From: a bacterium | GTDB lineage: Bacteria; Patescibacteriota; Minisyncoccia; UBA6257; HR35 | DNA: 60,539 bases | Direction of reading: 5' to 3' | Assembly (NCBI GenBank): GCA_041640295.1 | Contig: JBEQAR010000001.1 | Span: 82,453-142,991 of the forward strand | Shown here: positions 1-60,539 of the stretch, one piece after another | Numbering within the stretch: the stretch's first letter is position 1 | Layout: every line of letters starts with the position of its first letter | Program-made: the position numbers and the translations under genes | The notes under the pieces: model-generated | What the model was told of the DNA's origin: nothing | Database searches by the model: none | What the model saw: the letters and a program-made list of their open reading frames with translations, nothing else

Positions 1-516
1 GAAATGGATTCGCTGGTTTACGGCAGCAGCAATTTCGTTGGCACTGGAACCAAAAATTTGGTCTCCGAAATCTTGGCTGCTACCGTAAAATTGGAGATGC
101 GAACTCGGAGAAAATCTTACATTTCCACCAGCAATTATTACTGGGGATATATAAGCTTGCAACACCGGGTCTTTGATATCTTCCATAGACCATCCCATTT
201 TATTGACATAGTCACGGAAGATATCTTTGTGATCAAACGCGGAGTGTGAAACTATATCCAAAGTCGCTTCGGCACCAAAATCCCAAAAGCTGAGAGCAAG
301 GATATATTTCTGATCCTCCTCAGTTTCCTCAGTTGGGGAACGGCGATATGCTTCGCGGGTAATCAGCCGGGTCATTTTGACGAGGGGTAGGTTGTCGCCT
401 CCCAAAAGGGCGAATATCTTATATTTTACCTCGTACCCCTCACCATAGGCTTCTTGGAATTCACTTATTGGAGAGAATCCCTCAATAGGCTGGAGATCGG
501 TTATTATGATTTTCAT
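1..516 (-). CDS. hypothetical protein; N-terminus present, C-terminus cut by the window edge (172 codons, MKIIITDLQPIEGFSPISEFQEAYGEGYEVKYK...)
   Basis: My manual reverse-complement translation is open from ATG at 516-514 to position 1 with no stop. It is absent from the ORF track because it is partial. A strong SD (AGGAGGTGAG, complement of 521-530) sits 4 nt upstream. G+C is much higher than in the rest of the window. Confidence 0.6.
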   Translation of the reverse strand, partial: MKIIITDLQPIEGFSPISEFQEAYGEGYEVKYKIFALLGGDNLPLVKMTRLITREAYRRSPTEETEEDQKYILALSFWDFGAEATLDIVSHSAFDHKDIFRDYVNKMGWSMEDIKDPVLQAYISPVIIAGGNVRFSPSSHLQFYGSSQDFGDQIFGSSANEIAAAVNQRIHF

Positions 517-520
517 GCAT

Positions 521-530
521 CTCACCTCCT
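521..530 (-). promoter_or_regulatory. Shine-Dalgarno sequence AGGAGGTGAG for the 1..516 gene
   Basis: Plus strand ctcacctcct is the reverse complement of aggaggtgag, 4 nt upstream of the ATG. Every other gene start I inspected in the window lacks such a motif. Confidence 0.6.
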
Positions 531-805
531 ATAGTTTCCTAGTTTGGTTATAACACAAAAAATTTTATTTGTCAATATTTTGTATATAGCCTACATATAT
601 TAGGCATCCCTTTGGTTTTTAAATTAATCATTCAATGGTATACAATTTAATTTAATTCTTTTATATACTTTAATTCTTTTTATATACAATAATTTTATTA
701 GATAATCTGTATTTAAGATAAGAGTATATTCTGTAATATCTCTTATAATTATACTATCTCGCGGCTGTTGTTAGGAGATACCCTTAAATAAATTTTTAAT
801 ATAAA

Positions 806-1468
806 ATGGAACGGTTTAGAGCTCCTAAAAGAAACAAAGAAGCAAATAGACCAAACGAATATTTAGAATCAACTATAGCTACATTAGAAAATCTTTTATT
901 GAATATCGAAGATCCATTTTTAAGACAAATTCTTGAAGCAGTTATTGAAAAAATCAATTTAAAGAAAACAATATCTGATATAGTCAAATATAGAGATGAT
1001 ACATCTGTCTATCAAAAAGTAAAACAGTTAGGAATTTTTTTCTTTATTGATAGTAGGAGTAAGTATAATTGGGGAGAACCAAATTCAGATTTCTTCTTAA
1101 CAGAAGGAGAATCATTTATTGATATTCACCTACCACCAATTAAGCCAGAAGAAAGAAAAAACCTTAGAACAAAAGCAGAAAAGTCATTTCAATTATTAGC
1201 TAAATATATTATTGAACACAACTTACAACCGAAATATATTTTAGGAGTAAGTTATGAAAAATTAGCTAACCTTGCTAAATATTTCGGTTTTAAAGTAATA
1301 GAAATTCCTATACCAGAAAAAATACGTGAAGCTGTTGAAAAAGTTTATCAAAAACTCATTGAAACTGAATATATACCTCGAAATAAACAACCAAGACCTA
1401 TGGGTAAAATTTTACTTTGTTATATGACAAAAGAAGATTTTTTGGAAAGATTTGGTAAAAAATCCTAA
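806..1468 (+). CDS. hypothetical protein (220 aa)
   Basis: Long ORF in the host-like AT-rich composition. I recognise no diagnostic motif. Confidence 0.5.
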   Translation: MERFRAPKRNKEANRPNEYLESTIATLENLLLNIEDPFLRQILEAVIEKINLKKTISDIVKYRDDTSVYQKVKQLGIFFFIDSRSKYNWGEPNSDFFLTEGESFIDIHLPPIKPEERKNLRTKAEKSFQLLAKYIIEHNLQPKYILGVSYEKLANLAKYFGFKVIEIPIPEKIREAVEKVYQKLIETEYIPRNKQPRPMGKILLCYMTKEDFLERFGKKS

Positions 1469-1688
1469 ACTATTTGATACTCGCATATAATTTTATTTTT
1501 TATCAGTTAAAATACTTTAAAAATTATTTCTTGAGTTGATTGATTTTTAAAAGTCTATTTAAAACTTATTGTTTTGAATGCTTTAAAGAATTAATAATAA
1601 TTTTAGCTCCTGGAGTAATAATTTTAAAACTTCGAATTATTGACTTCGTGAGTTGATAGGTAAAGTGATAAAAAAAATGAACTATTTT

Positions 1689-3243
1689 TTATGTTATTGT
1701 TTTTGTTGAATTTATTAATCTCTTAATTTCTTCATCAGAAGGCATAATCTTTTCAGGTTCAATTTTTAAAATATCAAGTATATCAATTATATCAACTTCA
1801 AGATCTTTTCCATCATCAGTTACCTTTCCTAAGGGTAACTTACAAATTTCTCTAATAATCCTTGGCCAATTTGGGTTTTTGAAAATTTCATAAATCTCTG
1901 GTAGTGTTTGAATCGTACCAGTCATTAATTCATTTATCATCCTCAAAACAACTTCCATAGCATACAAAGGATATCTTAAGAAAAAATTGATAGTTATAAT
2001 GTGACCAGCTCCAATATAATTAATTATTGGACCTTTTGGGATTATACCAATTTCCATTAGTCTTCCAATCAAATGAAGCTTAATAGCCATTAATGCATCA
2101 GCAAAAAGCTGTTGACCCAATTCTAAAAATGTTGGTTCAAAAGAAATTTTACCTTCTTTAGTATAAAAAGGAAAAAAAGTATACGTTATTCCACGATGAT
2201 TTATTCCACTATAATTAAAAAGAAGTTCTTTTATAAAATCGAGGAGTTCGGTTCTTGATCGAGTCTTCAGTGCTTTTTTGATTATTTCACGATAATTTAT
2301 TCCTCGATAATTAATATTAAGAAGAATCCTTCTTATAGCAGTACCAAGATCGGTTGTTGATTGTGCCTTAAGTGCTTTTTTAAGCCCCTGGGGGTTTCTT
2401 AAAATATTAGCTAAAGAGGGGCTTTCTCTTTTTAAATAATCGAAAAACTCTTCGAAAAACCGACGGGGTAGTAAAGGAAATTTTTTTATATATATTGGAC
2501 CCAATTTTAGCTCTTGACAGTCCATAGTGAGGTTCGACACATCCCGAGCATCTATCTCCATAAAAAATCTTCTAAATCCTTCATTAACGCTTTCATGCAT
2601 CAACTTATCATAGTGGCCCATATTTTCTTTCCACCAAACTTCTAAGCTTTTTCCATATGGTATATTGGCTAATCCTTCTATACATATCACTTCAGCATTT
2701 ACATTTGCTTTTTCTAACCAATATCTATGTTTTTCGTGCCATTCCTTTTTATGTATATAGCCCCGTAAAAAAGTATCGACACCACCCGGTAAACGAAAAT
2801 AATAAATTGGATGATCTGAATAATAACCTTCTGCTGAATCGCCATAATTTTCTCTAATATATCTAAGATGTTCGTATTCGGTTTTCATAATATTTAAAGT
2901 TCTTTCGTCTAAAACTTCTTCAAGTTCAGAAGGTAAACCATCAGGATATAAATCTCTAAAATCATGAGAAATAATTTTTATTTCTTCGCTTGTTTCAATT
3001 AAAACACCAGGAATATTTGTAAGATATTCAGCAATAATTTTATCTTTCTCCCTTTCTGCTGTAAGAGAAGAATAAGGACCAGCAGGGATACCGAGAGCTT
3101 TAAGTAAAATATCAGCTCTTATAGCTAATATATCAGGCGTTTCTCCTCTTATTTTTTTCTAATTCTTGAATAATTCTAAACCAATAATTTTCAGAAAGTT
3201 TTTCTCGTTTTTCAAAAGGAGAAATTCTTCCTTCTTGTGACAT
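1689..3243 (-). pseudogene. hypothetical protein of about 518 aa, interrupted by one extra base in a T7 (coding-strand A7) run at 3152-3158
   Basis: The 399-aa ORF (1689..2888) stays open upstream in-frame to a TAG at 3161-3159. A second ORF starts at ATG 3243 (MSQEGRISPFEKREKLSENYWFRIIQELEKNKRRNA*) in the adjacent frame. Deleting one A from GAAAAAAAT joins them (..QELEKIRGETPDILAIRADILLKALG..). Confidence 0.5.
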
Positions 3244-3458
3244 TATTTTTCTTAAATTAATAACATAACATATTCTAATAATATAATATAATATTATAAT
3301 TTAAGTTATAGAAACATATACCTCTTGTATGGAATATAAATAAACTTAAATTATATCATATAATAAGAAATTAAAATTTATCCTAATTTCTTAAAGAATT
3401 TATCTTGGTGGTACGATATAGGAGATAACAATCAAGATTTATTTTTCTGAAATTATTA

Positions 3459-3752
3459 TTATAAATTTAAAATTTTGCGATAAAAATTTTCTTTTTCTTC
3501 TTCAGAAAGAGTTTCGGTAATCTTTTGAAAATATTCTTTAATTATTTTTTGTGCTTCTTCTTGAAAAATATCTTTGATTTCATTAGGAGAAATAGAATTT
3601 AAAATTTCTTCAAATTTTTCCCAAGTTAAGTCAGTTTGATTTTCTAATTTCTTTTCTTTTATTAATCTAACTATAATTGTCAATCCAATTATTTCTCCTA
3701 AATCAATTAACTGTTGATTAATACTTTCTTCAGAAAAACTAATATCAGCCAT
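3459..3752 (-). CDS. hypothetical acidic protein (97 aa)
   Basis: ORF only; Glu/Ile/Lys-rich with no recognised motif. Confidence 0.35.
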   Translation of the reverse strand: MADISFSEESINQQLIDLGEIIGLTIIVRLIKEKKLENQTDLTWEKFEEILNSISPNEIKDIFQEEAQKIIKEYFQKITETLSEEEKENFYRKILNL

Positions 3753-4029
3753 TCTCTCACACTTCTTTCTGGTGTATTTTCTTGATTTGGCACCTTTCTT
3801 TCTGGATTAACCATAATTTAAATTATTTATAAAATTTAAAATTTTAAAATTTCGAAAAGTGTGGATAACTGAATAGAAAGATAAAATTTTATATAATTTT
3901 GGGCTTTATTTTAGTAATTATTCAGAATTGTAATTTTGGATCAAAAGTAGTGTTTGTAATAAAATTTATTGTAGAGTATAGAAACAAATAGAAACAAAAA
4001 AATTGTCCACACCTCCCCTTCTTCATTGG

Positions 4030-4077
4030 GGGTGGCGGGCTTTGCTCTCCTTTCACCGCCACCCTCCTTTTTATTTA
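4030..4077 (+). terminator. GC-rich hairpin (GGGTGGCGG / CCGCCACCC, 18-nt loop) followed by TCCTTTTTATTT
   Basis: A perfect 9-bp G/C stem (4030-4038 with 4057-4065) is followed by a T-tract on the plus strand. It is an isolated GC island in an AT-rich 379-bp intergenic region. Confidence 0.4.
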
Positions 4078-4131
4078 CATTTAAAAAATATTTATCAAAT
4101 AGTAATTGGAAATAAATTTTAATTTGACTCC

Positions 4132-4686
4132 TTAATTTTCAAAATATTTTCTCCTCAAAAATTCAGTAAATTCTTGCATTTCTTTTTGATACTTTTGTAA
4201 TCTTTCTTTTTTAGTTTCTATATCTGTTTCTTCTTGAAACTCAATACCTATACTTTCGAGTCGATATACCCCGCGAGTTAATTGACGAAGTGTCAAGATT
4301 TGAGAATAATCTTCAATTTTTCTTCCTTGATAAAATTCATTCAGTAATTTCAACACTTTTTTTGCTTCTTCTAAACCAGCTTTTCTAATTTCTTCTACAA
4401 TTTTTCCTCTTTCCTGTTTTTGAGTTACACCCTTCAACTTTTCTTCTAATTCTAGAACTTTTTCAGATGTTATATCAATATAGGGACCGCCTGTTCCATG
4501 ATCAATATGACCTTCACAAGAAGCAACTGTATTTATCCCTAAAGCAATTAAGAAAACAACGGTTTCTTTTATTCCTGTATCTACAGGCATACCTAATGCA
4601 TCTACAAATTGTTCAACTTTTTCTCTAATTTCCTTTAATCGTTTTTCTTTTTCTTCTAGTGATATTTTTGGAATTTCAGGTGTCAT
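4132..4686 (-). CDS. hypothetical protein (184 aa)
   Basis: ORF only. It contains ..NTVASCEGHIDHGTGGPYIDI.. but I cannot assign a family. Confidence 0.45.
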   Translation of the reverse strand: MTPEIPKISLEEKEKRLKEIREKVEQFVDALGMPVDTGIKETVVFLIALGINTVASCEGHIDHGTGGPYIDITSEKVLELEEKLKGVTQKQERGKIVEEIRKAGLEEAKKVLKLLNEFYQGRKIEDYSQILTLRQLTRGVYRLESIGIEFQEETDIETKKERLQKYQKEMQEFTEFLRRKYFEN

Positions 4687-5057
4687 TATTTTGATAAAAA
4701 TACTATAAATTCGCCAAATAGTGTTGCAAGGTAGATGACAATCTATATATGAACATAGCTTTTTATTGAAGTCACAAATGTTTACCTTTTCTCAGCCTCA
4801 TAATAAGTAATATTTATTCTAATTTCGAAATCATTAAGTTTCATTATTCTACCATAAAATTTTCCATTCAGTAATTTTTAGACAACTGACTGCTAAGCTT
4901 TATTTCTTTAAATAAAATTTAAAAATTAATTTTCTATTATTAATACCACTAAAATTATACTACTAAATATATTATCTTAAAAATAAAGACTAAATTTTAT
5001 TCTGATGTAGTATAATTTAAATGATTTATATTGTGAGAAAATACATATAATTAAAAA

Positions 5058-5933
5058 ATGAAGGGAATAATATTGGCAGGAGGATTAGGAACACGACTTT
5101 ATCCAATAACATTAGGCGTTTGTAAACAATTACTTCCTGTTTATGATAAGCCTATGATCTATTATCCTCTTTCTGTGCTTATGCTAGCAGGTATAAGAGA
5201 TATTTTGATTATTTCTACGCCCCAAGATCTCCCGAGATTTAAAGCTTTATTTAAGGATGGTTCTCATTTAGGATTACGTTTTTCTTATGCAGAACAACCA
5301 GAACCAAAAGGGATTGCGGAAGCATTTTTAATTGGAGCAAAATTTATTAATAACGATAATGTATGTTTAATTCTTGGAGATAATATCTTTTATGGACATG
5401 GACTCACAGAATTACTAAGAAAATCAATAAATAAACTATCTCGTCATGGTGGTGCTATAATTTATGCATATTATGTAAAGGATCCTGAAAGATATGGAGT
5501 TATAGAATTTGATAAAAAAGGTCGTGTAACATCTATTAAGGAAAAACCTAAACAACCAAAATCAAATTACGCTGTTACAGGACTTTATTTCTATGATAAA
5601 AATGTAGTCAATATTGTAAAATCTTTAAAACCATCTAAACGAGGCGAATTGGAAATAACAGATGTTAATGTTAAATATCTTAAGAAAAAAAAATTAAGTG
5701 TTGAAATACTTGGCAGAGGTTTTACTTGGCTTGATACGGGAACTCCAGAAAGTTTACTCGAAGCAAGTGAATTTATTGCTACAATAGAAAAACGTCAAGG
5801 GTTAAAAATAGGTTGCATAGAAGAGATCGCTTATAGACTTAATTATATAGACAAAGCAAAATTGAAAAATATAATTGACTCATGCAAGAATACCAGTTAT
5901 AGTAAATACCTTTTAAAATTACTTGAAGAATGA
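5058..5933 (+). CDS. rfbA: glucose-1-phosphate thymidylyltransferase
   Basis: N-terminus [38 protein letters not shown], plus ..GDNIFYG.. and ..LEITDVN.. are typical RmlA signatures. Length is 291 aa. Confidence 0.95.
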
Positions 5934-6043
5934 ATATTATTAAGTTAAAAAGTGAAGTATATGTAAATTTATTTTAATAATTCCTGATGGAATTTTAAGT
6001 TTATAATCATATCGTAGCATTTATGATAAAATATAAATATCAA

Positions 6044-6116
6044 GCGGCGGTAGTTCAGTTGGTAGAACGTCTGCCTTCCAAGCAGAAGGTCGCGGGTTCG
6101 AATCCCGTCCGCCGCT
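6044..6116 (+). tRNA. tRNA-Gly (anticodon UCC)
   Basis: Hand-folded cloverleaf: acceptor GCGGCGG/CCGCCGC, anticodon stem TCTGC/GCAGA, loop CTTCCAA, T-loop TTCGAAT. No CCA is encoded. Confidence 0.9.
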
Positions 6117-6137
6117 CCTGTTCTTATATCTTATCTC

Positions 6138-6224
6138 GGAAGGGTGCCGGAGTGGTTTAACGGGACGGCCTGGAGAGCCGTGCCCTCGCAAGAGGGCTCG
6201 TGGGTTCGAATCCCACCCCTTCCG
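6138..6224 (+). tRNA. tRNA-Ser (anticodon GGA), long variable arm
   Basis: Acceptor GGAAGGG/CCCTTCC, anticodon stem ACGGC/GCCGT, loop CTGGAGA, variable arm GCCCTCGCAAGAGGGC, T-loop TTCGAAT. No CCA is encoded. Confidence 0.9.
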
Positions 6225-6274
6225 CAGTAAAAAACTTTCTTATAAAAAATTTCAATTATTCAAATTTAATTGAT

Positions 6275-6709
6275 ATGAAAAAGTTAATTAAAATATATTT
6301 CGCTGGCTCTATTAGAGGAGGTCGTAAAGATAAAGAACTATATCTTAAAATTATTAATCTGCTTGAAAAATATGGAAAAGTTTTAACAGAACATATTGGT
6401 GATAAGACTTTATCATCATTGGGTGAAAATAGTTTAACCGATCAAAAGATTTATAAACGTGATATGGCTTGGTTAAATGAAGCTGATGTTATGATTGCTG
6501 AAGTTACTACACCCAGTTTAGGGGTTGGATATGAAATCGGTAAGGCAGAAGGACAAAAACCAGTACTTTGCCTTTTTCGAGAACAACATAATAAAAAATT
6601 ATCAGCAATGATATCCGGTAATAAAAATATTCAAGTTAAAAGATATAAAAATTTATTGGATATTGAAAAAATTCTTGATAAATTTTTTAAAAAAGAATTT
6701 CTTATATAA
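6275..6709 (+). CDS. 2'-deoxynucleoside 5'-phosphate N-hydrolase (DNPH1/Rcl-like, nucleoside 2-deoxyribosyltransferase superfamily)
   Basis: KIYFAGSIRGGRKDKELY..VLTEH.. and ..ADVMIAEVTTPSLGVGYEIGKA...PVLCLFRE...LSAMISG closely match the Rcl/DNPH1 signature as I recall it. I moved the start to ATG 6275 because the track start (GTG 6200) lies inside tRNA-Ser. Confidence 0.75.
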   Translation: MKKLIKIYFAGSIRGGRKDKELYLKIINLLEKYGKVLTEHIGDKTLSSLGENSLTDQKIYKRDMAWLNEADVMIAEVTTPSLGVGYEIGKAEGQKPVLCLFREQHNKKLSAMISGNKNIQVKRYKNLLDIEKILDKFFKKEFLI

Positions 6710-6917
6710 AATTAAAAAATAATTTAGATTTAGGATTTTAATTTTCAAAATTCTATATATCCTTAAAAAGCAATAACATTCTTTTCTCTGGTTTTTTAGA
6801 TAATAAAATAATTAATTAGCGGTTGTAGAAAAATTATATCTACCAAACATAATGAATAAAAATAAAATTTTTACAGTTATAATCTGAAGTTTATTATTTT
6901 ATAATTTCTCTAAAAAT

Positions 6918-7688
6918 ATGAGGAAAACAAATTTAATAGTAAAAATTATTGGTTTCTTAATTATATTTTCTGGTGTTTTTTATTTTTTCCGCACAAGCGA
7001 TTATTATAATTTAAAAATTCTTTCTTCTGAACTAAGTGGAATACCTTGGCTTTATTCATCTATAGGAATAATTTTCAGTATCATTGCTGCTTTTGCTATG
7101 CAAAAAAATTTAGACAGATGGAATAATCTTAATGCTGCTGTTAAGGCGGAGGTGGGGGCTGTAGAAGAATTATGGCTTTGGTCTGTTCATTTTCCAGAAG
7201 AAATAAAAATTAAAATTAATAAAGCAATCCAAACTTACCTTGAAAACATTATTAAAAAAGGATGGATGAAAAGTGAACTCGGAGAAAAAAGTAAATCAGT
7301 AGAACAATCATTAATTTTATTTCATGATGTTCTTTATGATATTGCTAAAAATTATCCGAGGCTTTTACCAACCTCTTTTTATATATTTTCAGAAATTTTG
7401 AAGCATCGAGCGGCACGACTTCATTTTGCATCACATAAAATGCCAACTGTTCTTCGGGGGATGATTTTCTTTGCTATGATGCTTATGATATTACTTTCGT
7501 TTTTGATTGCTGTTAAGAATTTTTGGTTAGATTATATCTTTACAGCAAGTATTGCTACTCTTGTTTTCATTGTTTTTATTGTACTCGATGATTTAGATAA
7601 TCCATTACTACCAGGAGGATGGCATCTAACAACTAAAGATTACGAGGAATTACTTAATCGAATAAAATCTAATAATCAATTCAATTAA
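6918..7688 (+). CDS. integral membrane protein of unknown function
   Basis: Hydrophobic segments at the N-terminus and C-terminus flank a soluble middle. Family is not identified with confidence. Confidence 0.5.
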   Translation: MRKTNLIVKIIGFLIIFSGVFYFFRTSDYYNLKILSSELSGIPWLYSSIGIIFSIIAAFAMQKNLDRWNNLNAAVKAEVGAVEELWLWSVHFPEEIKIKINKAIQTYLENIIKKGWMKSELGEKSKSVEQSLILFHDVLYDIAKNYPRLLPTSFYIFSEILKHRAARLHFASHKMPTVLRGMIFFAMMLMILLSFLIAVKNFWLDYIFTASIATLVFIVFIVLDDLDNPLLPGGWHLTTKDYEELLNRIKSNNQFN

Positions 7689-7695
7689 ATTCATT

Positions 7696-8626
7696 TTATA
7701 ACTTTTCACTTTTTTCCACTTCTTTTAGTTCCTTATGAGATAAATAAAGAAAAATTCCCAATAAGGCAAAAGTGTTAACTGGAGCTAACCAAAAAGGATA
7801 GTGCTTACCAAAACTTTCCAAAATCATTAATCCACCAAGCATGCCTATTGAATACATTGCTCCATTTTTCAAATAAGCAAATTTTGAGATTAAATTAATT
7901 CCTCTAATAGTAAATTCTCTTACTATAAAAGCACCCAACCCATTTCCTAACAAAATAAGAGGTACAGAAACAGTAAAAGCAAAAGCGCCAATTACTCCAT
8001 CAATAGAAAAACTAGCATCAAGCACTTCTAAATAAAGAATTTTACTCCAAGCACTTAAATGTGGATCTAATAATTCTTTTTCTTTCGCTTCAGCATTTTT
8101 TTTAAATCCATCGGTAATAAAGAAAACAGTAGAACCAATTGAAAAAGCAAGAGCAAGAATTGGATTGATCTTTATTGCAATAAAGATTAGAAATGTAAAA
8201 ACAATTGAAGTAATAGCATAAAACCAGATTGCTTGTCGGTGAATAAATCTTTCAACTAAAAAGGCATATTGTTTTTCTTCAAGAAAAAGCCAACTTAAAA
8301 AAAACAAACAAAAGATAAATACCACCAGCTGAGAGTAAAAGACTTTGAGATTTTTCTATGTAGTGTTGAATAGCAGGATCATTAGAAAACACAAAGGTAA
8401 TTAATTGAACAGGTGTTAATTTAGGATTAGTTAACCAAACAATTATAAAAGGTAAAATACCACGCATTAAAAACACAGCGATAAGTAATCCCCAAACAAG
8501 AAAAATTCTTTTAAATCTTTCGGGTAAGGTTTTCAAAACATGAGCATTAACTATAGCATTATCAATAGAGGAAATAACTTCAAAAACTACTAATCCTAAA
8601 ATAATTATTAAGGATTGAAAAATCAT
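7696..8626 (-). pseudogene. DUF475/TerC-like integral membrane protein, split by one extra base in an A8 (coding-strand T8) run at 8297-8304
   Basis: The upstream piece has EVISSIDNAIVNAHVL and the downstream piece has LEVLDASFSIDGVIGAFAFT, the two halves of one membrane-protein family. The ORFs overlap in adjacent frames. Deleting one T gives ..GGIYLLFVFLSWLFLEEKQY.. as a continuous protein. Confidence 0.6.
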
Positions 8627-8836
8627 TTTTTAATTATATATCAATGTTAATTTAATTTACTAAATAAATTATTAGTAGTTTACTATCTCAGGTTATTGAA
8701 GAAAATATTTTATTTGGAAAATAATTTATTTTTTATTGTTAATTTAATTACTATAATAAAATTTAGAAATTTGATAAATATTTTTTATAATTTAGTACAA
8801 AACATTTTAGAAAATTTAATTAATGAAATTTCTGAA

Positions 8837-9643
8837 ATGATCATCATTAAAATCGGTGGAGGAAAAGAAATTAATTTTGATTACATAGCTGAAGACTTAA
8901 AAAATATAGTGAATAAAGAAAAAGTTATTATAGTTTTGGGAGCAAATTATTATCGAAATAAATTAGCAGAAGAATTGGGAATAAAAATTAAAATTATTGA
9001 ATCAGAGTCTGGTTATAAAAGTGTTTATTCTGATCAACAATTAATTGATTTAATGATGATGGCTTATGCTGGTTTGGCAGCAAAAAAATTAACCTCAAAG
9101 TTAATTCAAGCAAATATTAAAGCAATCAGCTTATCTGGTATTGATGATCAATTAATTATAGCTAAAAGAAAAAAATTTATTACAGCTAAAATTGAGAATA
9201 AAATTAAATTAATTGATAATGATTATAGTGGAAAAATAGAGCAAATAAATAAAGAACTGCTTGATTATTTATTAGCTAAAGATTATGTAATTATAATAAC
9301 CCCACCAGCTATTAGTTATGAGGGTGAAATTTTAAATGTTGATAATGATCAAATTGTAGTTAATTTAGCTAAAATTTATCATCCGCAATCTGTAATTTTC
9401 CTTATTGAGGCACCGGGAATTTTAAAAAATAATATGAATGAAGAAATAATTGAGCATCTCAAAATAGCTGAATTAGAAAATTTGATTAGAGAAAGTTCAG
9501 ATTATGGTTTTCAGAAAAAACTTCTAAATATTAAGAGATTAACAGAATTTAATATTCCAAAAATCATTATTGCTGATGGTCGAATAGAAAAACCAATAAG
9601 TCGGGCATTAAATTCAATCGGAACTGTCATTAGTAGTGATTAA
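8837..9643 (+). CDS. lysZ: [LysW]-aminoadipate/[LysW]-glutamate kinase (amino-acid kinase family)
   Basis: MIIIKIGGGKEINFDYIAEDL.., ..ITPPAISYEGEILNVDNDQI.. and the C-terminal ADGRIEKPISRALNSIGTVI parallel Thermus LysZ as I recall it. I moved the start to ATG 8837; the track start is TTG 8696 with an implausible leader. The stop overlaps the lysJ start (TAATG). Confidence 0.8.
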   Translation: MIIIKIGGGKEINFDYIAEDLKNIVNKEKVIIVLGANYYRNKLAEELGIKIKIIESESGYKSVYSDQQLIDLMMMAYAGLAAKKLTSKLIQANIKAISLSGIDDQLIIAKRKKFITAKIENKIKLIDNDYSGKIEQINKELLDYLLAKDYVIIITPPAISYEGEILNVDNDQIVVNLAKIYHPQSVIFLIEAPGILKNNMNEEIIEHLKIAELENLIRESSDYGFQKKLLNIKRLTEFNIPKIIIADGRIEKPISRALNSIGTVISSD

Positions 9644-10785
9644 TGATGGAAACTAATCTTTTGAATTTATATTTAGAAAGAAATTTAGAAATAGTTGCTG
9701 GTGATGGTTGTTATTTATTCGATAAAGATGGAAATAAATATTTAGATATGATGTCTAATTATGGCGTTAATATTTTAGGCTATAATAACAGGTTGTTAAA
9801 TAATATTGCTTGTCAACAAATAGAAAAGTTAATTAATATTCATGGCAGTTTTTTGCATCCGCTTAGGGAAGAATTAGCTAAAAAAATATTAGAAAAATGT
9901 AAAATAGAAGGAAAAGTATTATTTCTTAATTCTGGCAGCGAAGCCGTAGAAGCAGCTTTAAAATTCGCTTTATATTTTTCAAAAAAGAAAGAAATTATTG
10001 CTATGAAAAATAGTTATCACGGGAAAACATTAGGAGCTTTATCTTTAACATCAAATAGTAAATATCATGAAGGATTATCGGATTTTTTACTTAAGGTAAA
10101 ATTTGTTCAATTTGGTAAAATAAAAGATTTAGAAGAAAGTATTAACGATCAGACGGGAGTAATAATTGTTGAACCAATTCAAGGAGATGGAGGAATTAAT
10201 ATTCCGCCCTCTGGTTATCTTGAACAATTATCTAAAATGTGTCAGGAAAAAAATATTATTTTAATTATTGATGAAATTCAATCAGGGGTAGGAAGAACCG
10301 GTAAATTTTTAGCTAGCCATTATGAAAATATTAAACCAGATATTATTTGTTTAGGCAAAGGAATAGCTAATGGTTTTCCCTTAAGTGTGGTAATTGTTCG
10401 AGATCAACTTGCTAAAAATATCCCGAAGTTTTTTCATACTTCTACTTTTGGTGGAAATTTGGTTGCTTGTCGGGTAGCTTTAAAAACTTTGGAGATTTTG
10501 ACTGAAGAATTTTTAGAAGAAATAAAAAATAAAGGTGATTATTTTCTTCAGCGTTTAAATGAGATAAATAATAATTTAATTAGTGAAGTAAGGGGCAAGG
10601 GATTAATGATCGGTATTGAATTAAAAAATAAAAGAGGCGAAGTCCTTAAAATGTTACAGAATAAGTTTATTTTAGCAATTCCAGCTGGAACTAATGTTGT
10701 TCGTCTTCTTCCACCATATATTATTTCTTTTAAAGAAATTGATTATTTTATCGAACAATTTAAAGAAGTATTATCAAATGTGTAG
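9643..10785 (+). CDS. lysJ: class III aminotransferase, [LysW]-aminoadipate semialdehyde / acetylornithine aminotransferase type
   Basis: The motifs GSEAVEAALKFA, DEIQSGVGRTGKF and TSTFGGN are present, and the gene sits inside the LysW operon. Confidence 0.85.
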   Translation: MMETNLLNLYLERNLEIVAGDGCYLFDKDGNKYLDMMSNYGVNILGYNNRLLNNIACQQIEKLINIHGSFLHPLREELAKKILEKCKIEGKVLFLNSGSEAVEAALKFALYFSKKKEIIAMKNSYHGKTLGALSLTSNSKYHEGLSDFLLKVKFVQFGKIKDLEESINDQTGVIIVEPIQGDGGINIPPSGYLEQLSKMCQEKNIILIIDEIQSGVGRTGKFLASHYENIKPDIICLGKGIANGFPLSVVIVRDQLAKNIPKFFHTSTFGGNLVACRVALKTLEILTEEFLEEIKNKGDYFLQRLNEINNNLISEVRGKGLMIGIELKNKRGEVLKMLQNKFILAIPAGTNVVRLLPPYIISFKEIDYFIEQFKEVLSNV

Positions 10786-11425
10786 ATTATTAGTTGTTTC
10801 ATCAAAAAAAGATTTTGAAATTAGTCCTTTTGTTAAAGAATTTGCTCAATTATCTAAGAATAGTTTAACCCCTGATGGTGATCGGCAAAAAGATGGTTGG
10901 GGATTAATGACAACAAAAAATATCTATAAATCAATTATGCCTATCTGGGAGGATGATTTGCATTTATATGATTGGGGAAATGACCGATTATTAATTCTTC
11001 ATACAAGATCAGCTTCTAATAATAAAAATAATATAGAATTTAATCAGCCATTTATTAAAGACGGTTTAGTATTTGTTTTTAATGGACTACTGAAGGGAGT
11101 GAAGATAAACATTGATGGAAAAATTGGATCTGAGAAATTATTTAATTTGATAACAAAATTTTATCAGGAAAACACAAATAATTATTTAGAAAATTTTTAT
11201 CAATTAATACTAAACAAAACTGAATTAATAGTTGGAATGAATATCGTTATTGTTGATTTAAATTTAAATAAAATTCATATTCTTTCGGTTTATACTCAAA
11301 ATGAAAATTATTTCGCTCTGAATTTTTTTCAAGATCAAGAAAAAACTATTATCTGTTCGGAACCAATTTTAAATTTTAATTTTAAGAAGTTAATCTCGGG
11401 AACTTTAAAAACTATTGATTTATAA
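10778..11425 (+). CDS. class II (Ntn) glutamine amidotransferase-like amidohydrolase, YafJ/EgtC type
   Basis: It begins MCRLLVV (Cys2 nucleophile) and has ..DGWGL.. and ..ILHTRSASNN...NQPF... I placed the start at ATG 10778, which overlaps the lysJ stop (ATGTGTAG). The track start upstream would run through the lysJ 3' end. Confidence 0.7.
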   Translation: MCRLLVVSSKKDFEISPFVKEFAQLSKNSLTPDGDRQKDGWGLMTTKNIYKSIMPIWEDDLHLYDWGNDRLLILHTRSASNNKNNIEFNQPFIKDGLVFVFNGLLKGVKINIDGKIGSEKLFNLITKFYQENTNNYLENFYQLILNKTELIVGMNIVIVDLNLNKIHILSVYTQNENYFALNFFQDQEKTIICSEPILNFNFKKLISGTLKTIDL

Positions 11426-11485
11426 TTAATGTTATAATATTAAATTACTTACAGTGGTCGTGATTAAGGTTATTTAAAATTAAAA

Positions 11486-11662
11486 ATGCATCAAGCTAAT
11501 TGTCCTATTTGCGGTTCAGTAATTGAATTTAATAATCTTCCCGAAGAAAATGAATTAATAAATTGTAGTAGTTGTAATAATCGCTTAGTTACTAAAAGTG
11601 TCATTGGTAATGAAATTATTTTAGAAGAAGCACCAACAATTGAAGAAGATTGGGGTGAATAA
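11486..11662 (+). CDS. lysW: amino-group carrier protein LysW (58 aa, zinc ribbon plus acidic EDWGE tail)
   Basis: It is not in the ORF track because it is too short. My translation is MHQANCPICGSVIEFNNLPEENELINCSSCNNRLVTKSVIGNEIILEEAPTIEEDWGE, with CxxC...CxxC and the C-terminal EDWGE motif. The stop overlaps the lysX start (TAATG). Confidence 0.8.
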   Translation: MHQANCPICGSVIEFNNLPEENELINCSSCNNRLVTKSVIGNEIILEEAPTIEEDWGE

Positions 11663-12504
11663 TGATTACAATTGTTTATAACCTCTTAAGAGAGGACGAA
11701 AAATTTTTATTAGATTCAGCAAAAAAATTAGGTGTGGAAGTTAAATTATTATTAGCGAATAAATTAATTTTGGATCCTATTAACTTCCAACCAAGCGATA
11801 AGTTAGTTCTTAATCGTTGTTTATCGAATTCAATTGGTGAACAAATAACTTATTTTTTTGAAAATTTTGGAATTAAAGTTATTAATAATTCTCAAATTAA
11901 TCATCTTTGTGCAAATAAATTTATTACTTCTTTATTTTTAATAAAAAATAATTTACCAACTGTGCCATTTTTAGTTTTTTTTGATGAAGAATTGATAGAA
12001 AAAGTAATAGAATATCTCAATGGTTATCCAGTAGTAATAAAACCGATTTATGGTTCATGGGGTAGATTATTGGCAAAAATTAATGATCGTGATGCTTTTG
12101 AGGGAATAATTGAACATAAAAGATATTTATCTTCTCCTTATCATAATATTTACTATACAACTAAATATATAGAAAAACCTAATAGAGATATAAGAATAAC
12201 TATTGTTGGGAAAAAGATTGTTTGTGCTGTTTATCGAGAAAATTTTCATTGGATTTCTAATACTGCTCGTGGGGGTAAAATTAAATTTTGCGAGCTAAAT
12301 AAAGATTTAACAAATTTATGTCAACAATTAATTGAAAAATTACCTTTAGGAATTTACGGTGTTGATATCTTCGAATTTAACAATGGATATTTAATTAATG
12401 AACTGAATCATACTTGTGAATTTAAAAATATTCAAAAAACTACTGGCGTTAGTATTTCTGACGAAATTATTAATTTTTGTTTAGAAAATTTAAAAAATGA
12501 TTAA
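11662..12504 (+). CDS. lysX: RimK-type ATP-grasp ligase, LysW--amino acid ligase (LysX/ArgX type)
   Basis: ATP-grasp layout (..VVIKPIYGSWGRLLAKI.., ..GVDIFE..GYLINELNHTCEFKN..) immediately after lysW. Confidence 0.8.
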   Translation: MITIVYNLLREDEKFLLDSAKKLGVEVKLLLANKLILDPINFQPSDKLVLNRCLSNSIGEQITYFFENFGIKVINNSQINHLCANKFITSLFLIKNNLPTVPFLVFFDEELIEKVIEYLNGYPVVIKPIYGSWGRLLAKINDRDAFEGIIEHKRYLSSPYHNIYYTTKYIEKPNRDIRITIVGKKIVCAVYRENFHWISNTARGGKIKFCELNKDLTNLCQQLIEKLPLGIYGVDIFEFNNGYLINELNHTCEFKNIQKTTGVSISDEIINFCLENLKND

Positions 12505-13528
12505 GGTAAATATCGTCGGCGGTTCAGGCTATGCAGGTGGAGAATTATTAAGAATTTTAGTTAATCATCCGAAAGTTGAAATTAATCAGGTTACTAGTAC
12601 TAGTTATCGTGGTAAACCGATTTCATTAATACATCCTAACCTAAGGGGAAAAATTAATAAAAACTTTTGTGATCTTGAGGAATTAGATAAATGCGATGTT
12701 TTGTTTGTTGCTTTGCCTAATTTAGAATCAATGAAGTATATTGAAAAACTTTCGAAACTAACTGATTATTTAATCGATTTGGGAGCTGATTTTAGAATCA
12801 AAAATTTAGAACTTTTTAAAAAATATTACCAAACAGAACATTTAGCTAAAAGTTGGTTAGATAAATTCATCTATGCAATTCCGGAAATTAATCGTGAAGA
12901 AATTAGAAAAAGTAAATATTTATCTTGCCCAGGCTGTGAAGCAATTTCAATTATTTTAGCTCTTTATCCCTTGGTCAAAGAAAAAATTATTAATGAGAAA
13001 AACAAAATAATCGCTGATGTAAAAATTGGTAGTTCAGCTGCTGGTTCTAAACCATCTTTATCAACCCATCATCCGGAGAGAAATAATGTAATTAGAACTT
13101 ATCAACCTACAAATCATCGTCATGAAGCTGAAATAAAAGAAATCTTAAATCTTGATATTGAAATAACTGCAACTGCAGTTGAAATTGTAAGAGGAATATT
13201 GGCTACAATTCATATTTTCCTAGATACAGAAATTAGTGAAAAGGATTTATGGAATATTTATTTTAAATATTATCAACAAGAACCATTTATAAGAATTATT
13301 AATCAAAAAGAGGGGCTTTATCGTTTACCAGAACCTAAAATTCTTTGGGGAACAAACTATTGCGATATAGGATTTAAGTTAAATGATCAAACTAAAAGGT
13401 TGGTTGTTTTAAGTGCTATTGATAATTTAGTAAAAGGCACTGCTGGTAATGCCATCCAAGTTATGAATGTTCTTTTAGGAATAGAAGAAAAAACTGGATT
13501 AGATTTTATCGCCCTACACCCGGTTTAA
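12497..13528 (+). CDS. lysY: N-acetyl-gamma-glutamyl-phosphate reductase family ([LysW]-aminoadipyl/glutamyl phosphate reductase)
   Basis: N-terminus VNIVGGSGYAGGELLRIL, active-site region CPGCEAISIILALYPL and ..DNLVKGTAGNAIQ.. are present. It overlaps lysX by 8 nt. Confidence 0.85.
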   Translation: MIKVNIVGGSGYAGGELLRILVNHPKVEINQVTSTSYRGKPISLIHPNLRGKINKNFCDLEELDKCDVLFVALPNLESMKYIEKLSKLTDYLIDLGADFRIKNLELFKKYYQTEHLAKSWLDKFIYAIPEINREEIRKSKYLSCPGCEAISIILALYPLVKEKIINEKNKIIADVKIGSSAAGSKPSLSTHHPERNNVIRTYQPTNHRHEAEIKEILNLDIEITATAVEIVRGILATIHIFLDTEISEKDLWNIYFKYYQQEPFIRIINQKEGLYRLPEPKILWGTNYCDIGFKLNDQTKRLVVLSAIDNLVKGTAGNAIQVMNVLLGIEEKTGLDFIALHPV

Positions 13529-13546
13529 TTTATAATAAAGTTTAAT

Positions 13547-14560
13547 CTATCTAAGTATTTTTTGAATATGTTTTAAAAGCATAGCACAATAGCCCCATTC
13601 GTTATCATACCAAGAAAAAACTTTTACTAAATCGCCATCAACAACTTTAGTTAAAGTCAAATCAATAACTGCTCCATAAGGTTCGCCAATGATATCAGAA
13701 GAAACAACCGGATCTTCAACAACTTTAATGACCTCTTTCCACCTTTCACTTTGTGCCGCATTTTTAAAAATATTATTAATTTCTTCAACAGTTGTTGGTC
13801 TTTGAGTTATTAAAGTTATATCAGAAAGAGAAACAGTAACTACAGGAACTCTAATCGAAATTCCATCGAATTTTCCTTTCATTTCTGAAATAACCCTTGC
13901 TGTTGCCTCAGCAGCTCCAGTTGTTGACGGAATAATGTTTTGCGCTCCAGCACGACCACGACGAAAATCATGACCTTTAACAACGCTATCAACAATAGCT
14001 TGAGTATTAGTATAAGCATGAATAGTTGTTAAAATTGCTTTTTTAACGCCTATTGCCTCGTTTAAAATAGCAATTACAGGATTGACTGAATTAGTTGTGC
14101 AAGAAGCATTTGAAGTAATTAACCCTTGTTCACCTAAAGAATAAATTTTTCCTAAATCTTCAAGCCCAGGGGTAAAATGGGAAGTAATTTCATCTTTGGT
14201 TGGAGCAGTAATAACAACTCTTTTAGCTCCGGCAGTTAAATGAGCTTTAGCTTTTTCAAATTCAGTAAAAACTCCGGTTGATTCCACAACAACATCGATA
14301 TCTAAATCTTTCCAAGGAAGTTTTGATGGATCTGTTTCTTTAAAAACTAAAATTTCTTTTCCATCAACTACGAGCTTATCGTCTTTTACTTCTACACTTT
14401 TATTATAGCGACCGTAAACAGTATCGTATTTTAATAAATAAGCTAAATTCTGAGTGTCAGATAAATCATTAAGAGCGACGATATCAATGTTAGGTTGACC
14501 GAAAGCAATCCTAAAAAATATTCTTCCTATTCTTCCAAAACCATTGATGGCGATTCTCAT
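13547..14560 (-). CDS. gap: type I glyceraldehyde-3-phosphate dehydrogenase
   Basis: INGFGRIGR, active-site SNASCTTNS and WYDNEWGY are present. Confidence 0.95.
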   Translation of the reverse strand: MRIAINGFGRIGRIFFRIAFGQPNIDIVALNDLSDTQNLAYLLKYDTVYGRYNKSVEVKDDKLVVDGKEILVFKETDPSKLPWKDLDIDVVVESTGVFTEFEKAKAHLTAGAKRVVITAPTKDEITSHFTPGLEDLGKIYSLGEQGLITSNASCTTNSVNPVIAILNEAIGVKKAILTTIHAYTNTQAIVDSVVKGHDFRRGRAGAQNIIPSTTGAAEATARVISEMKGKFDGISIRVPVVTVSLSDITLITQRPTTVEEINNIFKNAAQSERWKEVIKVVEDPVVSSDIIGEPYGAVIDLTLTKVVDGDLVKVFSWYDNEWGYCAMLLKHIQKILR

Positions 14561-14569
14561 TTTTTCTAA

Positions 14570-14615
14570 CGCGAATTAATGCGAACTTAATTTCCGACCG
14601 CGAACTAATGCGAAC
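14570..14615. promoter_or_regulatory. two 17-nt direct repeats (CGCGAATTAATGCGAAC / CGCGAACTAATGCGAAC) upstream of gap; candidate operator
   Basis: The repeats are at 14570-14586 and 14599-14615 with one mismatch. Four GCGAA cores start at 14571, 14581, 14600 and 14610. The element lies 10-55 nt upstream of the gap ATG. Confidence 0.35.
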
Positions 14616-14629
14616 AAATTTATTAAAGA

Positions 14630-15388
14630 TTATTTTATTTTTTTAATAGCCTCTCCGTATAAAATTATTTTATCATTAAATAATCTGTTCGGTTTTATAT
14701 TTTCTTTTAATAAATTAGTAATCAACTTTCGGTCAAGCCAAAATTTAACTTCTTTGTAATGAATATCGCTATCATTTCTCATTTCGATTTCTCCATAAGT
14801 TTTACCTTGAATTTTAAAAATTACTTTTTGATTATCTAATTGATTTTCAGCTTTCGCTTTTGAATTTTCTGGAATTATTAATTTAGTCAAAACCTCTAAC
14901 ACATCTTTATTATAAAAAACATGGAAAATATTGTCTTCTTTAATAACTAAAAAATCTACTTCGCCACTATTAAATAAACCTTTGTTTAGTAACAATCTTA
15001 ATTTGTTTCTATTAGTTAATTTATTTTTTAAAGCAATCATAAATTTTTGGAGTTTCATTTTATAAAATATTTTATTCTTTAAATAATCTTCTCTTTTAAG
15101 AGGGAATGATTTAATACAATCTAAAAATGTTTTACTTAAATTTACTGCCCTAAATTCTGGGTCTTCTTTAAATCTTTTTTCTCCGTATAAAAATATCTGC
15201 CATTTCTTTTCACCGCTTTTTACCGAATATCTAAATCCATTATTATCAATAACATCAACTTTAGCTTTTGGATCAGCTTTAAATTCTTTACCAATTCCTA
15301 AGGCTTTAGCAAATTCTTGCGCATCAGCGTGACCTCGTAATTTCACCTCTCTTGCTCTTTCAGAAGTCATAGCTTTTTTCTTAGGCAT
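14630..15388 (-). CDS. putative type II restriction endonuclease (PD-(D/E)xK-like)
   Basis: It overlaps the upstream methyltransferase gene by 8 nt. A possible catalytic motif is ..KVDVIDNNGFRYSVKSGEKK.. (D-x9-SxK). No family match that I can name. Confidence 0.45.
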   Translation of the reverse strand: MPKKKAMTSERAREVKLRGHADAQEFAKALGIGKEFKADPKAKVDVIDNNGFRYSVKSGEKKWQIFLYGEKRFKEDPEFRAVNLSKTFLDCIKSFPLKREDYLKNKIFYKMKLQKFMIALKNKLTNRNKLRLLLNKGLFNSGEVDFLVIKEDNIFHVFYNKDVLEVLTKLIIPENSKAKAENQLDNQKVIFKIQGKTYGEIEMRNDSDIHYKEVKFWLDRKLITNLLKENIKPNRLFNDKIILYGEAIKKIK

Positions 15389-16367
15389 ATTTTATTATAA
15401 GAAGCTCTTTTGTTTTTTTAATATGATTGGAATTAGTCTTTTTACGATTTACCCCAATTCTTTTTTCTCCTTGGCCCATTGTATAATGTGATTCAAGTTC
15501 GATAATTTTACAACTCCTATACCATTTTCTTATTGTTGGAGCATCATTATAAGAAAGAATAAAACCACCTTTATGATAATTTAATAAAATATCCCTTAAA
15601 AGCTCGTGATTAAAATTATCGTGATGAATAGGAAAATTTCTTTGTGGGTAAAGCCCTTTAAAAACAGTACTATCCGGACCTAAATAATAAGGAGGATCAC
15701 AATAAAAAAAATCATATCTAAATTTAGGAATAACTTTCTCAAATGATTCACAAAAAACTTGAAGGTTGTTTACTTTAAAATTTTTTACTCTAATAAGCAT
15801 TCGTTTATAAGTTTCTTTATTAGCATAAACACTTGACATCCAGCCTAAAAAGCCAGGACCATACGAAAGATTATGATTGAAATAATAATAAGCAGCTAAT
15901 TTTAAAGGTGGCAGTTTTTTTTCTCCAATCCAATGTTTTTTTAATTCTTCTTTTACTTTTTCGTAGGTTTTTTTATCAGGATTTAATTGCAACAATTCTT
16001 GATAGAGCTCTTCGGGCTTCTCTATTTGAACTTGCCAGTAATTGACTAAGATATCGAAAATATCAAAACCTATAGTTTCTATGCCCAATTCTTTCGCTGC
16101 TGCTATTTCTACAGAACCACCGCCAAAAAAGGGAGAAACTAATCTTTTTATATTATTTGGAAAATGCTCAATAATGTAACCAACAGCCCAACTTTTACCA
16201 CCAGCATATCTTAAAGGAGAACCCAAATATCTCTTGTATTTTTTGCCAATGCCTTTAAGGCTTTTCAAAAATATATCTTTCGAACTAAAATTTAACGGTA
16301 ATAACTTTTTTGTCAAAAGAAACTCTTTAAACAAAGAATTTTTGTTTTTTATTTTATTGTGATTCAT
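15381..16367 (-). CDS. N6-adenine DNA methyltransferase, Dam/D12 class
   Basis: LRYAGGKSW, SAM motif PFFGGGSVE and catalytic FYCDPPYY occur in alpha-class order (motif I before motif IV). Confidence 0.85.
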   Translation of the reverse strand: MNHNKIKNKNSLFKEFLLTKKLLPLNFSSKDIFLKSLKGIGKKYKRYLGSPLRYAGGKSWAVGYIIEHFPNNIKRLVSPFFGGGSVEIAAAKELGIETIGFDIFDILVNYWQVQIEKPEELYQELLQLNPDKKTYEKVKEELKKHWIGEKKLPPLKLAAYYYFNHNLSYGPGFLGWMSSVYANKETYKRMLIRVKNFKVNNLQVFCESFEKVIPKFRYDFFYCDPPYYLGPDSTVFKGLYPQRNFPIHHDNFNHELLRDILLNYHKGGFILSYNDAPTIRKWYRSCKIIELESHYTMGQGEKRIGVNRKKTNSNHIKKTKELLIIKYA

Positions 16368-16368
16368 T

Positions 16369-17364
16369 TTAAATCAGACTTTTTTCTTTGATTTTTTCTT
16401 CTAATTTTTGTTCGCTTTTGATTAAACTTCTAAAATTAATAATAAATCTATTTAAAATTTTAGCAAATTTATCAAGGTTATCATAGCTATATTTTAATTG
16501 ATTAAAAGACTTTTCAAATTGTTGGCTTAATTCAAGTAAATCTTTTTCTAATTGATGAATATTAGCTAAAATTTGATGAATGTTTTGACTAAATTCTTGT
16601 TTACGAACAACCAAAAGCAAGGAAGAACAGATAAATTCAAAATTTTTGGGAGAGGTAAGAAAAACGGATTTTTCTCGAGCATATTCCCAAACTTCATCAT
16701 AATCTTTATCACTTAAAAGTTCGTAATAAATTCCTTCATTAGCTAAATACATTAAAGCAAATTCAACTGTTCCTTTTAAGGGTAAAATATATTTTCTTGA
16801 AATATCATCAATTTTTGATTTTAAATTTCTAATTAAATCTTTCTTTAAAGCTTGTTTATCTTTTTCTTGTAGTCGAAAAATTTCATTATAATTTTGAACC
16901 GGAAATTTAGAATCAATAGGAATAATAGTATCATTAAGTTTTAAAACATAATCAACACGATCAAAACCTATAGGAAATTGCTCTTCATAAAAAGACGAAG
17001 GTAAATTTTTTAAAATCTCTTTAAGCATCACTTCACCTAAATAACCACGACTTTTTGGTCCAGCCAAAATTTCTTTAACAGTTTTTATTTCTAAACTACT
17101 TGTTTCAAGATGTCTAGCTAATTCCTCGATTTTAGAAGTTGATTCAATAAATTTTTCTTGTTTTTGAGTAATTAAACCTAAATGCTGTAATGTTTCTTGT
17201 TTTAGAAGATTAAAATTTTCAAAAATTTTATTTTGAAGCTCCAAAAAATTTTTATTACTTATCTCTTGATTAAATTTGTTTTTAAAAAAATAAATTAAAT
17301 AGAGCAGAAGAAAAATTACTACTAATAATAAAATTACTAATAAGGTAACTAATAAAGAAAACAT
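16369..17364 (-). CDS. rmuC: DNA recombination protein RmuC family
   Basis: An N-terminal TM segment and coiled coil are followed by ..SRGYLGEVMLKEIL.. and ..RVDYVLKLNDTIIPIDSKFP.., as in RmuC. Confidence 0.8.
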   Translation of the reverse strand: MFSLLVTLLVILLLVVIFLLLYLIYFFKNKFNQEISNKNFLELQNKIFENFNLLKQETLQHLGLITQKQEKFIESTSKIEELARHLETSSLEIKTVKEILAGPKSRGYLGEVMLKEILKNLPSSFYEEQFPIGFDRVDYVLKLNDTIIPIDSKFPVQNYNEIFRLQEKDKQALKKDLIRNLKSKIDDISRKYILPLKGTVEFALMYLANEGIYYELLSDKDYDEVWEYAREKSVFLTSPKNFEFICSSLLLVVRKQEFSQNIHQILANIHQLEKDLLELSQQFEKSFNQLKYSYDNLDKFAKILNRFIINFRSLIKSEQKLEEKIKEKSLI

Positions 17365-17380
17365 TCAAAATAAACTTTAT

Positions 17381-17794
17381 TTATTCAATATTTGTTAATA
17401 CTGATTCACTTAATGCCGGATCATTATTTAAACCACCAAAAGGCAAATTATCTGCGTTGTCTTTCATATCTAAAGGATAATCATCAAATGTTGGATTGTA
17501 ATTATAAGGGTTAATTTCAACAATATTGTCAATTTGTCTAGATTCTTCAAATTGGTAAGTATCATCAACTAAAATTGTATTAATAGAATTTTCTGAATTA
17601 AACTCAGTAATAAAAGAATTAATACTATTACCTCCGTCAGGTAAATCGGCAACATTATTTAGCTCAATCATTGAATTATAGTAATTAGAGTCATCAAAGT
17701 CTACAACAATTATATCAGCAAAGACTACATAAAAAGAAATAATTAAAAAAGAAACAGAGAAAAAGATAAGTAAGATTCTTTTATTTATTTTCAT
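17381..17794 (-). CDS. small secreted/anchored hypothetical protein (137 aa)
   Basis: N-terminal hydrophobic segment. The gene is 2 nt downstream of the 651-aa gene. Confidence 0.45.
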   Translation of the reverse strand: MKINKRILLIFFSVSFLIISFYVVFADIIVVDFDDSNYYNSMIELNNVADLPDGGNSINSFITEFNSENSINTILVDDTYQFEESRQIDNIVEINPYNYNPTFDDYPLDMKDNADNLPFGGLNNDPALSESVLTNIE

Positions 17795-17796
17795 TT

Positions 17797-19752
17797 TTAA
17801 TAATTTAATAATTCTACAATACCTAATGATTTAATAACAACAGTAAAATTAGCAGAAGAATGATTCAAAAAATTAGAAATTGGGGTAGGTGATATATAAG
17901 AAGGATCAGTGGTACTTGAAGTCGGATAAGGATTAACTCTAAATCTACCCATTATTAAAGAATGCAAATTAGGTCTACGATTATTTCTAAGATCAACGCA
18001 TGGATCATTGTCTAAATTAGGATAACGATATCCATTAACTCGCAAATTTATCACCCCTGGATCACCCCAAGAAGCTACTGACATAGAATTCAAATAATCT
18101 CTTTTAGTACAAACTGTTCTCTGCCAAGCTGGTTCTAATCTTATATCTAAACTTACATAACCCTTAATATTAGCTTGACTCTCAGCATAAGTATAAGAAA
18201 TTATAGAATATCCCGGAATTTGACCATCTCTAATTGACGCACATTCATTTTGATCTTTTGATACATAAATTGCGCCATTATTTGCTTGATAATGACAATA
18301 AACAAGAACATCGTTTGAATTATTGGGGTTTAATCCGTTTGATGATGTAGGTGTTTTAGTATATCTTTTCCATGGATTTAAATTATCTCCTTCTTCAATA
18401 AATACAGCTGTTAAACGATTAGTATATGGTTGACGATAAGCATACCCTAAAATAAACCATTTAGTAGCATAGGGATTATTAGGATCAACACCAATTCTCG
18501 TAATAATATCATGTAAACGTAAGTATGGATAACCTTTACCTAAATTGTAATCATAATTAGGAGAAGTAGGTCTGATATAGGGATCTGTATTAGTAACACT
18601 TATTTCAGCAGAAGTAATCATTCTATTAAATAAATCTTGTTGCCAATATTCATGTCCTATAATATAACGATAAAAATGAGCAACAGCTGGTCTATTAGGC
18701 CAAGCATTAATACAAGACAAATCACCAGCATCAGTTCTGAAGCAAAATTCTTTAGCAATAAATCCTCCACCCCTATAATTTTCTATTCCCTGTAAAGAAG
18801 TATTGTTTCTTGGATAAGTAATTTCTCGCAAAACTGAATTAGTCAGCGAAGTAGGTCCAGACCATTTAGGAATATAATTTTGAGTTCCATTGCCGCCTAT
18901 TCCACCACCTCCACCTGATGGCCAACTATTAATACAGTTATTACCTAAACAAAAACTATTAGCAGAAATATTACCAGAAGCTTGAATATCTCCTAAAACA
19001 TCTAACGTCTTATTGGGAATAGTAGTATTGATACCTATCTTTGAATTAGTAATTGTCAAAATAGGATTATTATTGTTTGAGTAAAATACTTTGAATACTT
19101 CTTTAAATCTCATAACAGCTTCGGCTGGATTAAACAGTGTACCAATTTTTAAATTTCCTCCGTTGTTAGAATCAAGATTAATATATTGACTACCGGTTGA
19201 ATAGAGGTATAGTTTGTCAACCATGGTGGTTGTTCCTATAGAAAGATTATTTAAAGCAAAAATATTAGAAATTATCAAATTGCCATCTCTTGAAATTGTC
19301 ATCACTCTATTCGTCCTATTATTATTAAGAGCATCTTTGTAGAGGAATATTAAATCATTAGTTGTTGATGTCATTGATATTGAAAATTCATTATATGATT
19401 TATTTTTTACTTTGTTTAGATCTCTAAAATACAAAGCACCAGCTACAGAAAAATTATTACCACTTGGACCAGATAAAATTAAACCACGATTCAAATTAAA
19501 CCAAGTTCCTGATGCTATCAAAATTGGTCCTTGGTTAATAATATTATCAAAGAAGTAAATATCTGTTAATCTTAAAACACCGGCATTATTATCAGTCATT
19601 AGAATTCTATTCGGCTGCCAAGTACCAGGTAAGATTAATAGATTATTGGGAGAAGTACACATAGGAATGGTTGATCCTTGAGCTAAAGATAAATTAAATA
19701 AAACAATAAAGACGCCTAAAAAACTTATGGTTATCAAAAATATTCTAAACAT
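17797..19752 (-). CDS. large secreted protein with a tail-fibre-like module and a Cys-containing C-terminal domain (651 aa)
   Basis: Signal-like N-terminus, then ..KIGINTTIPNKTLDVLGDIQASGNIS.., a G5 run and GNGTQNYIPKWSG. The C-terminal half of about 330 aa is unassigned. Confidence 0.55.
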   Translation of the reverse strand: MFRIFLITISFLGVFIVLFNLSLAQGSTIPMCTSPNNLLILPGTWQPNRILMTDNNAGVLRLTDIYFFDNIINQGPILIASGTWFNLNRGLILSGPSGNNFSVAGALYFRDLNKVKNKSYNEFSISMTSTTNDLIFLYKDALNNNRTNRVMTISRDGNLIISNIFALNNLSIGTTTMVDKLYLYSTGSQYINLDSNNGGNLKIGTLFNPAEAVMRFKEVFKVFYSNNNNPILTITNSKIGINTTIPNKTLDVLGDIQASGNISANSFCLGNNCINSWPSGGGGGIGGNGTQNYIPKWSGPTSLTNSVLREITYPRNNTSLQGIENYRGGGFIAKEFCFRTDAGDLSCINAWPNRPAVAHFYRYIIGHEYWQQDLFNRMITSAEISVTNTDPYIRPTSPNYDYNLGKGYPYLRLHDIITRIGVDPNNPYATKWFILGYAYRQPYTNRLTAVFIEEGDNLNPWKRYTKTPTSSNGLNPNNSNDVLVYCHYQANNGAIYVSKDQNECASIRDGQIPGYSIISYTYAESQANIKGYVSLDIRLEPAWQRTVCTKRDYLNSMSVASWGDPGVINLRVNGYRYPNLDNDPCVDLRNNRRPNLHSLIMGRFRVNPYPTSSTTDPSYISPTPISNFLNHSSANFTVVIKSLGIVELLNY

Positions 19753-19825
19753 TTTGTTAATAAAGATATCACTTATAATTTTAAATTAATTAATTAATAT
19801 ATTATTAATATCAACTCTATTATAG

Positions 19826-21559
19826 ATGAAAAATCAAGAAATTGCAAATATTTTTAGAATGATAGCTATATATTTAGAAATGAAAGATATTGCCTTTAAA
19901 CCTCAAGCTTATGAACGGGCTGCATATTCAATAGAAGCTTTAGACGAAGATATTGAAGAATTTTTAAAAAAGAATGGAAAAGAAGGTTTAAAAAATTTAC
20001 CAGGCGTTGGTGAATCAATCGCCGAAAAAATAATTGAATATCTCAAAACAGGTAAAATTAAAGAATTTGAGGAATTAAAAAAAGAAGTACCTGTTGACAT
20101 AGAAAATTTAACCAAAATTGAAGGTATAGGACCTAAAACTATTTATAAACTTTACAAAGCTTTAGGTATTAAAAATATAGATGATTTAGAAAAAGCTTGT
20201 TTAGAACATAAGATTAAAAGATTACCAGGTTTTGGAGAAAAAAGCGAAAAGAAAATTTTACAAAGTATTCAATTTTATAAACAAAGCGGGGGAAGATTTG
20301 TTTTAGGATTTATTATTCCTGTAGTTGAGGAATTAGTAAGTTATTTAAAAGAAAGTAAATTAGTTGACCAAATAGAGGTATGTGGTTCTTATCGTAGAAA
20401 AAAAGAAACAGTGGGAGATATTGATATTTTAGTAACTACTTCACAAGCAGAAAAATTAATGGATTATTTTATCAGCTATAAAAATGTTATTTATGTTTAT
20501 GGCAAAGGACCAACTAAAACTATGGTTAGATTAAGTAATAACTTAGATGTTGATTTAAGGGTAGTAGATAAAAATAGCTTTGGTGCTGCTTTGGCATACT
20601 TCACAGGTTCAAAAGAGCATAATATTAAAATCAGGGAAATAGCAATTAAAAAGGGATGGAAATTAAATGAATATGGACTTTTTGATAGTAATGAAAAAGT
20701 AATCGCAGGTAAAACCGAGGAAGAAATTTATGAAAAATTAGGGCTCCAGTGGATTCCGCCGGAGATGAGAGAGAACAAAGGAGAAATTGAATTAGCTTTA
20801 AAAAATAAATTACCAAAATTAATTGATTATGATTCTCTTAAGGGAGATTTACAAGTTCAAACTAATTGGAGCGATGGGCAAAATTCTATTGAGGAAATGG
20901 TTAAAGAAGCTATTAAATTGAAATTAGAATATGTTTGTATTACTGATCATACAAAATCATTATCAGTTGCTGGCGGTTTAGATGAAAAGAGAATATTAGA
21001 ACAATTTAAAGAAATTGATAGATTAAATAAAAAATATAAGGGGAAAATAACAATTCTTAAGGGGGCTGAAGTTAATATTAATAAAGATGGTAGTTTAGAT
21101 ATTAGTGATGAAATTTTGGCTCAAATGGACTTTGTTGGCGCTGCTATTCATACTTACTTTGATTTACCAAGGAATATTCAAACTGAAAGGCTAAAAAGAG
21201 CAATGTTAAATCCTTATGTAAATTGTATTTTTCACCCTACAGGAAGAATAATTAACAAAAGACCAGCTTATGAAATTGATATCGATGAGATAATAAATTT
21301 TGCAAAAAAAACTAAAAAAATTTTAGAAATTGATGCTTATCCAGATAGATTAGATTTAAAAGATGACCATATTAAAAAATGCGTTGAAAAAGGGGTAAAA
21401 ATGGTAATAGATAGCGATGCTCATTCAATACTTCATCTTAAGTTCTTAAGTTTAGGTATTGCTCAAGCGCGACGAGGTTGGGCAGAAAAAAAAGATATTC
21501 TCAATACTCTCAACCTAAAGGAATTCTTAAGCTACCTCAACAAAAGTAAAAAATTATGA
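19826..21559 (+). CDS. polX: family X DNA polymerase with C-terminal PHP domain
   Basis: N-terminus NQEIANIFRMIAIYLEMKDIAFKPQAYERAA, HhH motifs (LPGVGESIAEKI, IEGIGPKT), GSYRRKKETVGDIDILV and a PHP region (..ITDHTKS.., ..DSDAHS..). Confidence 0.9.
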   Translation: MKNQEIANIFRMIAIYLEMKDIAFKPQAYERAAYSIEALDEDIEEFLKKNGKEGLKNLPGVGESIAEKIIEYLKTGKIKEFEELKKEVPVDIENLTKIEGIGPKTIYKLYKALGIKNIDDLEKACLEHKIKRLPGFGEKSEKKILQSIQFYKQSGGRFVLGFIIPVVEELVSYLKESKLVDQIEVCGSYRRKKETVGDIDILVTTSQAEKLMDYFISYKNVIYVYGKGPTKTMVRLSNNLDVDLRVVDKNSFGAALAYFTGSKEHNIKIREIAIKKGWKLNEYGLFDSNEKVIAGKTEEEIYEKLGLQWIPPEMRENKGEIELALKNKLPKLIDYDSLKGDLQVQTNWSDGQNSIEEMVKEAIKLKLEYVCITDHTKSLSVAGGLDEKRILEQFKEIDRLNKKYKGKITILKGAEVNINKDGSLDISDEILAQMDFVGAAIHTYFDLPRNIQTERLKRAMLNPYVNCIFHPTGRIINKRPAYEIDIDEIINFAKKTKKILEIDAYPDRLDLKDDHIKKCVEKGVKMVIDSDAHSILHLKFLSLGIAQARRGWAEKKDILNTLNLKEFLSYLNKSKKL

Positions 21560-21602
21560 AAATTATTTTTAATTTTAGAGATATTAGGATAAAATATTTT
21601 TA

Positions 21603-22757
21603 ATGAAAAAAGTGTTAATGATTGGTTGGGAATTACCACCATTTAATAGCGGTGGTTTAGGTATTGCTTGTTATTATTTAGCTTTAGCTTTAAGTAAAAA
21701 AGTTGATTTATTTTTTTCTCTTCCCTATCAGTTAAATATTAATTTAGCTCATTTCCCTTTCAAAATTATTTTTGCCAATAGTGTAGTAAAAAAAATTTCC
21801 TCTTATCAATTATTAAATTTTCCTATATCTTCTGAATTATTCGATCAAGTAATAACTTACGGAGAACGACTTCATCAAAAAATAAAAGATCTTGATCTTA
21901 ATTTTGATCTTATTCATGCTCATGATTGGCTAGGTAGTTTAGCTGGTATTTATCTAAAAGAAAAATTACATAAACCTTTAATTATTCATATTCATTCAAC
22001 CGAAATTGAGCGAACTGGAAATAATCCTAACTTAACGATATATTATTTAGAAAAAAAATCTTTCGAAACAGCAGATAGATTAATTGCTGTTAGTAATCTA
22101 ACAAAAAAAATAGTAGCTAACTTTTATGGTATTGATCAAAATAAAATTGAAACTGTACCTAATGGTATTGATTATGAAATTCCTCAATATAAAATTATAA
22201 AATTCATTCAAGATTTAAAAAACAGAAATTATAAAATTGTTTTATTTGTTGGTAGACTAGTTTTACAAAAAGGTCCAGATTATTTACTCCGAACCTTAAA
22301 ATATGTTTCTCAATATATACCAAAAGTGAAATATATTTTTGCTGGTAGTGGTGAGATGATAAATGATTTAATTAAAATTGCTTATTACGATCAAGTGATA
22401 GACAAAGTTATCTTTGCTGGTTTTTTAAGAGAAGAAGAATTATGGAGTGTTTATGCTTTGAGTGATATTCTTGTTGCTCCGTCAGTTTTTGATCCTTTTG
22501 GTTTAGTTCCTTTAGAGGGAGTGAAGTTTAAAAAACCAGTAATAATTTCTAAAACTACAGGAGTTGGGGAATATTTAAATAATTGTTTCAAAGTTGATTA
22601 TTGGGATATTAATGCTATGGTTAATTATATCGTTGGTCTTTTAAATTATAATGTTTTAAAAAAAGAGATGGCTGAAAATGCTTATCAAGAATTACCTAAG
22701 TTTAACTGGGAAGATAGAGCTGAAAATTTATTAAAAATTTACAATAATTTAGTATAA
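21603..22757 (+). CDS. GT4-type glycosyltransferase (glycogen-synthase-like)
   Basis: ..GWELPPFNSGGLGIAC.., ..HAHDWL.. and ..PSVFDPFGLVPLEG.. are present. Confidence 0.75.
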   Translation: MKKVLMIGWELPPFNSGGLGIACYYLALALSKKVDLFFSLPYQLNINLAHFPFKIIFANSVVKKISSYQLLNFPISSELFDQVITYGERLHQKIKDLDLNFDLIHAHDWLGSLAGIYLKEKLHKPLIIHIHSTEIERTGNNPNLTIYYLEKKSFETADRLIAVSNLTKKIVANFYGIDQNKIETVPNGIDYEIPQYKIIKFIQDLKNRNYKIVLFVGRLVLQKGPDYLLRTLKYVSQYIPKVKYIFAGSGEMINDLIKIAYYDQVIDKVIFAGFLREEELWSVYALSDILVAPSVFDPFGLVPLEGVKFKKPVIISKTTGVGEYLNNCFKVDYWDINAMVNYIVGLLNYNVLKKEMAENAYQELPKFNWEDRAENLLKIYNNLV

Positions 22758-22758
22758 A

Positions 22759-23937
22759 ATGCCAAGCGTTTGTTTTTATTTTAAAGTTCATCAGCCATTT
22801 CGATTGAAAAATTTTACTATTTTTGATATTGGTAATAATATTGATTATTTTGACGAAGAGAAAAATAAATTTTACTTAAAAAGAGTAACAGAAAAATGTT
22901 ATCTACCTATTTTAAAAACATTTTATGAATTAATTAAAGAAACTAATTATCGCTTTAAATTTTCAGCGGGCTTAACGGGTACTCTAATTGAACAATTAAC
23001 ATTATGGCAACCGGAAGTAATTGAATGGTGGCAAAAAATTGCTGCTACTGGTTGTGTTGAATTTACTGGCGAAACTTATTATCATTCATTAGCTTCTTTA
23101 TATTCTGAAGAGGAATTTAAATTTCAAATAAATCTTCACCGAAATTTAATTAAAAAAATTTTTTTACAAGAACCAAAAATTTTTTCTAATACTGAATTAA
23201 TTTATTTTGATGGCTTAGAAGATTTACTCTTTGATTTAGGATTTGAAGGAATAATTACTGAAGGAGTAGAAAATATTTTGGAATGGCGATCACCTAATTT
23301 TGTTTATTGGATGCCGAATAAAAAACTTAAAGTTCTTTTAAGAAATTATCGCTTATCTGATGATATTAGCTTTAGATTTTCTTCCCGTGATTGGTCAGAA
23401 TGGCCTCTAACAGCTGAAAAATTCGTTCATTGGTTAAATCAATTTAATGGTAATGGGGAGGTGATAAATCTTTTTATGGATTTTGAAACCTTTGGTGAAC
23501 ATCAATGGCCAGAAACTGGAATTTTTGATTTTATTATTAAATTAGTTTTTGAAATTATTAATCAAAAAGATTTAGAATTTAATACTTTATCGGAAGTAAT
23601 AAAAAAATACCCAGCAAGAGGTGAATATTCATCTACTTATCCTATTACTTGGGCTGACACTGAAAGAGATCTAACTGCTTGGTTGGGTAATGAAATGCAA
23701 CGGGATGCTATTCAAAGAATTTATAATTTAGAAAAAATTATTTTAAAACAATCCGAAGAAAAATTAATAACCTCTTGGCGAAAATTACAGACTGCTGACC
23801 ATTTTTATTATATGTGTACTAAATGGTTTGCTGATGGTGATGTTCATAAATATTTCAATCCCTACGATAATCCTTATGTGGCTTATCTTTCTTATCGAAA
23901 TGTTTTGGAAGATTTATATTTAAAATTATTAAGATAA
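22759..23937 (+). CDS. glycoside hydrolase family 57 protein (alpha-amylase / glucanotransferase type)
   Basis: FYFKVHQPFRL at the N-terminus, ..TGETYYHSLA.. and ..MDFETFGEHQW.. are present. Confidence 0.75.
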   Translation: MPSVCFYFKVHQPFRLKNFTIFDIGNNIDYFDEEKNKFYLKRVTEKCYLPILKTFYELIKETNYRFKFSAGLTGTLIEQLTLWQPEVIEWWQKIAATGCVEFTGETYYHSLASLYSEEEFKFQINLHRNLIKKIFLQEPKIFSNTELIYFDGLEDLLFDLGFEGIITEGVENILEWRSPNFVYWMPNKKLKVLLRNYRLSDDISFRFSSRDWSEWPLTAEKFVHWLNQFNGNGEVINLFMDFETFGEHQWPETGIFDFIIKLVFEIINQKDLEFNTLSEVIKKYPARGEYSSTYPITWADTERDLTAWLGNEMQRDAIQRIYNLEKIILKQSEEKLITSWRKLQTADHFYYMCTKWFADGDVHKYFNPYDNPYVAYLSYRNVLEDLYLKLLR

Positions 23938-23952
23938 TATAAATTTTCAAAA

Positions 23953-25203
23953 ATGACTATTGAGGAATTAAAAAAACAAATAGAATTAGAAGCAAGCAAG
24001 GGAGCAGAACAAACTTCTATTATTGATTTAGTAAATTATTTAATAATTTTTGGTTATAAATCACGTGCTTCAGATATCCATTTTCAACCAACTGAAGTTG
24101 GTATAAATATCAGATATCGTATTGACGGAATCTTATATACTTTCTTTACTTTTCCTAAATATCTTCAAGAAGAAATTATTTCAAGAATAAAAGTTGTTTC
24201 TGGTTTAAGAACTGATGAGCATAATACCCCTCAGGATGGTAGATTTAAATTTAGAATTCCTCAAGAAAATATTAGTTTTGATATTCGTGTTTCGGTTATG
24301 CCAACTTATTATGGTGAGAATGCTATTTTAAGGTTACTGATTCAAAAAGATGATATATTTGTTTTAGAAAAATTGGGTTTTTCTGAAGTAGACTTAAAAA
24401 AAGTTTACGAGGCTATTAAAAAACCTTATGGGATGATTTTAGTTACTGGACCAACTGGTTCAGGAAAAACTACTACTCTTTATTCAATCTTAAAAGTTCT
24501 CAACACCCCCGGAGTGTCGATTATTACTTTAGAAGATCCAATTGAATATTCAATTCCTGGTATAACTCAAATTCAAGTTAATCCTCAAGTTGGTTTAGTA
24601 TTTAGCAAAGGTTTAAGAGCTATTTTAAGACAAGATCCTAATATTATTATGGTAGGAGAAATTAGGGATCAAGAAACAGCTGATATTGCTGTTAACGCTG
24701 CTTTAACTGGACATTTACTTTTATCTACTTTACATACTAATGATGCTCCAACTGCCTTACCTCGCTTATTAGAAATGAACATTGAACCATTCTTAATTGC
24801 TTCAACTGTCAATATTGTTATTGCTCAAAGGTTAGTCAGAAAATTATGTGATAGTTGCAAAAAAGCTAAAAAATTAACTAATATTGAAGCAAAATCTTTA
24901 TTAGAAGGAATCGGGGAAGATTTAAGCTTAGAAAATATAAAAAAATTTAAACTTTATGAAATTTACGAGGCTCAAGGTTGTGAAATTTGTAATCAAGCAG
25001 GTTTTATGGGTAGAATTGGTATTTTCGAAGTATTAGTAATTAGTAAAAGAATTAAAGAGGCAATTATGAAAAGATATAATAGCGAACAAATAAAAAAAAT
25101 TGCTTTGGAAGAAGGAATGTCAACAATGATTCGTGATGGTTTTAATAAAGTAATCGCTGGTTTAACAACTATTGAAGAAGTCTTAAGAGTCATTCATGAG
25201 TAA
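23953..25203 (+). CDS. pilB: type IV pilus assembly ATPase (GspE/PilB family, short form)
   Basis: Walker A VTGPTGSGKTTTLY, ..IMVGEIRD.., ..GHLLLSTLHTND.. and a tetracysteine (CDSC...CEIC) are present. Confidence 0.9.
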   Translation: MTIEELKKQIELEASKGAEQTSIIDLVNYLIIFGYKSRASDIHFQPTEVGINIRYRIDGILYTFFTFPKYLQEEIISRIKVVSGLRTDEHNTPQDGRFKFRIPQENISFDIRVSVMPTYYGENAILRLLIQKDDIFVLEKLGFSEVDLKKVYEAIKKPYGMILVTGPTGSGKTTTLYSILKVLNTPGVSIITLEDPIEYSIPGITQIQVNPQVGLVFSKGLRAILRQDPNIIMVGEIRDQETADIAVNAALTGHLLLSTLHTNDAPTALPRLLEMNIEPFLIASTVNIVIAQRLVRKLCDSCKKAKKLTNIEAKSLLEGIGEDLSLENIKKFKLYEIYEAQGCEICNQAGFMGRIGIFEVLVISKRIKEAIMKRYNSEQIKKIALEEGMSTMIRDGFNKVIAGLTTIEEVLRVIHE

Positions 25204-26260
25204 AAAACCCCTAATTCTAAAATTAAGCTTAAATGATAAAATTCTGTTTTTAAGAAATTTAGCTCTACTTTTAAAAAGTGGTTTAAGTTTAAATGAATCT
25301 TTAATAACTTTAAAAAATTACCAAAAATCATCCAGTCTACAATATATAATTGATGAATTAGTAAATGATATTCAAAGAGGACAATTTTTAGCTTCAAGTC
25401 TATCTAAATTTAAATATATTTTTGGTGAATTTTTAATTTCTATTATTAAAGTTGGAGAAATTACTGGTAACTTAGTAGAAAATTTAGAAAAGTTATCTGA
25501 CGAATTAAGAAAAGCAGAAAGATTGAGAAAAAAATTTATCTCAACTATGATATACCCTGCTTTCATTATTGTCACTATGCTGATTATTATTGTTTTTGTT
25601 ATTTATTTTATCTTTCCTAAACTACTTCCTATTTTTAAAAATTTAAATATTGAATTACCTCTACCAACTAAAATTTTTCTATCAGTTTCAACTTTTATCA
25701 TTGATAATGGCTTATATATTATCGTATTTTCTATTAGTATTTTAATTTTAATAATTTTTCTAAATCGTTACTCAAAGATTAAATATTTTTTTGATCTAAT
25801 TCTTTTAAATCTTCCTCTTATCAAGGGAATGATAAAAAAATATACTTTAGCTCAATTTTCGCGCTCATTTGCTTTACTTTTAAGAAGCGGAATAAAGATT
25901 GTAGAAGCAGTTGAAATAGCTGGAAAAAGTTTAAATAATGAAGTTTATAAGCAAAACTTAATCCAAGCTGCTAATTCTGTTTTGGCTGGTCATAACTTTA
26001 GTGAATTTCTCGGTAAGTATCAAAAATTATTTCCTTATAATTTTATTAAGATGATAGAGGTTGGAGAAAAAACCGGTAATTTGGAACAAAATTTATTTTA
26101 CCTGAGTAATAATTATGAAGAAGAATTAGATATGGAAATAGAAAGATTTGTTAATGCTTTAGAGCCAATTATTTTAATTATTATGGCAGTTGTTGTTGGC
26201 TTTATGGCCATTTCAATTATCATCCCTATTTATGAATTATCAGATAAAATACAAGGTTAA
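25196..26260 (+). CDS. pilC: type IV pilus platform protein (GspF/PilC family)
   Basis: Two GspF-like repeats (..VGEITGNL.., ..VGEKTGNLEQNL..) and three hydrophobic segments. It overlaps pilB by 8 nt. Confidence 0.9.
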   Translation: MSKKPLILKLSLNDKILFLRNLALLLKSGLSLNESLITLKNYQKSSSLQYIIDELVNDIQRGQFLASSLSKFKYIFGEFLISIIKVGEITGNLVENLEKLSDELRKAERLRKKFISTMIYPAFIIVTMLIIIVFVIYFIFPKLLPIFKNLNIELPLPTKIFLSVSTFIIDNGLYIIVFSISILILIIFLNRYSKIKYFFDLILLNLPLIKGMIKKYTLAQFSRSFALLLRSGIKIVEAVEIAGKSLNNEVYKQNLIQAANSVLAGHNFSEFLGKYQKLFPYNFIKMIEVGEKTGNLEQNLFYLSNNYEEELDMEIERFVNALEPIILIIMAVVVGFMAISIIIPIYELSDKIQG

Positions 26261-27995
26261 AACAGCTTATACTTTAATAGAAGTTTTGATAACAATTTTC
26301 TTCATTGTTGTCTTAACTTATTTTACGATTAATTCTTTGTTGAATTTAATAACAAGTAGTATAAGTACAAGAATAAATTTACAAATTCTATCTGCTTTAG
26401 AAGATGAAATAGAACTAATTAGAGTTTTAAATTATGAAGATGTAGGAATTGTTGATGGCTGGCCTAGGGGTATTTTACCAAGAGAAAAAATAATCGATCT
26501 TAACAACTTAAGGATAAAAATAAATTATTATATTAGAAATATTGATGATCCAGCTGATGGCTTAATAGGAGGAAGTCCTAATGATTTAGCTCCTGCTGAT
26601 TACAAATTAGTAGAATTAGAAGGAACTTGCTTGAATTGTTCGGTTAAAACAAAAAAACAAACTTTAACTACAATTATTGCTCCTAAAAATGTTGAAAGCT
26701 CAACAAGAAATGGCTCTCTTTTCATAAAGGTAATCAATGCCAGCGGTGAACCAGTTGCTCAAGCTAATGTTAGTGTAATTAACAACGCTACTTCTCCTCC
26801 GATTATTATTAATGATTTAACAAACAATCAAGGAATGCTTCAACTAATAGATATTCCCACCGGAACTAATGTTTATCAAATTACTGTTACTAAGGAGAAT
26901 TATTCTACTGATAAAACTTACCCACCAGGTGATGAACAAAATCCTAATCCGATAATTCCTCACCAAACTGTTTTAGAGCAAGCTTTAACTAATGTTACTT
27001 TTCAAATAGATAGATTAGCAGAATTATTTATAAAAACAATTAATAATTTCTGTCAACCTATTGGTAATATCCCTATAAAGTTTACTGGAAAAAAATTAAT
27101 TGGCAGAAACCCAGATATAATAAAAAATAATTTCACTACTACTACTAATGATAATGGAGAAAAATTAATAAAAATTGAATGGGATACCTATAGTTACGAA
27201 TTAAATACTACTACTTATGTCATAGCTGGTTATAATAGTTCATCACCTTTAAATATTTTACCTGGTTTAAATTATTATTTAAGATTAAATATTGCTTCTT
27301 CAAATAACAATTCCTTACTTTTAACTATTTTGGATAACAATAATCGACCTATTAATGATGCTGAAATAACGCTTTCAAAAATTAATTTCAATAAAACCTT
27401 ATACACTAAAAGAGAAAATATTATTCATACTAATTGGTTAGATAATTATTCAGAAATAAGCTCAAATATAGACTTAAGTAATCAAGATATTAGATTAAAA
27501 ATAATAGACAATCATTATCCAACGGGCACAGATGAATGGTTAATATCAAAAACAATTGATTTAGGAACATCGACTAATGTTAATTTTTTTACTCTTTCCT
27601 GGCAACCAAACAATCAACCTCCTAATACTGAAGTGAAATTTCAAATTGCTGTCAATAATGACAATACGAATTGGAATTTTATTGGTCCTGATGGAACTAA
27701 TAATAGTTATTTTACCCTTTCCCCATCACAATTAATTAATTTACCCAATAATAAAAGGTATTTAAGGTATAAGGTATTTTTAAGAACTGAAGATGAATCG
27801 CAAACACCGCTTATTAATCAAGTAACTATAAGTTTTTCTTCTGATTGTTTAGCTAATGGGCAAGTTCTTTTTGATGGCTTAACTACAGGAGAATATAATA
27901 TTCTTATAAATAAAAGTGGTTATCAATCTTTAGCCACCACAACAGAAATTAATTCATTATTTAAAGAATTAATTTTTAATCTTCTACCGGAATGA
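26232..27995 (+). CDS. giant pilin-like protein with a prepilin-type N-terminus (587 aa from ATG 26232)
   Basis: MNYQIKYKVKTA|YTLIEVLITIFFIVVL has Glu at +5. A long Asn/Thr-rich beta-type extracellular region follows. The track start is TTG 26190, and I prefer ATG 26232. Confidence 0.55.
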   Translation: MNYQIKYKVKTAYTLIEVLITIFFIVVLTYFTINSLLNLITSSISTRINLQILSALEDEIELIRVLNYEDVGIVDGWPRGILPREKIIDLNNLRIKINYYIRNIDDPADGLIGGSPNDLAPADYKLVELEGTCLNCSVKTKKQTLTTIIAPKNVESSTRNGSLFIKVINASGEPVAQANVSVINNATSPPIIINDLTNNQGMLQLIDIPTGTNVYQITVTKENYSTDKTYPPGDEQNPNPIIPHQTVLEQALTNVTFQIDRLAELFIKTINNFCQPIGNIPIKFTGKKLIGRNPDIIKNNFTTTTNDNGEKLIKIEWDTYSYELNTTTYVIAGYNSSSPLNILPGLNYYLRLNIASSNNNSLLLTILDNNNRPINDAEITLSKINFNKTLYTKRENIIHTNWLDNYSEISSNIDLSNQDIRLKIIDNHYPTGTDEWLISKTIDLGTSTNVNFFTLSWQPNNQPPNTEVKFQIAVNNDNTNWNFIGPDGTNNSYFTLSPSQLINLPNNKRYLRYKVFLRTEDESQTPLINQVTISFSSDCLANGQVLFDGLTTGEYNILINKSGYQSLATTTEINSLFKELIFNLLPE

Positions 27996-29281
27996 AAAAG
28001 TATCAAGTTATTATTTTTCTTTTTTTAATTTTTAGTATTAATTTTACTTACGCTGAGCTTTATCGATTTTTTGAATTTGCTCCGGATTTAGGCGAAAAAT
28101 TTGCTGTTCAACCACAAAATCAATTTATTCAAAAATTTATTCCCTTTAATGATTTCATAAGTTTAATAAGAATTTGGATTGAAAATATTGGTTCATCGGC
28201 AAGATTTAATTTCGAATTATTAGATAGAGATAATAATTTAATTATTGCTAAAGAAGTTACTGTACCACCAACTAATTTTAGTTGGTCAGGTACTATTTTG
28301 GATATTCCTTTAGGCAATAACATTAGAATCACTAGCGGTGAAGAATATAAATTTAAAATCTTTGCTCAAGAACAAAGTAATTTAAAAATTTTTGCCTTTA
28401 GTTTATTGGACCTTCTCCAAAATATTGAACCTAGTTTTAATTTACCCGAAACTATTAGACCATTAATCATTAACAATCAAGAACAAGATTATTCTTTTAA
28501 AATTGCCCTTTATGAAGGTCAAGAAAATATACCACCGATTATTTCCAATTTAAATTATCAATTAATTAATCACACTTCGGCTAAAATTACTTTTAATGCT
28601 AATGAACCAGTCCGCTATAACATTTTTTATTCAGATAATTTATCTAATGCTACTTCCAATTATCAAGTAGATTATTTTGAAAATTGTCCAATTGGTATTA
28701 GAGATTGTACAGCGTTAATACCTATTCAACCAAATAGAAATTATTATCTTCAATTAATTGCTTATGATTATTGGGAAAATTCTTCAACCGCTGAATTAAC
28801 TTTTAATACTTTTGAAAATAACAGCACTAATACAACTTCAACTGGTTCCAATAATTCTAATCAAAGTAATTCTTCGGTTAATTACAATTTCTCTACTTCT
28901 GGAGGAAATTTAAATCAAACAAGTCAATCTCAATCGAAGATTACTTCACCTAATATAAAAAATAGAAATTATCAATCTTTAACCACTACTGATAATATCA
29001 AAAATCAAACTAAAATAAAATCAGATAATCAAATTTCAAAAAACGAAATTTCAGAAAACCAAAAAGAAAACCAATTATCTATTAATAATAAATTTGACCA
29101 AAGTAATGAAAAATTTAAAAAAGATTATTCTAAAGATTTATCAACAAATCAATCTTTTAATTCTATTAACAAAGAACCTGAAAAAAAATTAGACTATTTC
29201 AAAATTTCAATTTTGATAATTTCTTCTTTAATTATTTTATTTGTCATCTTATCTTCAATTTTTATTAAACAAAAAAAATGA
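27992..29281 (+). CDS. secreted protein with a C-terminal TM anchor and an N/S/Q-rich linker (429 aa)
   Basis: Signal-like MKKYQVIIFLFLIFSINFTYA and C-terminal ..ISILIISSLIILFVILSSIFIKQKK. It lies inside the pilus operon with 4-nt overlaps on both sides. Confidence 0.5.
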   Translation: MKKYQVIIFLFLIFSINFTYAELYRFFEFAPDLGEKFAVQPQNQFIQKFIPFNDFISLIRIWIENIGSSARFNFELLDRDNNLIIAKEVTVPPTNFSWSGTILDIPLGNNIRITSGEEYKFKIFAQEQSNLKIFAFSLLDLLQNIEPSFNLPETIRPLIINNQEQDYSFKIALYEGQENIPPIISNLNYQLINHTSAKITFNANEPVRYNIFYSDNLSNATSNYQVDYFENCPIGIRDCTALIPIQPNRNYYLQLIAYDYWENSSTAELTFNTFENNSTNTTSTGSNNSNQSNSSVNYNFSTSGGNLNQTSQSQSKITSPNIKNRNYQSLTTTDNIKNQTKIKSDNQISKNEISENQKENQLSINNKFDQSNEKFKKDYSKDLSTNQSFNSINKEPEKKLDYFKISILIISSLIILFVILSSIFIKQKK

Positions 29282-29832
29282 GAGGGTTTACTTTAATTGA
29301 ACTTTTATTAGTCTTAACAATTTTTTCTTTTATTATTTTGATAATATTTTTTTTAACAATAAATATTTCTAATATCAATACCCAAATTATCTTTAATGTA
29401 GGAAAAAACAGAGAAATTATTATCACTGTATCGGCTTTAACCAAAGAATTAAGAGGAATGTCTCAATCAAATATTGGCAATTATCCAATAGAAAAAGCAC
29501 AACCTAATCAAATAATATTTTACTCAGATATTGATAAAGATAATTTAATTGAAAGAATAAGATATTTTGTAGAAAATAATAATCTTAAAAAAGGGATTAT
29601 TAAACCTACAGGAAATCCATTAACTTATGATCCTAACAATGAAATTATCTATACTATGATTACTGATTTAACGAATACTAATATTTTTTCTTACTACAAT
29701 CGAAATAATCAAATTGCTTCTGATATTAACAGTATTAAACTTATCAAAATCAATTTATCAGCTCGTGGAAATAATCAATCAATAATTAATTATTCTTTCA
29801 CAGTAGCTCCAAGAAATTTAAGATTTAAATAA
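29278..29832 (+). CDS. minor pilin / pseudopilin
   Basis: Canonical MRG|FTLIELLLVLTIFSF prepilin cleavage/methylation motif. Confidence 0.7.
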   Translation: MRGFTLIELLLVLTIFSFIILIIFFLTINISNINTQIIFNVGKNREIIITVSALTKELRGMSQSNIGNYPIEKAQPNQIIFYSDIDKDNLIERIRYFVENNNLKKGIIKPTGNPLTYDPNNEIIYTMITDLTNTNIFSYYNRNNQIASDINSIKLIKINLSARGNNQSIINYSFTVAPRNLRFK

Positions 29833-29834
29833 AA

Positions 29835-31274
29835 ATGTTAAAACGTGGACAACTTGCTTTATATATAATAATTTACAATACTTTAGCGGTTCTTATATTA
29901 AGCGGTATTTTAAGTTTAATTTATTCTTATTATTTAATTAATAATCGCGAAGTCGAAAAGAAAAAAACATTAGCTATTGCCGAAGCAGGAACAGAATATT
30001 ATCGTTGGCGTTTAAATCATTTTCCACGAGATTATACTGACGGTACTAATCAACCTGGTCCTTATGTTCATAATTTCGAAAATCGATTGGGTGATATTAT
30101 TGGTCAATTTAAGTTAGAAATCAATCCACCAGCAACTGGATCAACAATAGTTAAAATTAAATCAACTGGACAATTAAATTATAGCAATCTTGAAAAAACT
30201 ATAGAAGTTACTTTAGGAATACCATCATTAGCTAAATTTTCTGTTTTAAGTGATGATAATATTAGATTTGGTTCTGGAACAATTGTTTATGGCGAAATTC
30301 ATTCTAATAAAGGGATAAGGTTTGATGGTGTTGCTTATAATTTGGTTTCGAGTGCTTTAGAAACTTATGATGATCCTGACCACGGTGGTTGCAATGAATG
30401 GGCTGTCCATACCCATTATCTCTATGCTGACCGTTGTCCACCAGCAAGTTGGAATTATCGACCAGATGTTTTTAAAGCAGGAAGAAGGGTTGGAATACCA
30501 ATTGTTGATTTTGTTGGCATTTCAGCAGATTTAGCAACATTAAAAAATATTGCTAATTCATCAGGATTTTATAGAGGATCTGCTGGAAATAGTAAGTACG
30601 GTTATGAAATTGTTTTAAAAGATAATGGTACTTTTGATTTATATCAAGTTGATACTGTAAAAAATTTTCCTCAAAATTGTTATGCTTATGATCCTTATGA
30701 ATTTAGTGGTTCTTATAACAGAAATTCGCGTTATCTTTATGGAACTTGGAGTGTTGATAGAAAAACCTATTTAGGAAACTTCCCTATTCCTGATAATGGA
30801 GTAATTTTTATTGAAGATAATGTTTGGGTAAGTGGAAAAATTAATAATAAAAGAGTTATCATTGCTTCGGCAATACTTCCTGAAACGAATGAACAAACAA
30901 GAATTATTATTAATAATGATTTAACATATACTAATTACGATGGAAGGGATGTAATTGGTTTAATTGCTCAAAGAAGTATTAATGTTGGTCTATATAGTGA
31001 GGAAGATTTACGAATTGATGCTGCTTTAATAGCTAAAAATGGTCGGGCAGGTAGATCTCATTATTATGATTGTGGTGAACATTCTGTTAAAGATAACCTA
31101 ACAATTTATGGAATGATTGCTTCAAGAATCAGATATGGTTTTGCTTGGACAGACGGCAATGGTTATCGAACAAGAAATTTAATTTACGATGGTAATTTAC
31201 TCTACTCACCTCCTCCTCAATTTCCATTAGCTTCTGAGTTTTATGAAGTATTAAAATGGCAAGAAATCAAATAG
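29835..31274 (+). CDS. N-terminally anchored hypothetical protein in the pilus operon (479 aa)
   Basis: The hydrophobic N-terminus lacks the FTLIE motif. The body looks beta-rich. No family recognised. Confidence 0.45.
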   Translation: MLKRGQLALYIIIYNTLAVLILSGILSLIYSYYLINNREVEKKKTLAIAEAGTEYYRWRLNHFPRDYTDGTNQPGPYVHNFENRLGDIIGQFKLEINPPATGSTIVKIKSTGQLNYSNLEKTIEVTLGIPSLAKFSVLSDDNIRFGSGTIVYGEIHSNKGIRFDGVAYNLVSSALETYDDPDHGGCNEWAVHTHYLYADRCPPASWNYRPDVFKAGRRVGIPIVDFVGISADLATLKNIANSSGFYRGSAGNSKYGYEIVLKDNGTFDLYQVDTVKNFPQNCYAYDPYEFSGSYNRNSRYLYGTWSVDRKTYLGNFPIPDNGVIFIEDNVWVSGKINNKRVIIASAILPETNEQTRIIINNDLTYTNYDGRDVIGLIAQRSINVGLYSEEDLRIDAALIAKNGRAGRSHYYDCGEHSVKDNLTIYGMIASRIRYGFAWTDGNGYRTRNLIYDGNLLYSPPPQFPLASEFYEVLKWQEIK

Positions 31275-31299
31275 TTAGTTATCCACAAAATAAATATAT

Positions 31300-31329
31300 T
31301 TGTCAAATAGTTGGTTTAAAATTTATAGT
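31300..31329 (+). promoter_or_regulatory. candidate sigma-70 promoter for pilA (TTGTCA-N18-TATAGT)
   Basis: -35-like TTGTCA at 31300-31305 and -10-like TATAGT at 31324-31329, about 90 nt upstream of the pilA ATG. Confidence 0.3.
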
Positions 31330-31417
31330 GGATAAAATAAAGTTTTTATTAAAAAATTAATAATTTTAGGTCGGCATTAAACTTAATTAATTAAATTTAG
31401 TTCAAACACTATTAAAA

Positions 31418-31858
31418 ATGAGCAAAAAAGCTTTTACTTTAATAGAAATTCTTTTGGTCATAGGTATTATTGTTATTTTAGCCGGAGCAATTATTGTCGC
31501 TATTAATCCAGGTCGTCAGCTTGCTAGAACAAGAGATACTCAAAGAATAAATGCTTTAAATCAATATTTAAGTGCTATTACCCAGAACGAAACCGAGTAT
31601 GGAAGGTTTACTTGCGCTTCAGCAAATGATACTTTACCTGAAAATATGGCCACAATTTCTACTTCAACAAACGATAACGGTTATGTCAATCTTTCTTGTT
31701 TAATTGGACCACAGTTTGCTGGAGATTTACCATCAGATCCTCTTGATAACGATCCAACTGGTACCGGTTATACAGTTCAATATAATTCTAGTACGAGAAG
31801 AATTACTGTTTGCGCTCCATTAATGGAAATTAATCCAAATAAGTGCTTAACAAGGTAA
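31418..31858 (+). CDS. pilA: type IV major pilin
   Basis: MSKKA|FTLIEILLVIGIIVILAGAIIVAINP.. is a class III signal with Glu+5. The protein is small (146 aa) with C-terminal Cys residues. Confidence 0.85.
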   Translation: MSKKAFTLIEILLVIGIIVILAGAIIVAINPGRQLARTRDTQRINALNQYLSAITQNETEYGRFTCASANDTLPENMATISTSTNDNGYVNLSCLIGPQFAGDLPSDPLDNDPTGTGYTVQYNSSTRRITVCAPLMEINPNKCLTR

Positions 31859-31887
31859 AATATTACCCTTAGACAATTATTAAATCA

Positions 31888-31924
31888 ATAAATAGAGCTA
31901 GCTTAGCTAGCTCTATTTATTTTT
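31888..31924 (+). terminator. perfect 15-bp hairpin plus T-run; terminator for pilA, overlapping the secF stop codon
   Basis: ATAAATAGAGCTAGC (31888-31902), loop TTA, GCTAGCTCTATTTAT (31906-31920), then TTTT. Confidence 0.6.
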
Positions 31925-32736
31925 CTTAACAAATCATAAGCTAAAGGAGTAGCTAAACAAATTGATGAATAGGTTCCAAAAATAAAACCAATAATTAAAG
32001 TAATCACTAATGGCTTCAAAATTTCAATTAAAAAAGCTAAAGGTAAAATAGCTAAAATAGCGGTTAAGGAAGTATTAATAGAACGAGTTAATGTTTGTTT
32101 AATGCTGTTTTCAAATATTTCCTTATTTAAAACACCTTTGATTTTAACATTTTCTCTTAAACGATCAAAAACCACAATTGTATCATGTACCGAAAAACCA
32201 GCAATAAGCAGAAAAGCGACAATAATCGCTATCGACAACTCAAATTTTAAGAAATGAGAAAGAAAAATATAAGCTCCAAAGCTAACTAAAATATCATGAA
32301 ACAAAGTTAAAAGAACAATTAAACCTAAAAGCCAGCTTTTTATCAAACCACTTTTTTCTGAAAATACAATTGAAACATAAATACTAATAGACAATAGAAC
32401 TAAAATAATTACCCAAAAAGATTTTCTCACTAATTCTCTGCTTAAAGAAGGGCTAATTTCTTCATAACGAATAATTTGAGCATTAGGATCATATTTTTTA
32501 ATTTCGGACAATATTTGATCTTTGTTGATTTGATTGCTTTTAATAATAATAGAATTATTGGAAGTTATAACTTCTCCTGGTATATTTTTTAAATCTTTAT
32601 ATTTCGTTTCAATTTCAACTAATTGACCTCCCCTTAAATCAATACCAATATTTAAAGGAAAAACAAAATAAAAAATAATAGCTAAAACTGATAAAATTAT
32701 TGAAAAAGAATAAAAATAATATCTTTTATCAATCAT
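31903..32736 (-). CDS. secF: protein-export membrane protein SecF
   Basis: ..GIDLRGGQLVEIE.., ..SVHDTIVVFDRLREN.. and six hydrophobic segments. Confidence 0.9.
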   Translation of the reverse strand: MIDKRYYFYSFSIILSVLAIIFYFVFPLNIGIDLRGGQLVEIETKYKDLKNIPGEVITSNNSIIIKSNQINKDQILSEIKKYDPNAQIIRYEEISPSLSRELVRKSFWVIILVLLSISIYVSIVFSEKSGLIKSWLLGLIVLLTLFHDILVSFGAYIFLSHFLKFELSIAIIVAFLLIAGFSVHDTIVVFDRLRENVKIKGVLNKEIFENSIKQTLTRSINTSLTAILAILPLAFLIEILKPLVITLIIGFIFGTYSSICLATPLAYDLLRKINRAS

Positions 32737-34159
32737 TTTTTAATCTCTCTAATAAGAGTTGTTTAATTAAATTAATATCGACTTGTCCTTTTGTTTTTTT
32801 CATAACATAACCAATTAGAAATTGAAGGGCATTTTCTTTACCTGCCAAATAATCACTAACAGCCTTAGGATTATTATCAATTGTTTCTGTCACTAATTTT
32901 TCTAATTCTCCTAAATCATCAATTTTTTTGAATTTTTTAAGCAAATCTTCAATATAATGGTTATGTTTAATTGCTTCTTCTAAAATTTTCTTTACTAATT
33001 TGATATTTAAATTACCAATATAATATTCTTTAATCAGATGGGCTAAATGATGGGGAGTAAAATTTAAATCATCAAAATTTTTATTATACTTTTCTAACAA
33101 TCCATAAATATCATTAACCAAAATATTATAAACGAAACGGTTATCAAAATTAGTTAATTCAGATTTTAATTCTGATATTGTTTGCTCATAAAAATAACAA
33201 GCTGTAGTATTTTTAATTAAAATATTTACCTCTTTTAATGATAAATTATATTCACTAATGAATCGATTCCTTTTTTGAAGAGGTAATTCAGGTAAAGTAA
33301 TTGAATTTAAAAATTCGTCGGTTAATTTCAGTGGTGGTAAATCTGGTTCAGGAAAATAGCGATAATCTTCTGAACTTTCTTTAAATCTTTGGCTAACGGT
33401 TATTCTTTTTTGTTCATCAAAGCCACGAGTTTCTTGAATTATTTTTTCTCCTTTTAAAATTAAAATTTTTTGTCTTTCTATTTCATACTCAATTGCCTCT
33501 TTAAGTGATTTAATTGAACCCAAATTTTTTATTTCAACCTTAGTTCCCAATTGATCATTGGAAGATAAGCTAACATTAGCTTCGAATCTAATTTCACCTT
33601 TTTCTGGATTAGCACCGGAAATTTTTAAACATCTAATAACTAAAATTAATTCTTCAACAAAAGCTTTTGCTTCTTCAGCCGAATGAAGATCTGGTTCAGT
33701 AACTAATTCTAAAAGAGGAATGCCAGCACGATTAAAATCAACTAAAGAATAATTGGCTAAGTGTAAAAGTTTACCCGTATCTTCTTCTAAATGAATTCTT
33801 CGAATTCTAATTTTATTTAATTGATCATTAAGGTAAAAAGATAAATAACCATTAACCGCTAAGGGAAGTTCATATTGAGAAATTTGATAATTTTTAGGCA
33901 AATCAGGATAAAAATAATTTTTTCTTGCAAAATAACTAAATTTATTTATTTGGCAGTTTAATGCTTTGGCTAACTTAATGGTATAAATTACTGCTTCTTT
34001 ATTAATCACTGGCAAAACGCCTGGCTGACCAGTACAAATTTCGCAAATATTTACATTAGGATGTTCTTCATCAGAAATATTAGGACAAGAACAAAACATT
34101 TTACTTTTAGTTGCCAATTCAATATGAATTTCTAAACCAATAGTCGGCTTCAGATTCAT
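32729..34159 (-). CDS. gatB: Asp-tRNA(Asn)/Glu-tRNA(Gln) amidotransferase subunit B
   Basis: PTIGLEIHIELATKSKMFCSC.., ..RIHLEEDTGK.. and ..DFNRAGIPLLELVTEPD.. are present. Confidence 0.95.
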   Translation of the reverse strand: MNLKPTIGLEIHIELATKSKMFCSCPNISDEEHPNVNICEICTGQPGVLPVINKEAVIYTIKLAKALNCQINKFSYFARKNYFYPDLPKNYQISQYELPLAVNGYLSFYLNDQLNKIRIRRIHLEEDTGKLLHLANYSLVDFNRAGIPLLELVTEPDLHSAEEAKAFVEELILVIRCLKISGANPEKGEIRFEANVSLSSNDQLGTKVEIKNLGSIKSLKEAIEYEIERQKILILKGEKIIQETRGFDEQKRITVSQRFKESSEDYRYFPEPDLPPLKLTDEFLNSITLPELPLQKRNRFISEYNLSLKEVNILIKNTTACYFYEQTISELKSELTNFDNRFVYNILVNDIYGLLEKYNKNFDDLNFTPHHLAHLIKEYYIGNLNIKLVKKILEEAIKHNHYIEDLLKKFKKIDDLGELEKLVTETIDNNPKAVSDYLAGKENALQFLIGYVMKKTKGQVDINLIKQLLLERLKND

Positions 34160-34166
34160 TTTTCTC

Positions 34167-34781
34167 TTAAGATTTTTTAATATTAATTAATTTTAATACC
34201 TCTTCTAATATATTTTTATTAACTTCTTCAATTGACTGATTAGCGTTAATAATTTTCCATTGATATTTTTTAGCAAAATAGCGGTAACCTAATTGAAGTT
34301 TTTTCATTAGTTTTATTTTTTCATATTTATTAATTTGACTTTTTTTATTTTTATTTTTTAAGCGATTAAAGGCAGTTTGTGGATTAACATCTAAGATAAA
34401 AATCAAATCTGGCTGAATATGAAGTTGACTTAAATGATTTAAAAATAAAATCAAATTTTCAGCTATCAACTGATTCAAGTCACCAGCATACCATTGATAA
34501 ACTAAAGTAGAAGGAAAAGAGCGATCAGTGATAATCCATTTTCCCTCCTTTAACCATTGTTTAATTTTTAAATAATGCAAACTCCGATCTGCTAAAAATA
34601 AAAAGAGATCAGCAATGTTTTCTCTATTTTCTTTTATTAATTTAATTATATATTTATTATTCGGCTCTTTGGTCAATTGAGTCGGAATTTGATATTTTCT
34701 CAATTTCTTCACCAAAAGATGTGACTGGGTAGTTGTTCCACTACCATCAATGCCATCGATAATAATTAATTTTCCTTTCAT
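34167..34781 (-). CDS. tmk: thymidylate kinase
   Basis: MKGKLIIIDGIDGSGTTTQ P-loop and ..DRSFPSTLVYQ... Confidence 0.9.
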   Translation of the reverse strand: MKGKLIIIDGIDGSGTTTQSHLLVKKLRKYQIPTQLTKEPNNKYIIKLIKENRENIADLFLFLADRSLHYLKIKQWLKEGKWIITDRSFPSTLVYQWYAGDLNQLIAENLILFLNHLSQLHIQPDLIFILDVNPQTAFNRLKNKNKKSQINKYEKIKLMKKLQLGYRYFAKKYQWKIINANQSIEEVNKNILEEVLKLINIKKS

Positions 34782-34806
34782 TTTAAACTATTATAAAATT
34801 TTTTTT

Positions 34807-36057
34807 ATGAAAATAGAAGAAATAGAAAAGTTACCGGAAAAAATAGGAATTTATATTTTTAAAGATAAAAATAACAAGGTGATCTATATTGGTAAATCTG
34901 TTAATATTAAAAAAAGAATTAAACAACATTTTAAAAGCCAATCTTTAAAAATTATTAAATTGATCAATGAAACGCAATCAATTGAAGTTTTAGAACTAAA
35001 TTCGGAAGTTGAAGCTATTTTAAAAGAGGCTGAATTGATTAAAAAATTTGATCCACCCTATAACAATATTTTAAAAGATGACACCCGTTATTTTTATATT
35101 GTCTTTACTAATGACCAGTATCAAAAAATTTTAATTACTCATCAACCTCAAAAATATCATCCGCTTACGGTAATTGGACCATTTGTTGAAGGAAGCTCTC
35201 TAAAAACTATTTTAAAAATCATTAGAAAAGAAATTCCTTTTTGTACTTGCTTAAAAAAACATAAATCATCTTGTCTTAACTCACTTATTGGTTTATGTTA
35301 TGGCTGGTGTTGCAAAGAAAACGAGAAGGGAGATGTCAACTTATATAATCAGAATATAAATAGAATTAAAGAAATTCTTAGGGGAGATTTTAAAAAATTA
35401 AAAATAAAACTTTTAAATAAATTAGAAAAATTAATTAATGAAGAAAGAATCGAAGAAGCAAATAAAGTTAAAAAAGAAATTATAGCGCTCAATAAACTAA
35501 TTAATCATACTGGATTAATTCAAGAAACTGACACCGTTCAAGATTATTTAAAAGCAAGTAAGGAATTAAAAAATTTATTAAATCTTAATAAATTACCAAC
35601 TATAATTGAAGCTTATGATATTTCTCATTGGGCTGGAAAAGAAAAAGTTGGTATTTGTGCTGTTTTTAAAGATGGTGAGTATTTAAAAAATTCATTAAAA
35701 AAATTTATAATTAAGTTAACAAAACGACCTAATGATCCCCAAATGATTTATGAGGTTTTATCAAGACGATTAAGACACAAAGAATGGATTTTTCCTGATG
35801 TAATTTTAATAGATGGCGGGAAAGCACAATTTAATTACGCCCTAAAAGCGATTAAAAATCAAAATTTAGAAAATTATGTTAAAATAATAAGTATTGCTAA
35901 ACCGACCGAAAAAATATTTTACCAAGAAAATAAGAAACCAATAGACTTAAATAAACTATCACCAGAATTACAAAGATTAATAAAATTTATTGATAAAAAA
36001 ACCCACCAATTAGTAATTGCTTATCATCGTCGTCGAAGAGAGAAATTAGTTAAATAA
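34807..36057 (+). CDS. uvrC: UvrC-like excinuclease subunit, short form (about 416 aa; the C-terminal HhH region appears absent)
   Basis: GIY-YIG region (IGIYIFKDKNNKVIYIGKSVNIKKRIKQHF) and EAYDISHWAG in the endonuclease domain. I moved the start to ATG 34807; the track start overlaps tmk. Confidence 0.75.
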   Translation: MKIEEIEKLPEKIGIYIFKDKNNKVIYIGKSVNIKKRIKQHFKSQSLKIIKLINETQSIEVLELNSEVEAILKEAELIKKFDPPYNNILKDDTRYFYIVFTNDQYQKILITHQPQKYHPLTVIGPFVEGSSLKTILKIIRKEIPFCTCLKKHKSSCLNSLIGLCYGWCCKENEKGDVNLYNQNINRIKEILRGDFKKLKIKLLNKLEKLINEERIEEANKVKKEIIALNKLINHTGLIQETDTVQDYLKASKELKNLLNLNKLPTIIEAYDISHWAGKEKVGICAVFKDGEYLKNSLKKFIIKLTKRPNDPQMIYEVLSRRLRHKEWIFPDVILIDGGKAQFNYALKAIKNQNLENYVKIISIAKPTEKIFYQENKKPIDLNKLSPELQRLIKFIDKKTHQLVIAYHRRRREKLVK

Positions 36058-36078
36058 TTAATAAAACATTAAAATAAA

Positions 36079-36300
36079 ATGAGTTTGGTTTTAGATATTT
36101 TAATCATCATTACCTCTATTTTTTTAATTACTTTAATCATTATTCAACAAAGAGGAGGAAGTCTGGGATCATTTTTTGGTTTTTCTGGTAGCTTACCTTT
36201 TATGCAAAGACGTGGAGTGGAAAAATATATTTATCAAATTACTTGGTTATTAGCTATTGTTTTTCTCTTTTTGTCGTATTTACGGATAATGAATTTCTAA
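36079..36300 (+). CDS. secG: preprotein translocase subunit SecG
   Basis: 73 aa, two TM segments, and ..IIQQRGGSLGSFFG.. typical of SecG. Confidence 0.8.
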   Translation: MSLVLDILIIITSIFLITLIIIQQRGGSLGSFFGFSGSLPFMQRRGVEKYIYQITWLLAIVFLFLSYLRIMNF

Positions 36301-37839
36301 ATGAAAAAATTTTTTATTCTTCTTTATAAATTAATCAATTCCTTGAATAAATTAGAAGCAATATTAATTTTTATAGGCTTAGCCTTATTCAGCCTATTCA
36401 TTATTATTCCTTTTGCTTATTTTTATCAAAAGATTTTTGCCGATGATCAACCTAGTTACCAAGGAATAATAAAAGAGGCTTTCTATCAACCAATTAATTC
36501 GCTCAATCCATTTTGGGCTGAAAATATAGCAGAAAAAACATTAGTTAACCTAATTTACGATAGCTTAGTTAGACCAGATGGAAAAGGAAATTATGAATTA
36601 GAATTAGCGGATAAAATAATTACTTTAGATAAGGGCTTAAAATATGAAATTACCCTTAAGGAAGCTTATTGGAGTAATGGAGAAAGAATTAATGTTTCCG
36701 ATGTTATTGAGTCTTTTAATTATTTTAAACTCTACTCTTCTAATAATTACTTAAAAGATTATTTTAAAAATATTACTTTAGAAAAAATTGATAATTACAA
36801 ATTTACCCTAACTCTACCGTTAAAAGATAATCTTTTTTTACAAAAACTTTCTTATATTAAGATTATTCCTGCAAAAATATGGTCAAAATATGAACCAAGT
36901 AATTGGAAAGAAAACGAAGAGGAGTTAATTAAAGTTAGTAGTGGACCTTTTGTTTTTTTTCAAAAAAATAACAATACCTATGAATTTATCCGCAATAATT
37001 ATTATCGACCTCGTCCTCATTTAGAAAAAGTTATTGTTTATAATTACCAAAAAATTGAAGAAGCTTATCAACAATTAAAAATAAAAAAAATAAATGCTAT
37101 TGGCGGGTTAATGCCTAACTTTTTAGATAATAATATCAGCCAAACTTTAAGAATAGAAAAAATAATTATTCCTAGAATTATTGGTCTATTTTTTAATGCT
37201 AATTCAGTTGATGAAAAGAAAGTAAATGAACTAAAAACTATTATTAACAGAAATGAAATTTTAACTGAGATTTTCAATTCCCGGTATGGTGAATTATCAG
37301 ATTCAATTTTCTCTCCTTCAATAAAAAAAATCTTATCTCTTCCACAAGAAGAAATTCAACAACCTATCGGAAATCTATCTCAATTTAATTTTAAAATTAT
37401 AGTACCTGATGGCTATTTGATGAACAAATTGGGTATTTACTTACAAAAAAAATATGGCTTAAATATTGAAATTAAGAGCTTAAACGAAATTAATAATTTA
37501 ATTATTCCTTCAAAAAAATATGAAGGTTTGCTGTATGGAATTTCCTATAATTTAATTCCTGATTTGAGATTATTTTTTGAAGATAAATCTTTATTAAATT
37601 TAACAAATAAATATGATCCAGAAATAATAAAATTAATTCAGGAGATAGAAATAGGAGATAATATTTCTCCTGAAACCTTTAAAAAATTAGACGAAAGAAT
37701 AAAAAATTTACCTATAATTTTTTTAGCTAATCTTTATTATGTTTATGTTGTTCCGAATAATTTAAGGAATTTTAATGTTTTTTATTTGAATGATCCAAGT
37801 GAAAAATTTGTTAAAATTGAAGAATGGTATTTAAAATAA
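36301..37839 (+). CDS. ABC transporter substrate-binding protein, family 5 (peptide/nickel type)
   Basis: N-terminal anchor, then ..LVNLIYDSLVRPDGKGNYELELADKI.. typical of SBP_bac_5. Confidence 0.7.
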   Translation: MKKFFILLYKLINSLNKLEAILIFIGLALFSLFIIIPFAYFYQKIFADDQPSYQGIIKEAFYQPINSLNPFWAENIAEKTLVNLIYDSLVRPDGKGNYELELADKIITLDKGLKYEITLKEAYWSNGERINVSDVIESFNYFKLYSSNNYLKDYFKNITLEKIDNYKFTLTLPLKDNLFLQKLSYIKIIPAKIWSKYEPSNWKENEEELIKVSSGPFVFFQKNNNTYEFIRNNYYRPRPHLEKVIVYNYQKIEEAYQQLKIKKINAIGGLMPNFLDNNISQTLRIEKIIIPRIIGLFFNANSVDEKKVNELKTIINRNEILTEIFNSRYGELSDSIFSPSIKKILSLPQEEIQQPIGNLSQFNFKIIVPDGYLMNKLGIYLQKKYGLNIEIKSLNEINNLIIPSKKYEGLLYGISYNLIPDLRLFFEDKSLLNLTNKYDPEIIKLIQEIEIGDNISPETFKKLDERIKNLPIIFLANLYYVYVVPNNLRNFNVFYLNDPSEKFVKIEEWYLK

Positions 37840-39140
37840 GAAAGTTAATATTAAAACCAAGAAATTTAATTTTAATTATTTCACCCAATAATTTGACTTT
37901 ATTAGAGGTAAAAAAAACTAAAAAAGAAATTAAAATTATCAATAAAATTGAGAAAAACGAAAACTATTTTTTAGGCTCCTCACTTCTCAAAAATAAATTA
38001 AATGAATTTTTAAAATTAATCCAAGAAAAATATTATGGTGAACAAATCAATGTAGTCTTAAATTTACCCAATTTTTTTATTCAAAAATTTAATCTACCAA
38101 ACTTAGACAATGATAAAAATTTAAGTATTATTGAAAGTCGAATCAAAGAAGAACTACCAATTAACATCGAAAAGTATTTCTGGAGAGTTTATTTTAATCC
38201 TAATAATTATGAGAATGTTATGGTTATTTTCTATGAGAAAGAAATTTTAGATGAATTGACTAACAATTTGTTATTAAATAACTTTTTACCTATTGAATTG
38301 CAACCTATATTTTCATCAATCATCAGTTTTTTGAAAGAAAAATATGCTTTAGCTTTTGATAAAAGTTATTTAATTTTGAATTTTTTCAAAAATGTTCTCA
38401 CAACAATTATTTACGAAAATGGATTAATAACTAATATTTTTAGCGAATATATAGAATCAATCAATAAAAAAGAAATAATTGATCGAATTATTAATTCTTC
38501 ATTAAGAAGTTTAAATTCACCTTTAGATTTAATTTTTATTCTGACCGATGAGGATTTTGAGTTAGATTTTCTTCTTAATAAAAATATTAGAATTATTGAC
38601 ATTACCAAAGAAACTGGTTTATCACAATTTGATATTCAAGCCTTATCAATAATTAATCCTCAAAATAAAGCTTTCTTATCGGAATTTTCTTTAAATGTTT
38701 ATAATTTAGAAAAAGATATTGCTCTTTATAACACTAATAATGTTTTGAAATTATGGTTATTAATTAGTTTAATTTTAGGAATTATTATCAATCTCAGTTT
38801 ATCAGCAATTTGGTTTTATTTTAGCAAAGAGAAAGAAAAAATATCAGCTGAAATTAAATTAACTTCTGGTTATAATTTGGAAGAATTAAGGGATTTTATT
38901 GCTAAAGTAAAAAGTCGAACCCTAAGTTTAAAAATTTATCAAAACTTAGATATTTTAAATAGTTTAAAAAATTATAAAATCGTCTCAATAGAATTTAATA
39001 ATCAATCAGCAAAAATTGTTATTGAAGAAAGTGATAATAAAAAAAGAGAGAGTCTCTTGAACTATTTAAAAAATAATTTAAAATTAAATAATATTAACAC
39101 TGAGGGTAATTTTATTAACATTAACATTGATTTTCAATAA
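37824..39140 (+). CDS. hypothetical protein with one internal TM segment; possibly a PilM/PilN-like assembly protein
   Basis: The architecture (a cytoplasmic region of about 310 aa, TM LKLWLLISLILGIIINLSLSAIWFYF, and a tail of about 100 aa) resembles a PilM-PilN fusion. No motif-level support. Confidence 0.3.
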   Translation: MVFKIRKLILKPRNLILIISPNNLTLLEVKKTKKEIKIINKIEKNENYFLGSSLLKNKLNEFLKLIQEKYYGEQINVVLNLPNFFIQKFNLPNLDNDKNLSIIESRIKEELPINIEKYFWRVYFNPNNYENVMVIFYEKEILDELTNNLLLNNFLPIELQPIFSSIISFLKEKYALAFDKSYLILNFFKNVLTTIIYENGLITNIFSEYIESINKKEIIDRIINSSLRSLNSPLDLIFILTDEDFELDFLLNKNIRIIDITKETGLSQFDIQALSIINPQNKAFLSEFSLNVYNLEKDIALYNTNNVLKLWLLISLILGIIINLSLSAIWFYFSKEKEKISAEIKLTSGYNLEELRDFIAKVKSRTLSLKIYQNLDILNSLKNYKIVSIEFNNQSAKIVIEESDNKKRESLLNYLKNNLKLNNINTEGNFININIDFQ

Positions 39141-39358
39141 TGATTAGAGGAGCATTTTGTCAAATTTGTCAAAAAGGAAGATTTAAAGTAACAAGAAGAA
39201 TAAAAACTCGAAGTAAGTATAATCCAACAGTTTCTTATTTTCAATATCCTAATTTGCAATGGTTTAAATTACCCAATGGAAAAAGAATAAAAATTTGTAC
39301 TAAATGTAGAAAAAGGCTTTTAAGGGAAAACTTATCAAATTTAAAATTAAAAATCTAA
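39140..39358 (+). CDS. rpmB: ribosomal protein bL28 (probable)
   Basis: Small and basic. ..CQICQKG.. near the N-terminus and ..PNLQ.. resemble bL28. Confidence 0.6.
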   Translation: MIRGAFCQICQKGRFKVTRRIKTRSKYNPTVSYFQYPNLQWFKLPNGKRIKICTKCRKRLLRENLSNLKLKI

Positions 39359-40165
39359 ATCTTCCTCTAGGTGTTTCAAAACTAAATTAGGATTTTCTTG
39401 GGCTTCTTGAAGATTATTAATTAATTCTTCAAAAAGTTCATCAAATTCTGTTGGTAATCTTTTCTTCTTATAAGGATTAGCCCAAGAAATTATTTGATTA
39501 TAAATATAAGGATGCCATTTGCCAATTTCTTTGATTTTCTGCGATATTTCCCTTACAAAACCATTAGCTATAAGAATCTTATCTGCTCGTTTTTGTCTTA
39601 TTTGAATTGCTTCATTAAGGGGAGAATCTAAGAAAAAGTCACATTTTTTTAAAATTGATTCAAAAGAACTTCCGGCTAACTTTTCTGATTGTTCATAAGC
39701 AATACCTAAGGTAACATAATAAGCTTGTTCTAAAGAATCAATAATTTCTGGATCAGACTCAATAATTTCTGGTCGTTGTTGAAGATATTCTCGATAAACC
39801 GCTAAGGCAACATAAGCTTTTTCTCTTATATTTAATTCTTTTTCAATATTAAAATTCATCATTAACTTTGCTAAATGATCTGGTACAATAATCACTGGTA
39901 ATTCCTTAATGCCCAATTCTTTAGCAGCTAAAAACCTGTGTTGGCCATCGATAATAATATATTTATCTTCAGTTTTTTCTTTAACAACAATCAGCGGAAC
40001 TAAAAATCCGATTCTTTCAATTGAAGTTATAAGATGCTTAATATGATATTGACTTGGTTTTCTTTGATGAGAGATTACTTCTAAATTTTCTATTGGCACA
40101 AGAGTAATAGTTAAATTATTTTTTTTATACGGATCAGAAAAAGTTAATTTTCCTTTGGGAGGCAT
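39347..40165 (-). CDS. ParB-like N-terminal domain protein with the DGQHR motif (DndB/DpdB-like)
   Basis: ..PLIVVKEKTEDKYIIIDGQHRFLAAKELGIKELPVIIV.. carries an exact DGQHR signature in a ParB/Srx fold context. Confidence 0.7.
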   Translation of the reverse strand: MPPKGKLTFSDPYKKNNLTITLVPIENLEVISHQRKPSQYHIKHLITSIERIGFLVPLIVVKEKTEDKYIIIDGQHRFLAAKELGIKELPVIIVPDHLAKLMMNFNIEKELNIREKAYVALAVYREYLQQRPEIIESDPEIIDSLEQAYYVTLGIAYEQSEKLAGSSFESILKKCDFFLDSPLNEAIQIRQKRADKILIANGFVREISQKIKEIGKWHPYIYNQIISWANPYKKKRLPTEFDELFEELINNLQEAQENPNLVLKHLEEDLDF

Positions 40166-40231
40166 TTTATTTATTTTTCATTAAAATAATTATATAATTA
40201 TAAACTAATTTAAAATAATTTCAAAATAAAA

Positions 40232-43200
40232 ATGAAAAATATGAAAGTTAGGGCTGAATATCTTAAAATTTGCCCCATTGATAAAAATCGAGCTGGTATT
40301 GATGAAATTATTAAATTTAAAGAATGTTTATCAGATTATCATCGTTTCGGCTTAGATTATCCAAAGTTATTAAAAAATAACAAGTATTGTCACTTATTAA
40401 AAGAAAGCAGCTTTCTTTGTCAAGTGGAGAATAATTTATTATTATTTAAAAAATATTTCAAAAAATTAACCAACTATCAACCATTTCATCTTCAAATTTA
40501 TTGGGCAAAAAGATTGTTAAAGGGTGAAAGTTTTAGTATTATTGCCCCAACTGGTTTTGGGAAATCAACTTTTGGAATTATTTTTTCTCTCTTCTCTGTT
40601 GAAATTTTAAAAGAAAAAAAAATTTACTACTTAGTTCCTACCAAAATATTAATTAATGAAATAGAAAAAAGATTTAATAATTTTAATAAAAGAAACAAAG
40701 TTAAAATATTAGCAATCCAAGATAGACAAAAATTTTCAGATGATTTTGATATTCTGATTACTACTACGCAATTTTTACATAAAAATTTTGAATTGCTTCC
40801 CAAAAATTTTAAATTCATTTATATTGATGATGCTGATTCAATGATTAGACAACCTAAAAATATTGATAAAGTTTTAAAATTAATAGGTTTTAATGATGAA
40901 GAAATCGAAACTGCTTTTAAGGTGATTGATACTAAAAGAAAAAAGGATTATCAAAACGCAGAAATTTTGAAAAAAAATATAGATTTTACTAATAAGGGGA
41001 AATTAGTAATTTCATCAGCAACTTTAACACCAAGAACTAAAAGAATTAATCTTTTTCGAGAATTATTAAATTTTGAAATCGGCTCTTCACAAACATATTT
41101 AAGAAATATTGTTGATTTTTATGAAAATTTAGAAAATAAGAATGATATTTTTCAACAATCTTTAAAGTGGATTAAAAAACTTGGCGCAGGAGGATTTGTT
41201 TTTCTTTCTGATGATTATCGAAAAGATGATTTAAATTACTATCTTAATTTTTTAGCCCAAGCAGGAGTGAAAGCTATTTCTTATGAAAAATTCAACAAAA
41301 GAAACCGTGAATTATTTGAATTAAATGAAATTGATATTGTAGTTGGTTTTTCTAATATTCGTAATCCTCTAACTCGTGGTATTGATTTACCACATGTTGT
41401 TCGTTATGCTTTATTTTTAGGTATACCAAAATTTAAATTACCACTAAGAATTTCCTATTCTCCCAAGAATTTACTTTTAATTATTTTAACCTTTCAAAAA
41501 TATTTAAAGGAAAGTTATGAAGATATATTAACTGATATTAAGTTTTTAAAAAAATACAGTTTTTTGAAAGAAGACAAAGTTTTAGAAAACAAAAATTTAA
41601 AAAATAAAATTGAAATTATTCAAAATAAAATTAATGGATTTTTAAATGATCCAGAGTTTTTAAACAAAGTGAAAAACGACCCTAATTTAAATATTATTAA
41701 TGAAAATGGCTTAAACTTTCTATTAATTCCTGATGCTCGCGGTTATATTCAAGCTTCAGGAAGAACTTCTCGTTTATATCCTTTAGGTCTTAGCCAAGGA
41801 TTAAGTATAGTTTTAGTTGATAATGAAAAGCTTTTTAATAGCTTGAAAAATAAATTAAGAATTATTGGTTATAAGATTGAATTTTTAAATGATAACAATA
41901 AATTAGAAGAGGTGATTAAAAAGGTTGATGAAGATCGAAAATTAATTAAAAAAATTATTAAAGAGGATGAAAAAATTTTCTTTTATGATCCAATAAAAAC
42001 TGTTTTGATTATTGTTGAATCACCTACTAAAGCAAAAACTATTGCTAATTTTTTTGGTAAACCAGCTAAAAGAATTTACAACAATTTTTTACTTTATGAA
42101 GTAAGTTTAGGTAATTATTTGATAAATATTGTCGCTACCTTGGGACATTTCGTTGATTTAGTTTATAACGAGGGAATTTATGGAGTTAAAAAAAATAATA
42201 GCGAATTTATACCAATTTTTGAACCACTGAAAACTTGTTCAAATTGTGGCCGACATACAGAAATTAACCTTAATCAATGCCCTATTTGTAATTCACAAAA
42301 TTTCTTTAATAAAGAAAAATTAATAGATATTTTAAGAGCCAAAAGTAATGAATTTCAAGAAATATATTTAATGACTGATCCTGATATTGAAGGCGAGAAA
42401 ATTGCTTTTGATTTATTTGTTTATCTCTATCCTTTTAATCAAAATATTAAAAGAATTGAATTGCATGAAATCACTAAAGAAGAATTTTTAAATAAATTCA
42501 AAACACCGAGAAAATTAAATTTAAATTTAGTTTGCTCACAAATTACCAGAAGAATTGCTGATCGTTGGATAGGTTTTTCTTTAAGCCAAGAATTACAAGA
42601 AGAATTTAAAAATTTAAATTTATCAGCAGGTCGAGTTCAAACCCCTGTTTTAGGTTGGTTGATAAATAATGATTTAGAACGAAAGAATAATAAAATTTAT
42701 TTCATTAGAGCTTTTTTCAATCAAAATAATTATCTTGATTTTAAAATCACTAATAAAGATCTAATTAAAGAAATAAGAAAACTGAAAAATAATTTACAAA
42801 TCAAGGTAGAAATTAATAATGAAAAAATAGAAACCCTTAATCCACCACCTCCCCTTCAAACAAGTGAATTATTAAAAGAAGCTTGGAATTATTTAAAACT
42901 TGATCCTCAAACAACAATGGCTTTAGCTCAAAATTTATTTGAACGTGGTTATATTACCTATCATCGAACCGATTCGATTTATGTCTCTGAATTTGGTCGT
43001 GATTTAGCTTATGAATTCTTGAATAAAAATAATGAATTATCACTTTTTTATAGAAAATCTTGGGGGAAACCAGGTACCCATGAATGCATTCGGCCGACTA
43101 AACCTTTAACTACAGAGGAAATTATAGAACAGTCATTACTTAATCAAACAGAATTATTATCAAGAAGACATTTAAGACTTTATGAATTAATTTTAAAAAG

Positions 43201-43735
43201 ATTTATAGCCTCTCAATGTAAACCAACAAAAGTTAAAAAATTAATTCTTAATTTCAAACTTCTTTCTAATAACAAAACCTTAATAAAAGACAAAAAGGAA
43301 ATTATCTCAGAGATTGTTGAAGAAGGCTTTAATAAATTTTACTCAAATTTTTATTTTTTTAATATTGAGCCTAAAATTTATAATATTGAATCTATTAAAA
43401 TTAATCGTTTTTCTGCTGTTCCACCTTATACTAATGCATCGATTATTGATGAAATGAAAAAAAAGGGATTAGGTAGACCATCAACTTATTCTTTGATTAT
43501 TCAAACTATTTTAGATAGAAAATATGCTATTATCAAAAGTGGTTATTTAATTCCCACCAATCAAGGAAAAAAAATTTATTATTATTTAATCGAAAAATAC
43601 AAAGATTTGGTCGAAGAACAATTCACTAAAAAATTAGAATCAGAAATGGATAAAATTGAAAAAGGTCGAATTAATTATCAACAAATCTTATTTAATCTAT
43701 TTAGTAGATTATTTAAAGATGAGAATAAAAAATAA
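40232..43735 (+). CDS. rgy: reverse gyrase (SF2 helicase-like domain fused to a type IA topoisomerase)
   Basis: A single 1167-aa ORF. The helicase part has motif I APTGFGKST, motif II DDADS and motif VI QASGRTSRL. The topoisomerase part has Toprim IIVESPTKAKTI and TDPDIEGEKIA, zinc ribbon CSNCGRH...CPICNS and active-site GYITYHRTDS. Confidence 0.9.
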   Translation: MKNMKVRAEYLKICPIDKNRAGIDEIIKFKECLSDYHRFGLDYPKLLKNNKYCHLLKESSFLCQVENNLLLFKKYFKKLTNYQPFHLQIYWAKRLLKGESFSIIAPTGFGKSTFGIIFSLFSVEILKEKKIYYLVPTKILINEIEKRFNNFNKRNKVKILAIQDRQKFSDDFDILITTTQFLHKNFELLPKNFKFIYIDDADSMIRQPKNIDKVLKLIGFNDEEIETAFKVIDTKRKKDYQNAEILKKNIDFTNKGKLVISSATLTPRTKRINLFRELLNFEIGSSQTYLRNIVDFYENLENKNDIFQQSLKWIKKLGAGGFVFLSDDYRKDDLNYYLNFLAQAGVKAISYEKFNKRNRELFELNEIDIVVGFSNIRNPLTRGIDLPHVVRYALFLGIPKFKLPLRISYSPKNLLLIILTFQKYLKESYEDILTDIKFLKKYSFLKEDKVLENKNLKNKIEIIQNKINGFLNDPEFLNKVKNDPNLNIINENGLNFLLIPDARGYIQASGRTSRLYPLGLSQGLSIVLVDNEKLFNSLKNKLRIIGYKIEFLNDNNKLEEVIKKVDEDRKLIKKIIKEDEKIFFYDPIKTVLIIVESPTKAKTIANFFGKPAKRIYNNFLLYEVSLGNYLINIVATLGHFVDLVYNEGIYGVKKNNSEFIPIFEPLKTCSNCGRHTEINLNQCPICNSQNFFNKEKLIDILRAKSNEFQEIYLMTDPDIEGEKIAFDLFVYLYPFNQNIKRIELHEITKEEFLNKFKTPRKLNLNLVCSQITRRIADRWIGFSLSQELQEEFKNLNLSAGRVQTPVLGWLINNDLERKNNKIYFIRAFFNQNNYLDFKITNKDLIKEIRKLKNNLQIKVEINNEKIETLNPPPPLQTSELLKEAWNYLKLDPQTTMALAQNLFERGYITYHRTDSIYVSEFGRDLAYEFLNKNNELSLFYRKSWGKPGTHECIRPTKPLTTEEIIEQSLLNQTELLSRRHLRLYELILKRFIASQCKPTKVKKLILNFKLLSNNKTLIKDKKEIISEIVEEGFNKFYSNFYFFNIEPKIYNIESIKINRFSAVPPYTNASIIDEMKKKGLGRPSTYSLIIQTILDRKYAIIKSGYLIPTNQGKKIYYYLIEKYKDLVEEQFTKKLESEMDKIEKGRINYQQILFNLFSRLFKDENKK

Positions 43736-44270
43736 CAACTATTATTACAAAAATTTGACAGTAAAAAAATGTAATAATGGTTTAGGTCTTTTTGCTAAAA
43801 AAAATTTCAAACGCGGAGAAATTATTTTAGAATTTATAGGAAAAATTGTTCATCGGTCAGAAATCGATAAAGTCAAAAATGAAAAAACAAAAAAATTAAT
43901 CGATGATTATTCAATACAAATTGATAAAGATATATTTTTATTAGGAACGGGTCAGGATAAAAAAATTTATGATGATTTTATTAATCATTCTTGTGATCCT
44001 AATGCTTATGTATTTATTAATGGTAATAAAGTTTTGTTAATTGCCTTAAAGAATATTAAAAAGAACGAGGAGATAACCTATGATTATTCAACAACTATGT
44101 ATAATGATTCCTGGTCAATAAAATGTCATTGTGGTTCGAAAAAATGTCGGGGTTATATTAAAGAATTTAAATATCTTCCTTCAAAAATTAAAATGAAGTA
44201 TTATCATTTGGGCATTTTGCCTTCTTATATTGTAGATATATTTTTTAAGAGACGGACTAAGAAAGGATAA
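43719..44270 (+). CDS. SET-domain protein-lysine methyltransferase with a post-SET Cys cluster
   Basis: ..GLGLFAKKNFKRGEIILEF.., NHSCDPNAYV, EEITYDYS and CHCGSKKCRGYI are present. ATG 43719 overlaps the rgy 3' end by 17 nt; the track start 43656 is further inside rgy. Confidence 0.85.
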   Translation: MRIKNNNYYYKNLTVKKCNNGLGLFAKKNFKRGEIILEFIGKIVHRSEIDKVKNEKTKKLIDDYSIQIDKDIFLLGTGQDKKIYDDFINHSCDPNAYVFINGNKVLLIALKNIKKNEEITYDYSTTMYNDSWSIKCHCGSKKCRGYIKEFKYLPSKIKMKYYHLGILPSYIVDIFFKRRTKKG

Positions 44271-44568
44271 AATCTTCAATTTTAATTTGAGTAAAGTAAT
44301 TTTTATAACCAACCTTTTTTTTATAGCGAGTTTTAGGTTTAAATTTAATAATCTGAATTTTCTTCTTAATCTGTTTAACTATTTTCCCTTTCACCTTGAT
44401 ATTATCCAAGAATGGTTTACCAATTAATAATTTTTGTCCATCGAAGAATAATAATACCTTATCAAACAACACATTACTTTCAACTTCTCCTTTGATTTTA
44501 TTAACCAAAATAAGATCGTCTTTTTTAACTATATATTGTTTGCCACCGGTTTCAATAACTGCTAACAT
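44257..44568 (-). CDS. rplU: ribosomal protein bL21
   Basis: MLAVIETGGKQYIVKKDD.. is a canonical bL21 N-terminus. Confidence 0.9.
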   Translation of the reverse strand: MLAVIETGGKQYIVKKDDLILVNKIKGEVESNVLFDKVLLFFDGQKLLIGKPFLDNIKVKGKIVKQIKKKIQIIKFKPKTRYKKKVGYKNYFTQIKIEDFILS

Positions 44569-44582
44569 TTTTTAGGAATATA

Positions 44583-44888
44583 TTAATAATTCAAGAAAAA
44601 TAATTTAAGAAAAATAAAAAAGCTAATTAAAAATAAAAAGGTGTTAATAATATCGGCAATTCTTTTTTTTAGTCCCCATAAGGTTAAAATAAAATTATAA
44701 AATATAAAAAGAGTAAATGCAATAGGGTATAAATAAAGTAAATACTTATCAGCTAATAATATTTTTTGGGGATAGGGTTTGTAATAATAGACAACTTGAT
44801 TCACCTGAATAAAATTAACACCTATTAACCATACAAGCCAGATTGTTGAAATCAAAATTAAAGTAAAATAAATATCAATTTTTTTCAT
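44583..44888 (-). CDS. small membrane protein (101 aa)
   Basis: Three hydrophobic segments. The start overlaps the murG stop. Confidence 0.4.
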   Translation of the reverse strand: MKKIDIYFTLILISTIWLVWLIGVNFIQVNQVVYYYKPYPQKILLADKYLLYLYPIAFTLFIFYNFILTLWGLKKRIADIINTFLFLISFFIFLKLFFLNY

Positions 44889-46027
44889 TATTTGGTTATT
44901 AAAAATAAAATTTCTTTTACTATTTTTTCTGTTGCCTCTTTTCGAGCAAAGCTTAAGGCATTTTCTCTCATTTCTTTGAGTAATTTATCATCATTAAGGG
45001 TTTTAATAACTATAGTCGATAAAAGATCAGGGAAAAAATTTTTCTCTTCAATAACAATCGCTGCACCAGAATCAGCATAGGCATAAGCATTTTTAATTTG
45101 ATGTTCTCCCCCAACTTCTTTTCTTAAGGGAATTAAAATTGAAGGTACGCCACAAGCTGCTAATTCAAAAATTGTTCCAGCTCCTGCTCGAGCAATAACC
45201 AAATCGGCCATTTTCATTAATTTAATTAAATCGTAATTATCTAAAAAATCTACTGGATGATAATATTTTTTTCTAGCAGGTACATTTTCTAAAATGTATC
45301 CATCGGCAATTTGTGAATATTCATTAAACATTGTTCTACCCAATTGATGAACTACATGAGCTACTTTCAATAATTTATTTAAAGAAAAAATAACTACCTC
45401 ATTAATTTTTTGCGATCCCTGAGAACCACCTAAAACTAAAATAATTTTTTCTTGAGGATTAAGATTAAATTTTAAATAATCTTCGTGAGTTACATTTATT
45501 TCATCAAAATTAGGAATTAGTGGTTGACCAATTAGAGCTGTTTTTTTAGGGTTAAAAAATTTTTTAGCTTCTTCAAAATTAACAGCTATCAGAGTAGCAA
45601 ATTTACCAGCTAACCTATTACTTCTACCAGGAACACTATCTGATTCATGAATGATAATAGGAATTCTCAAAAGCCAACCAGCTATTACCACCTCAAGACT
45701 GCCAAAACCTCCCTTAGAAAAAATAACATTAGGCATTAATAGATAAAGTCTTATTAAAGCAACCATCAATCCAATAGGAAATTTAAAAATATCAATAAAG
45801 TTCATTAAATGAAAATATCGTCTTATTTTCCCGGCTGGTATTTGATATACTTCTATTCCTTCCCTGCTCATTAATTCTTTGTCAAATGGTGGAGCACCAA
45901 GATAAAAAATTTCGTAATTCCAATTTCTTTTAATCATTTCTTCTTTAAATTGTTTAGCAATAAAAATTAACGGGAAAAAATGACCACCAGTTGTTCCACC
46001 AGTTAAACAAAGTCTTATTTTTTCCAT
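44888..46027 (-). CDS. murG: UDP-GlcNAc:lipid I N-acetylglucosaminyltransferase
   Basis: LTGGTTGGHFFPL.., ..LGGSQGSQKIN.. and ..ARAGAGTIFELAACGVPSILIP.. are present. Confidence 0.9.
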   Translation of the reverse strand: MEKIRLCLTGGTTGGHFFPLIFIAKQFKEEMIKRNWNYEIFYLGAPPFDKELMSREGIEVYQIPAGKIRRYFHLMNFIDIFKFPIGLMVALIRLYLLMPNVIFSKGGFGSLEVVIAGWLLRIPIIIHESDSVPGRSNRLAGKFATLIAVNFEEAKKFFNPKKTALIGQPLIPNFDEINVTHEDYLKFNLNPQEKIILVLGGSQGSQKINEVVIFSLNKLLKVAHVVHQLGRTMFNEYSQIADGYILENVPARKKYYHPVDFLDNYDLIKLMKMADLVIARAGAGTIFELAACGVPSILIPLRKEVGGEHQIKNAYAYADSGAAIVIEEKNFFPDLLSTIVIKTLNDDKLLKEMRENALSFARKEATEKIVKEILFLITK

Positions 46028-46047
46028 TTTTCTAAAAATAAATTTTA

Positions 46048-47097
46048 TTAATTTCTAAATTTACTAATTATACCCAAAGAAATCATAATTGCTATTTGGC
46101 TTGATGGTCCATAACTAAAAAATGGTAATGGTATTCCAGTAGAAATTAATAAATTTGACATTAAATGAACAAAAACTTGCGCAGATAACCAACAAGCCAC
46201 TCCGATAGCAAAAAATCTTTTCGATTCATCTTTAACTAACTGAGCAAGATACAATATTCTAAATATCAAAAAATTAAAAATAATTATCAATACCAAAGAA
46301 CCAATAAAACCGGTTTCTTCTGCATAAACAGCAAAAATATTATCGGTTAACATTAAGGGTAAGCCTATTGACTTCAATTCAGAATTTCCTAAACCTTTGC
46401 CCAAAATACCTCCTGAACCAATAGCTAATCGACTTTGATTTAATTGAAAACCTATACCTCTTTCATCTTTTTTAAAAATTCCTAAAATTCTTTCTGAACG
46501 ATAACTCCAAAGAAAAGCAAAGGCTATTAGTAAAAAGACCAAAAAAAACAAAATAAAAATATTTCTTAAATTAATATTAGACCCCATCAATGCTCCAATA
46601 ATACCAGCTAAAAAAATTAAAAGATTACTTAAGGCTGGTTGGAAATAAATAATTAATGAAACTAAAAATACTAAACCGATTGAAATATAAAAATATTCTA
46701 TTTTTCTTTTGATTAAAGGCAAAAGAGAAGCTAAAAATAACAGCATCGATATTTTCATAAATTCAGACGGCTGAAACGAAAATCCCTGAAAATAAAACCA
46801 ACGAGCAGTTGGTTGGTTGGGTAATTTAAAAAAATCTAAAAATGGTAAGATTAAAAAAATTAAATTAATTAAAAATAATATCTTAGCAATTCTTTTAAAA
46901 ATTACCCAATCCAAAAAATAACCCAGCCAAAATAATAAAAATGGTAACAAAAAATTAAAAATTAAAAATTTTTTAAAGTAATAAAGAGGGTCATTCATTA
47001 CCTTGGTTGAGTAAGGCAAAGAAACTCCGTAAAAAAAATATAAACTACTAAAACTTAAAAATAAAATTATTAACAATAAAGGATAGTCAATTTTCAT
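46048..47097 (-). CDS. ftsW: FtsW/RodA/SpoVE family peptidoglycan glycosyltransferase
   Basis: Polytopic membrane protein with ..QPSEFMKI.. and ..LMLTDNIFAVYAEETGFIG.. motifs, adjacent to murG. Confidence 0.85.
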   Translation of the reverse strand: MKIDYPLLLIILFLSFSSLYFFYGVSLPYSTKVMNDPLYYFKKFLIFNFLLPFLLFWLGYFLDWVIFKRIAKILFLINLIFLILPFLDFFKLPNQPTARWFYFQGFSFQPSEFMKISMLLFLASLLPLIKRKIEYFYISIGLVFLVSLIIYFQPALSNLLIFLAGIIGALMGSNINLRNIFILFFLVFLLIAFAFLWSYRSERILGIFKKDERGIGFQLNQSRLAIGSGGILGKGLGNSELKSIGLPLMLTDNIFAVYAEETGFIGSLVLIIIFNFLIFRILYLAQLVKDESKRFFAIGVACWLSAQVFVHLMSNLLISTGIPLPFFSYGPSSQIAIMISLGIISKFRN

Positions 47098-47111
47098 TTA
47101 ATTTTAATTAA

Positions 47112-47624
47112 CTAACGCTTATGCCATTGAGGAGCTTTTCTTGCTTTTTTCAAACCATATTTTTTCCTTTCCTTCTTTCTTGGATCACGAGTTAATAATC
47201 CAGATTTCTTAAGTTTTAATTTCCACTCAGGATAAATTTTCACTAAGGCCCGAGCAATACCTAATTTAATAGCATCTGCTTGACCGCTTAAACCTCCACC
47301 CTTTACTTTGGCAACTATTTTATAATTATCAAAAATTTTTAATTTTCTCAATGGAGCATCGGTTATCTTTCTTAAATGAATTGTTGGAAAATAATCAGTA
47401 TAATCTCGATCATTAACGATAATTTGTATTTGATCTTTTTTTTCAAAATTATCATAAATCCTTACTCGGGCAATCGATCTTTTCCTTCTGCCTATAGCTT
47501 CAACATATTTGTTTTTGCCAATTATTGGCAAAACATCAGTTTCCTTTTTCTCTTCTTCTTTTTCTTCTTCCCAATCTTTTATTTCTATTTCTTTTTCTTG
47601 TTCTTCAGATAAAATTTTATCCAT
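47112..47624 (-). CDS. rpsI: ribosomal protein uS9 with an acidic N-terminal extension of about 40 aa
   Basis: ..GRRKRSIARVRI.. and ..GGGLSGQADAIKLGIARAL.., ending ..APQWHKR. Confidence 0.9.
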   Translation of the reverse strand: MDKILSEEQEKEIEIKDWEEEKEEEKKETDVLPIIGKNKYVEAIGRRKRSIARVRIYDNFEKKDQIQIIVNDRDYTDYFPTIHLRKITDAPLRKLKIFDNYKIVAKVKGGGLSGQADAIKLGIARALVKIYPEWKLKLKKSGLLTRDPRKKERKKYGLKKARKAPQWHKR

Positions 47625-47997
47625 TTTTGACTAAATCAATTCTTAATAATCTTTTTTTTCTTAATTTATTTTTAGGCAACATCCCTGCTGCTGCCTTTCT
47701 AATAACCAACAATGGATTTTTAGACCATAATTCTTTTAAAGAATATTTTTTTAAATGACCCAAATAACCGGTATGCTTGTAAATTATTTTTTGATCTAAT
47801 TTTTTACCGCTGATAATAATTTTTTCCCAATTTTTAATTTTAACAAAAACTGGAAAATCAATATGTGGACGATAGTCAGGATAATGCTTGCCTTGCAAAT
47901 AATAAACAATAGAGCTAATTAACCGTCCTAAAGATTTATTAGCAGCATCTATCTCTATAATTTCTTTTTTAATTGTTTTTTTCTCTTTTTTCGCCAT
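47617..47997 (-). CDS. rplM: ribosomal protein uL13 (short, 126 aa)
   Basis: ..IDAANKSLGRLISSIVYYLQGKH.. and ..MLPKNKL... It overlaps rpsI by 8 nt. Confidence 0.9.
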   Translation of the reverse strand: MAKKEKKTIKKEIIEIDAANKSLGRLISSIVYYLQGKHYPDYRPHIDFPVFVKIKNWEKIIISGKKLDQKIIYKHTGYLGHLKKYSLKELWSKNPLLVIRKAAAGMLPKNKLRKKRLLRIDLVKNG

Positions 47998-48048
47998 CTT
48001 TAAAATTTTAACATAAATATATTATAATTGTAATTACCGAATAGACAA

Positions 48049-49692
48049 ATGGATCAAGAAATTTTACAAGAAATTAGAGAAAAAATTGATATTGTTGAAT
48101 TTATTAGTAATTATGTTGAATTAAAAAAAACAGGTAATTATTATAAAGGCCTTTGTCCATTTCATCAAGAGCGTAACCCATCCTTTTTTATCTCTCCTCA
48201 AAAACAAATTTTTAAATGTTTTGGCTGTAATGTTGCTGGTGATGTTATTACTTTTTATATGAAAATTGAAGGATTATCGTTTAAAGAAGCGATAAAAAAT
48301 TTAGCTGATAAGTTTAATATTGAAATTAATTTTAAAGAGCAAAAAGAAAATATCTCGGTTTATAAAAAATTTTTAGAAATCAATAGATTAGCTTTGAACT
48401 TTTTCAAACGTAATCTTCAGCAAAACCAAGAAGTAATTAACTATTTAAAATCCAGAGGTTTAACTGAGGAAACGATAAATTTTTTTGATTTAGGTTATGC
48501 TTCATCAGGTTCACACTTAAGAGATTATTTCTTTACTTTAGGTTATAAATTAGAAGATTTAAAAGAAGTTGGTCTTTTGAATGATAAATTTGAAGATAAA
48601 TTTCAAGGAAGAATTATGTTTCCTCTAATTAACGAAAAAAGGAAATTAATTGGTTTTACGGGTCGTCTTTATCCTGAGACTGATTATGGTTCTAAATATT
48701 TAAACACTGCCGAAAATAAACTTTTTAAAAAATCAAAATTCTTATACGGGTTAGTTTATTCTCAAGCAGAGATAGAAAAAAAGAAAGAAGTAATAATCAT
48801 TGAAGGGCAATTTGATTTCTTATTAGCTTATCAAAATGGCATCAAAAATGTTGTTGCGGTTTCTGGGTCTGCTTTTACTCAAGATCAGTTAAATATTCTA
48901 AAATTTTTAACAAAAAATTTCGTGTTAGCTTTTGATAATGATTTAGCTGGATTTAAAAGTGCTTGGAAAACTGCTTTAATGCTTTTTGCCAACAAAATAG
49001 AAGTTGATCAATTAATTTTTGAACCAGCAAAAGATTTGGCTGAATTTTTCAATTCTAATTATAGTATTAATCAATTAAAGAAAAAAGCTTATCTTGACTA
49101 TTTAATTGATTACTGCTCTTCTCATTTTAATTTAGAAGATTTAGATGGTAAAAAACAGACCTTAGATTTAATTTTGCCCTTATTAAAATATTTAGATAAC
49201 TTGAAGCAAGGATATTATTTATCTCGCTTATCAAAAATATTAGAAATAAAAGAAGAATTTTTATTCAAGGAATTAAACAGTTTAGTTTATAATTATCAAA
49301 TAGAGAATGAGTATCAGCCATTAGTTTATCCAAAAGATAGATTAGAAATTTTAATTGAAAGATATATCGCTTTTAGTTTTCTATTGAACAATCTTGAAAA
49401 AATAGAAGAAATAAAAGACTATTTAGAAAATTACAACGAGGTTAAAGAAAAACTATTGCAAGATGATTATTATCAAGAAATTTTGAACTTAAGAATTAAT
49501 TACGAAAGTAATTTAAATATTAATTTTGAGGAAGAATTAAGGTTCTTAAAAAAAGAAATACAAAAAGAATATTATAAAAAGCAAATAGAAAGTTATAGCA
49601 AAATTAGCGGCTTGCCGCTAGATGAAGTCTTAAAAAAAATTAATTACTTAACTCAAAAAATAAAAGAAATTGAAAAAATTAACAATGCCTAA
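48049..49692 (+). CDS. dnaG: DNA primase
   Basis: Zinc ribbon [25 protein letters not shown] and Toprim ..IIIEGQFD.. and ..FDNDLAG... Confidence 0.9.
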
Positions 49693-50842
49693 AAAAAATA
49701 AAAATAAGAAAAAAATAAAAAAAGAGAGAAAGATTAAGAAAAAAGAAGCAAAAGTAAAAATTAGCAAAAAAGAAATTATTGAAGATGAGAAGATTAAAGA
49801 ATTAATTAATAAAGGTAAAAAGAGAGGATTTGTGACCGAGAAGGATATTCTGCACTATTTCCCTAATATTGAAAATAATATTGAATTATTAGAAAAAATT
49901 GCCGAAAGATTAGAAACTGCTGGTATAGAAATTCAAAGCAGTGGCGAATTATGGAATTTTAATGAATCAGCCGAGAAAGAAGAATTAATTAAAGATTTAG
50001 AAGTTTCACAAGATTTACCTACTCATATTCAACAATATTTAATGGAAATAAATAAAATCCCTCTGCTAACGCCAGAAGAAGAAAAAGAATTAACTAAAAA
50101 AGCTGCCAAAGGAGATTTAGAAGCTCGAGAAAGGTTAATTAAGTCAAATTTAAGATTGGTTTTTAGCATCGCTAAAAAATACTATGGTAGAAGCAAAAAA
50201 TTATCCTTTCTTGATTTGATCCAGGAAGGAAATCTTGGTTTAGCTAAAGCAATTGATCGCTTTGATCCTAAAAAAGGTTTTAAATTATCTACTTACGCCA
50301 CCTGGTGGATTAGACAAGCTATTACCAGAGCAATGGCTGATCATGCTCGAACAATTAGATTGCCAGTTCATATTATTGAACAGCTATATCGACTAAATAA
50401 AATTAAAAAAAGGTTAACAGAAGAATTAGGCAGAGAACCAACACCAGAGGAATTAGCTCGGGAAGCTAATATTTCCGAAAAAAAGATTCATCGCCTATTA
50501 AAACTTACTTACGATGTCACTTCTTTGGAAAAACCAATAGGAGAAGATGGTGAAACAGAATTAGGTGAATTATTAAAAGATGATAAATATACTGCTCCTC
50601 AAAGAGAGGCTAACTTAGAGATATTGAAATCAAAATTAATGAAAGCAATTGAAGATTTACCACCAAGAGAAAAAGAAATAATTATGTTGCGTTATGGCTT
50701 AAAAGATGGGGTGATGCATACTTTAGAAGAGGTAGGGCAAATTTTTGGTATTACTCGAGAAAGAATCAGACAATTAGAAATTAAAGCTTTAGAAAGATTA
50801 AAAAATCACAATATTATTCTTCAATTAAAAGATTTACTTTAA
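49685..50842 (+). CDS. rpoD: primary RNA polymerase sigma factor (sigma-70 family) with a Lys-rich N-terminus
   Basis: Region 2 (..[37 protein letters not shown]..), region 3 and region 4 (..[20 protein letters not shown]..). ATG 49685 is preferred over TTG 49670. It follows dnaG, as in the classic dnaG-rpoD arrangement. Confidence 0.9.
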
Positions 50843-50849
50843 TTAATAA

Positions 50850-51950
50850 ATGATTTATCGTAAATACCGACCAAGAATTTTTGACGATGTCTACGGGCAG
50901 AATTTAATTATTAAAGTATTAAAAAGTTTTCTAAAAAATCTTAATTCCCTACCCCATGGTTATCTTTTTGCTGGTCCAAGAGGAACAGGAAAAACATCAA
51001 CAGCAAGAATCTTTAGCAAAGCTTTAAATTGTTTAAATTTAGAACAAAATTCTTATGAACCCTGCGAACAATGTACTAACTGCGAAGCTATTAATCAAAA
51101 TAAATTTTTAGATATTATTGAATTAGATGCAGCTTCTAATCGAGGTATTGATGAAATAAGAAATTTAAGAGATAATATTGGCTTTAAACCTATTCAAGGA
51201 AAATATAAAGTTTTTATTATTGATGAAGCTCATATGTTAACAAAAGAAGCATTTAATGCTTTACTAAAAGTTTTAGAAGAACCTCCCAAACATGTTATCT
51301 TTATTTTAGCTACTACTGAACCAGAAAAAATACCTGCTACAGTTATTTCCCGCCTTCAAAGATTTGATTTTAGAAGAATTTCTATTAATGAAATGATCAA
51401 AAAATTAAAAAAAATAACAGAAAAAGAGGGTATTTCTGCTACTGATGGCGCTCTTTATCTTATCGCCGAAGAATCAGACGGTGCTTTGAGAGATGCCGAA
51501 ACATTGTTAGAAAGAATTATCCTAAGTCTTAATCCTCATAAAACAATTAACGAAGAGTATGTTGAGCAATTTTTAGGCAAAGTAAACAGTCTAAGAATCT
51601 TAGCTTTCTTAGAAGTATTATTAGAAAAAAATTTTGAAGAAGCAATCAAAATGATTCATGATATTTATGCTAATGGCTACGATTTACTAATTTTTACTCG
51701 CTCTTTAATAAAAATTTTAAGAGATATGTTAATAATAAAAATTTATCCTTATTGGCAAAATCAATTAGCCAAAGAATATAGCGAAGAGTTAATTAATAAA
51801 CTAACTACATTAGTCCAAAAGATCGATTTAGAAAAAATTAAAAAATTTATTAAAGTATTTTCCGAAGCAGAATTTAATTTTAAAAAAGATCCACCTCTTA
51901 TTACCCTTCCCTTAGAAATGGCAGTAGCTGAACTTATTTTACAAAATTAA
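50850..51950 (+). CDS. dnaX: DNA polymerase III gamma/tau subunit, short form (366 aa)
   Basis: ..GPRGTGKTSTARIFSKALNC.., zinc module CEQCTNC, ..IIDEAHMLT.. and ..SRLQRFDF... Confidence 0.9.
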   Translation: MIYRKYRPRIFDDVYGQNLIIKVLKSFLKNLNSLPHGYLFAGPRGTGKTSTARIFSKALNCLNLEQNSYEPCEQCTNCEAINQNKFLDIIELDAASNRGIDEIRNLRDNIGFKPIQGKYKVFIIDEAHMLTKEAFNALLKVLEEPPKHVIFILATTEPEKIPATVISRLQRFDFRRISINEMIKKLKKITEKEGISATDGALYLIAEESDGALRDAETLLERIILSLNPHKTINEEYVEQFLGKVNSLRILAFLEVLLEKNFEEAIKMIHDIYANGYDLLIFTRSLIKILRDMLIIKIYPYWQNQLAKEYSEELINKLTTLVQKIDLEKIKKFIKVFSEAEFNFKKDPPLITLPLEMAVAELILQN

Positions 51951-51953
51951 ATT

Positions 51954-52271
51954 TTATTTTATCTTACTACCAGCAGTAACTTGTTCTAAAGGAACAATTA
52001 ATACCGGTCCTTTATCATCTTCAACAGCTAAAAGCATTCCTTCGCTTTTTATACCTCGAATTTCTTTAGGTTCTAAATTAGCTACAACTACAATTAACTG
52101 TCCTAAAAGTTCCTCAGGCTGATATTTTTCACCAATACCTGCCACAATTGTCCTTTTTTCATTTCCTAAATCAACAATTAATTTAAGTAATTTACTATTT
52201 TCTATTTTTTCAACTTGTTCTATTTTTGCCACTCTTAAATCTATTTTTTTAAAATCATCAATATTAATCAT
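51954..52271 (-). CDS. csaA: tRNA-binding domain protein (CsaA/Trbp111 type)
   Basis: FKKIDLRVAKI.., ..IVAGIGEKY.. and ..VVVANLEPKEIRGIKSEGMLLA.. are present. Confidence 0.85.
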   Translation of the reverse strand: MINIDDFKKIDLRVAKIEQVEKIENSKLLKLIVDLGNEKRTIVAGIGEKYQPEELLGQLIVVVANLEPKEIRGIKSEGMLLAVEDDKGPVLIVPLEQVTAGSKIK

Positions 52272-52514
52272 AAAAATTTACAAAATTAATTTTAATAAAA
52301 TTATAACAAAAATTATTAAATAAATTAAGGCGGTTTGATTAAATTAAAAAATAATAAAGAAAAATTATAATTAATAAGAGAATAAATTTTATATCATATT
52401 TAATTAATTGCCTGAAAGCAAATTTTTATTATAATGTAAATTTAATGTTGAATTAGAAAAATTTTATTAGTCGAAATAATTTGAACATCAATTTACTTAT
52501 ATATAATTTTAAAA

Positions 52515-53282
52515 ATGCTTATAAAGAATTTTAATGATTTAGTTAATATTCTATTATTATTAAGTATATTAAATACTAGTCAAATAATTGATGATAGTCA
52601 ATTATTAAATGCACTGTCGGAGTTATATTATCAACCTTATCCTGAATTTTCCAAAGAAGCTTTATATTTTAGATTTCCTAACTTTGATCAATTCCAAAAA
52701 CCAACCACAACTAAAATTGCTCTTCAGGTAGGCCATTTAATAGAACAAGAATTACCACTTGAATTAAGAAAATTAGCGCGAGGTGGCGGGGCGATTGTTA
52801 ATAATATTAAAGAAGTAGATATTAACAAAAATATAGCTTATAGAATTAAAGAAATTTTAGAAAGAGATGGTTATAATGTTGATATTTTACCAGCTATTAT
52901 TCCTCAAGATTATTATGCTGATGTTTTTATTGCCCTCCATGCTAATTCAGCTGATGAATTAACAAGTGGTTTTATGATTAGCACGCCGTATAAAGATTAT
53001 TCTCAAAAAGCAAGAAAATTAAAAAAAATATTAATTCAAGAATACCAAAAAGAAACCGGTTTAAGTTTTATTAATAAAGTTACAGAAAATATGACACATT
53101 ATTATGCTTTCAATTGGTCAAGATTTAAAAGAACAATTCATCCTAAAACACCTGCAGTCATTATTGAGATGGGAAATATGAGAAATGAAAATGATTTAAA
53201 TATTCTTCTCAATAATCAAGATAAAGTTGCTTTAGGAATAGTTAATGCTATTAAGATTTTTCTTTCTGAAAATAATAATTAA
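52515..53282 (+). CDS. N-acetylmuramoyl-L-alanine amidase (Amidase_3 type)
   Basis: ..IALQVGH.., ..DVFIALHANS.. and ..PAVIIEMGNMRNE.. are present. Confidence 0.7.
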   Translation: MLIKNFNDLVNILLLLSILNTSQIIDDSQLLNALSELYYQPYPEFSKEALYFRFPNFDQFQKPTTTKIALQVGHLIEQELPLELRKLARGGGAIVNNIKEVDINKNIAYRIKEILERDGYNVDILPAIIPQDYYADVFIALHANSADELTSGFMISTPYKDYSQKARKLKKILIQEYQKETGLSFINKVTENMTHYYAFNWSRFKRTIHPKTPAVIIEMGNMRNENDLNILLNNQDKVALGIVNAIKIFLSENNN

Positions 53283-53297
53283 AATTACAAATGTAGT

Positions 53298-53372
53298 GGT
53301 GGACGACGGGGCTCGAACCCGCAACCTGAGGCTCCACAGGCCTCCGCTCTAACCAATTGAGCTACGTCCACC
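53298..53372 (-). tRNA. tRNA-His (anticodon GUG) with genomically encoded G-1
   Basis: Hand fold: G(-1)+GTGGACG acceptor paired to CGTCCAC+C73, anticodon stem GAGGC/GCCTC, loop CTGTGGA, T-loop TTCGAGC. No CCA. Confidence 0.9.
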
Positions 53373-54926
53373 ATCTTTCCTTTTTAAATTATAATATAAA
53401 CTTGAGAGAGACCAAAGTTGAATTGGCGAGCCTTCGTAGGTTAATTTTTCAGCTGAACTTAATTCACTCATATATCCTGGCGCACCCATTTTAAGAAGAT
53501 TTTTAATAGCAGCATTTTTAAGTTTTTTTATATAAAATTTATACTTAACTTTATTCAAATCTTTCAAAACATAATAGGCTAAATTATTTAACCAAAACCA
53601 GGAATCTCCCTGATGATAGCTTGTTGGATCTTCACCTGTATAGTTTTTTTGGAAATTAGGATGAGTAATACTTAAAGAACTAAATCCACCCCAATCAAGA
53701 TAATTGTTTTTAATTAAATTGTCAAATATTGTTTCCCATTCTTCTTGTTCAAAAAAATTTTTATCTAAAAAATAACAAAAAAATAAATTAGGTGTTAAAA
53801 ATTCTTCTTCGGGGTATTTTTTTGAGTATATTTTATTTTTGATATAAATCTTAAATTTTTTTGCTTCATTTAATAAATCAAGTCTAATTAAAGAGAGATA
53901 ATAAAGAAAATCAATTTCGAGTGCCCGTTTTCTTTCTAAAGTATCCATCCAGGTTGATTTTGGCGGTAAATCATTTTCGTAAATCTTAAATAGCTTTACC
54001 CATTTATCTAAAAATTCTAAAAGTTTATTTTTTTCTTTTTTGATTTTTTCCTTATTTAAATTAACAATCAAGAGAGGTAAAGTATCAGCAGATAAAATAG
54101 TATTTTCTTCTTTGTTAAATTGCCATATTGATTCTAAATGAGTTAAATAATAATCAAAAATTTTTTCTTTAACAAAATCAAAGTTTAAAAATAATAATGA
54201 TATCAATTCGTCTCTAAACCATCTTTGAGGAAACCAAGGTAAACCAGCTTTAAAACCATAATCAATGGAATATAAAGATAAAATTCTTCTTAAAACAAAA
54301 TAGGCAAATTTATTTTTGTTTGTAAAATCAAAAGAAAAATCAGGTTTTTTATGAGTTGAAAAAATTTTTAAATAATTTACATAACCTTCGAAAGCTTGAT
54401 TAATTTCATTTTGATAAAAGGTTGATTTTCTTTGGTGATCATAATCATAATAAACATTAATTTTTCGATTAACAAATCTTAGCTCGCCTTCATAAAAAAT
54501 ATTAAAATCAATTCCGTAATCATTAATAATTAAAAATGATTTTTCTTGTGTAATTATTTTAAAATTATCACCGACAATTTTTGTTTCATAAAGTTTTCGA
54601 TTATCCAAATCTATTTTAATAAAAATAGGCTGATTAGAATGCAAATTAAACCCCTGAGAATCTAAATAAAGGGAAATTTTATTTTTTTTAGAAATTAGAT
54701 CAAATCTTTTTTCATTAATAACTTCTATTTTTTGAATTTGTTCATCAATATTTATTCTTTCAATTAATTTATAAAAGTTGTTATCAGTCGCTATCCAATA
54801 ACCAAAATAAACACTGCGTTGCGTCAGTGAATCAATAAACCAGTGATTAGAAGAAATTAAACTAATAAAGGGTTGATCAATATTGAAAGTGTGTTGACTG
54901 TCGAGTTCTTGATAGTTAATAATCAT
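53349..54926 (-). CDS. amylo-alpha-1,6-glucosidase / glycogen-debranching-enzyme C-terminal-domain protein
   Basis: ..GLPWFPQRWFRDELISL.. and ..YHQGDSWFWLNN.. are present. The last 24 nt overlap tRNA-His on the same strand. Confidence 0.7.
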   Translation of the reverse strand: MIINYQELDSQHTFNIDQPFISLISSNHWFIDSLTQRSVYFGYWIATDNNFYKLIERINIDEQIQKIEVINEKRFDLISKKNKISLYLDSQGFNLHSNQPIFIKIDLDNRKLYETKIVGDNFKIITQEKSFLIINDYGIDFNIFYEGELRFVNRKINVYYDYDHQRKSTFYQNEINQAFEGYVNYLKIFSTHKKPDFSFDFTNKNKFAYFVLRRILSLYSIDYGFKAGLPWFPQRWFRDELISLLFLNFDFVKEKIFDYYLTHLESIWQFNKEENTILSADTLPLLIVNLNKEKIKKEKNKLLEFLDKWVKLFKIYENDLPPKSTWMDTLERKRALEIDFLYYLSLIRLDLLNEAKKFKIYIKNKIYSKKYPEEEFLTPNLFFCYFLDKNFFEQEEWETIFDNLIKNNYLDWGGFSSLSITHPNFQKNYTGEDPTSYHQGDSWFWLNNLAYYVLKDLNKVKYKFYIKKLKNAAIKNLLKMGAPGYMSELSSAEKLTYEGSPIQLWSLSSLYYNLKRKDGGRSSIG

Positions 54927-56680
54927 TTAATTTTTTCTAAAGCAATATTATAAAGTTCAAAATAGTTACTAATCAATTTTTCCCAAGAACAAAATTTAGC
55001 AATTCGTCGTGCTTCTAATTTATTTTCTACTCGAGAACTTTTGTTTAATTTTGCAATTCCTAACATAATATTAGTTAATTCTTCAACTACTTCTGAATCG
55101 CGCCTATTTTTTCTTTTAATAAAATATAGTCCAGGATAATCTTTGTTAAGTTCTATATTTTTTTTAACATAATCGCCAAAACCAGTTAAATCAGTAGTGA
55201 CAGTAATAACCCCGCTGGCAATTGTTTCTAAGGGAGTGTATCCCCAAGGTTCATAAAGTGAAGGGAAAATTCCTAAATGACAGCCAACTATTAATTCATC
55301 ATAATTTAAATTAATCAAACCATCACCACGTCTGGCATAAATAGGGTAATAAATAATTTTTACCTTATCTTCTGGTAAATTATACAAACCAACCATCTTG
55401 ATTAATCTTAAAATTGGATTGTCCTCATCAACAAGATGAGTTGATAAAGGATAGTAGTTATTAACAGTTAATCTTTTAATTATTTTTTGAATTTCTAAAA
55501 ATTCTTCTTTAGTAAATAAAGTTTCGGAGAGTATTCTTTCTTTATGAATTAAATAATGAATTATCCGACTTTTGATTTCAGGTAAAATATCTTCAATCTT
55601 CTCTTCTAAATTACGGTAAACATTTAAATTATTTAGTAATGTAGGTTCAATTCCTTTGATTTCTGCAGGTATTAATATTAAAACCAAAATTGTTGGATCA
55701 TTTTCTGTTAATTTCTTATTCAATTCTGATAAGGATCTTATGAAAATATCAATACCTTTATTTCTTATTTCTTGTCGGCCACTGATAAAATAGATTAAAC
55801 TATTTTTAGTCTCCAATCGATAGTAAGGTGAAAAAAAATAAAGAAAAAAATCTCTTATTAAATCACGATTTTTTCGATGGGCATAACTTATTTCTTCAAC
55901 TGTTAAAAATTTACTTAAATTTATGCCATTTGGTAAAATAAAATCTGGTTTTCTACCTAAAATATATTCAGCTTCAATTGCTAAAACATTACTAACAACT
56001 GTGAAAAAATTTGAATATTTAGCGGTAATTTTTTCTAAAGTATGTTTTGCTTCAATCCCGTATCTTATTGCTTCTTTATCAGGATCAAAAGAGCCTAAAG
56101 AATCCCAAAAATTTATACCTGATTCCGAAAGGGTTCTTCCTAAAGAAGTTGCATGGGTGGTAAAAATAGAAATAAAAGATAGCTTTTCAAATAAAATAAC
56201 TGCACCTGCTAACCATTCATGAAGATGAAGAATTTTTTTGGGCTGATTAATTTTTTCTTCAAAAAATTTTAAAAAAATACTAACAGCTTTTGACCAAGCT
56301 AATGGATAGTTGTAATCATCACCAGTTCTAAGGCTGTCTATTCGATAATTTGCCCAAAGTTCGTATTTTAAAGCGTTGATATTATTTAAAAAAATCTGGA
56401 AATCAATTAAAAAACATTTAGGTTTAGAATCAATTAACCACTCACCATAATAAACATCAAAACCTAATTTTTGACATTCTTTAATAATATCAGTAAAAAT
56501 ATCCGGTGGATCTAATTTTGAAAATTCTAAACTACTTCGATTAGGTAAATAAGGTCCAATAACATAATAATTACCCTTAAAATAATCTTTTATGTATTTG
56601 GCTTTTTCTTTAATTACTGTATAAATTCCACCAACTTGATTAGCTACTTCCCAACTAACTTCAAATAAAATTTTATCCAT
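54923..56680 (-). CDS. GT3-family (eukaryote-type) glycogen synthase
   Basis: MDKILFEVSWEVANQVGGIYTVIKEKAKY.. matches the animal/fungal glycogen synthase N-terminus. ..HLHEWLAG.. and ..PSLYEPWGYTPLE.. are also present. Confidence 0.8.
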   Translation of the reverse strand: MDKILFEVSWEVANQVGGIYTVIKEKAKYIKDYFKGNYYVIGPYLPNRSSLEFSKLDPPDIFTDIIKECQKLGFDVYYGEWLIDSKPKCFLIDFQIFLNNINALKYELWANYRIDSLRTGDDYNYPLAWSKAVSIFLKFFEEKINQPKKILHLHEWLAGAVILFEKLSFISIFTTHATSLGRTLSESGINFWDSLGSFDPDKEAIRYGIEAKHTLEKITAKYSNFFTVVSNVLAIEAEYILGRKPDFILPNGINLSKFLTVEEISYAHRKNRDLIRDFFLYFFSPYYRLETKNSLIYFISGRQEIRNKGIDIFIRSLSELNKKLTENDPTILVLILIPAEIKGIEPTLLNNLNVYRNLEEKIEDILPEIKSRIIHYLIHKERILSETLFTKEEFLEIQKIIKRLTVNNYYPLSTHLVDEDNPILRLIKMVGLYNLPEDKVKIIYYPIYARRGDGLINLNYDELIVGCHLGIFPSLYEPWGYTPLETIASGVITVTTDLTGFGDYVKKNIELNKDYPGLYFIKRKNRRDSEVVEELTNIMLGIAKLNKSSRVENKLEARRIAKFCSWEKLISNYFELYNIALEKIK

Positions 56681-56692
56681 TATTTTATAATT

Positions 56693-57463
56693 TTAACCAA
56701 TATCTAAAATATCTGTCAAAATTAAATTCTCTTGTCCTAAAACAGCTAAAGTAATTTCGAAATGGGTGGCATATGAATTATCGCTGGTTTTAAATTCAAA
56801 ATCATTAATTTGAATAGCATAGTCAGAAGTCAAACTTGCCATTGGTTCAATAGTAAAAATATCTCCTTTTTTTATTTTCCGACCTGATTTAGGTTTGCCA
56901 AAATTTAATACTTGCAATTCACCATGAAGATATTCACCAATATCATGACCACATAAATTCTTAATTACCTTGAAATTATTTTCTACTTCTATAGTTCTTT
57001 GAATCATATAACCAATATCGCCTAAATAATTATTCTCTTTAGCCATTTCAATTGCGTTAATCAAAGATTGTTTTGTTATCGTAATTAATTTTTTGTAAAT
57101 TGGCTTTAATTCTCCTACACCAAAAGACAAAGCACTATCTAAAAATAAATCCTGATAAATAATACCAATATCTATTTTGACAATATCGCCTTCTTTAATA
57201 ATAACGCTCTTACTTGGTAAACCATGAACAACAATTTCATTTAAAGAAACGCAAATATTAGCCGGATAAGGGCGAGAAGCAAAATCTGGTTGATAATTTT
57301 TAAAAGCGCTTTTAATTTTAAATAATTTAAATAATTTTTCAGCTTGTTGATCTAAAAAATAAGTATTGATACCTGGCTTAACTAATTCAGCTAAATTTAA
57401 AAAAATCTCTCTCAAAATCTTACCACCCGCTAACATAATTTCAATTTTTTTCTCGAAAGCCAT
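56693..57463 (-). CDS. map: type I methionine aminopeptidase
   Basis: ..VHGLPS.., ..VKIDIG.., ..GHDIGEYLH.. and ..FTIEPM.. metal-ligand motifs. Confidence 0.9.
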   Translation of the reverse strand: MAFEKKIEIMLAGGKILREIFLNLAELVKPGINTYFLDQQAEKLFKLFKIKSAFKNYQPDFASRPYPANICVSLNEIVVHGLPSKSVIIKEGDIVKIDIGIIYQDLFLDSALSFGVGELKPIYKKLITITKQSLINAIEMAKENNYLGDIGYMIQRTIEVENNFKVIKNLCGHDIGEYLHGELQVLNFGKPKSGRKIKKGDIFTIEPMASLTSDYAIQINDFEFKTSDNSYATHFEITLAVLGQENLILTDILDIG

Positions 57464-58065
57464 TATCCAGAAATTATTGTTAAGATTTTTTTACTAATTC
57501 TTTCTGGTTGACCTTCGCCATTAACTTCAATTAATTTTCCTTTAGCTTTCAAATAATTTATCATTGGTTCAATCTCTTTTCGAAAGACTTTTAATCTAGT
57601 CTTAACAACTTTAAGATTATCATCTACTCTTTTTTCAATTTTTGCTCTTTTTAATGCTCTGTTAATAGCTTCTTGATCAGAAATTTTAATGTAAATAAAA
57701 TAAAACTTTATATTTGGAATATTTTCGATAATCTTTAAATAATATTTTGCTTCAAAAAGACTGCGCGGAGAACCAGAAAAAACTATTGATTTCTTTTCTT
57801 TAATATTTTTTAGAATAATATTTTTAAGGATAAAACTTATTAATCGATAAGCTACTAATTTTCCTTTATTCATTCTTTCTTGTTGTTTCACTAGATTAAT
57901 TCTAATTTTACCGATTTTAAGATATTTTTTTCTGTTGTTTTTGAAAAATTTTTTTAATTCATCACTAGCTACAATTTTTTTAAATTTTAATTTTTTTACC
58001 AATAAATTTGCTTGAATATCCTTTCCTGAAGCTGGTTTACCCACCAAAAAAATTATTTTAATCAT
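57463..58065 (-). CDS. adk: adenylate kinase (divergent)
   Basis: P-loop VGKPASGKDIQANLL, ..SGSPRSLFEA.. and ..RVDDNLKVVKTRLKVF... It sits next to map, as in the conserved adk-map order. Confidence 0.7.
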   Translation of the reverse strand: MIKIIFLVGKPASGKDIQANLLVKKLKFKKIVASDELKKFFKNNRKKYLKIGKIRINLVKQQERMNKGKLVAYRLISFILKNIILKNIKEKKSIVFSGSPRSLFEAKYYLKIIENIPNIKFYFIYIKISDQEAINRALKRAKIEKRVDDNLKVVKTRLKVFRKEIEPMINYLKAKGKLIEVNGEGQPERISKKILTIISG

Positions 58066-59298
58066 TTAGATAAAATAAAAGGAAATAGCAGTAATTATCA
58101 TAATTAAAAAGGTAATAGCTAAAATAAAATTATTAAATTTCTTATTTTTATATTCACCCATTAAATTCTTATCAGCACTTAACCTTAGAATAAAAAAAAT
58201 TAAAATTGGCGATAAAAAACCATAAATTACGGCAGTATAAAATAAAAGCTTAATAGGCGATAATCCCCAAAAATTAAATATATTCGAAAGTAAAACAGAA
58301 AAAATAATAAAACTATAAAAAGGAATAGCTTCTTTAAATTTTTTATCTAAAGTAGCTGGCAAATTAAATATTTCAGCTAAAATATAAGCTGAACTACCAG
58401 CTAAAACAGGAATAGCAATCAAACCACTTCCTATAATTCCTAATGAAAAAAATATAAATGAATATTTGCCAACTAATGGCTCTAAAACTTTAATTAAATC
58501 ATCGATTGTTTTAATATCGTATATTCCTAAGGGATTTAAAATTAAGCCGGTTGTTAAAATTATAAAAAACATAATTAAATTGGAAATAAACATCCCTAAT
58601 AATGTATCAATCTTGGCTAATGATAATCTTTTTTTTAAATTGATATTTTTATTTTTGCGAATTTCCTCTAACTCTTCTTCTTCTTGCCAAAAAAATAAAT
58701 AAGGTGAAATAGTGGTCCCTAAAATAGCAATAAATATTAATAACCAATCTTTAGTTAGTTTTATCTTCGGAAAAAATATATTTTGAGCTACCTCAAACCA
58801 ATTGATATTAATTACAAAAATCAAAGCTAAATAAGAAAACAGAAAAATAACCAAAAACTTCATAAATTTAGCAAATTGCTGGTAGGGTAATATAATTATT
58901 ATTAAGCTTACAATTATTGAAATTAATAAAGAATAGAACCAAATTGGCACATAGGGAAAAAAATAATTCATTACCATTGCCAAAGCGCTAATATCAGCAG
59001 CTAAATTAAAACTATTAGCAAAAAACATTAAAAAAGCAATAACAAGCGCAATCTTTAATCCATAAAATTTTTTAATTAAATACACTAATCCTTTTTTAGT
59101 TACCAAAGCAATTCTAGCGCAAGCTTCCTGAACATAATACATTAAAGGCAAAGTGAAAAAAGGAGTCCAAATAAAATCTAAACCTCCCTTTGCTCCAGCA
59201 ATCGAATAAGTAACAATTCCTGAAGGATCATCATCACTCGCACCAGTAATTATTCCTGGTCCAATTTTCTCTCGAAAGAATTTTTTAAGCCTGTTCAA
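58066..59298 (-). CDS. NRAMP-family divalent metal transporter
   Basis: ..GPGIITGASDDDPSGIVTYSIAGAKGG.. signature and about 11 hydrophobic segments. Confidence 0.85.
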   Translation of the reverse strand: MNRLKKFFREKIGPGIITGASDDDPSGIVTYSIAGAKGGLDFIWTPFFTLPLMYYVQEACARIALVTKKGLVYLIKKFYGLKIALVIAFLMFFANSFNLAADISALAMVMNYFFPYVPIWFYSLLISIIVSLIIIILPYQQFAKFMKFLVIFLFSYLALIFVININWFEVAQNIFFPKIKLTKDWLLIFIAILGTTISPYLFFWQEEEELEEIRKNKNINLKKRLSLAKIDTLLGMFISNLIMFFIILTTGLILNPLGIYDIKTIDDLIKVLEPLVGKYSFIFFSLGIIGSGLIAIPVLAGSSAYILAEIFNLPATLDKKFKEAIPFYSFIIFSVLLSNIFNFWGLSPIKLLFYTAVIYGFLSPILIFFILRLSADKNLMGEYKNKKFNNFILAITFLIMIITAISFYFI

Positions 59299-59302
59299 TT
59301 TA

Positions 59303-59374
59303 TGGGTGCGGTAGGGATCGAACCTACGACCTCGTCTTTATCAGAGACGCGCTCTACCACTGAGCTACGCACCC
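59303..59374 (-). tRNA. tRNA-Ile (anticodon GAU)
   Basis: Acceptor GGGTGCG/CGCACCC, anticodon stem CGTCT/AGACG, loop CTGATAA, T-loop TTCGATC. No CCA. Confidence 0.9.
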
Positions 59375-59617
59375 TTCAATAATTTTTCTTTAAAAAATTT
59401 TTATTATATAAAAATTTTAACACAAATTTAATAATTTCCATATCTAAAATCAATAAACTTGACTAAATTATTATAATCTAGAAATTTAATTAAATCTAAA
59501 ATTTAATTATTTTTTATTTTTGAAATAAATCTTTAAATAGTTTCTTTGAATTTTAAATTATTTCGAAAGCTTAAAATATTAAAATTTATCTTTTTAACTT
59601 TTATTAGATTTAAGATT

Positions 59618-60539
59618 CTATTTCTGATTAAGCAAAAAATGAAGAAGAAGTAGAATATTCGCAAGCATATTATTATCAAATATATTCCTGCCTAAATTTG
59701 AAATATCTACATCAACTATATTAGAGCCAAACCTACTACCATCGCTATAAGTTGCTACTAATTGGAATCTATGTATAGGAGGGCTATAAACAGAAAAATC
59801 TAATTGCCAAGAAAAAGTACCTGTACCTCTTCTTAAAATACTTTCAATACTAGTTCTATATACGGCTCTAGTAGTTGTAGGAACACAATTTTGAGAAGCA
59901 TTTCTCATTGTACAATAATTAAGGCGGAATTCAACTATATCAGGATTAGTAATATCTACAGGTCTTTCCCAACTAAAGTTAAGAATTATCCGATTATTAT
60001 CCCTACTAACAAGATTAACTCTTAGATTACGAGGTGCTCTTCTTTCTGATATCGTTTCACCCGATTGAACACTGAAATTCACTGACCTTACTTCACTAAC
60101 TCGACCATCAGTAGAAGTAGCTATAACTTCAAATCTGTAATTACCAACAGGGAGATTGTTATATTGCTGAAAGCAATTAGTAGTATTAGAACAATTAAAC
60201 GAATTAACTTGTGTATTATTAGTAGTATTGATTATTCTGGCTGAGAAATTAGCTACTCGAGTTGTCTCAGCGCTAAATATAATATTTTCACCTATAAAAT
60301 ATTGTGTATTATTAGGAGGAGAAGAAATTCTAAGATTTAGATATTGTGGTTGAACAACACTGAAGTTAACTGACCTTATTTCACTAACTCGATCAGTAGA
60401 AGTAGCTCTAACTTCAAATCTGTAATTACCAACAGGAATATTATTATATTGCTGAGAGCAATTAGTAGTATTAGAACAATTAAACGAATTAACTTGTGTA
60501 TTATTAGTAGTATTGATTATTCTGGCTGAGAAATTAGCT
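59618..60539 (-). CDS. repeat-containing surface protein; the C-terminal part is in the window and the N-terminus lies beyond the right edge
   Basis: My translation stays open in-frame from 60538 to the stop at 59618 (..ANFSARIINTTNNTQVNSFNCSNTTNCSQQYNNIPVGNYRFEVRATSTD..). The track start at 60082 is only the first GTG in that frame. Confidence 0.6.
   Translation of the reverse strand, partial: ANFSARIINTTNNTQVNSFNCSNTTNCSQQYNNIPVGNYRFEVRATSTDRVSEIRSVNFSVVQPQYLNLRISSPPNNTQYFIGENIIFSAETTRVANFSARIINTTNNTQVNSFNCSNTTNCFQQYNNLPVGNYRFEVIATSTDGRVSEVRSVNFSVQSGETISERRAPRNLRVNLVSRDNNRIILNFSWERPVDITNPDIVEFRLNYCTMRNASQNCVPTTTRAVYRTSIESILRRGTGTFSWQLDFSVYSPPIHRFQLVATYSDGSRFGSNIVDVDISNLGRNIFDNNMLANILLLLHFLLNQK
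60065..60539. repeat. 285-nt (95-codon) in-frame tandem repeat, at least 1.7 copies, truncated by the window edge
   Basis: 60065-60254 aligns with 60350-60539. The terminal 82 nt (60173-60254 versus 60458-60539) are identical. Confidence 0.85.

Follow-up and report, generated by a model that had tools for sequence, protein, structure and literature searches.

A LysW amino-group-carrier operon in a thermophilic Parcubacteria genus and a candidate cysteine amidohydrolase for product release

Why a bacterium with a genome of only 655,364 bp should carry genes for amino acid biosynthesis on the LysW carrier protein, on which substrate they would act, and how the product would leave the carrier are the questions raised by the locus studied here. 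The analyzed window is a stretch of 60,539 nucleotides from a Parcubacteria-type genome (98.4% complete, 27% GC) of a thermophilic lineage, the source bacterium being of hot-spring origin. Positions 8837–13528 of its plus strand contain lysZ, lysJ, an Ntn amidohydrolase gene, lysW, lysX, and lysY, which form one translationally coupled operon (Table 1) and constitute 0.7% of the DNA of the 0.66-Mb genome. Stop and start codons overlap as TAATG at 9641–9645 (lysZ/lysJ) and 11660–11664 (lysW/lysX), and overlaps of 8 nt are found at 10778–10785 (lysJ/Ntn gene; read directly in the sequence) and 12497–12504 (lysX/lysY; from the ORF coordinates). All six genes and their junctions agree with the initial annotation, whose gene calls proved right throughout, those of the unannotated LysW and of the Ntn amidohydrolase among them, as did its description of the genome as small. 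The genes flanking the operon encode GAPDH, a Dam-like methylase, RmuC, a TerC-family membrane protein, and a bestrophin-like protein. The promoter-like site upstream of lysZ is weak evidence, since sites of this kind show no enrichment relative to shuffled sequence in a region so rich in AT. A lysine riboswitch or a conserved leader was looked for upstream of the operon, and none was found.

Table 1. Features assigned in the LysW operon region (window coordinates).
Feature	Position	Strand	Basis
Promoter-like site TTTAGA-18-TATAAT, upstream of lysZ	8762..8791	+	Consensus scan only
lysZ, [LysW]-aminoadipate/glutamate kinase	8837..9643	+	NF010659, PDB 3u6u
lysJ, class-III aminotransferase	9643..10785	+	PF00202, argD/LysJ family
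Cys-Ntn (class-II amidotransferase-like) amidohydrolase, proposed LysW gamma-glutamyl hydrolase in place of LysK	10778..11425	+	Motifs, fold, context
lysW, amino-group carrier protein	11486..11662	+	PF21344, PDB 5k2m_E/3wwl, motifs
lysX, ATP-grasp ligase charging LysW with substrate	11662..12504	+	TIGR02144, PF22626 + PF08443
lysY, [LysW]-aminoadipyl/glutamyl-phosphate reductase	12497..13528	+	TIGR01850, PDB 5eio/2ozp

The operon almost certainly represents a real LysW pathway. The LysW translation contains CPIC...CSSC...EDWGE, that is, a CxxC..CxxC zinc ribbon followed by the acidic EDWGE tail. It scores 30.7 bits against PF21344 (gathering score 27), matches TIGR01206 and NF041070 (both under cut-off), and aligns with the LysW chains 5k2m_E and 3wwl of the PDB, the Thermococcus protein being the closest; profile and PDB searches therefore both identify the small ORF as LysW-like. 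LysX, composed of a pre-ATP-grasp domain (PF22626) and PF08443, reaches 270 bits with TIGR02144, slightly below the cut-off of 275.6. LysZ likewise falls slightly below the cut-off of the [LysW]-aminoadipate kinase model NF010659 (216 vs. 223 bits); its listed ORF begins with TTG at 8696, whereas the family and PDB alignments begin with the ATG at 8837. LysJ, the sole class I–III aminotransferase match in the genome, was assigned to the argD/LysJ family (PF00202, 348.8 bits) and carries the DEIQ motif and the GKGIANG lysine motif; it scores 328.9 and 272 bits with the LysJ equivalog models, for which the cut-off is 700. LysY matches TIGR01850 with 377.8 bits, and its GC and HRH motifs are aligned. 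An identity of LysZ and LysY as ordinary ArgB and ArgC, named by the initial annotation as one way in which the pathway assignment could fail, was rejected, since the LysW-dependent Thermus thermophilus structures score far higher (3u6u, 165.6 bits vs. 50.6 for ArgB; 5eio/2ozp, 337.8 bits vs. 218.3 for Thermotoga ArgC). ArgJ, named in the same connection, was not found in the genus.

The operon is native to the genus, because its GC content (0.24–0.30) matches that of the genome (0.27) and its synteny is intact in two sister species and deeper metagenomic relatives. Gene order and the GAPDH and RmuC neighbors are kept in a closed, single-contig sister genome (G001), in a second sister genome (G002), and in the metagenomic contigs L013 and L014, and all operon genes are intact in each of them at 41–81% identity, which speaks for selection on the operon. 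In a sample of 401 Patescibacteria genomes, true LysX was found in six, and within the family it occurs only in this genus; the occurrence of the module in a reduced genome, which the initial annotation called unexpected, is thus borne out quantitatively. The same annotation had described the pathway as characteristic of Thermus/Deinococcus and archaea, a view that proved too narrow for bacteria, where the distribution is wider. Confinement to one genus of the sampled family is what would be expected of horizontally acquired genes in decay or of a functionless binning contaminant. Such an origin is nonetheless extremely improbable, as the operon lies inside a 143-kb contig of genome-typical GC, the synteny recurs in the closed sister genome, and the conservation of six intact genes in at least four diverged lineages contradicts it. 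The phylogenetic placement of this lineage's LysX, proposed at the outset as a check on substrate, is poorly resolved and carries a composition-bias flag; the specificity signature considered below is of the AAA-type/bifunctional-like kind and not ArgX-like.

The protein encoded between lysJ and lysW belongs to a divergent subfamily of the class-II (Ntn) glutamine amidotransferase-like amidohydrolases of the EgtC/YafJ type. Its N-terminus reads MCRLL, which places a Cys nucleophile right after the initiator Met; at least 90% of 20 aligned family members retain this C2, and R77 and N102-G103 (the Arg and the Asn-Gly oxyanion motif) are invariant or nearly so and align to the RSA and NG motifs of EgtC. 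The AF2 model (mean pLDDT of 94.9) has a four-layer Ntn fold, and its best Foldseek match in the PDB is EgtC (TM 0.77, E 5e-10); the GlmS and PurF glutaminase domains are matched as well. Profile homology to EgtC was detected with an E of 1.8e-4, and with GATase_6 (19.1 vs. 27 bits) and GATase_4 (12.9 vs. 23 bits) the protein stays under the Pfam gathering thresholds. With EgtC (PDB 4zfj, 4zfk, 4zfl) it has in common the N-terminal Cys nucleophile as well as the DGWG, RSA, and NG motifs; EgtC cleaves a gamma-glutamyl amide, the type of bond that joins LysW to its cargo. However, identity to EgtC is only about 14%, the ergothioneine context is absent, and the enzyme is proposed to act on the last residue of a protein, not on a small gamma-glutamyl compound.

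The genomic context of this family is highly uniform. Among 80 loci surveyed in 80 named genomes, 79 have the Ntn gene within a LysW cluster, where it adjoins lysZ (78), lysY (74), lysJ (74), and lysX (71). The family occurs in exactly five of the 401 Patescibacteria, all five being among the six with true LysX; four of these six have the Ntn enzyme only, one has LysK only, one has both, and none has neither, and the 395 genomes lacking LysX contain no member of the Ntn family and no LysK. LysK was not found in the genus: the best TIGR01902 match in the genome (65 bits vs. a cut-off of 163) is its one M20 deacylase, a generic ArgE/DapE protein unlinked to the operon, which is missing from both sister genomes but present in genera without the operon. 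No M20 domain was detected in G001 or G002. Judging from context, fold, and co-occurrence, the Ntn enzyme is likely to release the product from LysW in place of LysK, which makes it a probable LysK replacement and no odd passenger. The two enzymes would perform the same reaction on the LysW gamma-glutamyl group with unrelated folds and chemistries, LysK being a metal-dependent M20 metallopeptidase and the Ntn protein a cysteine enzyme.

The C-terminus of LysW suggests a second role. A LysW whose last residue is Gln is encoded in 11 of 68 Ntn clusters, that of the sister species G001 among them, and such a carrier would need deamidation; in the remaining 57, this operon included, it ends with Glu. 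The Ntn enzyme might then serve only to mature Gln-ended LysW, or as a glutaminase elsewhere, with release left to an unrelated and unrecognized peptidase, and its distance from characterized enzymes, its scores under the Pfam thresholds, and the one generic M20 deacylase of the source genome are compatible with this. We regard such a division of labor as unlikely. Maturation alone fails to explain the gene in the 57 clusters with a Glu-ended carrier, the closed sister genome lacks any M20 peptidase, the Ntn enzyme and LysK are distributed in a complementary manner among the LysX-bearing Patescibacteria, and the enzyme closest in fold cuts exactly a gamma-glutamyl amide.

The substrate was considered from the side of LysX. 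Characterized LysX-type enzymes carry the signatures F-I-T-N-S (AAA-type), Y-I-T-N-A (bifunctional), and I-Y-V-G-F (ArgX) (PMC12998189). The signature found here, T-V-T-N-I, has the I/V-T-N core of the AAA-type and bifunctional enzymes, and its Thr at position 1 and Ile at position 5 match no characterized enzyme. LysX does not resemble ArgX: none of the five signature positions matches, and the score with ArgX (3vpb) is 98.7 bits, compared with 174.1 for T. kodakarensis LysX and 218.8 for T. thermophilus LysX (3vpd). A related signature class, x-I-T-N-V, was found in a cluster with homocitrate synthase (HCS), aconitase, and HICDH (L094). HCS lies inside 32 of the 80 Ntn clusters, and identical LysX signatures are present in genomes with and without it. 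We consider aminoadipate to be the probable substrate and lysine the probable product.

The pathway leading to aminoadipate is missing. Searches of the genus turned up no HCS, aconitase, HICDH, or LysN-type aminotransferase: an HMGL-like domain was found in none of G000, G001, and G002, and tblastn gave neither aconitase nor HICDH. The search for aminoadipate supply genes proposed in the initial annotation thus came out negative, and neither a source of aminoadipate nor a transporter for it came to light. Because the genus is without genes to make aminoadipate, its import is presumed, and uptake from a host or community is an assumption of this reading.

Glutamate, on the other hand, would always be available and require no special source, and the operon could act on it through an ArgX-like or bifunctional LysX, yielding ornithine, a non-proteinogenic compound that may be scarce, for the cell wall or another use. 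Changes at signature position 1, and single changes at position 182, where the residue in this LysX is Thr, raise glutamate use and glutamate loading, respectively, by Thermus LysX (PMC12998189), so that the unmatched residues at positions 1 and 5 make glutamate or dual specificity possible. Thermus LysZ, LysY, and LysJ are promiscuous and accept glutamate-derived intermediates (PMC12998189), and these enzymes are therefore uninformative on the substrate. The ornithine reading is nevertheless rather doubtful, since LysX shares no signature residue with ArgX and scores far lower against it than against Thermus LysX, sister Ntn-type clusters carry HCS, and no ornithine-using enzyme was found: the search covered OTC, ArgG (one sub-threshold PP-loop match), the ODC/LysA family, OKR decarboxylase, and ornithine cyclodeaminase, and its outcome for OTC and ArgG answers the question of ornithine use posed by the initial annotation. 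The DAP route, including DHDPS, is absent from the genome, and at the site of the DNPR motif, which we take to be the marker of DAP-type enzymes, MurE reads EDPY, i.e., lacks the DAP-type Arg. A MurE that is not DAP-type is compatible with an Orn-type wall; however, the EDP[YF] motif is found throughout the family, in genomes with the operon and in those lacking it, so a wall based on ornithine would leave all other genera without a source.

LysW-type carriers are also used in secondary metabolism in actinomycetes. A comparable AmCP system in this bacterium, yielding a non-proteinogenic amine as in Streptomyces, is brought to mind by a related Patescibacteria cluster (L052) in which a TPP enzyme and a PALP/SHMT fusion lie between lysY and lysZ. 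We hold it to be highly improbable here: no tailoring enzymes lie in or beside the operon, whose neighbors are housekeeping or unrelated genes, a symbiont-type genome of 0.66 Mb is an unlikely producer of secondary metabolites, and all enzymes are nearest to Thermus proteins of primary metabolism.

In our preferred reading, which we judge somewhat better than even, this thermophilic Parcubacteria genus has a LysW operon of its own that is functional and covers the aminoadipate lysine pathway only in its back half, the part that depends on the carrier. Judging by the homologous Thermus enzymes, LysX would spend ATP on joining the substrate, most likely alpha-aminoadipate acquired from a host or community, through its alpha-amino group to LysW, at the gamma-carboxyl of the carrier's C-terminal Glu. 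The distal carboxyl would next be phosphorylated by LysZ and reduced to the semialdehyde by LysY, and LysJ would transaminate the latter. The EgtC-like Cys-Ntn enzyme, in place of the missing M20 LysK, would then cut the gamma-glutamyl isopeptide, freeing the product and regenerating LysW; in organisms such as the sister species, whose lysW specifies Gln as the last residue, it would also deamidate the carrier. The product would be lysine for protein and Lys-type peptidoglycan. A broader scenario, a kind of intermediate piracy, is offered tentatively, as a possibility well short of even: thermophilic ultra-small Patescibacteria may have repeatedly shed the homocitrate front half and kept the LysW back half, fed with free alpha-aminoadipate that LysW-pathway hosts, such as neighbors of the Meiothermus/Thermus type, leak or that is taken from them; a Cys-Ntn release enzyme not described before would complete lysine and also activate the pro-carrier LysW-Gln by deamidation.

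No published description of the Ntn variant or of a CPR LysW system restricted to the back half was found in the literature. If the proposed release reaction is correct, it would constitute a second, non-homologous LysW release enzyme, a cysteine Ntn hydrolase rather than an M20 LysK, with representatives in many bacterial phyla and in some DPANN archaea, and the final reaction of lysine synthesis would then escape automatic annotation in hundreds of species. Some carriers would be encoded as inactive Gln-ended precursors, which implies an extra step of maturation or control. Half a pathway in a 0.66-Mb CPR genome would point to aminoadipate as a host-derived metabolite, giving a concrete handle on host dependence and a possible supplement for cultivation media.

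Among known systems, the T. thermophilus aminoadipate lysine pathway (LysW, LysX, LysZ, LysY, LysJ, LysK; PDB 3vpd, 3u6u, 5eio, 3wwl) shares with the operon the zinc-ribbon carrier with its EDWGE tail and the enzymes LysX, LysZ, LysY, and LysJ, for which the best solved structures are those of Thermus, whereas LysW is closest to Thermococcus. It differs in its LysX signature (F-I-T-N-S vs. T-V-T-N-I), in having LysK where the operon has the Ntn cysteine amidohydrolase, and in its front half (HCS, homoaconitase, HICDH, LysN), not found in this genus. The bifunctional LysX/ArgX of Thermococcus kodakarensis and the LysX and ArgX of Sulfolobus resemble the operon in having just one LysW and one downstream enzyme set, which could in principle handle aminoadipate and glutamate alike, and the bifunctional signature shares the I/V-T-N core with the LysX studied here; those systems, however, include arginine enzymes and LysK, while here OTC, ArgG, and LysK were not found and LysX lacks the ArgX signature. 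Only this genus has the gene order Z-J-Ntn-W-X-Y.

Six ORFs are arranged head-to-tail on the + strand, and the chaining that the initial annotation had described, with TAATG junctions at lysZ/lysJ and lysW/lysX and 8-nt overlaps at lysJ/Ntn and lysX/lysY, is present. The lysZ ORF as listed starts at a TTG codon (8696); alignments with NCBIfam and with the Thermus LysZ structure start at ATG 8837, giving the N-terminus MIIIKIGGG. A spacer of 60 nt precedes lysW, and a convergent GAPDH gene lies 18 nt beyond lysY. Upstream of the operon in the window, and likewise at eight related loci, no lysine riboswitch or other known RNA was found. A five-codon mini-ORF (MKFLK), which overlaps the lysZ start by ATGA, was rejected as a leader peptide: it is not conserved in the two sister genomes of the genus (G001 and G002) or in the deeper metagenomic relative L013, and is probably a chance occurrence in AT-rich DNA.

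The LysW module itself is real. LysW, LysX, LysZ, and LysY give matches of the LysW type, and since ArgJ was not found in any of the three genomes of the genus, the alternative of ordinary ArgB, ArgC, and ArgD enzymes with an irrelevant LysW-like ORF fails. The description of the operon as complete stands for LysW, LysX, LysZ, and LysY, which share the features of the Thermus pathway, but not for two defining features of the latter, the product-release enzyme LysK and the front half of the pathway (homocitrate synthase [HCS], homoaconitase, HICDH, and aminoadipate aminotransferase), both of which are missing. From the ArgX system the operon differs in its signature and its downstream genes. 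Homology strongly supports the mechanism predicted for the first four pathway steps, and the operon is a variant of the known LysW pathway, new in form.

Features of the LysW operon and its surroundings
Feature	Position	Strand	Characteristics	Matches
TerC/DUF475-family ORF	7696-8325	-		NF010612, positions 107-305
TerC/DUF475-family ORF	8279-8626	-		NF010612, positions 3-115
Promoter-like site	8762-8791		Sole 10/12-match site 5' of lysZ (consensus scan; such sites not enriched in AT-rich DNA)	
MKFLK mini-ORF	8823-8840			
lysZ	8837-9643	+		NF010659 [LysW]-aminoadipate kinase, 216 bits; Thermus LysZ 3u6u, 165.6 bits vs ArgB, 50.6
lysJ	9643-10785	+	Class-III aminotransferase	ArgD/LysJ family
Ntn	10778-11425	+		
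lysW	11486-11662	+	58 aa; CPIC, CSSC, C-terminal EDWGE	PF21344 above gathering; best structures T. kodakarensis 5k2m_E, T. thermophilus 3wwl
lysX	11662-12504	+		TIGR02144, 270 bits; Thermus LysX 3vpd, 218.8; T. kodakarensis LysX, 174.1; Sulfurisphaera ArgX, 98.7 bits
lysY	12497-13528	+	Cys and His motifs align	Thermus LysY 5eio, 337.8 bits vs ArgC, 218.3
252-aa protein and Dam-like methyltransferase	14630-16367	-		None for the 252-aa protein; TIGR00571, 75 bits, for the methyltransferase
ORF of 1167 aa	40232-43735			

The window belongs to a 143-kb contig; the assembly (655,364 bp, 27% GC, 98.4% complete) has a bacterial 16S gene and 44 tRNAs. Named relatives are Patescibacteria group bacterium SKYB72 and Candidatus Parcubacteria bacterium KatS3mg094, the latter a single contig of 634,165 bp rated 100% complete; mg094 is a Patescibacteria MAG from sediment of a hot spring, with a Meiothermus MAG at high abundance in the same sediment (PMC9671151). 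The GC content of the operon (0.24-0.30) matches that of the genome. Both sister genomes and two deeper JGI metagenome contigs keep the order Z-J-Ntn-W-X-Y intact at 41-81% protein identity, with GAPDH and RmuC downstream. Composition, synteny, and the intact genes of relatives thus rule out contamination, recent transfer, and decay; the operon is real and conserved, and it is probably functional.

Among the genomes of the order examined, full-score LysX was found only in the genus (3/3 genomes), with none in 22 other genomes of the family and 16 of the order. Among 400 other Patescibacteria sampled evenly, only five further genomes gave LysX scores of at least 268 bits, and many matches of 100-185 bits were other RimK-like ligases. 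The expectation that the LysW module is rare in such reduced genomes is thereby confirmed, with six LysX-bearing genomes among 401, the 0.66-Mb genome studied here being the smallest of the six. In a LysX tree that contained no Thermus or ArgX reference sequences, the stem leading to the lineage is long and compositionally biased, its weakly placed sister is the group with the F-I-T-N-S signature, and no donor could be named. About 37 of the 401 genomes, all lacking the LysW pathway, encode RimK/LysX-like ATP-grasp ligases that have F-M-x-G-x signatures and score 100-185 bits against the LysX model.

The Ntn protein begins with Met-Cys and has about 138 homologs in a word-indexed database, each of roughly 210 aa. 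The family alignment conserves C2 (at least 90%), G40-W41-G42, H75-x-R77-S78, N89-x-P91, and F101-N102-G103. The protein scores below the Pfam GATase gathering thresholds; the family profile matches 3mdn (E 6.6e-6), a protein with a class-II amidotransferase domain, and also EgtC (E 1.8e-4), whose DGWG, RSA, and NG motifs line up with it. The nearest fold to its AlphaFold model (mean pLDDT 94.9, pTM 0.92) is EgtC (TM 0.77, E 5e-10), followed by the glutaminase domains of GlmS and PurF. Fold and motifs together place the protein, as modeled, in a divergent subfamily of the class-II amidotransferase-like Ntn superfamily. EgtC cleaves a gamma-glutamyl amide, a bond of the same kind as that linking LysW to its product. 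Gly117 may stand in for the conserved Asp in the SDSE motif of class-II amidotransferases. An explanation of such a replacement by the substrate alpha-amine lying in a peptide bond was dropped, as the profile alignment to EgtC ends before that region.

Across 185,579 species genomes scanned, 315 Ntn relatives were found. Of the 80 best loci, 78 have the gene next to lysZ, 74 each next to lysY and lysJ, and 71 next to lysX, and only one locus has no LysW-pathway neighbor. Hosts of the gene include Gottesman-, Roizman-, and Levybacteria, Saccharimonadales, Ignavibacteria/Melioribacter, Calditrichota, Desulfobacterales, gammaproteobacterial MAGs, Aminicenantes, Dehalococcoidia, and Woesearchaeota. 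In the 401-genome Patescibacteria sample, the six genomes with true LysX have Ntn only (4), LysK only (1), or both (1), whereas all 395 genomes without LysX have neither, these counts including non-independent kin and involving at least four families. The only M20 protein of the genome, a deacylase on contig C3 unlinked to the operon, was rejected as a hidden LysK: it is a generic ArgE/DapE, is missing from both sisters, which have no M20 domain at all, and is present in operon-less genera.

In 11 of 68 Ntn-type clusters the carrier protein has a C-terminal Gln in place of Glu. One of them is that of the closed sister genome G001 (lysW at 8849-9025 of its locus, ending EDWGQ, vs EDWGE here), a single-codon difference within one genus. 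A Gln-ended LysW cannot be ligated without deamidation, and deamidation is the archetypal reaction of the Ntn enzyme class. Fold, gene context, co-occurrence, M20 absence, and LysW ends thus converge, mostly as contextual evidence, on Ntn as the probable release enzyme, from which we infer a LysW gamma-glutamyl hydrolase; maturation of Gln-ended carriers is its probable second role.

As to the substrate, the initial annotation proposed looking for supply and use genes. Homocitrate synthase was not found in any of the three genus genomes; aconitase, HICDH, OTC, the ODC/LysA family, OKR decarboxylases, ornithine cyclodeaminase, and DHDPS were not found in the genome, which likewise gave no ArgG match above threshold and no class I/II aminotransferase beside LysJ. 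We therefore find no aminoadipate supply, no ornithine use, and no DAP route to lysine. According to a 2025 study, five LysX residues set specificity, with F-I-T-N-S in aminoadipate-specific LysX, I-Y-V-G-F in ArgX, and Y-I-T-N-A in a bifunctional enzyme (PMC12998189). Aligned to Thermus, LysX here and in all eight lineage members has T-V-T-N-I, which shares nothing with the ArgX signature and retains the I/V-T-N core. Conversion of glutamate to ornithine seems a rather unlikely function; in its favor, signature positions 1 and 5 match no characterized type, and position 1 modulates glutamate use (PMC12998189).

The related x-I-T-N-V class prevails in CPR clusters ordered W-X-Y-Z-J-Ntn and was seen once in a cluster running on into HCS-aconitase-HICDH (L094). 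HCS lies within 32 of the best 80 Ntn clusters, and an HMGL-like gene (the HCS domain family) occurs in only 5 of 14 genomes whose clusters are ordered W-X-Y-Z-J-Ntn. Such a gene is present in three and absent from three genomes with H-I-T-N-V, and is also absent from some with the Thermus-type F-I-T-N-S, these being MAGs whose absences may reflect completeness. The simplest reading of these patterns would be that the front half was lost repeatedly while LysX specificity stayed unchanged, so that aminoadipate is salvaged to lysine, and we lean toward aminoadipate-to-lysine conversion here. Lysine demand is high: Lys accounts for 9.8% of the residues encoded by ORFs of 150 aa or more. DAP-adding MurE enzymes carry DNPR, and MurE here has EDPY at that site; as a link between the operon and a cell-wall diamino acid it was discarded, EDP[YF] being uniform in the family, in operon-bearing and operon-less members alike.

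In the literature covered, which was incomplete, no paper was found describing LysW/aminoadipate metabolism in Patescibacteria, on which the Katase paper (PMC9671151) is silent, or an Ntn release enzyme or Gln-ended LysW in the LysW pathway. New here are the phylum-level Ntn/LysK complementarity, the differing LysW ends (E or Q) of two congeneric species, the circular permutation that gives the unique order Z-J-Ntn-W-X-Y, and the smallest genome so far carrying the LysW module.

Related loci vary in composition. In a Patescibacteria MAG (L052, 8418-12361), the LysW cluster is flanked by greA and a class-I lysyl-tRNA synthetase gene, and its lysY and lysZ are separated by inserted genes for a TPP-dependent enzyme and a 773-aa PALP/SHMT fusion, which may supply the precursor by another route or form a tailoring branch. 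A larger Patescibacteria genome (G087, contig C63, about 6.5-15 kb) has three LysX paralogs, one with the ArgX-leaning signature I-V-L-Q-F, together with HCS and Ntn genes. The F-M-T-G-L and V-M-T-G-L classes of LysX, found in Levybacteria-type genomes (L141, L099, L171, G313), may be glutamate-specific.

A TerC/DUF475-family membrane protein gene (7696-8626) immediately upstream of the operon is broken into two ORFs that overlap and differ in frame, which suggests a frameshift or sequencing error within 8279-8325. Between GAPDH and RmuC, the genes for the 252-aa protein and the Dam-like adenine methyltransferase look like a small inserted restriction-modification-like cassette, since the pair is missing at the same position in G001 and L013.

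Follow-up and report, generated by a model that had tools for sequence, protein, structure and literature searches.

Textbooks treat reverse gyrase as the marker of life at high temperature, yet to our knowledge almost nothing has been established about its partner or controlling proteins, above all in bacteria. The prokaryotic SET-domain lysine methyltransferases include RomA/LegAS4 of Legionella, Go1-SET of Methanosarcina, which reportedly acts on MC1, and the SET protein of Chlamydia, which is said to act on Hc1/Hc2. In the locus described here, a reverse gyrase gene (rgy) lies between a divergently transcribed gene for a protein with the ParB/Srx fold and a gene for a SET methyltransferase, and the original prediction took the three as a single unit for chromatin topology. 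Our analysis points to an older, probably co-regulated pair of rgy and the ParB-like gene, to which a lineage-specific SET gene co-transcribed with rgy would have been added, a reading that we hold with slightly better than even confidence.

The locus and its host

The window, that is, the whole stretch of DNA analyzed (60,539 nt), covers positions 82,453-142,991 of the forward strand of contig JBEQAR010000001.1 (assembly GCA_041640295.1), from a host of the HR35 lineage (Minisyncoccia, Patescibacteriota). The features under study are the following:

39347-40165, minus strand: ParB/Srx-fold protein, 272 aa (Pfam ParB_N, PF02195, 37.8 bits against a cut-off of 26.3)
40166-40231, no strand assigned: AT-rich divergent promoter region, 66 bp (promoter-like match and palindrome)
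40232-43735, plus strand: reverse gyrase, 1167 aa (TIGR01054 equivalog, 1085 bits against a cut-off of 471.7, model positions 29-1168 of 1172 covered)
43719-44270, plus strand: predicted SET and post-SET lysine methyltransferase, 183 aa (Pfam SET, PF00856, 77.8 bits against a cut-off of 22.4, E = 1e-21)

Open reading frames, Pfam and TIGR01054 bore out the identities and coordinates first proposed for the three genes, and the 66-bp spacer between the divergent ParB-like gene and rgy was also correct. At the outer ends, the ParB-like gene overlaps a convergent 72-aa gene (39140-39358) by 12 nt and the SET gene overlaps the convergent bL21 gene (44257-44568) by 14 nt. Six contigs from different samples, each assembled independently, show the same arrangement and flanks, and GC content is flat across the three genes (0.23-0.25) and equal to that of the flanks; for these reasons a misassembly or a co-binned insert is excluded.

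The best explanation for the source of the window is the genome of a thermophilic member of the Patescibacteria (Parcubacteria/Minisyncoccia-type). GC content is about 26% in the contig and 26.7% in the window, while the tRNAs of the window reach 63%, and the IVYWREL fraction is 0.439. Some relatives originate from Great Boiling Spring (60 and 70 C), and close relatives come from the Katase hot spring at 52 C, which is the sole site temperature traced for any gyrase-bearing relative and is not hyperthermophilic. The hot habitat that had been proposed is thus supported by the Katase relatives, the tRNA composition and the IVYWREL fraction, and the PolX and GH57 genes reported elsewhere in the window were both found.

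Conservation of the ParB-like/reverse gyrase pair

The ParB-like gene was found divergent from and upstream of rgy in four further loci (L007, L008, L011 and L012), in 13 metagenome loci (L100-L120) and throughout the clade that carries the SET gene, so the adjacency is conserved well beyond the local lineage. The spacers measure 52-168 bp, with one exception that holds an inserted ORF. What lies outside the pair varies on both sides: beyond the ParB-like gene there is a 72-aa gene, a type IV pilus ATPase or a 216-aa ORF, and beyond rgy a SET, ArgRS or tRNA-Ser gene. The paired state occurs on both sides of the deepest CPR split in the rgy tree and is absent from one subclade. In this FBA/M48 subclade the pair is split, and the one genome checked (a 556-kb contig) keeps both genes about 60-70 kb apart; since the separation took place without loss of either gene, adjacency is not required. 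Between the same pairs of genomes the ParB-like protein changes more slowly than reverse gyrase (80% against 66% identity, 72% against 57%, and 68% against 51%).

Seen from the ParB-like family, rgy is the commonest neighbor (30 of 102 loci), other neighbors being RelA/SpoT, tRNA-Ser, pilus genes and housekeeping genes. In Aenigmatarchaeota and WOR-3/Hydrothermia the ParB-like gene occurs by itself, surrounded by unrelated genes. The linkage is not general, given that in about 70 rgy loci outside CPR neither a SET nor a ParB-like gene was present within 10 kb.

In the spacer of the window, the sequence TTGAAA-16-TATAAT runs on the minus strand from 40224 to 40197, facing the ParB-like gene, and only 8 nt separate its -35 hexamer from the ATG of rgy. 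Within 39000-44700 no other site matches a promoter as well (11 of 12). A palindrome (ATAATTAT/ATAATTAT, at 40186-40201) contains back-to-back TATAAT boxes, and a TATAATTATA-type motif recurs in the orthologous spacers of 52-168 bp. The enrichment of this motif was measured only against a mostly coding background, and therefore it indicates a promoter rather than a specific operator; no conserved operator could be distinguished from ordinary AT-rich -10 boxes in the orthologous spacers.

The pairing would already have existed in the last ancestor shared by the sampled Patescibacteria that carry rgy and would have outlived the rearrangement of both of its outer sides, with the two genes standing head to head across a short shared promoter region and probably being co-regulated from overlapping divergent promoters. 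The most serious competitor, although we consider it unlikely, is that the three genes are neighbors by descent only, their functions being unrelated and any co-regulation no more than coincidental. These small genomes generally preserve their gene order, as illustrated by a seven-gene pilus block also conserved between the window and L008, and with synteny this high a retained adjacency is no proof of a functional tie; the pair is also separable, and the ParB-like gene has many other neighbors elsewhere. Against descent alone, the ParB-like/rgy pair is the only adjacency within five genes on either side that survives between the two deepest CPR subclades, the two genes share, at about 20 distinct loci, a spacer shorter than 170 bp whose promoter elements overlap, and both genes co-occur in the single genome examined where they are unlinked.

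A bolder version, which we regard as distinctly unlikely, would make the ParB-like protein a second heat-linked family, exchanged horizontally among hot-spring Patescibacteria, DPANN and WOR-3/Hydrothermia, that co-occurs with reverse gyrase and acts with it on DNA. It might do so, for example, as a nucleotide-gated clamp recruiting the gyrase, bounding its domains of supercoiling or sensing topology at its promoter. The head-to-head pair of the Patescibacteria would then be the fossil of this partnership, and in one lineage the SET enzyme would methylate lysines of the same machinery.

A SET methyltransferase gene downstream of rgy

The SET gene starts at ATG 43719, a choice over an upstream TTG that the N-termini of the orthologues support, so that it overlaps the end of rgy (stop at 43735) by 17 nt. 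This overlap and the SET motifs had been described correctly: INHSC and EEITYDYS are conserved among the orthologues, and in the post-SET motif CHCGSKKC (CxCxxxxC) residues C157 and C159 are invariant and C164 nearly so. The protein also has a conserved C-terminal tail (EFKYLPxxIKxKYYxLGILPxYI), and its best solved relative is the SET domain of MLL1/KMT2A (E = 4e-21). SET enzymes had been called rare in bacteria; this type is not especially so, as the search recovered 277 relatives.

Among orthologues the rgy/SET junction ranges from -20 to +29 nt, leaving no room for a terminator, and judging from this spacing the two genes are almost certainly co-transcribed. Of the coupling that the overlap had been taken to imply, the tight linkage stands, while translational coupling is not conserved over this range of junctions. 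A literature search returned no paper that mentions the two together, and the position of a SET gene downstream of reverse gyrase is not known to have been described.

These data bear on whether the ParB-like protein, reverse gyrase and the SET protein could form one chromatin-topology module, of which the modification by SET of a partner that binds DNA (the gyrase, an HU-like protein or the ParB-like protein) would be an integral part. The unit is compact and has a convergent gene at either end, all clade members have rgy and SET overlapping or almost touching, and no fewer than six species-level relatives (64-73% identity in rgy) retain the trio. Yet gene order is fully conserved over about 20 kb among all six, so that the trio as such adds nothing to this. 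Every SET orthologue (70-82% identity) belongs to this one syntenic clade and immediately follows rgy; the next-closest SET protein (41% identity) has an unrelated genomic context, as do the next relatives in general. Beside rgy, SET is absent from every other CPR lineage, where ArgRS or tRNA-Ser is found downstream, and from the approximately 70 non-CPR loci, and the rgy tree makes it a derived insertion in one subclade. A conserved three-gene unit, as proposed in the original prediction, is for these reasons quite improbable.

In the reading that we prefer, of an old pair and a later addition, the position immediately after rgy would be taken, in a single lineage of genus or family rank, by the gene for an MLL-like SET/post-SET protein. 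Its substrate could plausibly be a basic DNA-binding protein or the gyrase itself.

The ParB-like family

The ParB_N domain is N-terminal (residues ~20-95) and contains the motifs HQRKPS and DGQHR, the latter in the context IIDGQHRF. The C-terminal half is uncharacterised and all-helical, with the stretches LMMNFNIEKELNIREK and WHPY...Q..S..NPYKKKR. An AF2 model (pLDDT 89.7) was used with Foldseek to confirm the ParB/Srx fold, and the best matches were the CTPase clamps ParB, Noc and KorB. Neither DGQHR, a GxxR-type motif, nor the Gln in the first ParB motif varies within the family, which is compact (58-84% identity over the full length), is distributed among Patescibacteria, Aenigmatarchaeota and WOR-3, and was found only in geothermal samples; it was absent from the plasmid, phage and viral collections searched. 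Conservation extends over the full length and includes many invariant polar residues, a pattern that also fits an enzyme unrelated to DNA.

As regards established families, the protein scored below every cut-off of the NCBIfam models parB_part, Noc, SerK and SbnI, and a canonical chromosomal ParB/Spo0J (TIGR00180) was discarded at 47.5 bits against a cut-off of 58.45. When aligned with hhalign to a Spo0J sequence, only residues 44-103 of the ParB-like protein matched, and in the continuation of this alignment by hand the position of the ENLQR hydrolysis motif reads NFNIE. The equivalent residues are not conserved, which makes a CTPase activity doubtful. No ParA gene appeared in the gene tables or recurrent neighbor families of the ParB-like loci examined.

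Rather than binding DNA, the protein could be an enzyme of the ParB/Srx fold whose substrate is a small molecule or a tRNA (a kinase like SerK or SbnI, or an activity related to tRNA-Ser), with an incidental link to rgy. Its top PDB sequence matches are the free serine kinase SerK and SbnI, its strong conservation and invariant polar residues suit an enzyme, and tRNA-Ser genes with three anticodons lie within 400 bp in 26 of the 102 ParB-like loci, accounting for 41 of the 87 tRNAs in those loci. Nevertheless, we find this highly doubtful: scores reach 36.8 bits where SerK requires 380 and 26.8 where SbnI requires 350, similarity is confined to an N-terminal core of ~75 residues (76-94 residues superpose), the catalytic Glu30 of SerK aligns with the invariant Gln34, as in ParB proteins, and the structural matches of the whole model favor ParB, Noc and KorB.

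The DGQHR motif had been read as a sign of a DndB/DpdB-type protein, which here would regulate a dnd/dpd DNA-modification system encoded elsewhere. Besides the motif, a faint similarity to GmrSD_N/DUF262 goes in that direction, but DGQHR is not diagnostic inside a ParB_N domain, which is the sole Pfam match above cut-off. Neither NCBIfam (E <= 0.01) nor PADLOC gave a match to a model for DndB, DpdB or the DGQHR domain, and dnd/dpd genes were absent from the gene tables and neighbor families examined for the 102 loci, where neighbors are housekeeping genes. Such a role therefore seems very remote.

In the reading that we prefer, this would be a nucleotide-binding, DNA-associated protein of the ParB/Noc/KorB type, sharing with the gyrase a common substrate, chromosomal DNA at high temperature. 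It may work at the promoter, as a switch or regulator, or form a clamp or barrier shaping where positive supercoils accumulate. The data show the identities of the genes, their intact catalytic motifs, the clade they belong to, the patterns of adjacency and the geothermal origin of the relatives; co-regulation, binding of nucleotides and DNA by the ParB-like protein, any physical or functional cooperation with the gyrase and the target of the SET enzyme are inferred.

A reverse gyrase clade of the Patescibacteria

The rgy product is a single full-length polypeptide in which an SF2 helicase-like half is fused to a type IA topoisomerase half. The ATPase motifs (Walker A APTGFGKST, DDAD, SAT and QASGRTSR), the Toprim residues (E596 and DPDIEGE) and the catalytic tyrosine motif (GYITYHRTDS) are present and invariant across 34 sequences of the CPR clade. 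The internal, second zinc finger (CxxC...CxxC; C669/C672/C683/C686) is intact. The N-terminal metal site is a variant, C14-P-I-D17 ... C32-L-S-D35, and the alignment shows that CPxC...CxxC is replaced by CPxD...CxxD throughout the clade; the Pfam model zf_Rg (PF17915) is absent from all CPR-clade matches and present in most others. The enzyme had been called apparently fully functional, and given the altered N-terminal finger this holds only for its catalytic motifs.

Identity is 45-73% to about 55 CPR clusters and 41% or less to Aquificota and others, and the CPR sequences are monophyletic in an NJ tree. Sequence comparison thus indicates that the gene is native to the Patescibacteria and belongs to a clade specific to this group. 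A contaminant or recent insertion from a co-binned thermophile, which the surprise of meeting reverse gyrase in a genome low in GC and reduced in gene content might suggest, has a negligible probability in view of its GC content equal to that of the flanks, flanks identical in six independent assemblies, the CPR-specific clade of ~55 clusters and a gene order conserved with CPR housekeeping genes.

Significance

A separate reverse gyrase clade with an altered N-terminal metal site, and with a relative traced to 52 C, bears on what this enzyme is for outside hyperthermophiles. The ParB-like family provides a concrete candidate for a partner or regulator of reverse gyrase that is open to expression and testing, and leaving SET out of the module guards against over-interpreting a lineage-specific neighbor. 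If the ParB-like family is restricted to thermophiles, it would give new access to questions of DNA topology and stability in the heat; if it is not, this would be an ordinary case of conserved gene order.

Comparison with known systems

With the reverse gyrases of Thermotoga maritima and Aquifex and TopR1 of Sulfolobus, the enzyme shares the full-length SF2 plus type IA topoisomerase architecture, the ATPase, Toprim and catalytic Tyr motifs and the internal zinc finger. It differs from these classical enzymes in belonging to a separate clade, at most 41% identical to them, in the change from CPxC...CxxC to CPxD...CxxD with zf_Rg undetected, and in its hosts, which have small genomes and whose traced site, at 52 C, is not hyperthermophilic.

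The ParB-like protein has in common with the ParB, Noc and KorB clamps an N-terminal ParB/Srx fold, in which the Gln is conserved and DGQHR stands in place of GERRxR, and a helical domain after it. Unlike them, it has no HTH recognisable in its sequence, no ParA partner and no ParB-type C-terminal dimerisation domain; the ENLQR motif is not kept in the family, which is far more conserved than is usual for ParB. SerK and SbnI are similar in size (~250-270 aa) and two-domain layout and are the top PDB sequence matches, although the alignment is limited to the N-terminal core, Gln stands where they have the catalytic Glu, and scores are about ten-fold under the family cut-offs. With DndB/DpdB the protein shares the DGQHR pentapeptide and the wider ParB/DUF262 superfamily, while lacking a model match and a dnd/dpd context.

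Like other prokaryotic SET methyltransferases, the SET protein of the window is small and stand-alone, with NHSC and ELxFDY-like motifs and a post-SET CxCx4C, and it shows weak similarity to the LegAS4 model. It differs in that its closest solved relatives are eukaryotic and MLL-type and in having a conserved C-terminal tail of its own.

Organization of the locus

Three genes, encoding a ParB-like protein of the ParB/Srx fold, a reverse gyrase (rgy) and a SET-domain methyltransferase (SET), form a compact unit between convergent neighbours. The three genes themselves, the 17-nt overlap between rgy and SET and the 66-bp spacer were recovered by the ORF list and domain searches exactly as in the original prediction.

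Features of the locus (window coordinates, strand, description)
39140-39358, plus, 72-aa gene, convergent left bound of the unit (ORF list)
39347-40165, minus, ParB-like gene, 272 aa, Pfam ParB_N at 37.8 bits (cut-off 26.3)
40166-40231, spacer of 66 bp between the starts of ParB-like and rgy
40232-43735, plus, reverse gyrase, 1167 aa, TIGR01054 end to end at 1085 bits (cut-off 471.7)
43719 (ATG) to 44270, plus, SET protein, 183 aa, SET domain at E = 1e-21
44257-44568, minus, bL21, convergent right bound of the unit

The SET protein carries the NHSC, EEITYDYS and post-SET CxCx4C motifs and has MLL-type SET domains as its nearest solved relatives; its start is the ATG at 43719 and not an upstream TTG, as backed by orthologue N-termini (MK...YYKNL). 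The 72-aa gene is cysteine-rich, overlaps the 3' end of the ParB-like gene by 12 nt and is kept beside it in the subclade of the window and in the related locus L007. It had been called bL28, for which no Pfam or NCBIfam match was found at E <= 0.01, but its PNLQ motif suggests a divergent bL28. Two proteins without a Pfam match, one of 438 aa (37824-39140) and a membrane-like one of 101 aa (44583-44888), keep their positions across the syntenic clade of the window.

The ParB-like gene and reverse gyrase as a pair

The gene order around the ParB-like family makes a functional linkage between this protein and reverse gyrase likely. The three window proteins were used to survey the ORFs of 80 gyrase loci from one-genome-per-species contigs; in four of these loci (L007, L008, L011 and L012) ParB-like is upstream of rgy and in divergent orientation. 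A metagenome scan that took the ParB-like family as its seed shows this arrangement in 13 of the loci that most resemble the window (L100-L105, L107, L108, L111, L113, L116, L117 and L120). The spacers measure 52-168 bp, except in L012, where a DoxX-like ORF is inserted. Depending on the lineage, the gene beyond ParB-like is the 72-aa gene, a type IV pilus ATPase or a 216-aa ORF, and that beyond rgy is SET, ArgRS or tRNA-Ser; rgy is the commonest neighbour of the ParB-like family (30 of 102 loci).

When placed on the gyrase tree, the adjacency of rgy and the gene with the DGQHR (GxxR-type) motif, a survey of which the original prediction had called for, is kept on both sides of the deepest split in the Patescibacteria group (CPR). 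One subclade lacks it, an FBA aldolase or an M48 peptidase gene there preceding rgy. One 556-kb contig of this unpaired subclade retains both genes, about 60-70 kb apart, with ParB-like beside RelA/SpoT. These results speak for a pairing that is ancestral and withstands rearrangement, adjacency not being obligatory. Since the adjacency is dispensable and general synteny in these CPR genomes is considerable, we rate the linkage, which is deduced from gene order, as likely and not more firmly. That same general synteny speaks for the alternative that the three genes have stayed together neutrally, which, with the pair retained on both sides of the split, we consider rather unlikely.

Other genes recur around the ParB-like family. 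In five CPR loci where rgy is not beside it (L112, L118, L121, L129 and L180), a RelA/SpoT (p)ppGpp synthetase/hydrolase gene occupies the same divergent upstream slot. Genes for the type IV pilus T2SSE ATPase and T2SSF platform directly adjoin ParB-like in one CPR subclade (pilus genes being listed for the window at 23953-26260, L008, L011, L108-L118, L129 and L087), an archaeal T2SSE/T2SSF set precedes it in Aenigmatarchaeota, and those of the window are about 13 kb away from it.

The best promoter-like site in 39000-44700 falls inside the spacer (TTGAAA-16-TATAAT, 40224 to 40197, minus strand), with its -35 hexamer 8 nt from the rgy ATG, and a palindrome at 40186-40201 holds back-to-back TATAAT boxes. 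Similar promoter and palindrome elements recur in orthologous spacers. Operators were searched for as enriched 8- and 10-mers in the 160 bp upstream of ParB-like in 59 non-redundant loci, and about 20 ParB-like/rgy spacers were also compared; only TATAAT-type AT-rich palindromes stood out, and no specific operator could be separated from ordinary -10 boxes in either set. As the background was, moreover, mostly coding, no specific binding site is claimed. In some lineages a small GACC(T/C)TTAAT-like element is found repeatedly, but the clade of the window lacks it. Overlapping divergent promoters would couple the expression of ParB-like and rgy, a coupling that could itself be sensitive to supercoiling, while SET would be transcribed by read-through from rgy.

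SET is a lineage-specific neighbour

Among the matches listed in the 80-locus survey, SET appeared only in the species of the window. Outside this survey, direct look-up of the closest gyrases (64-73% identity) revealed the same trio in L092, L093, L094, L096/97 and L098, and in this clade the whole neighbourhood of about 20 kb is syntenic.

Gene order in the SET clade
Left: UvrC, SecG, SBP, 438-aa, 72-aa, then ParB-like, rgy, SET
Right of SET: bL21, 101-aa, MurG, FtsW, uS9, uL13, DnaG, RpoD, DnaX

In more distant CPR loci rgy is followed by ArgRS or by a tRNA-Ser gene (tga in several of them) starting 3-9 nt past its stop, and the next-closest SET protein (41% identity) is encoded after FtsE/FtsX in a genome of 45% GC, with no gyrase nearby. 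The trio being confined to fully syntenic stretches, with other genes after rgy elsewhere and an unrelated setting for the next SET, the presence of SET beside rgy is a lineage-specific addition. The three-gene module of ParB-like, gyrase and SET that had been proposed does describe the arrangement in this one clade, but the different genes found after rgy in distant loci make it improbable as a unit. Its rgy-SET co-translation was based on an overlap that is real; the junctions across the clade, however, measure -17, +5, -20, -4, +2 and +29 nt, so that overlap-based coupling is not conserved, though co-transcription of the two genes is likely.

After the post-SET motif, the protein has a C-terminal tail (residues ~148-175, EFKYLPxxIKxKYYxLGILPxYI) that is kept even in homologues of 37-53% identity, a conservation pointing to an element for substrate binding or docking that is specific to the family.

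tRNA-Ser genes beside the ParB-like family

In 26 of 102 loci (L007, L100-L107, L115, L122, L135-L141, L156, L161-L171 and L176; the window is not among them), genes for tRNA-Ser (gga, tga and gct, in most cases on the same strand) are found no more than 400 bp from ParB-like or from the ParB-like/rgy pair, and they account for 41 of the 87 tRNAs there. This enrichment may mark a hot spot for integration, arise from co-transcription or point to a functional link with serine. Its extent, with three anticodons involved, prompted the alternative that the ParB-like protein is an enzyme with a role other than on DNA; a paper on SepRS/SepCysS in Parcubacteria, considered as a link between serine kinase and tRNA, gave no support, and we give this alternative only about one chance in ten.

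The ParB-like protein family

The ParB-like protein belongs to a compact family, with only 29 clusters (50% identity) at E <= 1e-30 among 1.8 billion representatives and 58-84% full-length identity in the 120 best clusters, and it evolves more slowly than gyrase when both are compared between the same two genomes. The carriers that bear a name belong to Minisyncoccia/Parcubacteria, Aenigmatarchaeota (62-64% identity, with clearly archaeal surroundings) and WOR-3/Candidatus Hydrothermia (contigs of 0.8-1.7 Mb), along with short contigs binned as Thermodesulfovibrio or Caldiserica. Every traceable habitat is geothermal: Katase (52 C), Great Boiling Spring (60 and 70 C; Ga0197142, Ga0197143) and Guaymas Basin, the latter origin being inferred from the Ga0190363 project prefix, common to a Guaymas MAG.

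The AF2 model (pLDDT 89.7) combines a ParB/Srx N-domain with a second half made up of helices only, and its best Foldseek matches are the CTP-dependent clamps ParB, Noc and KorB, whereas sulfiredoxin, SerK and SbnI match by the N-domain only. The GxxR-type motif and the Gln of the first motif are invariant in the family; where ParB has the ENLQR hydrolysis motif, however, the family appears to read NFNIE, in an alignment with a Spo0J sequence that was continued by hand. We infer that the protein binds nucleotide and associates with DNA, hydrolysis being uncertain.

Several identities were discarded. The protein scores below the TIGR00180 cut-off for canonical ParB and has no ParA neighbour in the loci examined; its SerK and SbnI scores are ten-fold under the thresholds, and its invariant Gln stands where these kinases have their catalytic Glu. 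A mobile-element origin was set aside: searches of 72,556 plasmids, 50,697 phages and the IMG/VR viral contigs gave no match, and PHROGs matches were to generic ParB N-domains only. Among distant relatives (157 clusters at E <= 1e-10 in the representative library), ten sequences scanned with Pfam gave no informative domain fusion. The DndB/DpdB-type assignment, suggested by the DGQHR motif, had to be abandoned, as neither NCBIfam nor PADLOC gave a match to a model of this type and the neighbourhoods examined lacked dnd or dpd genes; we regard such a regulator as very improbable.

Origin of the reverse gyrase and habitat

Window GC is 24-31%, without a step at the rgy locus. Seven contigs carry the exact gyrase protein; the six examined stem from different sequencing runs and have identical neighbours. 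The exact genes of the window occur in the runs SRR34066069, SRR34065980, ERR14841040, SRR27869038, ERZ27314177 and SRR34265296. About 55 clusters of related gyrases group together at 45-73% identity, with named members in Parcubacteria, Patescibacteria, Minisyncoccia and 'bacterium HR35'; beyond them identity is at most 41% (Aquificota, Thermodesulfobacteriota, WOR-3, archaea), and all sampled CPR gyrases form one clade in a neighbour-joining tree. Flat GC, agreeing contigs and the CPR-only clade therefore establish rgy as native to a thermophilic Patescibacteria lineage; an insertion from a co-binned thermophile is contradicted by all three, and the chance of contamination is practically nil.

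Mis-binning was seen elsewhere. The contig of L008 (JAUQQL010000009.1) is labelled as belonging to a 'Thermodesulfobacteriota' MAG and is probably mis-binned: its GC is 28%, its genes follow the CPR order, and its ParB-like protein shares 99% identity with a protein from Minisyncoccia. By analogy, the 'Deltaproteobacteria' gyrase within the CPR clade (P0049) and the short 'Thermodesulfovibrio'/'Caldiserica' contigs may be mis-binned too.

The hot habitat that had been proposed is borne out by the sister genomes, the KatS3mg MAGs, recovered from sediment of the Katase hot spring (52 C). The four tRNA genes of the window (6044-6225, 53296-53372, 59303-59374) have 58-67% GC (mean 63%) versus 26.7% for the window, consistent with growth at elevated temperature, while the IVYWREL fraction of 0.439 and the (E+K)/(Q+H) ratio of 3.9 of its proteins, both inflated by AT-richness, are supportive only. 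PolX and GH57 are present as predicted: 19826-23937 and 53349-56680 encode PolX with a PHP domain, a GT4/GT5-type glycosyltransferase, GH57, a eukaryote/archaea-type glycogen synthase (PF05693) and a GDE_C debranching-type enzyme, which together indicate glycogen metabolism in a reduced genome.

Comparison with known systems

The gyrase had been taken as fully functional. Its catalytic motifs and internal zinc finger are intact and, in the alignment, invariant across the CPR clade, but its N-terminal zinc finger is altered. Classical reverse gyrases have a CPxC...CxxC finger there, matched by Pfam zf_Rg, whereas the whole CPR clade (relatives P0002-P0056 included) has CPxD...CxxD, cysteines 2 and 4 being replaced by aspartates, because of which zf_Rg goes undetected. 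In the window the site reads C14-P-I-D17 and C32-L-S-D35 (40232-40440, residues 1-70). The altered site may bind metal as Cys2Asp2, or the finger may have been lost.

Reverse gyrase is already annotated in public MAGs of hot-spring Patescibacteria, and published work on the two gives only a passing count of gyrase-positive hot-spring MAGs. No paper linking reverse gyrase with a SET protein was found, and titles and abstracts naming reverse gyrase and ParB reveal no apparent link between them. That the ParB-like protein is a thermophily-linked partner of reverse gyrase would be a farther-reaching reading, and a less likely one. The gene families at the locus are already known, but no description seems to exist of the conserved ParB-like/gyrase pair, of the CPxD...CxxD gyrase variant or of the ParB-like family with its geothermal, cross-domain distribution.
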